DNA of 48,024 bases, filler included, from Jimgerdemannia flammicorona (taxonomy: Eukaryota), in the NCBI GenBank assembly GCA_003990765.1. It is 2 parts of 2 records of this genome, joined end to end, with 100 filler letters (N's around TTAATTAATTAA, not from the genome) between each part and the next. Parts side by side here need not be neighbours in the genome. Positions count along the whole stretch, not along the records: positions 24,065 to 48,024 come from RBNJ01001041.1; 1 more part is not named here. The stretch is one strand, 5' to 3'. Both the position numbers and the translations under genes were made by a program. Below the pieces are notes generated by a model. That model did not search any database, had not been told where the DNA came from, and was given only the letters and a program-made list of their open reading frames with translations. Every line of letters starts with the position of its first letter. Within the stretch, counting starts at the first letter, position 1. Shown one piece after another: positions 1 through 48,024 of this stretch.

Positions 1-8
1 AAAAAAAA

Positions 9-3000
9 GGTGAGCTGGTAGAGGTAGAGATCTATGGTGATAGATTGGTGTGGAGAAGGCTAAAAGAAGGGACAGATGATGGTTTAGCAGTAGGCTTAGT
101 TTACCCCCTGCAGTTGGCAGAGAGTGAAAGCAATGAGTTGAGGACTGATGGGCTTGGGAAGGTTGGAAGGTGATTGTACTGGATATTCTGGAAGGAGACT
201 TCAATATGGTATGTAATCAGACACTGGATAGGTCAGATGGTGAGACAGGTATAGCAGTATTCTCTGGACTATCTTGATGGCTTCAGGTGGAGTATGACAT
301 AAGACTGGTGGATAGTATTTATTAGTATCAGAGGGATAAGTTAGAACTTTTCATCTGGTGACACCCAGTTGGTGAAGGATTGGTTAGGATACATATTGAT
401 TGGGTGCTAGTAGCTGAGTATTGGGGCAATATACTGGACATTGTAGAGATATATTAGTACCCTTGGTCAGATCATTAGAGAGTGGAGGTATGTGGCATAT
501 TCTAAGCAGCAGGCTGTAGTAGAGGGTGCTAGTGCCTCAATATAGCCTTACTCAAGAGGAAAAAGGAGAAAGAACTATTTGTGGACATTATGAGACAGGA
601 AGTAGCATAATGGCAGAATGATGAGTAGCTGATAGTAAAATGGTGGGGTAAATTCAAACATTTTGCAGGTGCTTACTGGCAGGATATTAGAGAAGTAGCT
701 GGAAAGGAGTAAAAGAACAAGGAAAGGAGGGTAGAGAAGAGACTGTGATGGCAATTGAAGCTAATGAAAGGGGGAAACTTGTCTGGAGAGATATACCACT
801 AGTTAGCAGTAGAGGTAGCAGAGTTGCAGGCAGATTTGAGAGCAGCTGAGAACAGAGCAATAGATGTTCTGCTAGCCAGACTATAGGCTAGGCAGTTGGA
901 GGAAGGAGAGAGGCTAACTAAATATCTGTCTGGCATTTTGAAGACCAGAAGGGTTTGACACAGCTAGGCCTCAGTATTGTGTAAAGATGGAGTAGAGGTC
1001 TCCAAGATTGCCAATATGTTGGGAAAGATCTCTGAACAATAGCAGGCTCTCTGGCAGGATAGAGGGAAGTATGCTGAGGATGTGGTGCTTTGGGAAAATG
1101 ATGACAATATAGTGAAAAATTGGCCAGTAATAGTGGTATCTGAGATAGGAGAGGTGGTGATAGGTGAGGTGTCTTTAGATGAAGTTTTAGAGGTATTGAA
1201 GAAAACATAGACTAGTTCATCACCTGGAGAGAATGAGTTGTCCTGGGAATTCTGGAAAGAGTTCCAGGCAGAGTTTGGCAGCTGGTTAATAGAGATGGCC
1301 AACTTTGTTCTGAAGAAGGGTAACTGAATTACAATAGCTCCTTGGAATTAGTTTCTCTACTACATATATAAGAAAAAAGGCAATTGCAGGTATAGTGGAA
1401 TTGATGACCCATTATGCTGCTGAATGTGGATAGAAAGTTGGTCTCAAAGATTCTAGTAGAGAGGATGCAGCAGTATATTGGTATACTGGTGGGTGAAGAG
1501 CAATGAGGTTTTGTCAAGGGAAGGTAGATTAGAGATAATACTACTTGGGTGCAGAATATCTTAAAAGGCTGTAGGAGCTGGTAGATGAATAGTTGGATGG
1601 TCTTTCTGGACCAAGAGAAGGCCTATGATAGAGTGTGGTAGAGTTACTTAGAGGCTGTTCTGAGGAGGGTAGGATTTGGCATAGCAGAAGTAGGATAATT
1701 GATGGGCTTAGTACAGAGATGTCAAGCAACAGTTATAATGAATAGATAAAGTGGTCCAGAGTTTACTTTGGGGCAAGGTGTACCACAGGAGGACCCTCTC
1801 TCCCCTCTCCTTTATATTCTCTCTCTGAAGCCATTGCTGATATGGCTGAAGGGGCAGCTTTCTGGACTATAGATAGGTAATGTGGTCTGGAAGCTAAGTG
1901 CCTTCATAGATGATATAGTGGTAGGGTTGGATAGTATGGAGGATGTGGATCTCTTATAAAATGGGGTTGGATAGTATAAGAGACTAGCAGGAACTAAGCT
2001 GAATTGAGACAAGTGTGAGACAATGGAACTTGGTGTCAGCCTAGAGAAACATGGACAATTTGGACAATTGGTGGCCACTGGGAGTACTGTTCAATATCTG
2101 AGTATTTGGTTCTCAGTATATGAGACAGTCTTGCTAAAGGAGTGATAGAGTAGTATGATTTAGAAGTTGGAAGGTATTTTGACTGGTTGGTCTGGAAGAA
2201 GTTTCTTCTTAATAGGCAGGATTGTGATCTTGAATGTATATTAGTTGCCCAAATTATAGTATCTAGAATATTACTTAGATTTTCTGGGGTAGGTAGTGTG
2301 GCAGCTAAAGAAGATTGTAGAAGACTGATTATAGTATTAAAAGCAGCTACAGATTGGGTAGAATATATTGGTGATACAGATAACTAATGATAGCCTGGGG
2401 TTGGTGGACTTTAGATGATAGCTGAAGATACTTTAGAGTTGGTGAGAGTGCTGATTGGCTGAACTAGGTGAGAGGGGCTGGAGCAGGCTAATTATAGATA
2501 ATTAGGAGATTCAGTTCTGCCTCCGTAGTGAGGTTTAGAAGGATATGTGGGGTCTGCTTCAGGTTAGAAATATATATCAATTGTAGTATAAGAGGTTCTG
2601 GTGGAGTATGATAGAGGCCTGGCTAGCTATAGAGTTGGCAGAGCCAGAGATAGAGGTTAGTGAGGACTCTGAGTAGAGATGGTGGCAATTGGGAGATCTC
2701 TGTATTGGTGACCATAGTCTGAAGGAGTACTCACTAATTGAGATGATAGAGTGGATCAGGCCTGGCCCTCTGGAGAGATGGCCAGTAGGTTGGCAGAAGG
2801 TAAGATTGGATGAAGGCTGGAAGTGGGGCTGAGTCTGGAGTTGGGAAACCTCCTTACTCAAGGTGGTCCCCCTAAGTACTGGGTGATATAGTGGTACTTC
2901 TTGAGAAGAAATATGATATTGGGGTATCAGATAGAATAGATGGAGGTAGATGGCTGTTGGGACTATAAGTGGTGCAGTGAGGTAGATAGAGGGATAGTTC

Positions 3001-3505
3001 AGTTACTAGAGTATGTTCTGACAGCCTACCCTGGTGTTGAAGGGTTTTGGTAGAGTTTGGAAGATCACTGAGATCCAGAAGGTAGAAGGGCAGGAGATTT
3101 CATCAGTCTGGTGATCAAGTACTGACTAGTGAGGGAGATTGGAGATATCTGAGGTGGCCTAGATCAGGTTCTGGGGGTCTGGGTTCTGATGATAGTATAT
3201 TGGTAATAGGTGTTTGAGCAGGACCCATGGTTGAGAATTGGTGAGCTAATAGAGCAGTAAAAGTGGCTTCTTTGGAAGATAGTATAAGAGTAGTGGTATC
3301 AGAGGAGACAGCTTCAACCAGGGGTCTTAAGGAAGGTACAGGACATTGTACAGCAGAGTTGAGAGTATCTGGTATTAGATAAGCATAGAGTTAGGTAGAA
3401 GAAAAGAGTTGAATGAACAACTCTACCTATATATAATATATTACAGTAGCAGTTTATAGTTAATTGTCATTATAATAGTGGTAATAAAGTTGAAGTTCAA
3501 GTGAC

Positions 3506-3581
<76 letters not shown>
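9..3581 (+). mobile_element. Decayed non-LTR retrotransposon (L1/Tx1-like LINE ORF2: APE endonuclease + RT) with poly(A) tail
   Basis: Manual translation gives endonuclease motifs GDFN (194-205) and PWSDH (461-475). RT motifs are *PIMLLNVDRKLVSKIL (~1405), LDQEKAYDRV (~1606), GVPQEDPLSPLLY (~1777) and AFIDDIVVG (~1900). AATAAA at 3483-3488 precedes a 73-nt A run (3509-3581). Many in-frame stops. Confidence 0.9.
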
Positions 3582-3583
<2 letters not shown>

Positions 3584-4513
3584 GTAAAGAGATTACTAAA
3601 GATGACTAAGAACTAAATTTGGGCTGAGAGAAGAAGTTAGATAGTTGAGAGATTTAGTAAAATTAGATTTCTAGTTATATAAACAAAGTTAAAAAAATTA
3701 GAATATATTAGATTAGTTAGTATTATTATATATTTAATAATTAACTTTTATATCTTTATATATATAGTCTAGTAGTAAAGAGATTTCTAAAGATAGCTAA
3801 ATCTTGAATTTAGACTAAACAGTATAGTTAGATAAACTGAGATATATTAGTATTACTGATGAGATAGGAGAAACTTAGTCTTATTGACTTCACAAAATGT
3901 CTGTATTATTTGAGAGTATGATAGTTGAAATAGACTAATGAGCTGAGAGGCCAGAGCTGGATATCTCTTATATAGAAGATCTGAGAGATATGTATAAAGT
4001 AGAAGAATAGGATAGTACAGACTCTGAAATATTAGCTAAAGGAGTATGAGATACTGTCAAACTTCTGGTTAGCTATTGAGAACTAGCTAGAGATATGACC
4101 ATCTGGTGAAATGAATAGAGAGTAGTAGAATACTCTCTAGTTATATCTGATGAAAGAGATTGATAATAAGTAGTTTTTTATAAGTTGTACTCTTATAGTA
4201 TAGATCAGTCTTTCTGAATATTAGCTGTTCATCTTTAAGGATAACTAGAGACTACTGCTGAAAGCAAGAGATAAAAGTGATTATTAGTAGAATTATTGAA
4301 TAGGTAATAGGCTAGGTAGAGTCTCAGAGAGCTGGTATATTATATTTTCCAGAAAAGTGGTAAGAGGGTTCAGGTGGTGGGTGAATGGGTTATCCTCCAG
4401 CAGAAAGAAATAGAGGGTGAAAGAGGAGACTCAAAGAGCATCAGTTGAGGGGATGGAGTGATATTGTACTATTACTATTATAGATGGCAGTAATAAAGAG
4501 AAGTTCAAGTAAC

Positions 4514-4568
<55 letters not shown>

Positions 4569-4760
4569 TAGAGTCTCAGAGAGGGTCTATACTAGGGACT
4601 AGTAGAGTAGATCTGTATAAAAAGTAGGAGAAGAATTCAAATAATTGGAAAAGTGGTAAAAAAGAGGTTGGGAGTGAACCCTGTAAGAGGGTTGGATAGG
4701 GGACTAGGTCTCACTATTATATTGTATGAATATAGATTAATTGGTAATAAATGAGAGAGT
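3582..4760 (+). mobile_element. Heavily decayed LINE fragments of the same family
   Basis: 3581 ff. translates IVKRLLKMTKN*IWAERRS*I and 3772 ff. VVKRFLKIAKS*I*...KLSLIDF. Both match VVKRLVKVAKGWIWAGRRSQIDWETLSLLVARGGLGLVDF of the LINE at 24-25 kb. The region ends near a GGTAATAAA 3'-end-like motif (~4743). Confidence 0.65.
4332..4566 (+). mobile_element. 5'-truncated LINE 3' end (235 bp) with 17-bp target-site duplication
   Basis: GGTAGAGTCTCAGAGAG occurs at 4315-4331 and 4567-4583. The terminus GTAATAAAGAGAAGTTCAAGTAACTAT+A50 matches the terminus at 3481-3581. Confidence 0.9.
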
Positions 4761-4944
4761 CTTTATATTGTAATAAAATGACAATGCAATCTTATTCGCG
4801 ATGAGAGTGACTCAGTCAAACCACCTATAAACAAGGTATTCCACCCCCATAAAAGGATCTCACTAGGTCCCGTGCTCCTGTAATGCACTCTGAAATTCGC
4901 CAAATTCTCGAACTGGTTCACAAAATATTCCCTTCTCCGACACG

Positions 4945-5560
4945 CTACGTGGTGGAAGTGAACCCGGTTCCACGAACTTGCATGGCTCCGTCGGCACTAG
5001 CTCTGCCCCGAATAGCCGCAGCAGATTTTTCTTGTCCAAGCTGATCGTCCGGTTCATCCGCGATAATCAGGCGGTAACCCTGAGGGTGGATTTTAGTATA
5101 ATTAGTGGAAAATGCCTTGGAATTGCTGCTTACTTTTCTGCGACAAATAAGCGCGAGGACGATGCCTGTATTGCCCCTGTCGGGGTGGCGAGAAAAACGG
5201 CGATTAGCATAATTCCACACTGGTATTGTAGAGCATAAAACCTGTGCCGTACGTACCCGGTTGCCTCAGCAAAAAGGCAGCCGGGTTTCAGCAATCCCCT
5301 CCTTTCGGCCTCCATTAGCAGCCGTCCTATCCTGCGAAGCGGAATGCTTTTGTTAGCGAGCGTCCATCGATCCAACAAGCTTCGAACGCGCTTCAAGTTA
5401 CCTTGACGGATCCACCAGGAGAAGAAACTCGACTGGTACGAAGAATCGGAGCACGATCAATGGATCAACAGCATAATCATGGACCATAGTCTCCCCCCGT
5501 AGGACACGGCTTACCTTTGGCACCTGCCGCAGTACTTGGTCAGGTGTTCCCACAGTTTCG
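4945..5560 (-). pseudogene. Cysteine synthase / cystathionine beta-synthase family (PLP fold type II) N-terminal pseudogene
   Basis: Splicing GT-AG introns 5514-5433, 5401-5332, 5256-5177 and 5133-5080 gives [82 protein letters not shown]. This has the GGSVKDR PLP-lysine motif and the GNTG motif. Three frameshifts (/) are needed and no C-terminal half is recognisable. Confidence 0.8.
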
Positions 5561-5968
5561 GGGTTGGGTACGCGTCGGTGGCTTTGACGGATCAACGTGG
5601 TCACGTCGCGAGATAATTATATTTGTTGCCACTAAACAAAGATCCACGTATTAAGCGGATGGCCATCCCGCACATGAACCACCACTATGTAATATATACA
5701 AGTCAACACTTCCAAAATGTCTGACAACATTCTACGCGGTTTCTATTTTACAAGTCCCTTCTAGCGGACCCCATACCCTCCAAATGTATGCATCCCACAA
5801 CCGCACGGCGTCTTCCAAGTACATCGCAGCGCCGAGGGTGAGGTTGGTCGGGCGCTTAACAATTTCAGATCGTTTGAGGGGCTTCTTCTTTTTCGATTCC
5901 ATTGGGACATATGTTCCGGCACTTCTCTCTCAGCCCTGCTGAGTGTTAGTCGTTTTCCGAGTATACAA

Positions 5969-5976
5969 TGACGTCA
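5969..5976. promoter_or_regulatory. CRE/ATF-type palindrome TGACGTCA in the divergent promoter, ~60 bp upstream of the NDUFAF3 ATG
   Basis: Exact 8-bp palindrome, with a second half-site TGACGT at ~5991. Function not demonstrated. Confidence 0.3.
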
Positions 5977-6034
5977 CGCCAATACCGTTGTGACGTATTC
6001 TGAATTTCTTGTGTTCTGAATTTCATCATTCACC

Positions 6035-6933
6035 ATGAACATCCTCCGAGCAGTACCCCGTCGTCTCGCACTCTCCGATTCCTTCTTTCCCCGCCTATTC
6101 CATACCACACATAGGTCACTTAAAAACCGTCGCCAACTCCACGAAGAAGGCCCCGACGCTGAAGACGGCCACCAGAAGTCGCGCCCAACCGCCGTCATGA
6201 ACCAGACCTTCCCCGAGGTAGCCCCTACTTCCGACACCATTGTCCCGGCTTCCATGTTCTCCGCCTTCCGCAACATGTTTGAGCAGCACCCGGCCGTCGG
6301 GATTGATGTTGTCACCCAGGATGGCTTCGTGCTCACCGACAACGTGCAGACCAGGGGTCCACTCGTCGTACTTAATGGAGAGGCGTTCCTGTGGGATGTC
6401 CAGCAAGGAAAGGCGGGAAGCGCGGATGCTGGGCCGTTTGAGGGGTGGGACGTAGATGTGTTGAAAGTATTTGAGGTCGTCGATCCGAAGCCAGGTTCGT
6501 GTGCGGTGGGAAAGTAGTGTGATCAATCTGTACCATGCGACATAGCTGTATCAATTTTTCCCACACCATCGCACACACACCTTTCTTCCACAGAAATTGT
6601 CATCTTCGGTACCGGCAAAGCCTTCGCGCCTGTACCGCCCAAACTCCGGGAGTATCTCCACGGTTTGGGCATCCAGGTGGACCAGATGGACACGGTACGT
6701 CGGCATCGTGTGCGACCAATTATATTTTCTTTATTTTGACCCAGACGTGCATTGGTTTTCGGGAGGAAGCCACACCTAACTGATCTCGACCAACTCGAAA
6801 ACCACAAATTTATCACCAGAAAAACGCCTCATCAACCTTCAACGTCCTAATGGAGGAAGGGCGGCGGGTGGCGGCGGCCCTGCTTCCACTGCAGCCAACA
6901 AGCGCAAGGACCGGCGAGCCGACGGCGCGGTGA
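6035..6933 (+). CDS. NDUFAF3: Mitochondrial complex I assembly factor NDUFAF3 (Mth938/DUF498 domain), 3 exons: 6035-6494, 6594-6694, 6820-6933; 224 aa
   Basis: Canonical GT-AG introns, with a CTAAC branch site at 6776-6780. The spliced product contains FEVVDPKPEIVIFGTG...LREYLHGLGIQVDQMDTKNASSTFNVLMEEGRRVAAALLP, typical of the family, and an Arg/Leu/Ser-rich presequence-like N-terminus. Confidence 0.92.
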
Positions 6934-9250
6934 AGATGGGATGTATGTCGAATGGGCGGTGAAAGGAGATCGAAATGAAGGAATGTGGATGGGCTGAATT
7001 CGAGGTGTAGCTGTAAATTAGGCTACTTGGTACTGAAAACGCAACTAAGAGAAAATGCATGACCCTCGATCGCTGTCAATGGGTTCGTTTATCTCAACAA
7101 GAAATAGCAAACAAAAAAAGACAACAATCCGGCCCGACGGCCATTTGATTGGACCCGCGCGTCAGTATTGCCAATAGCGACCTGTTCGCGCGCCAATCTA
7201 ATGTACCAAAGTCGATGTACACACAGCTGAGCGAGAAAGGCTAAAATGGCCCTCTGGCTTATGTATTCGGGCAGGAACGACAGGATCGTCGCCCTTTGAA
7301 GCTTTAGTTTCCCGGTTAGTGCATTGATCATCCGTGAAAATCGACGCACAATTAGATACTTCATAAGCATGTAGGCCAGTCATGTCATGTATCGATCCTG
7401 ATCTGTATTTTGAGATGTGCCTAAATGATCGACCAACAATTTTCTATTGCGTGCATTGCTTCATGTTCGCCTATAAAAACTCCCGCCACGAACAGAACTC
7501 TAATCCCGTGGTTCTAAGCATTACTGGAGATTTGTGATCCACAGTTTTGTGAATATAAGTATGCAGAAGTGAATTCCTTGTCATTGAGGTTTCTCAAATA
7601 TATACCTCCAAAAAGGGTTCCATATTCAAAAATACTGAGCTGGCAAAGGACTTGACAAACACTAGTCATAGAGTTTTTAACTTTCCACCTGTAAGACGTC
7701 ATGCGCCCAAATCAAGTCAGCAATGTAACCCTATCGTGTGTCCAAAACAACCAGGCAATATAACTAGATAGTAAAGCTGGCAGTCAGGTCACCTGCAAAG
7801 ACAGCAATCTTGAACCTGCACATGGTTCTATGTGTTGAAGAGGCAGACCTTCCTGTCAGAGATATAGACAACTTTTGAATCTGGGGCCCTGTGGCTTGTA
7901 GAGATGATAACTGGTACATTTGCAGTTGGTTCTATAGTGATCTAATCATTGAGTAAGTTGGCAAAGTATGCTATTCTGAAGCTGGTGGTCAAGAGTTGGT
8001 ATTTCTCTATAGCAGTAAAGAAGTCTTTATCTGTATTGAAGAGTTTGTTTCTGGAGATATCAGACTGAGTAAGCTTAGTAACTTCCTTATTGATCTTAAT
8101 AATCTCATGAGTAATAGAGATATACTTCTGTTTATAAGTGTTGAGAATAGAGCAAGAGGTGAGCTTTTATTTAGCCAAGTAGATCTTCTAGATAAAATTG
8201 AAGATATTATCTACTATATTGAGATCTTGGCTAAGTATTAGACTATATATATTATGGTATACAATTTGTAATAGATTGGTTTATTGAATTGTATAGCTCA
8301 ATATACTACTAGTTATTTATATACTATTTATCTCTTTATCTAACAATATTCCTGACTCAATGTTCACTTCAACTACTATTCAATTTGTTTATATATTTCA
8401 AGCTATAGGTCATATAACTGAATATTTAGAATAATAGAAAAGTTAGCAATTATTTTTATAGGTTTTTATATTTCTTGACAGTATTCTGTTATTTCTCAGC
8501 AAGTTAGCAATTATTCTGATATCTTTGATAATTATTTTAATATTCTTGACTGAGTTTCCTAGATCTTATATTTTGAGCTTTATAATAATTTTTCATAATA
8601 ATGATTTTACTGACTGACTTATATATTGGATATATAGTCTTATTTCTTTATATATAGTCTGAGGTCTTGTATCTGATTTATATAATAGTGGATTGTTCTG
8701 GAGTTTCCTAATAAGTTTCCATAGTCTTATATTTGATTTAATTAACTTATATCTTAAATTCCAGAGTCTTGAATTCTGTATTCTTGAATGGTATTTATAT
8801 CTAAATTCTGAGTCTTGTATCCAATTCTCTATAGTAGTGATAGTTTATATCTTAAATTTTATAACAACTTTCAAAGTGGTAGCAAAATAGCAATTGACTT
8901 ATATCTTAAAAAAGTGTGGTCTTAATCTTGATTTTCATAGTAAGAGAAATTCTTCAACTCAAACCTCAAGCAATTATTACTCTAGTTATCTTATTTCTTA
9001 AAATTATTCCATCTCTTAGAGGTAGTGGGTTTCTCTATAATTCTTTTTACTTCAAACTCAAGCTGACTAAAGTTTATTCACTATAGATTAGAGAGTATTT
9101 ATATAACTTTCAGACTAAGAATAAGGCTAAGTAATTAGTTGTAACTTATAATTACTAGAAGATACTATTTTGTATAGTTTTGAAAATCAAGTAACTAACT
9201 GACTAAATAAGACTAATTTTATATTTATGATAAATTTGGCTAGTTAATAA

Positions 9251-9398
9251 GTAGTTACTATTTATACAACTAACTAACTTACTCAAATTTGACTAATTAG
9301 GTAGTCACTATTTGTATAACTAACTAACTTACTCAAATTTGGCTAATATAGATAGTTACTGTTTATACAACTAACTAATTTACTCAAATTTGGCTAAT
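9251..9398. repeat. Three tandem copies of a 50-51 bp unit
   Basis: Unit ~GTAGTTACTATTTATACAACTAACTAACTTACTCAAATTTGGCTAAT starts at 9251, 9301 and 9352. Confidence 0.9.
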
Positions 9399-9399
9399 G

Positions 9400-10260
9400 G
9401 AGCCATCCTCATATAACTTGAAATTCAATATTATATCATCCTTATCTTTCTTTTTATTTTCTTTAGAAAGTCTGGTCAAATTATTTTCTATAATCTCTAT
9501 AGTTATACTGAGATTAGTAAAGAGCTCTGTAGCTAATAAAAGAGAACTTATATACTCCTCCAAAAGGTTGTTAAGATCTTCTTCCCATAAACTAAGTAGT
9601 TTACTCTACTCTGATTCTTAAGATCTCTAATTAATAGTATTATCATCTACAAAGTAGAGTACATATATAGAATTCTGAGAGTAGTGAACTCTTAGAGAGG
9701 GGTCTTAGAACAATACAATCAGATCTTAGAGGAACTAATCTAGATTGTTCTCTAGAATAGAGTTCCAAAAGTCTTGAATCTCATTACTCTTAATTATAAT
9801 AGTAGACTGGGCTTCTTCTATAACCATTTCTTCAAGATGGTCTGTATAGTGGCTTATCAGTTCTTGGATATCTGAAACCTTGATATATTCTAAGTTAGAG
9901 ATAGCCTAGAGTACATATCTGAATATCTGGTAGACTTTCTTAGCCAACTTCTATTTATATCTATTCAGATATATAGTATCTATAATTTCTTAAGAGCTGG
10001 TCTGTAAGAAGTCTTGGCAGAGATGATGTCTCAACTCATATTTTTGCTATATCTAGAATACTTAGTGATAATAGAGATTCTTATTTCTATTTCATAGTAG
10101 TTGAAGATATGTAGTATAGGTCTTTTGTAAAGAGATTCAGACTTGGAGTTCTTCTTGTATACATTCTCATAACCCTTTGATATCAGAGAATATTTGATAT
10201 TAGACTGATGGACTTTGGTGGCTCCTTGATTTTACTATTTAGTAGATAGTAGACATTTTA
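9400..10260 (-). pseudogene. Decayed extra ORF of G1, homologous to the G4 LTR ORF
   Basis: Translates IFSDIKRVMRMYTRRTPSLNL...YELRHHLCQDF...KLAKKVYQIFRYVL*AISNLEYIKVSDIQELISHY...QSTIIIKSNEIQDFWNSILENN. Confidence 0.75.
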
Positions 10261-13200
10261 TTTTGTAATGAGTTTCTTATTTGTGGATAATATCTTGTAC
10301 TCTTTTTTGATGTTTCTTTTATATTCTAAGAGTTTTCTTTTTTGATCCAGAGAGTAGGGTCATCTAATTTAAAGTAGTATACTACTGAGATTACTATAAG
10401 TTACAATAAGTTCAGATGTAAATTATCTTCTGATCAAGATGAGTCATAGTTGAGTCATGATTTGTAACCAGAGGTTTATGAAGTCTAAGTAGTCTCTGAC
10501 TTCTGATGTTATCAGTTTCAAAGATATTATCATATCTGTCTCTTGCAAAATTAGAGCTATTCTTGATAGAGATAATTGTATAGAAATAGCAGGTCTTAGT
10601 TCTTGTTTTTTTTTTAGACTATTGATATATTTATAAGAACTAGCTATTTTTGTCTAAGGTGAGGGCTCTCATTTTTATGGCTAAAGGGGTTCAAATCTCT
10701 CAGAAATGATATTTTCTATAATATGAGGCAATTTCTAGTAGTAACATCTATTATATGGATAGACTTGAGAATGGTTCTAATATTGTTGACTTCTTGAGTT
10801 CTAGATGAAGCATCTATCATTCTCTAATAAAGATGATATAGATGGAGTGAACAGAGTTATTTAAATGTATTTTACTTTTATGAAGTAGTATAGTTTTATA
10901 TAATTGTAGTATATCTTGGTCTTAAGTATAGCTCTATTTAGGGTCTTGAGTTAATAGGTATGGTTTATGAATTTTTGATAAATGAAATAGAGTTCTTTTC
11001 ATTTTGGTTCAAGTTTAGTACTCTAGTTTTCTTCTATAATAATATGGTATACTAAGACTTATTGCTTAATGAGTAGAGGTTCAAGGTCAGCCTTATAGTC
11101 ATAGTACTTCTACTGGTATTCTTATACCTTAGTAATAAATTCTTGTACTTGCTGATATACTTTATATAACCAGATAATCTCTTCAGTAACTCATTTCACC
11201 AAATCTAGCTAGATTGGTTCAGTAGGATCTTACACTTCTTGGCCATATATATACTAAATAGAAAGGAGTCTATTAGGTAGCAGTTACTTTTGAAGTATAG
11301 ATATTAAGTAGAATTGCTAGAAGGTAGATATCATAATTTAATTAATCTCTGATCTTGCTGAGGCCTCACTTGATGGTTTGATTCATTCATTCAGTAAATC
11401 TATTTGCTTATAGGTAATAGGCTATTGTTAGATGTAGTTTGATCTTAAAGTTGGCTATAAAGATCTTCATGGCTTTATTGATAAACTCTCATAATAATTT
11501 TCTTAGAGATATCATAGTGACTGAATATTTTATTATATAAGATCTTAATAATTGTCTGAGCATCAGCAGTCTCAATAGTAAAGACTTCAGGCCATTTTAT
11601 CAGATAATCTTCAATAGTGAGTATATTATTTTCTCTAGCTAGTTACTGACAGAGGGCCAATGATGTCTATTCCTAGTCTTTGAAAGACTCTAGCTGGTGC
11701 TGTAATTAGTATTAGTGGTACTTTATTAGTTGGCTTTTATTGATATCTTTAGTAGATATCATATTATTAAATATATGTTAAAATTTATTTTCTCATTTTT
11801 GGCCACCAATATCTCTTCTTGATTCTTATAATAGTGATTCTAATTTCTCAGTGTATATTCTGATCATAGTTTGTTATGAGTATCTTCTATATTTTATCTT
11901 CTTGTGAGACTCAGGTATATTGGTCTCCTTTTACTCTCTAAAGTTTATTATTATCTTCTTGAAATTTTATGAAATTTTTTTAAATAAATAGCTTATAAGC
12001 TGGCTGAATTTTCTTTTTAAGGCTTCTATAGTATAGACTCTAGATGAGGGCAAGGCACAGTTCTTGATTTATTTAGATAAGTAGAAAGCAGTCATCTCTT
12101 ATAGAGGCTCCTTCTCTTCTTATTGAGTTTGTAGAATTCTTGACAAGGTATCAATGTTAGAGTTCTTGATATCTTTCTTGTAAATAATAGTGAACTGGTA
12201 TTCTTACAGAGATATAATCTATCTGGTAAAGATTCCTAAGGACTCTAGTTTGTTGAATAACTATTATAAAGCTTAGTGATCAGTAATAAGAGCAAATCTC
12301 TTTTGTGTTTAAAGTAATCTATAGCCTATACTACTGTAAGATATTCTAGCTTGATAGCTCTATAGTTTGCTTGTATATCATTAGTAGCTATGCTAGTATA
12401 CTCAATGATATGTTCTTTCTTCTGGTCATCTAGCTGAGATAGAATTGATCCAAGTCTAAGAGTAGAAGCATCAGTTGTCAAGATAAATAGCTTATCAAAA
12501 TCTGATTGCACTAAGATAGGAGCTTCAGTGAGAGCCTTCTTGAATAGATCAAATGACTTCTACTATTCTTCTTTTCAGTAGAATGGTTGGTCTTTCTTGA
12601 AGATATTATATAGTGGAGCTATCTTGTTAGAAAATCTTAGGATGAACTACCAGTAGTAAGATACTAATATGAAGAAGAATAAGACTTTCTTTATAGAGAT
12701 AGAGGTTGGATAGCTTTTGACTTTCTCTATCTTATATGGGTCAGCATAGGTTCTTTGAGCTGAAACTATATATTCTAGATATTTAACTTAGTGTTTTCTA
12801 AAGAAATACTTCTTGGCATTGAGTCTGAGTTCTGAATTTTGGATAATATCAAATACTTCACAGAGGTCTTATAAGTATTGTTCAAATGTTTCTGAGTAGA
12901 TAATTACATTATCTATATATACTAGTACATTTCTTCTAATGAGATCTTGATAGATATAATTCATTATTTGCTGGAATAAGATTGGTATATTGTAGAGTCC
13001 AAATGGTATTTGGAGGTATTTATACTATCCTCATCTAATAATAAAGGCTGTCTTGCAGATATTATTCTTAGTAATAGATATTATTTGGAATTCTTGAAAC
13101 TAATTAGTAGTAGTTATATACTTGGTTTTTCTAAGAATATTGAGAAGGTCATTGATTCTTAGTAGTAAATAAGTATCTTCTATAGTAATCTTATTAAGTT

Positions 13201-15889
13201 TTCTGAAGTCTATAACTAGTCTCCATTCTCCTTTCTTTGGTACTATGTATGATTGCTAGTGAAGTCCAGGGGCTTAATGAGAGTCTAATAACTCTATTTT
13301 ATAGTATTTTATCTATATATTATTATTTAAACTTGATCAGGTGATGTGGTATTCAATAGAGTCATTGTTATATTGGTTTGGCATCTCCTATATATATTGT
13401 ATATTCTCTATATTAATATAGTGAAAAGTTATTATATGTAGTATTAAATATATCTTTATATTTTTCTATCAACTTCTATATCTATTATTACTGATTCTTA
13501 GTTAAAGTTGTCTCAATATCAATAGCTTTGATTACTGAGTCTTACCATTAGTCTCATCAGAGAGAGTTTGCCATTTCTCAAAAATTTAAAAATTTCTTCC
13601 TTGTAGGTACATATCTATCAATAGTTCAAAATATTTCAATATTATTCCTTTGGAAATTATTACTACTTTGAAGTCTAGATTTCAAATAGGAATATGGATT
13701 AGTGACATCTAATTATAGATTTGTTCTTCAGTTAAAAAAAGATAATATTTTTCTTAAAGATTTATTAATAGCTCAAATATCAGATTATTGGTATCTATAG
13801 ATAGGTATATATCAAGGCTTCTTTGTTGATATAGTTGAAGGAGGATATCTTCTCTTACTTGAATAGAATGATAGATATATAGTCTCATTTGATGGAACTA
13901 AGCTACTATTACTAAGTAAACTTTAACAAGTAGTGGTTGAGGAGTTCTATTGGTACTTTCAAATTCTCTATATTCTCTTCTAGTATTGTCTAGTTGATTT
14001 ATCTCTTGAATAGTAGGCTGTGATATCTTGATAAATAGAATTTAACAAATAGTTTTCAAGAGATTGAAGGTTTAGTCTGTTGTAAATAATAACCTTCAGA
14101 GAATCTCAATAATCCTGATCAATGATTCTTCCTTCTACTATAATTCTTTTAACTACTAGAGATGATTTTGATACTAGTTGTCTATAGTGTCCAGATGATA
14201 TAGTAAGTACAATCTTAAGGTCAAAGGTTCTAGTAGTTCTAGGATAGAGCATTGCCTGATAGAGGAGATAGAGGTCATATCCTACTGATTATTCTATTTG
14301 TACAGAGGAGGTTATAATCAAAGTGATAGCAGTTTAACTTAGATAATTAACTGGGTCTTGAGAAATGATACCTCAGTAGTCATTACTACAAAAGAGAACT
14401 CTATATATTCTGGCTTAAATAATGGCTAATATATTTCAGTCTTTGAGTTTCTTGTATAATTGAATTCAGTTCTTCTAAGTAGATCTAAGTCTTCTATAAT
14501 GAAGAAGGCAAGGTTGACTTCTTGTTTACCTTGGTATAGTCAGTAATATCAATAGATGATAATAAGAATTTCTAATAGTAGATCCCAGATAGAGGTCTTG
14601 TTTTTAGCTTTATAGTCTTCTTCATGATTGATTTCTTTATATTTTCAATAGGCCCAGTAAATTCAAAATTTTTGTAAGATGAGATCTCTCCTTTTAACTT
14701 AACTCTTATAGATATTTTCACTAAGGTAGATACTTTGGTACTCACACCAGTAGTAGGTAAAGGTTTTTCCACAATTACAGTATCCTTGTCTGATGAATTT
14801 TTCATTCTGCTGTTTAATCTTCTTATTTATTAGATACCTCTTTTGATATTTATCATAGGTAAGTAGAATGATCTAGAGGACTTGGGTGATGGTATAAGTA
14901 CTGTTATTATTACCTTTGATTGTGAGAGTCTCAAAAGGTTAGTGAGAGAAGATCTTTTGTTCTTCTTTATAGGTCTTCTTGAAAACTTTAGAGATAAATA
15001 GTTATATTCATATAAGGACTGAAACTTATTTTAACTTATCCTTATCTTCAATTACTAGTATTGAAACCTTCTTAAGATTAAGAATTTAACAGTTACTATA
15101 GTTATCTCTTAGTAAGTAGAAATGGTTATAGTGTTTATATATATCTAGGCAGAAGGCTTATATAATTCAGTTTTTCTTCAAAGGTAGTAGTAGTTATATA
15201 AATAGTCCTGTAAATTTACACACTACTTCTTTACTGATAGCCCAATCAATACTTTCTTCTAGGCTTTTAGTATTGATTACTCTAACAAAAAGGTCTTCTT
15301 AACTATCTTTAGAGTCTCTAGGAGTATCAAAATCACTTTCTAGCTCTTGCAGGAAATTTGCTTCACTTTTGTTCTCAGTAGTAGTGAGTATATCTCTATA
15401 TCTTTGTTATTCTATCTTAGAGACTTGACTTGATTTTCTTAATCCTTTTAACTCAATTAGTACCTTGTGCTTTTGTCTATAAAAGGTAAAGACCAGAAGT
15501 TGCTTCTTGATATCTATATTGGCTCCAACTTAGTATAACTAGTTAGTTCTCAGAATTAGATCATAGAAGGTTGCTGGGGTTACAATAGCTTAAGATATAT
15601 TGAGGCAGGCCTTTTCAACTTGAATGGGTATATCTCTGACTAATCCAAGGGGGGTAGATGCTGATCCATCTGCTATAATAACTCTTGCTTTGGTTTCTTC
15701 ATCAATTCTCTATCCAATTCTTTTTAATATTTGCTGAGTGATGATATAAACTACTGCTCTAGTATCAATATGAATTCTGATATTTTCACTATATATTTTT
15801 TTATTAGCTAGTCTTATAGATTGATATTCTTAGCAATAGTATTTATAAACTATATTAATAGTACTAAGCTCTAGTATATACATATATAT

Positions 15890-16070
15890 AATTCCTTACA
15901 AGCAATTTAAAAGATAACAAGATAGTTTAAAGATAAGAAGTTTGAAGACTATAAGACTTTGAGAAGATACTTCAATAAGAACTTACTTATAATAAACTTG
16001 AGTTAGTCTAAGAGATATATCTTGAAGAGAATCTGATATATTTGAAGGACTTAGTAATCACTATGTAACA
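15890..16070 (+). repeat. LTR 3'-end fragment of the G4 family
   Basis: About 180 bp aligns colinearly with 42913-43092 (e.g. AATAAGAACTTACTTATA..AAACTTGAGTTAGTCTAAGAGATATATCTT) and ends in TGTAACA. Confidence 0.8.
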
Positions 16071-16072
16071 TT

Positions 16073-16078
<6 letters not shown>

Positions 16079-16111
<33 letters not shown>

Positions 16112-16160
16112 TTTTTTTTTCTTTTTTTTTTATTTTTTTTCATTTTTTTTTTTTTTTCTT
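16079..16160. repeat. Interrupted poly(T) tract
   Basis: About 80 nt of T with isolated A/C interruptions. Confidence 0.9.
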
Positions 16161-16499
16161 CTTCTATATTTGAGATTTTCTATCATTGAGATTTATCTAT
16201 ATTCATTATTTTTATTATGATTTCTTATGTCTTAAGTATGGATAGATAGTATTCTTTTAGTATATTTATAGTTATTGCTTAGTTATTGCTTAGTTATATT
16301 ATATTCTCTTATATTATATTCATATATATTATCTCATTAAGCAGAAGTATTAAAATTTCTATTATTTTGACATCTTGATAATGTGACTTATATAACTATA
16401 TCATCTTTGAATTATATTACTTGATGTATAAATATGTTCTATCTGGAATAATAAATAATATTTCCTTTTCTCTCTACTCTATATTCTAACTAAGTTATA

Positions 16500-17000
16500 A
16501 TACTTCTCAATGGAAATTACTAATGTCTTGACCATTGTTGACCTTCTTTATAGTCTCACACTCAGATATAGACTCTCAGAAGAACTTATTCCTGACTGAA
16601 ATATAGAATTTATCAATAATATAAGTATAAATTATACTTAAATTTATAAGATCTATCTGAAGCAAATTATTATACTACCTATAAACCAATGGTATAATAG
16701 AATAAATAAATCAGACTATTAAGAAAAGACTGCCAAAGTTAATTCTATCATCTGAGATATGTATCTACTTATCTGAGATCCTATGGGAAATTTGAAATAT
16801 CCCTACTATCTCTATTAAACAAAAGATATTCAAAATAATATTTATTAAGAAAACCAGAACTGCTGATGATAAGAACCTTAGAGACCTTTTCAAAAAGACA
16901 GAATAATTTTATAATTAAGTATAAACTCAGATAATCAAGGCCTAGAAAGGTAAAAGAAGTACTATAACTAGAAGTAGAAGAATTAGATAATTAAGATTAA
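16500..17000 (+). mobile_element. Decayed Gypsy-type integrase fragment
   Basis: RYRLSEELIPD*NIEFINN (cf. RYGxPxxxxSDxGxEF) and YYL*TNGIIE*INQTIK (cf. YHPQTNGxxERxNxTLK). Confidence 0.6.
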
Positions 17001-18612
17001 TGGTCAAGTTCATATTTGGAGAAGTATGATTGAATTTGAATATTATCTTATATATAATATTAAAAGAAACAGTATCTATATAAGAAATATAAATAGATAT
17101 ACTCTGAGAACTTTAATATATATTAATTATCTCAAGATATATATATTTATCTCCTATACAATAATTCAGAAAATTGATCAGCACCTCTAGACTCTTATTC
17201 TCAGTTCTCTTCAAGCTTTGCTAATTCCTCTATTTCAGTTTAAAAAACTATTGACAACTACCTCTAATTTATTCAGATTTATTAAAAGAATCTCACTATA
17301 GCTCAGTAACTCTCAGAAATTTACTAGCTAAAAGTATACTATACTATTAGAGAATAACTACAAGATCTCTCAATCCTTAAGTATATCTATATCAGATATA
17401 TTACAGATCTTATTTGAAGGAATGTTATTATAGCAAATATACTCTATATCATCTATAAGTAAAATATAGAAGTATTAACCCAGGTCTAATTTTATCTTGA
17501 AGATATCTACAGAATGATCCCTATCACTTATCAGAGTATTATCTATCATATTGAGATGCTATTCTTTAAAGTAGAAGAGAAGACTTTAGAATAGAGTAGC
17601 TCTGAAACTAAAAAAGATAATAGAATAAAAACAGATATAGAAAATATTTACTTATATTGAAATGATAACTAAAGAATAGTCTGAGATAGACTATTCTTTA
17701 GTAGAGGCTGATATATATAACAAGCTAGCAGAAAAATATACCAAACTACTATGTAAATTAGTTATTATAATTTAGCTATATATTATATCAGATATACTAA
17801 ATAATATTTAGCTATATATTATATTAAATATATTAGATAACCAGAACTGCTCTACTATACTAACTTGAATAAATAACTCAGATAGTCAAATAAGGATACA
17901 AAGTATGTCTAGCTAGTATATTGTACTAGAATTTGAGATTTATATTTTCAATAAGAGTAGCTAAATATTATTAGAAAATAATAATCTATAATTAGTCATA
18001 TAGTAACTAGCTATAATTATAAATATTCTAGAGAAAAGAGTGAATAAACCTCAGTTTAAAAATCTGAATTCAAAAGTAAAAACAAGTCTGCCTACTTTAC
18101 TTTAAAGGATATATCTGTCAAAAGTTACTTGATTTAAGAAGAATTGTAATACTTAAGAGAAATATCCACTCAAAAGTCACTTTTAGAAGATTGTAAGCTT
18201 TATTCTAAATTCACACTCTGGTCTACTTTCCAATATAAAGAAGAGAATAATCAGAAAATTAAAGTAAAAAGCTAATTAACTAATATACTTAAAAAGAGAA
18301 ATTTATTAACAAACTACTATTAAGAAGTTGAATCTATCTATATAAAACTAGTTTAATATAAGATATGACTGTTTTGTACCTATATTTAGAAGCAAGATTT
18401 TAAATATTTATAACTTTTAAAATTATAATAGTTTTTAAAAAAAAATTTACTAATAATTTTTTTTTTTTTTTTAAAATAAATTTAGATATATTTTTAACAG
18501 AAAAACAATATTTCAAAAAATCATTTTTTTCAAACTTTAATTTGTCTACTAAATGATTTTAAAAGACAATCTTATTTATAGTTAAAGAGATAGTAAATAA
18601 ACTAGTTTATAT

Positions 18613-20889
18613 TGTGACAGTATAGCCAAATTAGGAAGAAGGAAATAGGGAATAGACACTTGATCGCACCCATTCCTAAAGTAGTATAGCCTTATAGTTA
18701 GCAGTCCTCAATTTCGACATTGTCTAAATTCTTAGACATTGTCTAAATTTTAGACATTATCCAAATCGGATACCCTGATTTAGTATAGCATTTAGACATT
18801 GTCCAAATGTTTCGACAAAGTCCAAATGACTCATTTATTACTTAGCCACCCTCTCATAGCTAGCAAACTTGTATAAATAACCCAGTATCTTCGAGTGAAT
18901 AAACCTCAGATCGAAATAGTTCAAAGCAAAGAGATAGCAAAGGAACTAGTAAGCCTGTGGGCAGATATACTTCGAACTCACCCACCCTCCCCTGCAACTT
19001 CAAGAGACTCTGCGAGAGTCAGAACAGTCAAGTTTTCAAGATACAGAAATCTGACATACTTTCAAGAGTAAGCGCTGCTACATTACAACTTAGTGCCCAT
19101 TGGCTGGTGATTCAAGACAAATTCCTCACTTTCAAGCTGAACAATGAACAACCACTACTATTCGAACAACCATACAAACCAAGCCCCAATACCCAGACAA
19201 GATGGATATGAGACCACCAGTATTCCATGGATATACCTCAGATGAATCAATCATCACCTTCATTGACGATTTCGAGCAGTATGCTGCTGTAAGGACTCTG
19301 ACAGCAGCATAGCAAGTAGCCCTCATGCCCTTCAGCCTACGAGGCCCTGCCAGAGCAGCATTCATAGCTGCAACCCATGCAGGAAATGATGCCAATGCTG
19401 TACTGACAGCACAGAAGACCTGGCTCCGAAATACATATTACACAGATGAGATCAAGCAAGCCCTGAAGGATTAGCTCAATACAACATACCAAGGAATGAG
19501 CGAGGATCCAAACATATTCTATACCAGAATTGATATCAGATAATCCTTGCAGATTATGCTGCTGCTATCCGAGATCAAATAGCTGAAGTAACCTTCATGA
19601 AAGGAGTCCATCCAGAAATAGCCATGGCCATCTGCTCATCACCAGTGATTCTGGATCTGCCACAGAAGGTCACCTATGCTCAGCGATACTGAATAGCCAG
19701 ACACCCACAAGACCATATAATGGAAAGAGTTACAGGAGTCAGAATCGAGGCACCCAAGGCAACCAGTGTGATCCTCACCATAATGATCAATCGAAACACA
19801 CCTCAGCCAAAAGCTACAGAGCAGCAAAAGAACAGTGACCCTATGGAGGAACTTGCCAAAAGGTTTGCTGAAATAACTGCCCACCTGGGAGATGTGGTAA
19901 AGGAAATCTGAAGAAGAGATTGCTGCCCTGTTCAGAAGTTTGCTGCCACCTCAGACAAGAAGAAAGGTACCTACTACAGCTGTGGAGAAGAAGGCCACTA
20001 CTCCTATGAATTAGTGAGTGAAACCAAATGCAAGGCTCAACCAAGCAATACTACATGAAACAAGGAGCAGGCCAATACAATCACCTTTGAAGAAATTGGA
20101 GAATCCGATGAAGAGGAATGGGAGGCCTATCCTGCTCAGACCACCAAGAAGGATGTTTGCAAAGAACCCTACAAGAGACCACCAGGAAGACCCAAGAAGA
20201 ACCCAGTAGAAAAGTGGATGGAAACTGCCACAGAAAGCGAAGCCAAAGAGATGGACCAAGATATCAAGCTGGAGCAAGCAGTTCAAGATATCATCTGAGG
20301 GACCACTCCAGCCAGTGAAGGAGAAAAAGAAAAGAAGCTTCGCAAGACCAAGACCTTCAAGTATAATATCTTCAAGGATCTCAGTCAACAAAAGGTCAAT
20401 GCAACCTTTGGTCAGCTCACAGAAATCCCAATATTCAGACAGCAAATGAGGTTTGGACTTGCTGAAATAACTAAGGAACAAGGATGGAAGATAACTGAGG
20501 CCAATAATATTCAAGAGGACTCAGGAGAAGAAAGTGAGAATTATTGCAAAACCTCTGCTTATGCAACATGCCAAATCAAAGATAGAACCTTTGAAGCCAT
20601 CATTGATATGGGAGCAGGAGGATGTCTCCTCAGTAAGAAGACAGCAGACTGCCTAGGTTGGGATATAGAAGAAGCAACCAAGCTAGTATTCATCACAGCT
20701 GATGGCACAAGAGCCACACCTCTGGGAAAGATCTGAGATGTTCCCATTAAGATCGGAGGAGCAACAATCCTAGTAAATATAATCGTAACCAATGCCACCA
20801 ACTATGACATTCTCATCAGCAATCAATGGCTTCATAAAGCCAAGGCAGTAATCGATCTCAATGCCCAGAAGATGCAAATCACCTACCAG
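18613..20889 (+). mobile_element. G2: 5' part of a Ty3/Gypsy element (LTR 18613-19087, gag, zinc knuckle, protease), interrupted by G3
   Basis: TGTGA...TTACA LTR with TATAAATA and AATAAA. Gag MDMRPPVFHG...FIDDFEQYA starts at 19202, followed by knuckle relic YSCGEEGHYSYE (~19975) and protease FEAIIDMGAGG (ORF 20446-20736). Confidence 0.85.
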
Positions 20890-23800
20890 TGTAAGAGGGT
20901 TACTTTTTAGGGTAACCATTACGTAGTTCTGGAAAGGTTTTCTGGATATTCTGGATGTTCTGGAAGACCGTTTTCTTATGGTCAAGATCAATTTCGTATG
21001 GAGTACATCCTCTACGCTTATTGATTTCAAGATCGGGTTGACGTCTCAACCAAAGTCCTTTTCTGGACTAGTTCTGGATGTTCAGGATTTTCCGTATTTC
21101 AGGAAGTTCAAGAAACTAAGACCAGCTTAGTTGAATTGGCATATTGCTGCAGACAATACCCAATTAGGAAATTTCGTGATGGGGTTAGGAGTAGGACCTA
21201 ACAGGGAGCAGATTTACTTAAGAGTGGTTTGTGGGTTATGGAATAGGTTTATTTGCTATTTATGATATTGCTATACTAGGAGTATTTGTGTGAAGGGATA
21301 TTGTGGGGAAGTGCTCAGGAGTTGTGTTCGGATTGTTCAAGTCTGAGATTCTGAGGTCTGGGAGAGGGGGTATTTATACTAGTGAGGGGCTATCTGGACT
21401 ATGCTAAATATAGATGTAGCACTAAGTGCCTTGCTGAGTCGGAATGCAGTCACGTAGTATAAGTATGATCTGACATGTCAAGAGATCGTCTGACTGCTGA
21501 GTCAGTTCACAGTCACGTCATATAAGGCTAATCTATCTATACTATGACTGCTAGACTATTTATAGGTTTAGACACTGTCTGGGTAGTCTTTGATGACATC
21601 ACCATCGATTGCATCATCTCTGATGAAGTAGTCGTCTAGGAGGAGTGGTTCGCGGATTACTTCTCCTTGTTCACTGAGGTAGTAATATATTGAAACTTCA
21701 TCTCCATCCCACAGGATAGCATCGTCTGTTTCATATGCTGGATAAGGTGTTGGTGGGCAAAGGATGGGTGTATTGTCTTCACTTTCATTGGATTCACTAT
21801 CTGCATACCTTCTATAGGTTATGGCACTATGAGTTGTAGGGTTATAGTATGCTGGTGGCTGTGGTTCGTGTCACTCATACTCGGGTAGTGGAGTGGTTGG
21901 TTCGATCTCGAGGGTTGTCTGAAGGTACAGGTTGTGTTCTCCAGTCTCTTCATTATAATTGAAGTAATCGGGGGTGAATGCGGGTTGGTATTCGTGCCAG
22001 TGATCATTGCCCCAATAAGTCTTGTATGCAGTTATGAACTGTTGTAAGTTCATTGGCAAGGTTGGTAGAGTGATCAGGGTTGGCAGAGATCCTTGGCTAG
22101 AGGTCATGTCGGCGTCAGAGGGATCATTGTCTTCTGCTTCATCTTCATCGAAGTGGATTATATCGTAGACGTCCTTCATGACATATCCAACTTGAGGCAT
22201 TTGCAGGATATGGTCGTCAGGGTGCGGGAAGGTTCTGTCTGTGGTCTGGACATATTCGAGGTACTTGTGGTTGATTTCTTGTATCATGTCATCGATTTGG
22301 CCATAGGACAGGGTAGCAACCATTTCGCTGGTAGTAACTCAGAGGTGGGAAATAAAGGTGTTGTACTCATAGAAGAGTTCTTGATGTTTGTGGGCGATGA
22401 GCTTCTGGTGTTGAGACATCTGGGTAATATCTGTATCATGGTGGTGTTCGACCATGTCTTCCAGGAGGTGGCCAATCTGGTAGTAGCTTGAGATTTGTCC
22501 GATTCGGTGGGCCTCGCTAAGCATGTTCAGGGCGTTCCATCAGGCTTCCACGAAGTAGAGGGGTGCCAGGCTATGGATATTCATGAGGGGCAGAGGGGGT
22601 GTGGCTCGGTTGACAATGGCATTCCAAATGTCAGTGCGGATATGGTTGTAGATCTCGGTGGTCATATTTGTGTGTTTGGAAGTTGTGGTTATTGTTTGTT
22701 TTGGTTTTCTGATTTGATGCGTCTCGGTGCTTGGTATATATGCATTTAGTCCTGATTGGTAAGGTTCCGTTTGTGTAGATCTTGTGTTCCGTGACTTCGT
22801 ATTGACTCAGCTTTATGTGCTGTGACTTCAGTTTGACTCAACTTCGTGATCAAGCAGGTGATTTCCAGGTTTATTCAGAGGTCGCATGTGATTTCAGTGG
22901 CTTGTTCAGAGGGTGACGTGTAATTTCGGTGGCTTGGAGGTTGTGTGCTTACAACTCTCCCCTTCTTAGCTTTCGATGTCCTTGTTGGGGCCTTCTAATT
23001 TGTTCTAGTGTTGTTATACTATTTAGGAGGTCAAAAGTCTGGTAAGGTCCATTTTTCTCAGAAAGTGACATGCTCATAGTACAGTTGCCTAACATGTTGG
23101 ATTTACACGTTAAAGGGTCATATGTTTAATGCCATACACCGGAAGTGATTCTGACGTCATTCACTGCTGGAGAATTTCCTCTAAGGAATCTTCTTAAATG
23201 TCTATACCTCGTTTCCCACCAGTAGTATGGGAAGAATAGGCTTGCTTTCAGTTTTGCTATTTTTCCAGGGATTCAGTAGTCTTGTCTAGTTTTGCTGAGT
23301 TCTCGACTTAGTTCATGATAGTTATAATGTTCAGGAGGGTAATATATAGTATGTATAGATAGGTGCAGAGTTTTTGGTTCTAGTTGTTCAAGGAATCATA
23401 TTCCTGAACTAGGTCAGTAGCATTCTGGAGATTGGTCTTGGGTTCCCAGATTGCATCATGGATCGAGTAACCTTTCCATTTGACAAGGTACTTGAGATGG
23501 TTCTTGTTGCCACATTTGTTGAGGATTTGTTCAACTTCATACTCTTCTTGGTCATTAATAATGACAGGTGCAGGTGGTTTGGTGGTCCGATTTGGAAATA
23601 GCTCATCATTATTGTTATTGTATTGCTTGAGACATTGAACATTAAAGACTGGGTGAATCTTAATGGTATCTGGTAGTGTCAGTTTGTAGGAGGTTGGAGA
23701 GACTCATGCAATGACTTCGAATGGTCCAATGAACTTGCTGTTCAGCTTTGTAGATGGTCTGTGCTTGAGGTTGTCAACTCGGTATCCTCTGATGTCCAGT

Positions 23801-23964
23801 AGAACTTTTTCTCCAATATCAAAGGTTTCTTCTCGGCGGTGTTGGTTAACATACTGTGACTGTTGTTCTTGAGCTCGTGATAAATTCTCAATTGCGATCT
23901 GGCTTAGATTGCGCATTCGGAGTAGGAATTCTTCAACAGCTTCGACTGTGGAGGGTTCTTCAGT
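20890..23964 (-). mobile_element. G3: 3' part of a chromodomain-bearing Ty3/Gypsy element with a 2064-bp 3' LTR (22953-20890)
   Basis: Integrase C-terminus KLNSKFIGPFEVI (23704-23916) and chromodomain EEYEVEQIL...YLVKWKGYSIHDAIWEP (~23420-23550). PPT AAGAAGGGGAGAG lies immediately before TGTAAG at 22953. The other end at 20890 is the inverted TGTAAG, exactly where G2 protease coding stops. Confidence 0.85.
21568..22665 (-). pseudogene. 365-codon extra ORF of unknown function inside the G3 LTR, broken only by three TGA codons
   Basis: One frame runs from ATG 22665 to TAA 21570-21568 and joins track ORFs 22339-22524 and 21871-22323. Internal stops are at 22542, 22341 and 21873, all TGA, compatible with CGA>TGA. 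Confidence 0.8.
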
Positions 23965-24064
23965 NNNNNNNNNNNNNNNNNNNNNNNNNNNNNNNNNNNN
24001 NNNNNNNNTTAATTAATTAANNNNNNNNNNNNNNNNNNNNNNNNNNNNNNNNNNNNNNNNNNNN
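23965..24064. other. Artificial assembly linker N44-TTAATTAATTAA-N44
   Basis: Symmetric 100-nt spacer containing the six-frame stop oligo used to join contigs. Confidence 0.97.
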
Positions 24065-25390
24065 TTATAGTCCCTTGGACTCCATCTTTATTACCAGTCT
24101 ATGAATAAGTATACAATATCACCACCCACTATCCGATCCCCATCGGGGGGCCCCTCCCCACCTCTTCACATATAAAGACCACTCTCTCACTAACTACTCC
24201 AACTCTCCCACCACTCTGACCACAGATTTTCACCACCAAGCAGTACCTCCAACCCCTCTGCAGCCCCCAACCAAGCCACCAGCCTGTCAAGGTATCCTCC
24301 ATACGGCACTGCCACCTTGATAACCTGCTCCCCAAGCTCTGTTGCCTCTCCTCCTTAAATACAAATAGCCAGTAACTGGCCAGCCCAACCCAAATAGCCA
24401 ACACCCAGCCTAGAGTAATCCACTCCTCCCCTACCCCTCCTACCAACCGATCCCTCAGGTCCTCCCACCTCCCCCATATACCATCACTCCAACGTCTTAC
24501 CCCCAAGCGGTCCCCAATAGCCTGCCAAAAGACTTCCAACACCTCACACTCCCCTAGCCAATGTTCTGGTGTCTGTACAAATCCCCCTTCCTGCCCTACA
24601 TTATGGCACTCCTCATAGTCAAAGCTGCCCCCTACAACAAGGTGTCCTGAGCAGAAGTTAAGCATCACATTCCTCCTCAGCATGCACCACCAGACTACCC
24701 AGTACTTTGGCGGCATCCAATTTTTCACCACGGCACTCCAGGTCCAAACCCCATGCCAGTCCCACTCCTCACCAATTTCTACTCCTTGCCAACTGCTAGG
24801 CCACAGGTCCTGGCCTGGGCCCCTTCGGCACTCAATGCCATCACTAATATCAAACTCAAGTAAAGGCGTGCCTCCCAGAAGAATGCCATCCCATCTCCAC
24901 ATCGCCGGGCCTCAAGCCCTCTCCCCCTCATTCCCTCACCAGCAAATACCGATGCAGTGAGCTCTCTCAGCTATCCCCCACCAGAAGCCTTTATATCTCA
25001 GTTGTGCAGTGTTCTGAAGCCCAACTAATGAAAGGAGATCCCCAGTCAAGCCTCTTGGAGAAGTCCACCTCTCCCAAACCTTCTGCAGCAGGGGGACCCA
25101 GCCCCCTCTGCATAACTCCACTACCCTCCGAAGCCACCATACCCTCAAGCAGTGTAGTCGTTTGGAGAAGTCCACCAGCCCAAGACCACCTCTTGCCACC
25201 AGTAGAGACAAAGTCTCCCAATCAATCTGGCTCCGTCTGCCAGCCCAAATCCATCCTTTGGCCACCTTCACCAGTCTCTTCACCACCCAGGCCAGGAAGT
25301 CCAGATGATAAGCCAAGTACCACAGCTTCGGCAGCCAGTATACATTCAAAATGAGATTCTTCCTGCCAGAGAGAAGTATCTTCCCCCCCC
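24065..25390 (-). mobile_element. 5'-truncated LINE copy (L1/Tx1-like ORF2 C-terminus) abutting G4 protease coding sequence
   Basis: Contains LILNVYWLPKLWY...GGLGLVDF and a Cys/His relic EECHNV...TPEHWLGEC. Its 3' end GTAATAAAGATGGAGTCCAAGGGACTATAA matches the termini at 3481 and 4490; the poly(A) would fall in the gap. Confidence 0.88.
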
Positions 25391-27437
25391 CAAGATGGTC
25401 TATGTCATAGTGGATGATATATGAGCTACCTCCCTTGGCAAAATCCAAGAAGTCCCCATCAAAATAGAAGAAGCTACTACCCCAGTAGATGTGATTGTTA
25501 CAAGCACCACCAACTATGACATCCTCATTGACAACCAATAACTTCACAAGACCAAGGCCATCATTGACCTCAATGCCCAGAAAATGCAGATCAACTATAG
25601 AGGAAGAAAGGTATAAGTTTCTATCAATATCCACAAAGGAGTCCTATTAGACATAAAGAAAGGAGATGAAGAGGATATAGAAGTCTTCATATACTCAGTG
25701 AACAAGAATAAGAATAAGAACAAGACACCCAAGCTTACAGATGAGCAGTAGTACAACAAAATCATTGATGGCTATACCCCTCAAGAAAGATGCCCCTATG
25801 GTACTAGGATGTACTGCTCTGAACACCTGAATGACTGCTAGTCCTGTATCAGTGAAGTCAGAAAAATCTGTCAACAGAAACATAAGTAAGAAGCTGCTGA
25901 AGTAAAAAGGAAAGCTGAAGAAGATGACTAGCCCCCCAAGCTTCAAGCTGATAGTGATAATAAGAAAGAACAAGAATCAGACATCACCCTCAAGGTCAAG
26001 AAGTTTCATCCCCAAAGCCAAGATCCCAGAATATAAGACTGAAGGAGCCATAGGAATGGACCTTACCAGCATTTAAGATACTACTCTCAAACCACAGACC
26101 ACTACTCTACTTGGAACTGGAATTGGAGTCAAGTTGCCAGAGAACCATGCCAGAATTATCAAGACTAGGAGCAGTCTGGCCAAAAGCAAAATCTCAGTTG
26201 AAGGAGAAGTAATTGACCCTGATTACACTGGTGAGATCTTCCTCATAGTCAGGAATCACAACCCTACCATCTCATTTGAAGTCAAGAAATATAACAGAAT
26301 TGGCCAGATGCTGATCTATAAAATTAAGAAGCCTAAGATCACTGAAGTCATCAAACTCATCAAGACCAAGAGAGAAGAACAAGGCTTTAGATCTACTGGA
26401 AGAGAAGCCTATGCTACTACCAAGATTACTGAACTTGAGCATAAGAAAGACAGGGATCAGAATAAGTACACATATACTATTGGAGAAAACTTTTCCCTAG
26501 AAGAACAACTTTTCAAGATCCTGCACCAGAATGAAGGAGTACTTACTACAGACTTCAGGGATATCCATAATCAAGAACCCAAGTACTACTATAAAGTTAA
26601 TACTGGTGATACCAAGTCCATCTACCAGAAAGCCAGACCTATACCACTTGCCTATAGAGAATGGCTGTAAGCAGAACTCAAGGAAATGAAAGAAGCTAAA
26701 ATCATCAAGCAAGCTATTAGTCTCTGGGCTTCACCCATTGTCCTTGCTCTGAAGAAAGAAAGTAAGTCTGGAGAGTTTGCACCAAGACTCTGCATTAACT
26801 ATAGGAAGCTCAATATAATTACCAAGAAGGATAGACAGCTCTTGCCAAATATTCAAGAAATCCTTACCACTCTTGGAAGCAAAACTAAATACTACACTAC
26901 CTTGGATCTATTCTCAGACTTCTATCAGATTGGTCTCACTCAAGATGCCAGTGAGAAATCAGCCTTCATCACACCTGATGTCACCTATATCTACCTATGA
27001 ATGCTATTTGGAATGTGCAATGCCCCAGCAAGTTTTCAGTGAATGATGAATAGAGTCTTCAGTAATGAGATTGGAAAATAGCTCTTTATCTATATTGATG
27101 ATGTGATCATCTTTAGCAATACTGCACAGGAACATGTCAACCACATATAGCTAGCTCTCAAGAAGCTCAAGGAGTATGGCCTCTACATCAAGCCCAAGAA
27201 ATACAAGTTTGCAGCTCAAGAAATTGTCTACCTAGGACACCTCATCAACCAGACCAGAATTCACACAGACTCCACAAAGATTGAGGCTATTGTAGCCTAC
27301 CTGAGACTCAAAACAACCATAGAAGTCTATGTCTTCCTTGGACTGGTCAGCTACTACAGAAGATTCATCAAAGGATACTCTAACATTGCAGCACCTATCT
27401 ATGAGCTACTGAAGAAGGAAATCAAATTCAAATAGAC

Positions 27438-30400
27438 TGTAACATTTTAGCATAGTTTATTTCTTTTCTTCATCTTTCTTCAATATTCTATGACCTTCTG
27501 GTATTTTCCAAATGCTTAGAAATCCTTTTTTGGCACTGAGCATCCTCTGGTACTTATTTAGCTAGTCACTGATTGTTCTGGAAACTTATAGAACTTTATT
27601 TGTCATCATTTGTCATCTTTGCTAAGAACTTTCCTCTTAGCATTTTCCTTTGATTTCTCAGATCCTTCCAGATTCTTCTTTCAGATCTTATATAAATATC
27701 CCCTTTGTTCTTATGAATAAAGTCTCAAAATATTTTCTTTCAGAAATCCTTCGAGAATACTTAAGTCTTTAAGTATCTCTTTGAGCTACTTAGGACTACC
27801 AGAACTAGTCGCTTCCTTATTTAGAAACTAGAACTATTATACTTGGTAGCAGCAGTTAAGTTACACCTAGCCTTATCAAGACACCTCTCAAGATATCAGT
27901 CACAACACTATGGAGGACAATGGGTAGAACCCTTCATACAGTATCTATGGTCTGGGTAATACTTCATACTATCAGCAAGAAGAAGAAGAACAGCAAAACC
28001 CTACTCAGTCAAACAGGGCCATCGAGAGTCTCTTGCAGACTGCACTAGCTCAGATTGCTCAACTTCAAGAATGCATAGAAAGAAAGGAAAGCAAGGCCTC
28101 CACTCATACCTCTGTATCTTCACCAACATCAATATATCCAACAGCAGTCACTATTAAGCCTCAGAAGCCTGACACCTTTGATGGTCAAAGAGGAGGACTA
28201 TCTACTGATGCTTGGCTTTTCCAATTGGAGCAATATGGAGAACTGACCAATTTGGAAGAAGCAACACTAGTCCAATTTGCCGCCATACTCCTCCGAGGGA
28301 ATACTGCAATCTGGTGGCAAAATCATGTCCAGAATACCAGATTCTCTAGCCAAATCAAGATCTGGGGTGAATTCTCTGATGCTATTCAAGGCCAATTCAA
28401 ACCAGTCAATAGCACCAAGGCCATGTGAGACCATCTGGCAAATGTCAAACAACTCAAGTCTGTGCAAGCATACAATACACGATTCCTGTTAATTCTGCTA
28501 GAACTACTACATGTCACTGAAGACAAGAAGGTCAACAAGTACATCTGAGGCCTGAAAGATCAAATCTGAGTTTGTGTTGAACTAGAAGAACCCAAGGACC
28601 TAGATACAGCAATGAAAATTGCTGATAGGTTTGATGTTATTACCTATGGTCATCGCTTTGAACAGAAGAGACCACCTTTCAACAACAACAACTACAGAAG
28701 GGAGGAACCCAAAGTCAGAACTGTTGGACCTGCCCCTATAGACCATAGACCTAGACACCATTGATAAGAACAAGAAAGGCAAGCTTACACCCAAGGAAAA
28801 GGAGTGCCTCAAGAAGGCTGGAGCCTGCTTCTTTTGCCATCAGCCTGGTCACATTGCAACCAAATGTCCCAAGAAAACTACCAAACCAAAGAGGATTCTG
28901 GTCCTGTCCAAAGACACCCAAGGTCAACTAGTTGAATAAGAAGTTATACTCAATTTCATACAAGTCAACCCCAAGGCTCAGATCCCTCAAGTACAATCAG
29001 AAGGAGCTATTGGTTTAGACCTTCAAGCAGGACAACAAGTCACTATTCCAGCATATGAGAGAAGGCTCATTCCAACTGGCCTTTCAGTCAAAATCCCCAA
29101 GGAACATTATGCAAGAATTGCACCAAGATCTGGCCTCAGTTTCAAGCACTCATTGGATGTTGGTGCTGGAGTTATTGACCCTGACTTCTGAGGTGAAATG
29201 CAAGTCCTGCTAGTCAACCACAAGAACCAATCATACACTGTCAATGAAGGTGACAGAATTGCACAGCTCATTCTGGAGCGAGCCACCCTACCAGTCATCC
29301 AACCAAGTAAGATCAGAAATGCTTTGGCAGTACTGACAAAGTTGCAAGCATAGCTGAGAACCAAGCCAATTCAATACTCATTTTCAAAGGTCTAGTCAAG
29401 GGACAAGAGCTAGATATTCTCATAGATAGTGGAGCTGTTGGGAACTTCATCAACAAGAACCTCATCAACAAGCTCAAGATTCTCACCAAACCAGTTAGCA
29501 AGAATGGTGGAGTTGTCACGGCAGATGGCACCACCTTACCAATTGACTCAATTGCCACTAAACTTCCCCTCAAGATCCAGAAGTACTGGAAATGTTTAGA
29601 TTTTGAGGTAGCACCACTAGGAGATCATAACCTGATCCTAGGCAAACCCTGGCTTATACGGCACAACCCTCAGATTGATTGGACCAAGAATGAAGTCACC
29701 TTGATTTAGGATGGAGCCAATATTACCATCAAGCCAGACAAGACTCAGATGAGAACCCCAATTGCTACCCTTTTGGCAATTCAGTTCAAGAAGGCCCTCA
29801 AGAAAGCTACCTGTGCCTTTGTAGCACTGATTCAATCAAAGAAAGAAGACAAGAAGCTATCAATTAGTGAAAGCATCAAGTTACTGCTAAACAAGTACAA
29901 GAATGTCTTCCTGGACAAACTACCAGACCTACCACCATTAAGAGACCATAACCACAAAATCAAGTTGGTACCTGATGCAGCTATACCTAAGAAGAAAATG
30001 TACTACATGTCCCCACTTGAAATTGAAGCAGTCAAGAAGGAACTCAATGAACTCATTGAGCAAGGAGCCATTCAACCAAGCAAGTCACCCTTTGGCTCCC
30101 CAGTCCTATTTGTCAAGAAAAAGGATGATACTCTGCAAATATGCATAGACTATCAAGCACTCAACAAGATCACAGTCAAGAACCATTATCCACTACTGCT
30201 CATAGATCAAATCTTTGATGCTCTCAAGAATGCAAAGTACTTCACTAAGATTGATCTCACCTCTGGGTATCACCAAATTCTAATCAAGCCAGAAGACATA
30301 CCCAAGACTGCCTTCATAACACTCTTTGGACTCTACAAATTCCTAGTCATGGTCTTTGGTCTCACCAATACACCAGCAATCTTTCAAGATCTCATGCAAA

Positions 30401-33400
30401 CTGTCTTCAAGGACCAGCTCTATATCTTTATACTTGTATATATTGATGACATCTTGATCTTCAGTAGTACTGAAGAAGAACACCTCAAGTACATTGAACA
30501 AGTCCTCAAGATCCTCCACAAGAACAAGCTCTACCCAAAGCTCAAGAAATGTGAATTTTTCAAAGATCAAGTCGAATACCTTGGACATATTGTATCAGCC
30601 AAAGGAATTCAAGTAGACCCAAGGAAAATACAAGCCATTGAACAGTGGCCTGTACTAGCAAACCTCACTGAACTCAGGTCCTTCCTTGGTCTGGCTGGAT
30701 ACTACTATCGATTTGTCAAGAACTTCTCTGGCATCACAGAATCTTTGACAAACCTCCTGTGAAAGAAACCTAACTCTAACCTCTATGTCTCCTATATCTG
30801 GGATGCTTTCTGTCAACAAGCTTTTCAAGAACTCAAGAACTGCCTGACCCATGCACCTGTTCTTAGAAATATGGACCCAAACTTGAAGTTTACGGTCACT
30901 ACAGATGCATCTAACTTTGCCATTGGTTCAGTCATTTCTCAAGATAATGATCAAGGACACTGACCTATTGTCTTTGAGTTAAGAAAATTGTCTCCAGCAG
31001 AACAAAAGCTGACTACTCATGAAAAGGAACTTCTGGCAATCATGCATGCCCTCAAGATCTAGTGATACTATCTAGAAGGAGTTGAGTTCAATGTGATCAC
31101 CAATCACAGGTCCCTTCAGTACATCAACACTCAACTAACCCTTTCTCGCCAATAAGCCAAGTGGAGCCAACTACTTCAGACCTTTACCCCAAACATCATC
31201 TATAAGCCTGGCAAAACTCTAGTTGTATCAGATACACTTTTAAGGAGACCTGACCTTGCTGCAATTTTACAAGTCACCATGGCACCTGAATTCCTCAACC
31301 AGATCAAGAAGGCATATGAACAAGACTCTCTGGTTCTACAAAGGAACACTAAGGAATTCAAGAAAAAGTACACCATCAAGGACAATCTCATGTACTATCA
31401 AGATAAAGTATATATTTCTGCCAACTCTGAACTATGGTACAAGATTCTTCACAAACATTATGACTCCCCACTAGCTGGCCATCTTGGAACTGAGAAGACC
31501 ATCAAGAATATTCAACGAGACTACTACTGACCAAACATACTCAAGGAAATCAAGGAGTATGTCCAAAGTTGCAATCTTTGCCAAAGAAACAAGTCAAGCA
31601 ACCAAGCACCTGCCGGTCTTCTGCAACCTCTGCTAATTCCAACCAAGAGGTTCAAACAAGTCACAATAGACTTCATTGTGCAACTCCTATGAACCAAAAC
31701 AGGCTATGATGCTATTGTTGTGTTTGTGGACTATCTCACCAAGATTACAATTGCCAAGCCAACCACAACCAATGCCACTGCCCCAGAAATTGCAAGAATC
31801 TTCTTCAAGACTGTCTTCCACCATTATGAACTTCCCTGAGTAATTATCAACAACTGTGACCCCAAGTTCACAAGTCACTTCTGGTAAGCACTCTTCAAGA
31901 TCCTTGGAATCCAAATTGCTATGTCCATTACCTTTTATCCTCAAACTGATAGACAGACAGAGCAAATGAACAGAATACTTGAACAAATGCTCAGAAACTA
32001 TATGTCTTATGAGTGAGATGATTGGGATCACTATCTGACCTATGCCAAGTTTATCTACAATAATGCTAACTAATTATCAACTGGCCTTTTCCCATTTCAG
32101 CTACTTCATGGTCAAAAACCTGAGACCCCTGCAAGCCTAGTCCAATTCTAGCAATCCAGTCACACACAAGTCCCCACAGCTCAGAATCTTATCAACAAAA
32201 TGGATTCCCTTCTCAAGATTGTTACTATGAACCTACAAAAGGCTCAGCAATATCAAGCTAAGTATGCAGATAAGAAGTAGTGAGATGTCATATACAACAT
32301 TGGTAATATGGTTCTACTCAAAGCCGACAACATCAAGGCTCAATCTCAAGTCAACTGCCAGTTAGCCAAATTTCAGCCCAAGTACCTTGGACCCTTTGAA
32401 ATCACCAAGCAAGTCTCTACCTGATCTTACCATCTCAACTTGCCAACAACCATGTGTATATACCCAGTATTTCATGTGTCACAACTCAAGGCCTAGAACC
32501 AGTCACCCCCATACCCTGGCCAAATTCTAACACCATCAGCACCAGTCATAGTTAAAGACCACATCGAGTATGAAGTCGAGAAAATCTTAGATAAATATGT
32601 CTGATACTGTCGCACAGAATACCTAGTCAAGTAGATGGGTTACCCTAAATATGATACCATCTGGGAACCTGCTGCCAATCTCAAGAACTCCCAAGATCTC
32701 ATCCAAGAGTTCAAGCAAAAAGGAACTCATTAACTGCTCATGAGGTTCTCCCTTTAGATAGTAGATAACCTACTGTGCTGATCAGGCACATTATGCATCA
32801 GGGCTCTCTAAGGAATACAGTATCAGAAATAAAAGATATAGGAGAACCCTACAAATTCTGCAACCAACAAGGTTCAAACCAGTTCTCATCTGATCAAGAT
32901 GATACTTTGGCCCTCACCTTATACAAGGATGGCCAATCCTTGCCAATGAGTTGGTATATTTAATTTGAAGTTTCTTTTAGTCTTATTGTTTATTATGTGT
33001 AACTTTGAGAATTCAACAAGGACATTGATTCTTAAGAAGGGAGAGATGTAATATTTTAGCATAGTTTATTTCTTTTCTTTGTCTTTCTTCAATATTCTAT
33101 GATCTTCTGGTACTTTCTGAATGTTTAGAAATCCTTTCTTGGTGCTGAGCATCCTCTAGTACTTATTTAGCTAGTCACTGATTGTCCTGGAAACTTGTAG
33201 AACTTTATTTGTCATCATTTGTCATCTTTGCCAAGAACTTTCCTCTTGGCATTTTCCTTTGATTTCTCAGATCCTTTCAGATCCTTCTTTCAGATCTTGT
33301 ATAAATATCCCCTTTGTTTCCATAAATAAAATCTCAGAATATTTTCTCTCAGAAATCCTTTGAGAACACTTGAGTCCTTAAGTATCTCTTTGAGCTACTT

Positions 33401-33450
33401 AGGACTACCAGAACTAGTCGCTTCCTCATTTAGAAACTAGAACCGTTATA
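27438..33450 (+). mobile_element. G5a: full-length chromovirus-type Ty3/Gypsy element (gag-dUTPase-PR-RT-RNaseH-IN-chromodomain), inactivated by stops
   Basis: 404-bp LTRs at 27438-27841 and 33047-33450; TSD TAGAC/TGGAC; PBS TGGTAGCAGC (27844-27853, initiator tRNA-Met-like); PPT before 33047. Motifs: CFFCHQPGHIATKC, IAPRSGLS..GVIDPDF, LIDSGA, YIDD (ORF 29749-30762), EYEVEKILDK..YLVK. Confidence 0.95.
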
Positions 33451-34699
33451 TGGACCAAGGAATGCCAAGAAACCTTCAATGAACTCAAGACCAGATTGAC
33501 CCAAGTACCTATCCTCAGAAGACCAGATTGGAACCTAGAATTCATCCTGCAGACAGATATAAGTGCTATAGGACTTGGAGCAGTCCTAGCTTAGAAGAAA
33601 GATGGACATGAATATGTTATCTCCTATGCAAGCCAAGATATCTGCAGAGCAGAACAGAACTATGAGTTATGTAAGCTTAAATGCTTAGCAGTAGTTTGGG
33701 CAGTAGACAAGTTCCACTACTACCTAGCCAGGAAACACTTTACTATTCAAACAGACCATTCTGCTCTTACCTGGTTATTCTATACTCTGAACCTCAAAGG
33801 AATATATATCAGATAGATCTACAGACTATAAGAGTATGACTGTACTGTCAAGCACTGCTCAGGAAGAACCAACATCAATACTGATACACTCTCAAAGATA
33901 CTCTAAAATACCCCCATCAAGACTATTCAACATAAATAAGGAGTTATACTATAGATTAATTAGCTACCTTGGGCAGCAAAAGATATCCAACCCTGGATAA
34001 TCACTATTATCAACCAGACTTAGAAACAATTTGAACTAGACAACACTACACTTAGAAAAGAAGGAAAGCTAGTAATACCTGAATACAAGAAGTATCAAGT
34101 AATGAAGAAAGTACATGAGCAAGGACACCTAGAAGGAACCAATACATATGACAAGACAAGAAGAACTATATGGTGATCCAAAATGGAAGAAGACTTGTGC
34201 CAATTTGTTAAAGGGTGTGACAAGTGCCAAAAACAGAAACAAGATCAGCAAGACTAGACACTCAGGTCATCAAGAATTGAGTCTATCTCCTTCTACTACA
34301 TTGCAATGGATATCATTGGGCCATTATCAGTAACACTATCAGAAAACTACTATATTATAGTTATGGTAGACCTCTTTACCAAATGGATAGAAGTAGAAGT
34401 ATTACAAGAAGCCAATGCCCTCTCTATAGCTGACTTCCTGTACCAAGAAATCATCTGTTGCTACAAGACACTGAAGTAAATCACAATAGACCATAGTACA
34501 GAATTTGTCAATGGATTCTACAAGATAATGTATCAGAAATACATGATTCAGCACATCAAGACTACCATGTACCACCCTCAAGAAAATGGACAGACAGAGA
34601 GAACCAACAAGACCCTCAAGAACATCCTGGTGAAGATCTCAGAGATATACAAGAATTGGAATAACTACCTCTCAACTGCCCTCTCTATCCTATGAGACA

Positions 34700-37600
34700 T
34701 GTAATGGTTCTAGTTTCTAAATGAGGAAGTGACTAATTCTGGTAGTCCTAAGTAGCTCGAAGAGATACTAAGGATTCAAGTGTTCTTGAAGGATTTCTGA
34801 GAGAAAATATTCTAAGACTTTATTTATGAGAACAAAGGGGATATTTATACAAGATCTGAAAGAAGGATCCAGAAGGATCTGAGAAATCAAAGGAAAATGC
34901 CAAGAGGAAAGTTCTTGGCAAAGATGACAAATGATGACAAATAAAGTTCTACACATTTCCAGGACATTCAGTGACTAACTAAATAAGTACTAGTTAATGC
35001 TCAGTGCCAAGAAAGGATTTCTAAGCATTCAGAAAGTACCAGAAGGTCATAGAACATTGAAGAAAGACAAAGAAAAGAAATAAACTATACTAAAATATTA
35101 CATCTCCCCCTTCTTAAGAATCAACATCCTCATTGAATTCTCAAAGTTACACATAATAAACAATAAGACTAAAAGAAACTTCAAATTAAATATATTGACT
35201 CATTGGCAAGGATTGGCCATCCTTGTATAAGGTGAGGGCCAAAGTATCATCTTGATCGGATGAGAACTGGTTCGAACCTCATTGGTTGCAGAATTTATAG
35301 AGTTCTCCTATATCTCTTGCTTCTGATACTGTATCTCTTAGAGAGCCCTGATGCATAATGTGCCTGATCAGCACAGTAGGTCATCTACTATCTAAGGGAA
35401 GAACCTCATGGGCAGTCAATGAGTTCCTTTTTGCTCGAACTCTTAGATGAGGTCTTGGGAGTTCTTGAGATTGGTGGCAGGTTCCCAGATGGTATCATAT
35501 TCAGGATAACTCATCTACTTGACTAGGTATTCTGTGTGATGGTATCAGACTCGTTTGTCTAAGATTTTCTCAACTTCATACTTGATGTGGTCTTCAACTA
35601 TGACTGGTGTTGATAGTATTAGAATTCGGCCAGGGTATAGTGGTGACTGGTTCCAGGCCTTAAGTTGTGATATATAGAATACTGAGTATATATGCATGGT
35701 TGTTGGCAAGTTGAGATGGTAAGACCAGGTAGAGACTTGCTTGGTGATCTCAAAGAGTCCAAGGTACTTGGGCTGGAATTTGGCTGACTGGCAGTTAACT
35801 TGAGATTGAGTCTTGATGTTGTCAGCTTTGAGTAGAACCATATCACTAATATTGTATATGACATCTCATTGCTTCTTATCTGTATACTTAGCTTGATGTT
35901 GCTGAGCCTTTTGCAGGTTCGTAGTGGTGATCTTGAGAAGGGAATCCATTTTGTCGATAAGGTTCTGGGCTGTGGGGACTTGTGTGTGACTGGATTTCTG
36001 GAATTGGACTAGGCTCGCAGGGGTCTTGGGGTTTTGACCGTGAAGTAGCTGGAATGGGGAAAGACCAGTTGATGATTGGATGGCATTATTGTAGATAAAC
36101 TCGGTGTAGGTCAGATAGTGGTCCCAATTATCTTACTCATAAGACATATAGTTTCTGAGCATTTGTTCAGGTATTCTGTTCATTCGCTCTGTCTGTCCAT
36201 TAGTTTGAGAATGGAAGGCAGTGGACATAGTGATTTGGGTTTCAAGGATCTTGAAGAGTACTTGCCAGAAGTGACTTGTGAACTTGGGGTTACAGTCACT
36301 GATAATTACTCAGAGAAGTCCATAATGGTGGAAGACAGTCTTGAAGAAGATTCTTGTAATTTCTGGGGCAGTGGCATTGGTTGTGATTGGCTCGGCGATT
36401 GTAATCTTGGTGAGACAGTCCACAAACACAACAATAGCATCATAGCCTGTTTTGGTTCATGGGAGTTGCACAATGAAGTCCATTGTGACTTGTTTGAACT
36501 TCTTGATTGGAATTGACAAGGGTTGTAGAAGACCAGCAGGTGCTTGGTTGCTTGACTTATTTCTTTGGCAAAGATTGTAGCTTTGGACATACTCCTTGAT
36601 TTCCTTGAGCATGTTTGGCTAGTAGTAGTCTCGTTGGATATTCTTGATGGTCTTCTCAGTTCCAAGATGATCAGCTAGTGGGGAGTCATGATGTTCATGA
36701 AGAATCTTGTACCATAGTTCAGGGTTGGCAGGAATATATACTTTGTCTTGATAGTACACGAGGTTGTCCTTGATGTATACTTTTCCTTAAATTCCTTGGT
36801 ATTCTTTTGTAGAACCAGAGAGTCTTATTCATACACCTTCTTGATCTGGTTGAGGAATTCAGGTGCCACAGTGACTTGTAAAATCATGGCAAGATCAGGT
36901 CTCCTTGAAAGTGCATCTGGTACAACTAAAGTTTTGCCAGGCTTGTAGATGATGTTTGGGGTGAAGATCTGAAATAGTTGACTCTACTTGGCTTGTTGGC
37001 GAGAAAGGGTTGGTTGAGTGTTGATGTACTGAAGGGATCTGTGATCAGTGATCATGTTGAACTCAACTCCTTCTAAATAGTGTCACCAGATCTTGAGGGC
37101 ATGCATGATTGCCAGGAGTTCCTTTTCATGAGTAGCCAACTTTTGTTCTGCTGGGGACAATTTTCTTAACTCAAAGACAATAGGTCAGTATCCTTGACTA
37201 TCATCTTGAGAAATGACTGCACCAATGGCAAAGTTAGATGCATCTGTAGTGACCGTGAACTTCAAGTTTGGGTCCATGTTTCTAAGAACAAGTGCATGGG
37301 TCAGGCAGTTCTTGAGTTCTTGAAAGGCTTGTTGACAGAAGGTATCCCAGATGTAGGGGACATAGAGGTCAGAGTTGGGTTCCTTTCGCAGGAGGTTTGT
37401 CAAAGATTCTGTGATGCCAGAGAAGTTCTTGACAAATCGACAGTAGTATCCAGCCAGACCAAGGAAGGACCTGAGTTCAGTGAGGTTTGCTGGTATAGGC
37501 CACTGTTCAATGGCTTGTATTTTCCTTGGGTCTACTTGAATTCCTTTGGCTGATACAATGTGTCCAAGATATTCGACTTGATCCTTAAAAAATTCACATT

Positions 37601-40600
37601 TCTTGAGCTTTGCATAGAGCTTGTTCTTGCAGAGGATCTTGAGGACTTGTTCAATGTGCTTGAGATGTTCTTCTTCAGTACTGCTGAAGATCAGAATGTC
37701 ATCAATATGCACAAGTACAAAGATATAGAGCTGATCCTTGAAGACAGTTTGTATGAGGTCTTGAAAGATTGCTGGTATATTGGTGAGACCAAAGGCCATG
37801 ACTAGAAGTTTGTAGAGTCCAAAGGGTGTCATAAAGGTAGTCTTGGGTATGTCTTCTGGCTTGATTCGAATTTGGTGATACCCAGAGGTGAGATCAATCT
37901 TGGTGAAGTACTTTGCATTCTTGAGAGCATCAAAGATTTGATCTATGAGTGGTAGTGAATAGTGGTTCTTGACTGTGATCTTGTTGAGTGCTTGGTAGTC
38001 TATGCACATTTATAGAGTATCATCCTTTTTCTTGATAAATAGGACTGGGGAGCCAAAGGGTGACTTGCTTGGCTGAATGGCTCCTCACTCAATGAGTTCA
38101 TTGAGTTCCTTCTTGACTGCTTCAATTTCAAGTGGAGACATGTGGTACATTTTCTTCTTAGGTATAGCTGCATCAGGTACCAACTTGATTTCGTAGTCAT
38201 AGTCTCTTGAAGGTGGTAGGCCAGGTAGATTGTCTGGGAAGACATCCTTGTACTTGTTCAGTAGTAACTTGATGCTTTCACTAATCAATAGCTTCTTGTC
38301 TTCTTTCTTTGGTCAGATCAGTGCCACAAAGGCATAGGTAGCTTTCTTGAGGGCCTTCTTGAACTGAATTGCTGAATGGGTAGCAATTGGGGTTCTTGTC
38401 TGAGTCTTGTCTGGCTTGATGGTAATGTTGGCTCCATCCTAAATCAAGGTGACTTCATTCTTGGTCCAATCAATCTGAGGGTTGTGCCATGTAAGCCAGG
38501 GTTTGCCTAGGATCAGGTCATGGTCTCCTAGTGGTGCTACCTCGAAATCTAAACATTCCCAGTACTTCTGGATCTTGAGGGGAAGTTTAGCGGCAATTGA
38601 GTCGATTGGTAAGATGGTGCCATCTGCAGTGACAACTCCAGCTAGTTTGGTGAGAATCTTGAGCTTATCAATGAGATTCTTGTTGATGAAGTTCCCAACA
38701 GCTCCACTGTCTATGAGAACATCTAGTTCTTGTCCCTTGACTAGACCTTTGAAAATGAGTATTGAATTGGCTTGGTTCTCAGTTATGCTTGCAACTTTAT
38801 CAGTACTGCCAAAGCCTTTCTGATCTCGCTTGGTTGAAGATAGCTTGGTGACTTCTTTGATGACTGGTAGGGTGGCTCGCTCCAGAATGAGCTGTGCAAT
38901 TCTATCTCCTTTATTGATAGTATATAGCTGGTTCTTGTGGTTGACTAGCAGGACTTACATTTCACCTTGGAAGTCAGGGTCAATAACTCCAGCATCAACA
39001 TCTAATGAGTGCTTGAAACTGAGGCCAGATCTTGGTGTAATTCTTGCATAATGTTCCTTGGGGATTTCGACTGAAAGACCAGTTGGAATGAGCCTTCTTT
39101 CATGTGCAGGGATAGTGACTTATTGTACTGCTTGAAGGTCCAAACCAATGGCTCCTTCTGACTGTACTTGAGGGATCTGGGCCTTGGGGTTGACTCACAT
39201 GAAATTGAGTACAACTTCTTGTTCAACTGGTTGATCTTGAGTGTCTTTGGACAGGACCAGGATCCTCTTTGGTTCAGCAGTTTTCTTGAGACATTTGATT
39301 GCAATGTGACCAGACTGACAGCAAAAGAAGCAGGCTCCAGCCTTCTTAAGGCACTCTTTTTCCTCAGGTGTAAGCTTGCCTTTCTTGCTCTTACCGATGG
39401 TGTCTAGGTCCATGGGGGCAGGTCCAACAGTTCTGACTTTGGGTTCCTCCCTTCTGTGGTTGTTGTTGTTGAAAGGCGGTCTCTTCTGTTCAAAGTGGTG
39501 ACCATAGGTGATGACATCAAACCTATCAGCAATCTTCATTGCTATATCTAGGTCCTTGGGTTCTTCTAGTTCAACACAAACTCAGGTTTGACCTTTCAGG
39601 CCTCAGATGTACTTGTCAACCTTCTCATCTTCAGTGATATGTGGTAATTCTAGCAGGATTGATAGGAATTGTGCATTATATACCTGCACAGACTTGAGTT
39701 GTTTGACATTTGTCAGATGGTCTCATGTGGCCTTAGTGCTATTGACTGGTTTGAATTGACCTTGAATAGCATCAGAGAATTTGCCCCAGGTCTTGATTCA
39801 GTCAGAGAATCTGGTATTCTGGATATGATTTCACTATCAGATTGCAGCATTCCCTCAGAGGAGTGTGGCAGCAAATTGGACTAGTGTTGTTTCTTCCAAA
39901 TTGGTCAGTTCTCCATATTGCTCCAATTGGAAAAGCCAGGCATTGGTAGACAGTCCTCCTCTTTGACCATCAAAGGTGTTGGGCTTCTGAGGCTTGATAG
40001 TAACTGCTGTTAGATATATTGATGTCAGTAGAGGTGCAGAGGTATGAGTGGGGGCCTTGCTTTCCTTTCTTTCTACATGTTTTTGAAGTTGTGCAATCTG
40101 AGCTAATGTGGTCTGCAAAAGACTCTTGATGGACCCAGTTGACTGGGTGAGGATTGGCTGTTCCTCTTCTTCTTCTTGCTGATGGTACTGATTATATGAG
40201 GTATTGCCTGGACCATAGGTACTGTATGAAGGGTTCTACCTATTGTCCTCCATAGTATTGTGACTGATATCTTGAGAGGTGTCTTGATAAGGCTAGGTGT
40301 AACCACCCACTGTTACTAAGTGTAATGGTTCTAGTTTCTAAATGAGGAAGCGACTAATTCTGGTAGTCCTAAGTAGCTTAAAGAGATACTAAGGATTCAA
40401 GTGTTCTTGAAGGATTTCTGAGAGAAAATATTCTGAGACTTTATTCATGAGAATAAAGGGGATATTTATACAAGATCTGAAAGAAAGATCTGGAAGGATC
40501 TGAGAAATCAAAGGAAAATGCCAAGAGGAAAGTTCTTGGCAAAGATGACAAATGATGATAAATAAAGTTCTACATGTTTCCAGGACATTCAGTGACTAAC

Positions 40601-40722
40601 TAAATAAGTACTAGTTAATGCTCGGCACCAAGAAAGGATTTCTAAGCATTTGGAAAGTACCAGAATGTCATAGAATATTGAAGAAGACAAAGAAAAGAAA
40701 TAAACTATGCTAAAATGTTACA
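34700..40722 (-). mobile_element. G5b: second full-length copy of the G5 family, inverted relative to G5a
   Basis: LTRs at 40321-40722 and 34700-35102; perfect TSD AGACA (34695-34699 and 40723-40727); PPT at 35103-35115. RT ORF 37185-38009 is nearly identical to G5a. Confidence 0.95.
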
Positions 40723-41758
40723 AGACATATGGTTACAGAGCATACACTTTACCTCAAGAGAACTGCTCTACAGAGAAGAAGATTCTGATGGAACCTCAGC
40801 TACAAATCTAGACCTAACTTGGAGATAGGTCAATGTAAAAATCCAGAGACTACACTAAATCAAGAAGAAGGCTGAAGATTACATCATCAAGTTATAAGCA
40901 CTGATAAGGAAAAATGCAGAAAAGAATCACAAAACCCTAGAACCCATCCAAATCAGAAAAAAGGTCCTACTGTATCAAAATATAATAGAAGCCTCATGGT
41001 TATGAAAACTGGAGCCCAAATAGAAAAGACCCTTCTACATATAAGATATCAAGGGAACTATCTTCTGGCTTAGAAAAATCTCAGAGACCATACTGCCTAC
41101 CATGGTATATAGGAACAGACTCAAGAAGTACCATGAACCTATACATATAAGAGAAGCAAAATATAATGACTGCCTGTGAGGTTCTAGTCCATGAATCATA
41201 ATAGCATGTCTCATGACCAGCAGGCTATCTATCTGGACCATTCTCTAAGGAATACAATACCAGCAACTACTCATTCATAAGACTTTCAAAGCCAGAGAAG
41301 TTCAAACTATCAACTGATTGGTCAATATCAGAATAAGGCCCTTGCTCTATATGAAGAGAGTAATCCTTCACTATTATGCCAAAATATAAAGAGAAGATGT
41401 TAGTCTATAAATACCACTTTTCAACCCCTTGCCAGAGGTTATGGGATTAGCAAATTTTTCAGAACTAGACCAATGAATAAGGATATTTAAGAAGATCCTT
41501 ATTCAGGAGGAAGATATAACAGTGATCTCAGAATAATGACATCAACACAAGAGACAGCCTTTTCTTGCAAGCCACCAGATCAGAGCACAAAAAGATCATA
41601 TGGCATACAAGATGAGCAATGATGACTAACTATGAGTTATTGTGACCACAGTATAAGTATCTTGAGGAATATAAAAGAAGGATCAAGAAACTGCAGTAGC
41701 AGTAACCAACAAGACCCACTAATCCCAAAATAGCTCAAAGACTTACCATAAATGAAAT

Positions 41759-42616
41759 GCCTACTGCTCACCAAACCTCAAGGTCAAGGAACTACAAGAC
41801 ACCTCAGTTGAAGAAAGAATATTCCAAGACATCAGAAGAGTCATGAGGACCCACTCAAGAAGGACTCCTAGTATCAATCTGGGTACTGGTGACTCTTATT
41901 ATTATATCCTCTACTACTGTAAAATGAAAACAAGGATCACCATTACTACTGAATACCTCCAAATGTGACAGGAGTATGAGATAGGAAATCTTCTCTGCCA
42001 GGAGTTCCCACTGACCAGTACTTAAGAGCTACAAGATACCATTCCTATGGATATATGCAAAATAAGGACAGCTAAGAAGATCTATCAGATTATCAGGCAT
42101 ACACCATAGTCAATTCCTAACTTGGAGTATGTTAAAGTCTCAGACTTCAGAGACCTGTTAGCTCACTATATCAATGCACTAGAAGCCAGGGTGGCTATAG
42201 AAGTCCAGTCTACTATCACTCTCAATAGTGATGAAGTAGAAGACTTCTGGCATCCCATTCTCCAGAACAACCCAGACCAATTCATATAAGGATTGATCTC
42301 AGTATTCTAAGGTTCAAGCATCCAAGTTAGACCTCTCTAAGACCCCACATTTGTCCCCTATTTTGTAGAAGAGAACCTCATAGACTAGAGAGCCCCAGAT
42401 CTCCTTGTTCTCACTACTGCTGAATGTGATGATGTCATTGGCAATGATGTCATCCCATGTGACATATGCGAGACACATGATATATATGAGATGCACAACA
42501 TATATGAAATATGTAATCTATATGACAACAGTGAATTTGTGGACCTCATCTCCTTCAAAGATATTCTGATCTCTGATGAGAATGAAGTTCCTATGGTCTT
42601 GAACATTCTGCTCTAA
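41759..42616 (+). pseudogene. Decayed extra ORF (>=286 codons) in the putative G4 3' LTR
   Basis: A single frame with scattered stops: IFQDIRRVMRTHSRRTPSINL...YEIGNLLCQEF...IRTAKKIYQIIRHTP*SIPNLEYVKVSDFRDLLAHY...QSTITLNSDEVEDFWHPILQNN, with an acidic C-terminus. Confidence 0.75.
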
Positions 42617-43769
42617 AAGTTCTTTGGTTTCACTGAATTATGCCAGTACTGGTATTCTGATATAATACTGAATTATTCCAGTACCATTTTTCTATATCAC
42701 CAAAATTATACCAGTATTCTGAACCTGTACAACCATCAGTGCTGATCCTGGAACTTAGCAGTTTTTCCTGTCCTGGCATTTTATTTTAGTTATTGGAATT
42801 TATATTTAGTTTTATATCTTAGCAACTATTGAATTATATTTTGTATAAATACTCCTCTTATTTCCTCTGAAATAAAGTCAGTCCACTCAGTCTACTTAGT
42901 ACAATATATACACTTCCTTGCAAGCAATCTAAGAGATAATAAGACAGTTTAAAAATAAGAAGTTTGAGGACTATAAGATCTTGGAAAGGCACTCCAATAA
43001 GAACTTACTTATAACAAACTTGAGTTAGTCTAAGAGATATATCTTAAAGAGAATCTAACAAATTTGAAGGACTCAGCAACTACTATATAATACTATATAT
43101 ATTACTTATATGAAGAATATACTACTATTATTATTAGTTTTAGCAATATTTACATTATTATACTTCTCTTTATTATATCTATACTGGCTTTTTCTATATT
43201 TATTTTTACTGTTTTCTTATCTTTATTATTCTCTCTATAATAATAATAGTACTTTCTATATCTATACTTATTATAGTATTTACAGTAACTATCAAACTTA
43301 ATTAATTTGCTATTATTGTATTAATTTTAAGTTTAAGTTTATTGGTCTTATAGTTACTATCTACACTATTAATTCTGCTTGCTACTATGTCTGCAAGATC
43401 TATAGAATATATTTTCATCATCTTTAGCACTATTTCCTTGATATATTTTCTCATTCATGAGATATATTATTATATGAGTATAGTTTATAAGCTTACTGCT
43501 CTCATATATGACTATAATGATAATATTATATACTTTCAAGAGATCTTTTATAAGTACTAAGACCTTATCTTTATTGTTCATACAATCTATAGATATACTG
43601 AGAAAATTTACTTTATTTACCAAATCATCAACATGATCAGTATACTTATAGATATACTTATTAGATTTTATTTAAAGATTGAATAGCTAAGATTTCAGAT
43701 GAAATCTATTTAATATAAAAGTCTTTATATGTATAATGATTTCATAATACTTTCCATATCTTATAGGTT

Positions 43770-46700
43770 TATTGTGAAATACTGGAATTTGAGGGATAAA
43801 GGAGCAATCTTTATTGATATGCGCGAAGCACGTATTTATGCATTGATGACGTTTCCACTGATGACGTCCTCACACGTGAGCTGCGCCACCTTCACATGAG
43901 CTACATACTGAGTTGATTAGCTAGAAATCTCAACACTCCCGCTCAACGAGATATGTACTCAAACTGCAGAAATGCATGCTAACTAACTAATGAATACAAT
44001 GCAGGAAATGATAGGTAGAATGGGTGCTATCTATCAACCTAAAAATGTCCGAATTCCCTGCTTCTAAGCACTAAAATAGGTAGAATACGTAGTAGAAAGG
44101 GTGCGCTAGGAACTGATAAACAGTCTGAATGTCCGAAATGGATGTCCGCTTGAAATGTTTACTTGCTTGCTTGCAAATAGAAATGCAGTACGGATGTGCA
44201 ATGTTCATAGAGGATGTAAGATGTATATGTTAGAGGCTTTTCGCTGTTAGGAAAGTCTCGTGATTTGCGTCGATTATTGTTGTTGTTGGTGGTCCCTGAA
44301 TCCTGGCCATAGCGTAGGGTTGCTCGTAAGACACATCCCTTGCACGCAGTGTTCGAATTTTGGCCTCGGAAGGGCCTTCGTAAGAGAATCCGCCGTCATA
44401 GACTCCGTTGGCGTATATTCCAGGCGTATAGTACCGTTTTCCATGCATTCGCGTATATAATGATGTTGAATGTCGATATGCTTAGTCCTTGCATGATGTA
44501 TAGGGTTCTTTGCTAATGCAATCGTAGATTGATTATTCTGTAAGATCAGCGTAGAGTCTCATTCCTGAGTATACCCTAATTCCTTTAGTAATTTCCGTAG
44601 CCATACGGCTTCCTTAGTTGCTGTGGACAACGCTTGATATTCCGCTTGCGTAGAGGATGTGGCCACCGATGATTGCTTACGTGTTTGCCACGAGATAACC
44701 CCTTTGCCGATATGGAAGAGATATCCGGTCGTAGAGCGCCGGTCGTTGAGGTCGCCAGCCCAATCGGCGTCGCAAGCTCCGGAGACACACACGTGACTCC
44801 CGCTTTGTCTTTTTTCACCACCCAAACTGAGCGTATAGTCCGCTGTTCCTTTGATGTACCTGAATATGCGCTTAATTACCGTCCAATGTGAGTTGTCATA
44901 GCATGAGGCGTACTGCGCCACTTTGTTTACTGCATAGGAGATGTCTGGTCGCATTTCTTGCATAAGATACATAAGGGATCCCACCACTTGTCTATAGGGG
45001 ATGTTCTTGTTGGGCATAGGGTCACTTTTCCTTAGCCTCATTGTAGTTTCCATTGGCATCGCCACTGGCTTACAATCGCTCATCCTGAATTGTTCAAGTA
45101 CTTGCTTAGCGTAGGTGGCTTGGGATAGGTGTATAGCGTGCTCGTTTCTGTCACGTGTAATCGCTATCCCCAATAAGAAAGACGCGTTGCCTAAGTCCGT
45201 CATCTCGAATTCCTGGTGTAGCGTAGCTTTTACTTCGTTAACTTGGCTCCTCTTGCCAACGATTATGATGTCATCGACCCATATCCCCAAGTATACCGTT
45301 CCTGAGGATGTATGTCGCGTATATATGCATGGATCCGCTTTGCACCGCCGAAATCCGTTGTCAAGCAGATATTGATCGATCTTCCGATTCCATAGTCTCG
45401 CCGCTTGCTTGATTCTGTATAACCCTTTACGTAGTTTGCATACGAGCTCTTTCCGCCCGTCGTATAGTTCGTATCCTTGCAGCTGTTGGATGTATAGTTC
45501 CGTATCTACGTCACCGTTCAGGAATGCAGTCTTAACGTCCATCTGCTGTATTTCGTAATCGTACTCGGCGCCGATAGCCAGTAGTATGCATAGAGAAGTG
45601 AGCTTGAATACGGGAGAGAATGTCTCGTCGTAGTCTACACCGTAATCCTGTGAATATCCCTTAGCAACAAAGCGTGCCTTGTACTGCTCTACGCTTCCAT
45701 TGCTTTGACGCTTAACTTTATATACCCAACGAGATCCTATAGCTTGACGATCCCTCGGAAGAGGTACTAGATCCCAAGTACCGTTGCTGATGAGCGAATT
45801 ATACTCTTCATCCATCGCTCGCTTCCACTCCTTGCTATCAGGGGAGAATACAGCTTCGTCATATGATCGTGGATCCACCATTGTCAAGTATGCGCACTCG
45901 CAAGCGTAGTTCATGTGATGCTTGCGTCGGGTCTTCGGAACATTCCAATAGTCTCCTAGATCCGTATCCAATGTCCTGGATTTGCGCTTTTGTTTACCTT
46001 TCGTAGATGGGAGAATCGTCTCTGCTTCGCTAGTCTCGTCATCGCTATCCCTTATCTCAGTTATCCTCGGTCCAGGAGGTGGCGAAGGAATCCTCGCCAG
46101 GATAGGTGACATTTTCGGGGGTGTCTTCAGGGGTGTGACCGGAGGACTCGCCGGAGGCGTAGTACTGGCCGCCGGAGGCGTAAGGTTGATTGCCGGAGGC
46201 GTTCCTGGAAGCATATGTGTAATTGTAGTCATCTTCTCGATATTCACGTGTGAATCCTGTATGCCGGGTTCCCTGAATGTAACGTCACGGGAGTTAACAA
46301 TTCTCCGCTTCCTTGGATTCCACAGCCTATACGCTTTGCAACCATTGCTATACCCGAGGAACACATGCTTAGTAGCCTTTGGATCAAACTTATCCTTATT
46401 TCCGCTTTTATCTAGCATGTAGGCTTCGCTTCCGAATATGCGTAGATGTGAGATATTGGGCCGATTTCCACTCCATAGCTGATGTGGCATAGCATTATTC
46501 TCGTTCCTGGATTGCTGATCGTTGCCACAAGCATCCTTGCTTAGAGCTCGAGAAATACACCTATTGCGTATATACACTGCTGTATTCACCGCTTCGGTCC
46601 AAAAGGGCTTCGATAGATCGGCCACGTTGAGCATTGTACGGGCCATCTCTACTACTGTTCGGTTAAAACGCTCCACTACGCCGTTCTGCTGAGGCGTATA

Positions 46701-48024
46701 GGGAGCCATCATTTGGTGTTTTATCCTATGTCTCGTCAAGAAGTTCTTGAACTGATTATTAACGTACTCCTTGCCGTTATCTGAGCGTAGTGCTCGAATT
46801 TTACGTCCGGTCTCGTTTTCGACGATAGCCTTGTATTCTCCGAATTTTTCCAAAGCTTCGCTCTTCGCCGCCATAAGGTATACGTAGACCTTGCGCGTAT
46901 AGTCGTCGATGAACATAATAAAATACTTCTTCCCGGAGTGTGATTTATTTCTCGCAGGTCCCCATATGTCTGAGTGTACCAAATCGAGTATCCCTGAGGC
47001 TCGTTTCGTCCGTTCCTGGAAGGGTTGTTGACAGGCCTTGTTCATTGTGCAATCATCACATGGCATATAGTCCGGGCATAAGTTGTCCGAGAGTCCGCTC
47101 ACCAAACCGTTCCTTATCATACGTTCGAGGCTTATCGGGCTGATATGTCTGAGTCTCCGGTGCCAGGTATACGCTACGCTGGTCGTTCCAGACCACGCTG
47201 CATTTGCCGCAGCTGCACCACTCGGCGTTCCGTTTATTGCGTATAAGTATCCATGCTTCCTGGTCGTTAATGCTTCTTTGCCATCGAGATCGTATATCTT
47301 CACGCCATCGCATGTTCCTGAGATTCGCTTATCCCCTCGTGCTAGCGTTCGACCCATCGAGAAGAGGTTCTTTCCTATCCCTGGAGCGTACAGTATGTCC
47401 ATAAAGGTCGCGTAGGGTTCCTTAACGTTTCCATGCAAATACATGCCGACCTGAGCGTATATAACCTTATTATTGCCCAATCTGATATGCATGGGGTTGT
47501 CAAAGGGTTCGTACATAGAGAACCACTCACGGTGTGAAGTCATATGCTGGGATGCGCCCGAATCTAGGAGCCAGATGTCCTCTTCGTCGCATGCAATGTT
47601 AGCGCTTGGTGTATACTCGTCTCTGGCGCTGGTGCACGTACTGTTTACGTCACCGCCACTTTTCACACCTTGAAAAGTATTCCGAATGTCAGGTTCCGTA
47701 GATGTCGAGCAAGCGCATTTGCAGGTAGAACTGGCACTGGTGGATGTAGAACTAGATCTCGTAGATGTCGGGGTGGCTTGCGCATTTTTCACCGGTCCAA
47801 AAGGGTCCGAATCTACATCGGCGAAGAACAATCCTCCCTTATCGGCGTTAGAATCTGCGCTATTCGCTTGCTTGCCACTCTTTCCTTTCTTTCCACTCTT
47901 GTCCTTTTCCTTTTTCATGCATTCATTCGCACGGTGTCCATACTTGCCGCAATAATAGCAGCTCCCGTCGAATTTCTCTGATTGGTCTTGGCCTTGCTGG
48001 CTTTTGTCGCGCTGGCTTTTGCCG
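43770..48024 (-). mobile_element. Young Ty1/Copia LTR retrotransposon (5' end outside window); short 3' LTR ~43770-43935
   Basis: Domain order is knuckle-PR-IN-RT-RNaseH. PPT GAGCGGGAG is followed by TGTTG at 43935. CpG content is retained. Confidence 0.95.
44274..48023 (-). CDS. Copia gag-pol polyprotein (partial), with one premature TGA at 44561-44559 in RNase H
   Basis: Motifs CYYCGKYGHRANEC, WLLDSGAS, WHRRLRH, LVHSDIWGP, RSDNGKEY, PQQNGVVER, YKARFVAKGYSQ, QMDVKTAFL, WVDD and DADWAGD..DRRST. After the stop the frame continues ...NQSTIALAKNPIHHARTKHIDI...ADSLTKAL to TAA at 44276-44274. Confidence 0.93.

What the first reader, a model, noticed from the sequence alone, without database searches (positions are those of the whole stretch)
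20890..22953. A 2.06-kb Gypsy LTR that carries its own 365-codon gene in U3
Seen: the G3 polypurine tract is followed directly by TGTAAG (22953), and the inverted terminus lies 2064 bp away (20890) at the exact break in the G2 protease. Between them is a sense-strand ORF (22665-21568), interrupted only by three TGA codons, with a TATA-like CATATATAC ~70 bp upstream. The LTR-type GTATAAATACCC box (~21368-21379) lies downstream of the ORF, placing the ORF in U3. The product has a probably helical N-half and an acidic, Pro-rich C-half, with no env-like transmembrane segment that I can see. Known: extra ORFs in LTR retrotransposons usually lie between pol and the PPT or upstream of gag; U3-encoded genes are known from retroviruses (MMTV sag, partly HIV nef). 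Inference: an accessory gene that would be duplicated at each reverse transcription and retained in solo LTRs.
Basis: partly seen in the sequence, partly recalled or inferred. Interest (0 to 1): 0.8.

Follow-up and report, generated by a model that had tools for sequence, protein, structure and literature searches.

The report
Retrotransposon LTR carrying its own gene
The 2-kb terminal repeat of a Gypsy-type jumping gene from a soil eukaryote holds a decayed copy of a 365-codon protein gene of unknown function, a layout otherwise known mainly from a few retroviruses.

Summary
20890-22953 (minus strand) is a real 2064-bp 3' LTR of a chromodomain Ty3/Gypsy element (G3). A 13-nt polypurine tract lies one base upstream. 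The termini are TGTAAG...CTTACA, and the LTR abuts a broken G2 protease.

Contigs from other sequencing runs break at both ends. One continues past 20890 into a primer-binding-site-like 13-mer that another element in the window also carries. One joins 22953 to a different part of another LTR copy. G2 copies without the insertion run straight on.

Inside the LTR, 22665-21568 is a 365-codon frame with three TGA codons. None of 5000 shuffles had so few stops. Two environmental proteins match it, at 89% and 65% identity. Both are open, and one has Arg at two of the window's TGA positions. Replacements against the 65% relative are far more conservative than neutral drift gives (0 of 1200 simulations).

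The frame ends about 190 bp upstream of the LTR's TATA box, so it lies in U3, and it has its own CCAAT/TATA.

Not shown: one element with both LTRs (G3 is cut by a contig-joining linker at 23965), expression, or function. The protein is acidic, mostly disordered and has no known relatives. I rate it a new variant of a known kind.

The parts
20890..22953 (-). 3' LTR of Gypsy element G3, 2064 bp, termini TGTAAG...CTTACA
   Evidence: Searches give the sequence. In one search, contigs of other runs break at 20890 (X2: 1 contig, then a PBS-like 13-mer; X14: 3 contigs with differing flanks). One X2 contig joins 22953 to about 21260-21265 of another LTR copy.
22955..22967 (-). polypurine tract AAGAAGGGGAGAG, one base upstream of the LTR
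21568..22665 (-). 365-codon ORF plus TAA stop, read through as P0001. It is a decayed copy, with TGA at 22542-22540, 22341-22339 and 21873-21871.
   Evidence: translation; shuffles; codon-position bias; relatives P0002 and P0003; conservative replacements.
22735..22759 (-). CCAAT (22759-22755) and TATATA (22740-22735). Candidate promoter of the ORF, 70-95 bp upstream of its ATG. The only other ATG within 100 nt upstream of the start codon (22745-22743) lies upstream of the TATATA and is out of frame.
   Evidence: The function is inferred, not tested.
22803..22936 (-). 5' part of U3: a 32-bp tandem repeat (22874-22936, 2 copies) and two TGAGTCA motifs (22840-22834, 22809-22803)
21368..21567 (-). 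candidate main LTR promoter: TGACGT (21520-21515), TGACTCA (21504-21498) and the TATA box GTATAAATACCC (21379-21368)
   Evidence: The role is inferred from position.
21248..21253 (-). AATAAA, candidate poly(A) signal of the LTR (in R)
   Evidence: Inferred.
22954..23964 (-). 3' end of the G3 internal region. Integrase C-terminus (SH3_Tf2-1) and chromodomain (pol stop at 23383-23385, an in-frame TGA at 23704-23706), then about 415 bp non-coding up to the polypurine tract. Cut at 23964 by the contig end.
   Evidence: (Chromo E 2e-15; SH3_Tf2-1 E 1e-6 and 1.8e-4, both below Pfam's cut-off).
20299..20889 (+). G2 aspartyl protease, interrupted at 20889/20890 by the G3 LTR
   Evidence: In one search, G2 copies in X1, X2 and X3 run on past 20886/20887 into other sequence (empty sites).

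Best explanation
20890-22953 is the complete 3' LTR of a chromodomain Ty3/Gypsy retrotransposon (G3, minus strand) that inserted into the protease of an older Gypsy element (G2). The family's unusually long U3, about 1.6 kb, contains a protein-coding gene of 365 codons.

The gene lies downstream of the polypurine tract and upstream of the LTR's own TATA box. Reverse transcription would therefore copy it to both ends of every new insertion, and it would stay behind in solo LTRs (inferred from the mechanism).

Most likely route of expression (inferred, about 40%): a second promoter inside U3 (CCAAT 22759-22755, TATATA 22740-22735) starts an mRNA of about 1.5 kb. This mRNA reads the ORF and ends at the LTR's own poly(A) signal (21253-21248). 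Each LTR would then be a self-contained transcription unit.

The product has a helical N-terminal part of about 140 residues followed by a very acidic, Tyr/Pro-rich, probably disordered tail that carries conserved short motifs. My best guess at function (about 25-30%) is a trans-acting accessory factor that works by protein-protein contacts on the element's own transcription or silencing, in the manner of an acidic transactivator or anti-silencing factor.

The window's copy is dead. It has three TGA stops in the ORF, two of them at codons that are Arg in a relative, and one TGA in pol. This fits CpG-to-TpG decay.
For: LTR
- Polypurine tract, TG...CA and a 6-bp inverted repeat at the termini.
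- Integrase and chromodomain lie directly upstream.
- The G2 protease is broken at 20889.

Evidence (4 of 4 runs laid; 4477, 526, 635 and 478 contigs; only 24 of 196 loose ends and 7 joints are listed):
- An X2 contig leaves the window at 20890 into 13 letters. On the element's strand these are the same 13-mer that follows the LTR of another element of the window at 27842-27854. That is a primer-binding-site context.
- Three X14 contigs leave at 20890 into differing AT-rich sequence.
- An X2 contig joins 22953 to about 21260-21265, with no polypurine tract. That is an LTR start nested in another LTR copy.
- G2-like contigs of X1, X2 and X3 run past 20886/20887 uninterrupted.
- Summed contig depth in X1 is 675-1430 over the ORF and the LTR 5' end, against 130-470 over G3 internal sequence. 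The tool warns that depth is no copy number.

Gene
- 3 in-frame stops, against 6 or more in all 5000 shuffles, and codon-position bias.
- P0003 (128 aa) is 89% identical over residues 1-128, starts at the same Met, and has Arg at both TGA positions it covers.
- P0002 (247 aa) is 65% identical with 83% positives over residues 115-365. It has the same stop, and its only two gaps are each 2 codons long.
- 44 of 83 replacements are BLOSUM-positive (0.53). Neutral simulations give 0.29-0.32, and 0 of 400 reach 0.53 at each of three transition biases.
- Of the 12 indel rows shown (1 more not shown), only one compensating pair in a single X14 contig lies in the 1098-bp ORF. Nine lie in the 717 bp between the ORF and pol.

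Decay
- CpG observed/expected is 0.58 in the LTR, 0.21 in G2 and 0.09 in G1, against 1.14 in an intact Copia.
Against: - No element was seen with this LTR at both ends. All related contigs are short; the longest piece listed is 711 nt.
- Depth in X1, X2 and X3 drops 2- to 4-fold at about 21586, just past the ORF's stop. One X14 contig diverges at 21622. So LTR variants or sister families without this ORF probably exist, and the ORF block may be a later acquisition.
- The PBS context and the 22953 joint each rest on one contig.
- Expression is not shown.
- The protein has no Pfam, PDB or Atlas relative, and the models are poor: pLDDT 32 and 51, and 0.39 in the Atlas.
- Only two relatives were found among about 15 billion proteins. 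Gene callers report only open frames, so their openness is partly ascertainment.
- The U3/R border rests on consensus motifs alone.
Confidence: 0.7

Rival explanations
1. The LTR is real, but the ORF is only a passenger. It would be a piece of host or foreign coding sequence transduced into U3, now drifting and with no role for the element.
For: - The depth step at about 21586 and the X14 contig diverging at 21622 suggest relatives without the block.
- The protein is an orphan without a confident fold.
- The window copy is broken.
Against: - A relative at 65% identity keeps the frame and the stop position. Its only two gaps are each 2 codons long, and its replacements are strongly conservative.
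- No host-type homologue was found among about 15 billion proteins.
- The ORF has a start context, CCAAT/TATA and a clean leader.
Confidence: 0.15
2. The true LTR is short (roughly 20890-21590). The ORF segment would then be internal sequence, a third ORF after pol, or a separate element nested in this one copy.
For: The part 20990-21585 has 2-4 times the summed contig depth of the ORF part in X1, X2 and X3.
Against: - The only polypurine tract lies at 22967-22955. It is followed by TG and by a terminus that is the exact inverted repeat of the other end.
- An independent contig starts the unit exactly at 22953 without that tract.
- There is no purine tract and no TG...CA pair near 21570-21620.
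- The LTR 5' end (22778-22926) has the same depth as the ORF, not the higher depth of the 3' part.
- The ORF part is deeper than G3 internal sequence.
- No well-supported pair of break points inside the LTR is among the listed loose ends.
Confidence: 0.08
3. There is no gene. The frame is a chance product of the A+C-rich strand composition.
For: The strand is poor in T and G, which lowers the frequency of stop codons.
Against: - 0 of 5000 dinucleotide shuffles reach 3 or fewer stops in any frame.
- Two independent open relatives exist.
- The frame shows codon-position bias.
Confidence: 0.02

Closest known systems
MMTV sag (superantigen ORF in the U3 of the mouse mammary tumour virus LTR). Recalled; the only paper found by my phrase search for an ORF in an LTR was on MMTV (PMC9412291, search listing only).
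   Same: A sense ORF of about 320-365 codons lies inside U3 of an LTR longer than 1 kb. It is therefore duplicated at each reverse transcription.
   Different: This element is a chromodomain Ty3/Gypsy retrotransposon, not a betaretrovirus. There is no sequence similarity (0 Pfam families). There is no transmembrane segment, whereas Sag is a type II membrane protein (recalled). Here a separate promoter inside U3 is the likely route, but it is untested.
Foamy-virus tas/bet accessory ORFs with an internal promoter (recalled)
   Same: Accessory genes sit at the 3' end and run into U3. They are driven by a second promoter and encode an acidic transactivator that acts on the element's own LTR. This is the working model I favour here.
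   Different: In foamy viruses the ORFs start upstream of the LTR and only overlap it. Here the ORF lies wholly inside the LTR. There is no sequence relation, and the function here is untested.
Additional ORFs of LTR retrotransposons (review PMC7264820, abstract and passages; Retrosat2 ORF0, PMC3485330, abstract and passages)
   Same: These are family-specific orphan ORFs of unknown function carried by Gypsy elements with long LTRs. They evolve faster than pol.
   Different: The described ORFs lie upstream of gag or between pol and the 3' LTR, that is, in the internal region. This one lies downstream of the polypurine tract, inside the LTR.
LTR-borne functional modules: Cassandra TRIMs with a 5S RNA gene in each LTR (recalled), and retrozymes with hammerhead ribozymes in their LTRs (PMC11722881 and PMC12029980, search-listing abstracts)
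   Same: An independently functional unit is carried in the LTR, so it is present twice per element and once in solo LTRs.
   Different: Those modules are RNA genes or ribozymes in non-autonomous plant elements. Here the module is a protein-coding frame in an apparently autonomous chromovirus-type element.

Membership tests
LTR of a Ty3/Gypsy (Metaviridae) chromodomain element | TG...CA termini forming a short inverted repeat | tested here: met
   TGTAAG at 22953-22948 and CTTACA at 20895-20890
LTR of a Ty3/Gypsy (Metaviridae) chromodomain element | polypurine tract directly upstream of the 3' LTR | tested here: met
   A 13-nt all-purine tract at 22967-22955, one base from the LTR
LTR of a Ty3/Gypsy (Metaviridae) chromodomain element | primer binding site directly downstream of the 5' LTR | tested here: met
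   One X2 contig continues past 20890 into a 13-mer identical to the one that follows another element's LTR at 27842-27854. This rests on a single contig. The tRNA type is recalled, not tested, and no tRNA gene lies in the window.
LTR of a Ty3/Gypsy (Metaviridae) chromodomain element | the same sequence at both ends of one element, flanked by a 4-6 bp target duplication | not testable with these tools
   G3 is cut by the contig linker at 23965. There is no second copy in the window and no genome is held. Four related-locus scans found nothing.
LTR of a Ty3/Gypsy (Metaviridae) chromodomain element | pol with integrase and chromodomain upstream, on the same strand | tested here: met
   Chromo E 2e-15. 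SH3_Tf2-1 E 1e-6 and 1.8e-4, both below Pfam's curated cut-off.
Retroviral U3-encoded accessory gene (MMTV Sag type) | ORF wholly inside U3, in sense | tested here: inconclusive
   The ORF is inside the LTR and ends 189 bp upstream of the TATA box. The U3/R border is inferred from motifs only.
Retroviral U3-encoded accessory gene (MMTV Sag type) | sequence membership of the Sag family, or a membrane anchor | tested here: not met
   0 Pfam families at E up to 1. The highest 19-residue hydropathy mean is 0.86.
Additional ORF (aORF) of LTR retrotransposons as reviewed for plants | location in the internal region (upstream of gag, or between pol and the polypurine tract/3' LTR) | tested here: not met
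   The ORF starts 288 bp downstream of the LTR's first base. Locations are as described in PMC7264820 (passages).
env-like ORF3 of Gypsy elements | signal peptide or transmembrane segments, and a position before the polypurine tract | tested here: not met
   No hydrophobic segment, and the position is after the polypurine tract.

The most novel reading that the evidence does not exclude
A lineage of fungus-like chromodomain Gypsy retrotransposons, common in soil metagenomes, keeps a conserved protein gene with its own promoter wholly inside U3. Every LTR would then be an autonomous gene copy: 5', 3' and the solo LTRs left by recombination. The dose of the product would scale with the number of LTRs in the genome, not with the number of intact elements. 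That would give the family a built-in copy-number-dependent transactivator, anti-silencing factor or self-restraint factor. I found no such arrangement described for LTR retrotransposons.
Probability: 0.45. Interest if true: 0.72.

Novelty: new variant of a known kind. Interest (0 to 1): 0.6.

Why it matters
LTRs are normally treated as non-coding control regions, and annotation pipelines mask them without looking for genes.

A conserved protein gene inside U3 of a retrotransposon would extend an arrangement known from a few retroviruses to the Metaviridae. It would also mean that solo LTRs can remain coding after the element is lost. Finally, it would offer a simple natural system for asking how an element's accessory factor behaves when its dose follows LTR number.

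The protein is an orphan, so it may point to a new way in which elements deal with host transcription or silencing in a genome with strong CpG decay.

Tried and rejected
- **Related DNA:** The search for related loci found nothing confirmed in any of four scans. These were P0003 and then alignment A1 in metagenome contigs (92 and 74 pattern matches, none confirmed), P0001 in viral contigs, and P0002 in genome contigs (29 pattern matches, none confirmed). DNA-level dN/dS was therefore impossible.
- **Earlier findings:** nothing by place or by sequence.
- **Sequencing runs:** 20 rows from 14 studies, mostly soil metagenomes. The best share of words was 0.37, and no run held half or more. No RNA holder is listed.
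- **X14 as RNA evidence:** X14 is only guessed to be RNA. Its depth peak at 20990-21287 and a loose end at 21332 that looks like adapter sequence (by recall) would fit a start just downstream of the TATA box. I do not count this as evidence.
- **X14 joint 21858->22071:** it skips 212 nt with ends CT..AG. It has no intron-like ends on either strand and is not a multiple of three. I read it as a deletion variant, not a splice.
- **Protein function:**
  - Pfam: 0 families for P0001, P0002 and P0003 at E up to 1, and none for the four ORF pieces at E up to 0.01.
  - PDB sequence profile: best E 0.18.
  - ESM Atlas: no usable hit for P0002, whose own model has pLDDT 0.39. For P0003 there were only unspecific rows at 0.90-0.93.
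  - AlphaFold2: pLDDT 31.9 for the whole protein from a 3-row alignment, and 51.3 for P0003 alone.
  - Foldseek on the latter: 0 matches at E up to 0.001, best E 0.9. I consider that result meaningless.
- **Weak sequence hits:** P0004 and P0005 (E 6.5e-5 and 3.6e-4) are long repetitive proteins matching short stretches. I rejected them as low-complexity matches.
- **Paralogues in the window:** tblastn of P0001-P0003 against the window found none.
- **Literature:**
  - searched for phrases such as 'ORF within the LTR', 'LTR contains an ORF', 'located within the LTR' and 'LTR-encoded', together with retrotransposon terms.
  - Passages of PMC7264820, PMC5408684, PMC3485330, PMC4299795, PMC11302176 and PMC12193657 were read.
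  - None describes a protein ORF inside the LTR of an LTR retrotransposon. Only MMTV turned up.
  - Subscription journals and Repbase were not searchable, so this is not proof of absence.
Full report
**Context**

The window is a nest of eukaryotic retrotransposons set in very AT-rich DNA.
- GC is 22-31% over 8-19 kb and 36-50% over most of the elements.
- The window is not one contiguous piece. Two runs of 44 N flank TTAATTAATTAA at 23965-24064, which is a contig-joining linker.
- The finding lies in the left contig. Its element G3 (minus strand) is cut at 23964, inside the integrase.
- No whole genome is held.

On the minus strand the layout is as follows.
- A 13-nt all-purine tract lies at 22967-22955, followed by one T and then TGTAAG at 22953-22948.
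- 2064 bp on, the unit ends with CTTACA at 20895-20890. This is the exact inverted repeat of the first terminus.
- Directly upstream are the integrase C-terminus and a chromodomain. Chromo scores E 2e-15; SH3_Tf2-1 scores E 1e-6 and 1.8e-4, both below Pfam's cut-off. About 415 bp of non-coding sequence follows.
- Directly downstream, on the other strand, an aspartyl-protease frame of an older element (G2) stops in mid-domain at 20889. A paralogous element at 25392-25601 reads on past that point.
- The 2064 bp occur only once in the window.

**Both ends are ends of a mobile unit in other data**

Twenty run rows from 14 studies, mostly soil metagenomes, hold part of the stretch. The best share of words is 0.37.

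I laid the contigs of four runs on 19500-23960 at 85% likeness or more. The numbers laid were 4477, 526, 635 and 478. Only 32 of 6126 pieces, 24 of 196 loose ends and 7 joints are printed.

- *End at 20890, PBS context.* One X2 contig leaves the window into 13 letters. On the element's strand, the same 13-mer follows the roughly 400-bp LTR of another element of the window at 27842-27854. This is what a primer-binding site next to a 5' LTR looks like. By recall it is of the initiator-tRNA type, but this was not tested, and no tRNA gene lies in the window.
- *End at 20890, other flanks.* Three X14 contigs leave at the same base into differing AT-rich sequence.
- *End at 22953.* One X2 contig joins this base to about 21260-21265 of another LTR copy. 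Three of the five letters between match 21260-21264 and the other two differ by transitions. So this is an LTR start without a polypurine tract, nested in another LTR.
- *Empty sites.* G2-like contigs of X1, X2 and X3 run past 20886/20887 into their own continuation.
- *Depth.* Summed contig depth in X1 is 100-240 over G2 and 130-470 over G3 internal sequence. It is 675-1430 over the ORF and the LTR's 5' end, and 1900-3150 over 20990-21585. The tool warns that such depth is no copy number, so I use it only as a rough pointer.

**The frame is a gene, and this copy is dead**

The frame 22665-21568 has 365 codons and three TGA codons.
- None of 5000 dinucleotide shuffles has 3 or fewer stops in its best frame (mean 16.4, minimum 6).
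- G is 0.28/0.10/0.13 at codon positions 1/2/3.

Among about 15 billion proteins there are two relatives, both from short environmental contigs.
- P0003 has 128 aa, starts at the same Met, and is 89% identical. It has Arg at both TGA positions it covers.
- P0002 has 247 aa and is 65% identical with 83% positives over residues 115-365. It has the same stop position, and its only two gaps are each 2 codons long. It has Gln at the third TGA.

Gene callers report only open frames, so the openness of these relatives is partly ascertainment. The kind of replacement is not: 44 of 83 replacements are BLOSUM-positive (0.53). Neutral simulations from the window's own codons give 0.29-0.32, and 0 of 400 reach 0.53 at each of three transition biases.

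Indels give weaker support. Of the 12 indel rows shown (1 more not shown), only a compensating +1/-1 pair in one X14 contig lies in the ORF. Nine rows lie in the 717 bp between the ORF and pol. None lies in 20890-21567, so this contrast is weaker than it looks.

The decay of the window copy fits the host.
- CpG observed/expected is 0.58 in the LTR, 0.21 in G2, 0.09 in G1 and 1.14 in an intact Copia.
- There is no CpG at all in 10.5 kb of AT-rich DNA.
- G3's pol carries a TGA too.

**Place in the LTR**

- The ORF ends 189 bp upstream of GTATAAATACCC (21379-21368). That box is followed by AATAAA at 21253-21248.
- Between the ORF stop and the TATA box lie TGACGT and TGACTCA motifs.
- On these consensus grounds U3 is about 22953-21340 and holds the whole ORF.
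- The ORF has signals of its own. Two TGAGTCA motifs lie at 22840-22834 and 22809-22803, CCAAT at 22759-22755 and TATATA at 22740-22735. An A/C-rich leader follows, and the only ATG nearby is upstream of the TATATA and out of frame.
- All of this is inference. No transcript was seen.

**The protein**

- The pI is 4.3, with 63 Asp+Glu against 14 Lys+Arg, 29 Tyr and 27 Pro. There is no hydrophobic segment.
- Residues 1-141 are predicted helical. The rest is mostly unstructured, at very low confidence (Atlas model pLDDT 0.39).
- There is no Pfam, PDB, Atlas or fold match.
- Blocks such as those around residues 146-159, 226-251 and 304-311 are nearly invariant between the 65% relatives. This suggests short binding motifs in a disordered tail.

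**How it most likely works**

- *Shown:* a long LTR with a conserved coding frame between its ends.
- *Follows from the reverse-transcription mechanism:* everything between the polypurine tract and the end of R is copied to the 5' end. The gene is therefore doubled at each cycle and kept in solo LTRs.
- *Inferred, about 40%:* a second promoter in U3 makes an mRNA of about 1.5 kb that uses the LTR's own poly(A) signal, so each LTR is a complete transcription unit. The alternative is a spliced subgenomic RNA, as for retroviral 3' genes.
- *Guess, 25-30%:* the helical head and acidic tail act in trans on the element's own transcription or silencing.

**What speaks against, and rivals**

- No single element with both LTRs was seen.
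- Depth falls 2- to 4-fold at about 21586 in three runs, and one X14 contig diverges at 21622. Sister LTRs without the ORF block therefore probably exist, and the block may be an acquisition.
- A short LTR with an internal ORF is unlikely (0.08). The only polypurine tract and the matching inverted terminus are at 22953, an independent contig starts the unit there, and the LTR's 5' end shares the ORF's depth.
- A functionless passenger (0.15) is hard to square with the conservative replacements.
- A chance frame is excluded (0.02).

**Comparison with what is known**

- The layout works like MMTV sag, an ORF in U3 (recalled). With its putative second promoter and acidic product it also resembles the foamy-virus tas arrangement (recalled). 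It is a member of neither family: there is no sequence relation and no membrane anchor.
- The additional ORFs described for LTR retrotransposons lie in the internal region (PMC7264820 and PMC3485330, passages). This one does not.
- LTR-borne RNA modules are known. Retrozyme ribozymes appear in the abstracts listed, and Cassandra 5S genes are recalled.
- Seven searches and passages of six papers gave no protein ORF inside the LTR of an LTR retrotransposon. Subscription journals and Repbase were out of reach.

**Verdict**

The layout is well founded. Expression, presence at both ends of one element, and function remain to be shown. I rate it a new variant of a known kind, with interest 0.6.

Noticed in passing
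window 23965-24064: N44-TTAATTAATTAA-N44, a six-frame-stop linker. The window is a concatenation of at least two contigs, so sequence left and right of it need not be neighbours in the genome.
   Followed up: yes
window 8000-18500: 10.5 kb of AT-rich DNA (27% GC) holds no CpG at all, with 1334 C and 1516 G. CpG observed/expected falls with apparent age across the elements: Copia 1.14, G3 LTR 0.58, G2 0.21, G1 0.09. This points to very strong CpG-directed mutation in this host.
   Followed up: partly
window 44559-48023 (-): An uninterrupted Ty1/Copia gag-pol frame of at least 1154 codons runs off the window's end. It carries zf-CCHC, integrase and RVT_2 and has undepleted CpG. It is probably a young, possibly active element.
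   Followed up: partly
window 26077-26670 (+): A dUTPase domain (E 3e-19) lies between the protease and the reverse transcriptase of a Gypsy-type pol. That element is itself interrupted at 27438 by another element.
   Followed up: no
window 27438-33380 (+) and 34769-40685 (-): Two copies of one Gypsy element (G1), about 91-92% alike, sit in inverted orientation 1.4 kb apart. Its short LTR is followed at 27842-27854 by the same 13-mer as the PBS-like loose end seen next to the G3 LTR. An X14 contig shows a G1 LTR end inserted at 22029 of a G3-type ORF in another organism.
   Followed up: partly
window 3509-3580, 4517-4566, 16079-16110: Uninterrupted poly(A) or poly(T) runs of 30-70 nt, next to repeated flanks. 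They may be tails of non-LTR retroelements.
   Followed up: no
window 20990-21287: In run X14 (small, only guessed to be RNA) summed contig depth is 2286-6956 here, against 15-190 in the neighbouring bins and about 0 over G3 internal sequence. It is unexplained. It could be R-U5 transcripts, or a segment that is highly repeated in that organism.
   Followed up: no
window 23492-23498: This is the best-supported break point among the listed loose ends. X1 has 5+2 contigs and X3 has 2+1, inside the G3 chromodomain region. It is probably a common variant or an insertion site in the family.
   Followed up: no

Follow-up and report, generated by a model that had tools for sequence, protein, structure and literature searches.

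Ordered sequence blocks shared by two unrelated-looking Gypsy lineages of Jimgerdemannia flammicorona point to an undescribed non-coding control element with a putative fold and function

In LTR retrotransposons, divergence is usually faster in the non-coding regions than in the proteins. Retroviral and Ty1 dimerisation sites are short perfect palindromes in the 5′ leader that pair two genomic RNAs. Mouse LTR retrotransposons contain the RNA transport elements RTE and MTE, the latter acting via pseudoknot and kissing-loop contacts, and the same review, in the excerpt cited, states that RNA export of plant LTR retrotransposons has not been studied directly (PMC12786077). Ty3 uses a bipartite 5′–3′ primer-binding site (PBS), in which base pairing joins the 3′ part to the T-psi-C arm of the tRNA and the D arm also touches the 3′ region (PMC5371799, excerpt), and the retrozymes are non-autonomous plant elements with hammerhead ribozymes in their LTRs (PMC4918200, excerpt). 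A search of the literature did not find an element such as the one reported below, and the excerpt of PMC6317226 gives general statements only.

The module analyzed here consists of five blocks (B1 to B5) and lies in a 48,024-nucleotide stretch of J. flammicorona DNA (the window). It is present in the chromovirus copy G5a (32731-32941, plus strand; nhmmer E = 1e-72), in the least decayed copy G5b (35208-35418, minus strand; E = 3e-74) and in G4, an element without chromodomain (41167-41368, plus strand; E = 5e-54). On the plus strand of G5a, B1 (TGACTGCCYRTGAGGTTCT) occupies positions 32731-32749, B2 (CTCTAAGGAATACA) 32806-32819, B3 32869-32880, B4 (GGCCCTCAC) 32909-32917 and B5 (AATCCTT) 32935-32941; the corresponding blocks of G4, also on the plus strand, are found at 41167-41185, 41243-41256, 41297-41308, 41337-41345 and 41362-41368. 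In its undecayed form, seen in G5b, B3 reads GAGGTTCGAACC and contains the 10-nt palindrome GGTTCGAACC. A second motif, UGAGGUUC, is duplicated and present in both B1 and B3.

The pol stop falls inside B1 in both lineages. In G5a, it is formed by the first three bases of the block (TAA), in G5b and the other copies compared a TGA occupies the same place, and the pol frame of G4 appears to end 9 nt into B1 (41176-41178) instead of at its first base, which weakens the earlier placement relative to the pol stop. Downstream, the module ends about 92 nt (G5) or 13 nt (G4) before the polypurine tract, which in G5a spans 33034-33046 (plus strand) and is followed by the 3′ LTR (33047-33450). For G4, both the polypurine tract (41381-41397, plus strand) and the 3′ LTR starting at 41398 (TGTTAG) are putative assignments read from the sequence, the 5′ LTR copy being absent from the window. 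G3, the third chromovirus of the window, lacks the module, which is therefore not generally required.

The MPMV CTE, the IAP RTE and the MusD MTE, which according to the excerpted text are RNA modules of LTR retroelements that act in cis and are non-coding, occupy the same general position, downstream of the last ORF and upstream of the 3′ LTR; the MTE relies on long-range and kissing-loop contacts (PMC12786077). By analogy, the module could promote the nuclear export or stability of unspliced genomic RNA, with a host factor for export or protection acting on repeated motifs such as the UGAGGUUC copies in B1 and B3. We consider this rather unlikely: the module shows no sequence or covariance-model similarity to these elements and no match to any Rfam family, it begins at the pol stop itself, and an export signal would leave the palindrome without an obvious role.

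The distribution of the blocks in the window is not explained by chance. With up to three mismatches allowed, B1 occurs three times (32731, plus strand; 35418-35400, minus strand; 41167, plus strand) against a chance expectation of ∼0.05 occurrences, and three occurrences were reached in none of 100 shuffles. Exact copies of B2 lie at 32806 and 41243, and one with two mismatches at 35343-35330 (minus strand); B3 is exact at 35280-35269 (minus strand) and has two mismatches at 32869 and at 10699-10688 (minus strand). The block order is identical in G5 and G4, with start-to-start spacings (G5/G4) of 75/76, 63/54, 40/40 and 26/25 nt, so that three of four intervals are kept to within 1 nt. When the last 1.9 kb of G5b were compared with 1.7 kb of G4 by blastn, the sole significant match joined 35469-35190 to 41120-41387 (61% of 291 columns, E = 3.5e-9), the second-best match having an E value of 0.51. 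Transition-tolerant local alignments gave z scores, relative to 200 dinucleotide shuffles, of 10.4 for G5b and G4, 6.2 for G4 and G1, and 5.3 for G5b and G1. These results bear out two statements of the first-pass annotation, namely that G5a, G5b and G4 share the same ordered blocks and that the sequences surrounding them in G4 and G5 do not align.

Conservation is concentrated in the blocks. Among their 61 positions, 52 are identical between G5 and G4, nine differ by transitions and none by a transversion, whereas the 28 positions of the equal-length spacer S3 comprise 11 identities, seven transitions and 10 transversions; the spacers between the blocks are near random in this comparison. The reverse transcriptase (RT) proteins of the two lineages are only ∼37% identical, which reverses the usual order of divergence between protein and non-coding sequence. 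Within G5, the module is identical at 210 of 226 positions of G5b and G5a. The stretch from B3 to B5 (32866-32935) shows no differences among the entries listed and is the best-covered part in two sequencing runs. A variable dinucleotide in B1 (CA in G5b, TG in G4) looks like two decay products of a single CpG rather than covariation.

A further copy had been proposed for a third family, G1, at ∼10860-10635. Its 3′ half with B3 to B5 is detectable (10635-10699, minus strand; nhmmer E = 0.056), but B1 is not recognizable, the 5′ half up to ∼10860 cannot be aligned securely, and the distance between B3 and B4, counted on the sequence, differs by 8 nt. Moreover, the LTR region of G1 is 64-66% identical to that of G4, so that two clearly independent lineages remain instead of three. 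The comparison consequently covers two independent lineages and one decayed copy, all from a single window. The combination of a G4-like LTR and a G5-like 3′ half of the module in G1 is a hint of mosaicism, as would be expected if a functionless stretch had been moved between families by template switching in reverse transcription and its conservation were only apparent. Recombinational acquisition of 3′ elements is known from retroviruses, as described in the excerpt of PMC11379458. Neutral decay, however, would blur the sequence evenly, which disagrees with 0 of 61 transversions in the blocks compared to 10 of 28 in the spacer. Transfer could therefore account for the sharing, not for the block pattern, and a mere remnant is in our view improbable.

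Does the module encode a protein? One frame is unusually poor in stops in all copies, and in G5a an ATG opens a 56-codon ORF in it (32793-32960). The same frame contains a single stop downstream of that ATG in G5b (two across the whole module) and, in G4, one in the span from the equivalent ATG to the end of the ORF (three across the whole module), compared with three to seven stops per copy across the whole module in the other two frames. Because the spacing differences amount to 9 and 0 nt, B2, B3 and B4 are also kept in the same phase in G4 and G5. Both observations would suit a short accessory protein of some 56-69 residues, translated in the frame SLRNT..GSN..AL.LY. The substitution pattern argues against it. 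Among the entries listed, 10 of the 14 differences of other copies in the pol part lie at third codon positions, whereas the 17 differences in the module are split 5/6/6 over the three phases and only four of 13 inside the ORF are third-position changes. At 32865, the open frame is interrupted by a stop in all 14 contigs of sequencing run X7. Amino-acid alignment scores of this frame (41/35) do not exceed those of the other two in-phase frames (43/26 and 36/20), the blocks are identical even at wobble positions whereas the translated spacers are unrelated, and the B3-B4 distance is off by 8 nt in G1. The 56-residue peptide found no Pfam family and no relative among 1.84 billion representatives. 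The module therefore does not behave as an ORF, in line with the earlier non-coding reading; a protein is very unlikely, the stop-poor frame being a feature in its favor. A programmed frameshift or readthrough from pol into the module was also considered and dropped; inspection by eye showed no slippery heptamer, and translation would meet stops within 8-13 codons.

The module was also compared with known RNA families. Rfam 15, with its ribozymes, tRNA-like RNAs, snRNAs, snoRNAs and viral 3′ UTR elements, gave no match at gathering thresholds anywhere in the window. In E-value mode, four matches to the G5b copy were obtained with 13-17 bits, compared to thresholds of 37-46 (E 2.3-8.6), and none to the G4 copy. 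Ribozyme families, hammerhead included, did not score on the module, in agreement with its initial description as fitting neither hammerhead, HDV nor group I/II cores. The retrozymes are comparable in that an LTR-type retroelement carries a structured RNA motif, which here is a predicted one; according to the excerpt of PMC4918200, their ribozymes are located in LTRs of non-autonomous elements, whereas the module matches no ribozyme model. A resemblance to U6 snRNA, noticed by eye, was dropped because no Rfam match supported it. Thus, the module is conserved and non-coding, not ORF-like, and without an Rfam family.

We then asked how far the module behaves as a structured, covarying RNA, as had been suggested. 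The consensus-fold energy of G5b and G4 corresponds to z scores of –3.2 to –3.3, reached by one and two of 300 shuffles, respectively. Compensatory changes affect 13 of 36 pairs, against 6.0 ± 2.5 in reshuffled alignments (2/300), and 15 of 62 pairs in a second count, against 8.4 ± 2.5 (4/300). All four hairpins of the first-pass annotation are present, two in G5a (32886-32902 and 32917-32928) and two in G4 (41314-41331 and 41345-41358). The first of each pair, termed Ha, consists of TCATC, the loop tgatcaa and GATGA in G5a (plus strand), and all five pairs differ in its G4 counterpart; with flanks included, its pair probabilities are 0.93-1.00 in G5 and 0.66-0.67 in G4, so that it is probable in all three copies. 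One hairpin is thus conserved through changed stems in both lineages. In G5, B5 is predicted to pair with 32924-32930 in a 7-bp hairpin, of which it is the 3′ arm (pair probability 0.70-0.76).

Other aspects of the fold proved less robust. The stability of single sequences is unremarkable (z = –1.85 for G5b and +0.45 for G4), and shared hairpins at equivalent spacer sites are not above shuffles in a positional test (P = 0.29 and 0.20; overall 0.23). The proposed long-range pair GTGAGG/CCTCAC appears in the two-sequence consensus fold and is unable to covary because both sides are invariant, but its probability falls to 0.00 with 150-nt flanks added, the value also obtained for the long-range helix that closes the fold and for pairing of B1 with B4. 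The opposite strand folds similarly well (z = –1.9 and –3.0), and the signal therefore does not single out the sense RNA. Column-shuffle tests at about 1 in 100, together with Ha, thus speak for a conserved RNA fold, whereas strand symmetry and the positional test do not, and overall these predictions lend it modest support.

The lack of strand specificity would also suit blocks that act as double-stranded DNA, as sites for a dimeric host factor or TFIIIC in a boundary or targeting signal, and a perfect 10-bp palindrome is what a dimeric DNA-binding protein might recognize. A likeness of GGTTCGAACC to a T-loop or B-box had been pointed out before and is apparent against the consensus, although the B-box consensus has one extra base after GGTTCGA and before CC. 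ARAGORN detected no tRNA gene in the whole window, and inspection by eye revealed no A-box-like motif. In addition, the tight spacing and an Ha hairpin with fully changed stems fit RNA better, and there is one site per element, internal and adjoining the 3′ LTR only. A DNA site is accordingly a doubtful interpretation, to which we give little credence.

The data show the conservation pattern, the position, the non-coding behavior and one hairpin conserved through changed stems; that the module acts as RNA at all is inferred, as are the pairings between blocks and the function. Our preferred reading, held tentatively with a probability of roughly 0.45, is a cis-acting non-coding part of the genomic RNA 3′ untranslated region that would act via RNA-RNA contacts of its blocks in genomic-RNA handling. 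It would take up this region from the pol stop nearly as far as the polypurine tract. The five blocks and their spacing would be fixed by selection acting on the replication cycle of the element itself, while spacers could change freely as long as local hairpins persist. RNA-RNA contacts by the invariant blocks would be the most likely mode of action, and both the palindrome and the duplicated UGAGGUUC motif hint at contacts with RNA or the primer tRNA. At the RNA level, B3 is a 10-nt perfect palindrome (GGUUCGAACC) that cannot self-pair within one molecule and instead could join two genomic RNAs or bind a tRNA T-arm. The GAGG part of UGAGGUUC is matched by complementary bases in B4 (CCUCAC), which might pair with it in B1 or B3. 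The role would fall before or during reverse transcription, be it dimerisation, packaging or contact of the 3′ end with the primer tRNA in the manner of Ty3. In having a short perfect palindrome the module is similar to the retroviral and Ty1 dimerisation sites, with the difference that it is located in the 3′ untranslated region and not in the 5′ leader. Homodimer cofolding left the palindrome unused, and neither these predictions nor the flanked folds showed it exposed in a loop. Duplex energies between the 5′ and 3′ ends were inside the shuffle range, the longest complementary runs of 9-12 nt being close to a rough chance expectation for about 6 kb.

The tRNA contact can be taken further. 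GGTTCGAACC is complementary to GGTTCGAA, the usual generic T-arm/loop sequence, and a tRNA-type PBS of G5 begins with TGGTAGCAG, 2 nt past the 5′ LTR. B3, with or without other blocks, might be the 3′ half of a split PBS that pairs with the primer tRNA at its T-arm or D-arm and joins the genome ends for minus-strand transfer; a precedent exists in Ty3, a member of the same superfamily, whose 3′-end RNA pairs with the primer tRNA (PMC5371799, excerpt). The Ty3 site, however, is located in U3, whereas both the polypurine tract and the LTR begin downstream of the module (33034 and 33047 in G5a; putatively 41381 and 41398 in G4). Its 61 conserved bases far exceed what contact with T-arm and D-arm requires, and the window holds no tRNA gene that could serve as reference. 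We regard a split PBS as a poor candidate.

A more elaborate form of the RNA-contact reading would be a two-state switch common to, and perhaps exchanged between, chromodomain and non-chromodomain Gypsy elements. The UGAGGUUC copies of B1 and B3 would compete for B4 (CCUCAC), the B3 palindrome being kept within the fold in one state and free to join two genomic RNAs at their 3′ ends in the other. Unwinding of B1 at the end of pol translation could then be coupled to dimerisation and packaging. This highly speculative version is hardly probable. Should the module indeed serve RNA handling, it would join the very small number of cis-acting RNA signals that are known from Ty3/Gypsy elements other than those of yeast and mouse. 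The module would also mark 3′-end exchange between families and offer a handle on nuclear export of retrotransposon RNA, which according to the review excerpt has not been directly studied for plant elements (PMC12786077).

Searches beyond the window were performed with block patterns and with the RT. The B1 pattern matched no locus in viral contigs, six in genome contigs and nine in metagenome contigs, none of these 15 with B2, B3 or B4 downstream. The B3-B4 pattern gave 99 loci in genome contigs and four in viral contigs; none of the 103 has B1 or B2 upstream, and they were rejected as chance matches in GC-rich prokaryotic sequence. An RT-based locus search of viral contigs found nothing. 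In four sequencing runs compared, short contigs lie along the whole stretch, with no joints and no spots at which many molecules start or end. None of the runs listed is an RNA dataset, and only small shares (up to 0.15) occur in soil, root and plant metagenomes and in two organisms. Identity to the best relatives is ∼50% for pol and 47% for Copia, with mixed taxa.

Retrotransposons crowd this eukaryotic window, and their decay consists mostly of transitions. We mapped them by repeat finding and by tblastn with the pol of G5a, one of two copies of the Gypsy family G5, and located the module of five ordered blocks (B1 to B5) between the pol stop and the polypurine tract. G5a is a chromodomain-bearing element on the plus strand whose LTRs (27438–27841 and 33047–33450) agree at 371 of 404 positions. 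It has a tRNA-type PBS starting 2 nt past the 5′ LTR, a pol stop at 32731–32733, the module at 32731–32941 and a polypurine tract at 33034–33046. The second copy, G5b, runs from 40722 to 34700 on the minus strand (LTR identity 381/403) and carries the module at 35208–35418. Both are nested, in opposite orientation, inside a single G4 element on the plus strand (region 24100–42400), a Gypsy element without chromodomain whose pol is cut into three pieces by the two insertions; the target duplications are TAGAC/TGGAC (as read) for G5a and TGTCT for G5b. The G4 pol tail contains RLKKYHEP and its stop lies at 41176–41178, with the module at 41167–41368 and a putative polypurine tract at 41381–41397. 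A 5′ LTR of G4 was not found within the window. The minus strand also carries G1, a heavily decayed element (RT 13222–12404) in which only a decayed 3′ half of the module (10635–10699) is detectable. G3, a chromovirus fragment and the third in the window (22950–23952, minus strand, pol ending near 23381), is less decayed and more GC-rich; its spacer of ∼410 nt between pol and polypurine tract holds none of the five blocks. Two 44-base N runs (23965–24008 and 24021–24064) mark the junction of G3 and the start of G4.

Motif searches of the window recovered the five blocks where the first-pass annotation had placed them. Allowing up to three mismatches, B1 occurs three times against 0.05 expected, a number reached in none of 100 shuffles; B2 matches exactly in G5a and G4, and B3 is exact in G5b with two mismatches in each of G5a and G1. 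Block order is the same in G5 and G4, with start-to-start spacings of 75/76, 63/54, 40/40 and 26/25, respectively. Searching the window with an HMM built from the G5a, G5b and G4 copies returned only these three and the 3′ half in G1 (E 0.056). When the last 1.9 kb of G5b was compared by blastn with 1.7 kb of G4, the block region alone matched significantly (61%, 291 columns, E 3.5e-9), the runner-up having an E of 0.51. The RT proteins of the two families are only ∼37% identical. The interest of the module lies in its being common to families diverged past DNA alignment. Transition-tolerant alignment gave z values of 10.4 for G5b and G4, 6.2 for G4 and G1, and 5.3 for G5b and G1 (200 shuffles); the 3′ UTR of G3 gave −0.5 and −1.6 in the same test, and we therefore regard G3 as lacking the module. 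Two CCAAT motifs, GGCCAATCC and GCCAATGAG, sit at the 3′ margin of the G5 module (32924–32948), one of them overlapping B5; neither G4 nor G1 has them intact.

Between G5 and G4, the 61 block positions comprise 52 identities, nine transitions and no transversions, as against 11 identities, seven transitions and 10 transversions in the 28 positions of the equal-length B3–B4 spacer. In these comparisons, conservation is selective rather than even along the module, and set beside them a neutral remnant appears an improbable reading. The variable YR of B1 appears as CA in G5b and as TG in G4, the products expected when a single CpG decays on either strand, and is therefore not covariation.

The first-pass annotation had itself raised a small ORF with codon-patterned conservation as an alternative. 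One frame is poor in stops. In G5a an ATG opens it for 56 codons (32793–32960); past that ATG, G5b has a single stop (two across the whole module), and G4 has one from the corresponding ATG to the ORF end (three across the module). The other two frames hold 3–7 stops per copy across the module, and B2, B3 and B4 keep their phase between G5 and G4. However, amino-acid alignment scores for this frame (41/35) are no better than those for the other in-phase frames (43/26 and 36/20), the blocks are identical even at wobble positions, and the peptide matched no Pfam family and had no relative among 1.84 billion protein representatives. Copies in public sequencing runs bear on the same question. A 601-nt stretch with the module is present in such runs at a share of at most 0.15; they are metagenomes from soil, roots and plants plus two coded organisms, and no large-share carrier was found. 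Four runs, compared at 80% likeness, gave 164, 8, 10 and 137 short contigs that cover the whole stretch. Among the difference rows listed, tallied by hand with 103 further rows outside the tallies, third codon positions account for 10 of 14 in the pol part (32500–32730) but only four of 13 inside the ORF, and the 17 rows of the module divide 5/6/6 across the three phases, which is no ORF-like pattern. None of the listed rows falls within the B3–B5 core (32866–32935), though two runs are deepest there. A stop in the ORF frame at 32865 is present in all 14 contigs of one run, and we consider a small ORF quite unlikely.

No Rfam family matched the window at gathering thresholds, and ARAGORN detected no tRNAs in it. 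At E ≤10, the G5b copy gave four noise matches (13–17 bits against thresholds of 37–46) and the G4 copy none.

The consensus fold of G5b and G4 is more stable than that of column-shuffled alignments (z −3.2 and −3.3; 1 and 2 of 300 shuffles equal). With the full procedure rerun on shuffled alignments, 13 of 36 pairs are compensatory against 6.0 ± 2.5 (2/300), or 15 of 62 against 8.4 ± 2.5 (4/300) with three pseudo-replicated rows; one further compensated-pair count was left out as circular. In Ha, a hairpin between B3 and B4 (32886–32902 in G5a, 41314–41331 in G4), all five stem pairs differ between G5 and G4 (UCAUC/GAUGA vs CUGAU/AUCAG) around a common loop core, G-R-U-C-A-A; when 150-nt flanks are included, its pairs have probabilities of 0.93–1.00 in G5 and 0.66–0.67 in G4. 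The covarying structure originally proposed has modest support from Ha and the shuffle tests. The opposite strand does equally well (z −1.9 and −3.0). A closing helix, which joins the final codons of pol to sequence past B5 and has three compensated pairs, falls to a probability of 0.00 with flanks, as does the B1–B4 pair. Hairpins at equivalent spacer positions were not significant (P 0.29 and 0.20, overall 0.23). A 3′ hairpin is strong in G5 (0.70–0.76) and weak in G4 (0.04–0.08) with flanks, and single-sequence folds are unremarkable, with z −1.85 for G5b, equalled by 9 of 200 shuffles, and +0.45 for G4, equalled by 130 of 200. A conserved fold is plausible at about the 1-in-100 level from two lineages, though not established.

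These comparisons cover one window and two lineages, with sequences as found, not restored. The LTR regions downstream of the module in G1 (9624–10326, minus strand) and G4 (41667–42391, plus strand) are 64–66% identical over 560–730 nt, whereas their RT proteins score only ∼37%, and the B3–B5 part of G1, spacers included, resembles G5. G1 may thus have a mosaic 3′ end. Of the three families first proposed, we therefore accept two as clearly independent lineages and treat the third as mosaic or intermediate.

Where short invariant blocks stand at fixed distances and the spacers between them vary freely yet retain one hairpin or more, the pattern resembles the loops and junctions of an RNA fold; DNA binding sites show it less typically. 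In its undecayed form, B3 is a perfect 10-nt palindrome, which we take to be complementary to the tRNA T-arm consensus. The palindrome cannot pair inside one strand, which suggests as partners a second genomic RNA, a tRNA T-arm or a dimeric DNA-binding protein; a DNA site, to which the last would belong, seems to us doubtful. UGAGGUUC is present in both B1 and B3, and B4 is complementary to its GAGG part in either block; as read from the sequence, the B1–B4 match in G4 is maintained via two G-U pairs. Complementarity between the 5′ and 3′ parts of the element RNA did not exceed chance, and cofolding left the palindrome unused.

Other LTR retroelements offer parallels. In Ty3, 3′-end RNA at a site in U3 holds the T-psi-C and D arms of the primer tRNA (PMC5371799), whereas the module lies upstream of the polypurine tract. 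A second account places export elements near the 3′ ends of mouse IAP and MusD, that of MusD with kissing-loop and pseudoknot contacts, and calls the equivalent step in plant elements unstudied (PMC12786077). The module would belong among the cis-acting 3′-UTR modules of LTR retroelements, as one for which no Rfam family or earlier description was found: our literature search returned no account of such an element, and the viral, genome and metagenome contig collections scanned yielded no homologues. The block pattern, the palindrome, the repeated UGAGGUUC and these known systems together point, tentatively (probability about 0.45), to a cis-acting part of the genomic RNA 3′ UTR that would work through RNA-RNA contacts. 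Within this cis-acting reading, we rank dimerisation or packaging and primer-tRNA contact above export or stability.

The window also holds a Copia-type element (44274–48023, minus strand), whose main ORF (44559–48023, 1154 codons) runs off the window end and is followed by a short 94-codon piece (44274–44558). The closest protein relative shares only 47% identity with it, and the family therefore seems poorly represented in public protein sets. At the start of the window, a LINE-like reverse transcriptase lies beside short-period repeat arrays (3483–3618 and 16051–16171), which are mutually inverted and translate as poly-K runs.

Follow-up and report, generated by a model that had tools for sequence, protein, structure and literature searches.

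Decayed copies of an accessory gene in fungal Ty3/Gypsy elements, probably carried in the U3 part of a long LTR

Three Ty3/Gypsy elements (G4, G1 and G3) in the window, the whole 48,024-nucleotide stretch of Jimgerdemannia flammicorona DNA analysed here (filler included), carry an accessory ORF at the same position after the integrase, in each case on the strand of pol. We consider it probable that this is a decayed but true accessory gene of this Ty3/Gypsy group, very diverged in G3, which sits in the U3 of a long LTR. The original prediction spoke of a conserved accessory protein family of Gypsy elements with no known domain, and this is borne out by 13 relatives without internal stops among metagenome proteins and by the lack of a significant Pfam match in all 12 of the 12 family members scanned. 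Its description of the ORF as LTR-borne has good support in G3 and is the probable state of G4 and G1, but a metagenome contig with a related gene, L001, has a polypurine tract (PPT) and TGT directly after the ORF. The features are collected in Table 1.

Table 1. Features of the accessory ORFs and of the LTR regions around them, in window positions.
Feature	Position	Strand	Remarks
Accessory ORF, G4 copy	41757..42616	+	Translation; about 286 aa if intact; 7 in-frame stops; one-base gap after 41794
Accessory ORF, G1 copy	9384..10256	-	Heavy mutation, frameshifts, many stops
G3 ORF	21568..22665	-	365 aa if intact; 3 in-frame TGA; distant family member; wholly inside the G3 LTR
G3 3' LTR	20890..22953	-	2064 bp; TGTAAG to CTTACA; 6-nt inverted termini read from sequence
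G3 polypurine tract AAGAAGGGGAGAG(T)	22954..22967	-	Directly before the LTR start
G4 purine tract AGGAGGAAGA, then TATAAC	41505..41520	+	PPT and LTR start of the original prediction; read from sequence
Alternative G4 LTR-start motif TATTGTGACCACAGTATA	41638..41658	+	Like the G3 LTR start TGTAAGCACAC, G1 TGTAACTTATAG at 10405 and G2 TATTGTGACAGTATA at 18610-18624
TATA-1 (TATAAAAGAA), G4	41670..41679	+	87 nt upstream of ATG; putative core promoter
TATA-1 (TATAAAAGAA), G1	10314..10323	-	67 nt upstream of ATG
Variable spacer, G4 ORF stop to TATA-2	42617..42843	+	Short direct repeats (CTGAATTAT.CCAGTAC)
TATA-2 (TATAAATA) and AATAAA 27 nt later, G4	42844..42876	+	Putative genomic-RNA promoter and poly(A) signal
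G4 LTR terminal ~190 nt (putative U5)	42898..43092	+	Ends ..TATAATA; 85% identical to 15882-16077
Isolated second copy of G4-type LTR end	15882..16077	+	Ends ..TGTAACA; then T run 16078-16171
G1 tandem repeats, ~51 bp, three copies	9232..9398	-	Begin in the last ORF codons, upstream of TATA-2
G2 5' LTR region without ORF	18613..19087	+	Start-like motif, short tandem repeats, TATA-2, AATAAA, end ..CATTACA; boundaries inferred

The G4 and G1 ORFs are decayed copies of a single protein-coding gene. Alignable peptides had been predicted at these places in both elements, and we recovered them by two routes: blastn aligned 41667-42391 with 10326-9624 at 64% identity over 728 columns (E 7e-71), and the translated copies were 45% identical (69% positives) over 142 ungapped codons in a single frame, with a score of 121 bits, while a second frame reached 57 bits and the third gave nothing. 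Differences between the copies were distributed over codon positions 1/2/3 as 53/35/71 (chi-square p=0.002), which is a coding pattern. All the peptides quoted in the original prediction are found in the sequence, with the G1 peptide that joins IFSDIK to RVMRMY spanning two frames by way of a frameshift.

All copies in the window are dead, with stops and frameshifts in G4 and G1 and three in-frame TGA codons in G3. The G4 ORF is 72% identical to an intact metagenome relative (P0001), and its in-frame stops are transition damage, because they align with Q or W of that protein. The N-terminus of the G4 ORF (MPT..) agrees with the full-length relative P0009 and its C-terminus (..VLNILL, then the stop) with the end of the family; at its one-base gap, metagenome contigs with one extra base make up about half of the depth (58.1/119.2; 8 contigs). 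The G1 ORF is matched by the A5 profile at 10058-9417 with an i-E of 1e-49, and its C-terminus (..DGSISQI, then the stop) agrees with the intact relative P0012. Compared with the window bases, metagenome contigs differed by A>G at 47 and T>C at 66 sites, against C>T at 34 and G>A at 23, and contigs of the same family have G or C where the window reads A or T. Five stop codons lie at identical positions in the G4 and G1 ORFs. An altered genetic code, with TAA/TAG read as Q, was rejected as the source of these shared stops since some align with W rather than Q; it is also contradicted by the adjoining Copia pol, which is open for 1154 codons in the standard code.

Intact relatives were found by several searches. 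Among 1.84 billion representative proteins, six matched the profile at E<=0.001: five true relatives, with E from 5e-99 to 1e-4, and an ankyrin-repeat false positive. Of 382 candidates from a word-based search, 7 were relatives. The sole locus from a scan of metagenome contigs was L001, which encodes a stop-free 291-aa ORF of the family. Intact members include the full-length P0009 (271 aa), which is of the G4 type, the G1-type P0012 and the G3-type P0014. The known relatives are all metagenomic and lie on contigs only 0.8-4.8 kb long, those of P0004 and P0007 having 4848 and 2375 nt, and no cellular homologue turned up among the 1.84 billion representatives. None of the 73 pattern matches in a scan of viral contigs was a relative, and fused or longer forms of the protein were absent from 2424 candidates, which is weak evidence.

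The faint similarity to G3 that had been noticed in the original prediction is real when judged by a deeper profile. Using 12 sequences, hmmsearch matched G3 at 22626-22267 with an i-E of 0.0054, and hhalign of the family profile against G3 scored 35.5 (E 3.8e-4), where shuffles gave 14.2±2.1 and 60 of 60 stayed at or below 18.8; the alignment pairs the same motifs that had been picked out by eye. With a profile of three rows the resemblance was not detected. The intact P0014 is 65% identical to the G3 ORF over 69% of the query, and the two have a common C-terminus, YPDS(V/I).

G3 is also the best evidence for a gene within the LTR, and here the placement is well supported. The PPT with TGTAAG at 22953 is the only candidate for a purine tract followed by TG in the G3 3' region, and the CTTACA at the other end of the LTR (20890) is the point where homology between G2 and G4 breaks (20886-20890). 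G3 interrupts element G2 exactly at this LTR end.

For G4 and G1, the gene probably also lies inside the LTR, as judged from motifs and contig depth. The original prediction had both ORFs follow a purine tract and a mutated TGT start; the tracts are present, with TATAAC in G4 (41505-41520) and TATGATA in G1 (~10534), but they are not the only candidates for the LTR start. In G4 we count three, at 41398, 41515 and 41641, all of them upstream of the ORF. The one at 41515, T[A]TAACA..GTGAT, pairs imperfectly with the LTR end as an inverted repeat (reverse complement TGTTACATAGTGAT), as read from the sequence. The third, TGTGAC at 41641, was picked out by eye and best fits the step in depth and the G3 start, but has no adjacent PPT. 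When the LTR starts of G2 and G4 were aligned with transitions tolerated, the score was 32.5, below the shuffle mean of 36.4. Position 41516 was absent from the 40 best-supported of 178 variant sites in the comparison with metagenome contigs, so that the mutated TGT stays putative. The end of the element near 43092 is supported, as had been proposed: similarity to the isolated copy at 15882-16077 stops there (42914-43096 and 15892-16074 are near-identical with transitions ignored), and contig cover falls to zero past ~43130. Summed contig depth, which is not copy number, was 191-558 at the integrase end, 892-1636 at 41583-41754 and 1381-2251 at 42787-43044, and lowest at 42443-42700 (1.6-47). 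The higher depth over the LTR region than over the integrase end is no more than suggestive, agreeing with an ORF in the LTR. No LTR pair confirms a boundary, because second LTRs of G1, G3 and G4 are absent from the window even with transitions ignored; G1 is cut off at ~15800 and G4 at ~25380.

Two relatives bear on how general this location may be. Short LTRs without the ORF in relatives of G4 had been named in the original prediction as evidence against it, and such a case is found in part: as read from the sequence, G2, the closest relative of G4 in the window, lacks an ORF in the interval from the shared start motif to the second TATA, and the family profile had no match in its 5' LTR region (18613-19087). 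The ORF is therefore optional, which does not place it outside the LTR. In contig L001, with 42% protein identity, the ORF stop is directly followed by GGAGGGAGGAT and then TGTAATAAG, a textbook PPT with TGTAAT, and the site corresponding to 41515 lacks a TG. For this lineage an internal ORF is possible, which counts against the generality of the LTR location. Two copies of a motif in L001 (170-202 and 1481-1513, 82% identical) were not part of a longer colinear, LTR-like duplication.

The layout around the ORF is shared. All four of the DNA copies have a TATA box 67-87 nt before the ATG: L001 has the same TATA-1 decamer as G4 and G1, 80 nt upstream, and G3 has TATATA 75 nt upstream. The second TATA box and AATAAA recur in G1 at 9103 and 9078 (spacing 25 nt) and in G2 at 18872 and 18898 (26 nt); in G3, TATAAATA and AATAAA are at 21378 and 21253. 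By these motifs, TATA-1 and TATA-2 may serve as promoters and AATAAA as a poly(A) signal. The G1 tandem repeats occupy the place that matches the variable spacer of G4.

By their predicted domains, the carriers G1, G3 and G4 belong to Ty3/Gypsy (Metaviridae), with a pol that carries RT and RNase H and ends in an integrase (order PR-RT-RH-IN). Pfam detected RVT_1 in G4 (E 2e-26), RVT_1 and RT_RNaseH_2 in G1, and SH3_Tf2-1 and Chromo in G3; by tblastn the carriers are colinear with two complete elements, A and B, and G4 has a dUTPase between PR and RT. The RTs of the carrier lineages are only ~37% identical, yet the position of the ORF and the promoter layout are kept, and in G1 and G4 the ORFs are more alike than the pol genes. 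The ORF is absent from G2 and from elements A and B.

Members of the family are 270-365 aa long. The G4-type P0009 is basic over its first 45 residues and acidic in its tail (net charge per 45 residues: +8, -4, -1, -7, -5, -12, 0). The arginine-rich N-terminus of the family has the stretch RRAMRTRTRR, and the tail has conserved hydrophobic motifs (DLIxF, VLNFL), with DLISF and VLNFLL at the C-terminus. A helical core of ~150 residues is predicted, from an AlphaFold model with a mean pLDDT of only 50.7. A sequence profile search of the PDB gave no match at E<=10, Foldseek none against the PDB at E<=0.001, VIA-align a best Z of 4.5 with none of 48161 chains at Z>=5, and the ESM Atlas scores of at most 0.86 with no match. 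These blanks are not evidence for a new fold.

In the arrangement we favour, the gene would lie 3' of pol and downstream of the polypurine tract, and therefore in the U3 part of an LTR that would be unusually long (2064 bp in G3, about 1.45-1.7 kb in G4). It would have its own TATA box upstream of the ATG, with the second TATA and AATAAA of the LTR downstream, so that each LTR could yield a short mRNA of ~1.2 kb for the accessory protein, apart from the genomic RNA. As for its function, our tentative choice is a regulator in the nucleus, activating LTR-driven transcription of its own element, for instance by way of the repeats that precede TATA-2. The further step, in which every LTR, solo LTRs included, would be a self-contained cassette of promoter, ORF and poly(A) signal whose protein acts in trans on the LTR promoter of the family, is rather doubtful.

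The location could be explained differently if the gene were an ordinary third ORF, internal to the element between pol and the true PPT and 3' LTR, like the extra ORFs of many other Ty3/Gypsy elements; the real LTRs would then be short (a few hundred bp), with their start past the ORF, and the purine tracts upstream of it would be coincidental. The PPT and TGTAAT right after the L001 stop fit this arrangement, as do the short, ORF-less LTR region of G2, the isolated copy at 15882-16077 that has only the last ~190 nt, and the lack of any ORF-containing LTR pair in the window; internal extra ORFs are also far commoner than ORFs inside an LTR. Set against this, the PPT and TGTAAG of G3 are upstream of the ORF and have a CTTACA partner at an element end that was fixed independently. 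The interval from the ORF stop to TATA-2 contains no PPT-plus-TG candidate in either G3 or G4, and depth over parts of the ORF region reaches 1448-1636 when the integrase end has at most 558. The 0 of 2424 fused or longer candidates are weak evidence on the same side, and we regard an internal ORF as unlikely. That the alignable peptides come from conserved non-coding U3 sequence is scarcely credible: the identically placed stops of G4 and G1 could be read in this way, but intact relatives have Q or W there, 13 relatives are stop-free, and the similarity is frame-specific with a coding codon-position pattern.

Other readings concern what the gene does. A captured host gene that rides along in a long LTR or 3' region and plays no part in the life cycle of the element would have no known retroelement domain and could be missing from G2, A and B, as is the case. 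We nevertheless think it improbable, given relatives found only on metagenome contigs with no cellular homologue among the 1.84 billion representatives, a position and promoter layout kept across lineages with such different RTs, and the persistence of intact versions of the G1, G3 and G4 types. Possible, if somewhat unlikely, is an accessory gene with a function other than transactivation, either an RNA-binding or export factor or a suppressor of the repeat-silencing or hypermutation machinery of the host. The arginine-rich stretch and the leucine-rich C-terminal motif, taken as putative motifs, would suit the former. For the latter, C-to-T and G-to-A changes abound in the window copies, which means that the host has such a defence. 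The evidence does not separate an RNA-binding protein or silencing suppressor from a transactivator.

Genes in or overlapping the U3 of a retroviral LTR include sag of MMTV and nef of lentiviruses. Our accessory ORF resembles these in lying downstream of the PPT in U3, hence being copied to both LTRs, a likeness that holds for G3, is probable for G4 and G1 and doubtful for L001; it differs in having no sequence or fold similarity to them (Pfam, PDB, Foldseek), in its carrier, a Ty3/Gypsy element without env, and in having its own TATA box. The foamy-virus Tas (Bel1) is encoded by an accessory gene 3' of pol with a separate internal promoter and has an acidic C-terminal tail. The same position, a putative separate promoter and an acidic tail are found here, and positive feedback on the LTR would be a further parallel under the regulator model; unlike the case of Tas, the whole gene, and not just its end, apparently lies within the LTR, and homology was not detected.

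Accessory genes are a hallmark of complex retroviruses, and LTR retrotransposons are usually credited with gag and pol only. If the doubtful reading of every LTR as a cassette were true, retrotransposons outside the retroviruses would have evolved a regulatory gene in the style of complex retroviruses, the dosage of which would scale with LTR copy number and which lineages could gain, lose or exchange. Solo LTRs would be able to stay protein-coding. The brtn gene of Botrytis is reportedly antisense, going by the title of Zhao et al. 2011, unlike the ORF described here, which is on the sense strand in G1, G3 and G4; the two are set apart by description, not sequence. In excerpts of PMC8365987, brtn is an accessory gene of Boty-like (BcGypsy1) Gypsy elements in Botrytis cinerea. 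The Figure 3 legend of PMC2864245 includes fungal Ty3/Gypsy elements with an 'add. ORF', and extra ORFs in plant and rotifer Gypsy elements are reported in PMC9289625 and PMC5408684. These are likewise extra ORFs of unknown function, but are drawn as internal, whereas the G3 PPT is upstream of the ORF; some of those in PMC2864245 may overlap with the accessory family. As far as those descriptions and that figure legend go, the family is set apart from the reported additional Gypsy ORFs and is previously unnamed. By title or abstract, no gene within the LTR of a fungal retrotransposon appeared in a literature search on ORFs inside LTRs.

The accessory proteins add a family with no Pfam or structural relative, one that repeat masking would hide from annotation, with only five true relatives among the 1.84 billion representatives. 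A conserved LTR gene with a putative promoter of its own in several diverged Gypsy lineages, intact in the environment, could offer a tractable system for the study of self-regulation or silencing evasion. A search of sequencing runs gave no RNA run carrying the sequence and one soil-metagenome DNA run with 0.08 of the sampled words.

The gene lying 3' of pol in three decayed Gypsy elements of the window, G1, G3 and G4, is a real retrotransposon accessory gene with a predicted promoter of its own, and it represents a new protein family. Among 1.84 billion representative proteins, a three-row profile matched six at E<=0.001, five of them relatives (5e-99 to 1e-4) and one an ankyrin-repeat false positive; a word-based search with the metagenome relative P0001 identified further relatives (7/382 candidates). 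Every relative lies on a metagenome contig of 0.8-4.8 kb from JGI or ENA; none has an internal stop, and those with names carry the source label 'hypothetical protein'. The N-terminus of one relative, P0009 (271 aa), MPAARQTSRSRNHQ.., matches MPTAHQTSRSRNY.. of G4 from the ATG at 41757. The C-terminus ..DGSISQI is common to the relative P0012 and G1, and G4-type proteins end in ..LNFLL or ..LNILL, as G4 does. P0001 has Q or W opposite all seven in-frame stops of the G4 ORF. With these stop-free relatives, and with no significant Pfam match for G4, G1 or any of 12 family members, the original prediction of a conserved accessory family without a known domain is borne out.

The alignable G1 and G4 peptides of that prediction are present in the sequence, the N-terminal G1 peptide crossing a frameshift. 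DNA identity is 64% between G4 41667-42391 and G1 10326-9624 (E 7e-71). In the best frame the two ORFs align over 142 ungapped codons at 45% identity and 69% positives (121 bits); of the remaining frames one reaches 57 bits and the other gives nothing. Codon positions 1/2/3 hold 53/35/71 of the differences (p=0.002). The RT of the same pair is 37% identical at the protein level and 58% at the DNA level. Between G1 and G4 the accessory ORF is better preserved, at 64% nt and 45% aa, than RT and integrase, at 58% nt and 37% aa. The protease of G2, another decayed Gypsy element, is nearer to that of G4 (60% aa), yet G2 lacks the accessory ORF. Together, these contrasts hint that the LTR gene has been exchanged or lost between lineages.

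The weak likeness of G3 proved genuine with a larger profile. The small three-row profile missed the G3 ORF, but hmmsearch with a 12-sequence profile found it at 22626-22267 (i-E 0.0054), the sole match below 0.1 outside G1 and G4. Aligned to the same profile with hhalign, G3 scored 35.5 (E 3.8e-4, 129 columns), against 14.2±2.1 for 60 shuffles (maximum 18.8) and 13.2 for the reversed sequence; the alignment pairs YYQIGHLLED with EYEIGNLLC, LIAHKHQELF with VVKKIHQVFRH and ISHL*V with IPNLEYV. An intact relative of the G3 ORF, P0014, shows 65% identity over 69% of the query and has the C-terminus in common with it. Because G3 is a diverged member with its own intact relative, the family, judged from sequence, is old and diverse.

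In the window the accessory ORF survives only as dead copies. A run with the label soil metagenome contains 1937 short contigs of the element family over 40723-43130, with summed depths of hundreds to thousands. Most of these carry fewer mutations than the window copy, with G or C at positions that are A or T in the window. At 37 sites, all the A>G and T>C rows among the variant sites listed, C was inferred from the run contigs, and the base 3' of it was A at 15, C at 13, T at 8 and G at 1. The window copy has therefore undergone transition hypermutation, not of the CpG type. The best reading of the five stop codons common to G1 and G4 is accordingly that conserved Q and W codons were hit in parallel. 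The G4 frame shift after 41794 corresponds to a one-base difference seen in about half of the contig depth there.

We considered whether the gene is LTR-borne, as originally predicted, or lies outside the LTR. G3, the least mutated copy, is the best for deciding. In its 2.5 kb after pol, the sole purine tract plus TG is AAGAAGGGGAGAG-T-TGTAAGC at 22953(-), and its sequence ends in ..CCCTCTTACA at 20890, a perfect 6-nt inverted terminus at the point where the G2 protease loses similarity to the G4 protease. These limits define a 2064-bp LTR enclosing the entire ORF. The G4 LTR end, near 43092, is set by a second copy at 15882-16077 (ending ..TGTAACA) and by loss of contig cover after ~43130. 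Its start is less settled: the predicted position is only one of three candidates (Table), every one upstream of the ORF, and contig depth across 41411-41754 steps through 426, 548, 892 and 1636, in agreement with the candidate at 41641. In G3 and G4, a candidate scan of the interval from the ORF stop to the second TATA box (TATA-2) found no purine-tract/TG start. With all transitions ignored, no second LTR of G1, G3 or G4 was found in the window. The contrary evidence is that the metagenome contig L001 has GGAGGGAGGAT then TGTAATAAG directly after the ORF stop, and that in the G2 5' LTR region the start motif, the repeats, TATA-2 and AATAAA occur without an ORF; the gene is therefore optional, and where it sits may vary from lineage to lineage. 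We conclude that it lies inside the U3 of a long LTR, very probably for G3 and probably for the other two elements, G1 and G4.

Table. Features of the window
Feature	Position	Strand	Details
LINE-like element	1-3590	+	self-comparison/protein searches
LINE-like fragment	25355-24348	-	same kind as 1-3590 element
G1	13237-12404; near 10840	-	RT + RNase H; integrase end
G1 accessory ORF	10256-9384	-	
G2	~19000-20889	+	gag + protease
G3	23964-23380, then to 20890	-	integrase SH3 + chromodomain, then 2.5 kb 3' sequence
G3 accessory ORF	22665-21568	-	365 codons, three TGA stops
N runs	23965-24008, 24021-24064		44 bases each; between G3 integrase and LINE fragment
G4	25380-27437, 33453-34697, 40723-43092	+	three pieces, split by nested A + B
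G4 dUTPase domain	26077-26400	+	between protease and RT; Pfam E 3e-19
A + B	27438-33452, 34698-40722	+, -	nested in G4, opposite orientations
G4 LTR-start candidate	41398	+	AAAGAGAAGA then TGTTAG
G4 LTR-start candidate	41515	+	original prediction; PPT + fair inverted repeat with LTR end
G4 LTR-start candidate	41641	+	TGTGACCACAG; resembles G3 start, G1 motif 10405, G2 motif 18613; without PPT
G4 accessory ORF	41757-42616	+	
Copia pol	44559-48023	-	intact; open 1154 codons up to window end; zf-CCHC, integrase, RVT_2 domains

A first TATA box, TATAAAAGAA in G4, G1 and L001 and TATATA in G3, lies upstream of the ATG in every case, at 87 (G4), 67 (G1), 80 (L001) and 75 nt (G3). Past the ORF the sequence is variable and contains short tandem repeats (three 51-bp copies in G1). 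TATA-2, TATAAATA, comes next, with AATAAA 25-27 nt on in G1, G2 and G4, and ~190-220 nt are left to the LTR end. This arrangement suggests two transcription units per LTR: one would produce a short ORF mRNA ending at the LTR poly(A) site, and the other the genomic RNA, beginning after TATA-2. L001 has a 33-nt motif (GTCAGGCGGAAC...CAGAACA.AAG) both upstream (170-202) and downstream (1481-1513) of the ORF, which may be a regulatory site; the upstream copy aligns with the G4 purine tract at 41505. The G3 LTR has, between ORF and TATA-2 at 21430-21530(-), a two-fold repeat with GACTCAGCA and ACGTGACTG, which we take to resemble AP-1/CRE-type sites.

The predicted model of the protein (mean pLDDT 50.7) is helical over residues 18-184; it also has a small hairpin, and its acidic tail is disordered. 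Foldseek and VIA-align returned no usable structural match for it, the ESM Atlas none, and PDB sequences no match. The N-terminal 45 residues of P0009 carry a charge of +8, and the charge drops to -12 near the end. Nuclear transcriptional activators usually combine a basic N-terminus with an acidic tail bearing bulky hydrophobic residues; such a role is our leading guess, albeit a tentative one, and the protein may instead be an RNA-export-type factor or a silencing suppressor. Judged by titles and abstracts, the papers listed on ORFs within LTRs or additional fungal Gypsy ORFs do not describe the gene, although it may already have been published. The Figure 3 legend of one paper has an 'add. 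ORF ... with unknown function' (PMC2864245), and an antisense gene, brtn, of Boty-like elements is cited in PMC8365987.

The map of the window was built from self-comparison and protein searches. G1 is truncated upstream at ~15800, where by-eye reading leaves a protease-like stretch alone. G3 is inserted in the G2 protease coding region (junction 20889/20890), the remainder of G2 lying outside the window, and the upstream part of G4 is cut off by the LINE fragment. The nested elements A and B are complete Gypsy elements with 404-bp LTRs and 90% mutual identity, and the accessory ORF is absent from both. Stretches matching the G4 dUTPase occur in G1 (14300-14028(-)) and A (28970-29299(+)) by tblastn; dUTPase domains are reported in fungal Gypsy elements (PMC2864245). 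An isolated G4-type LTR end, which together with the T run of ~95 nt directly after it spans 15882-16171, comprises the last ~190 nt only, starting about 25 nt after the AATAAA-matching position; its differences from the G4 copy are almost all transitions. Both LINE-like elements are strongly G-rich on the sense strand (GC skew about 0.45), and A-rich (AAAAAG)n-type tails lie at 3469-3588 and 4477-4566. The Copia-type element may be active. The stretch at 5000-8000 may be a host gene, having a GC content of 50-54% and ORFs on both strands.
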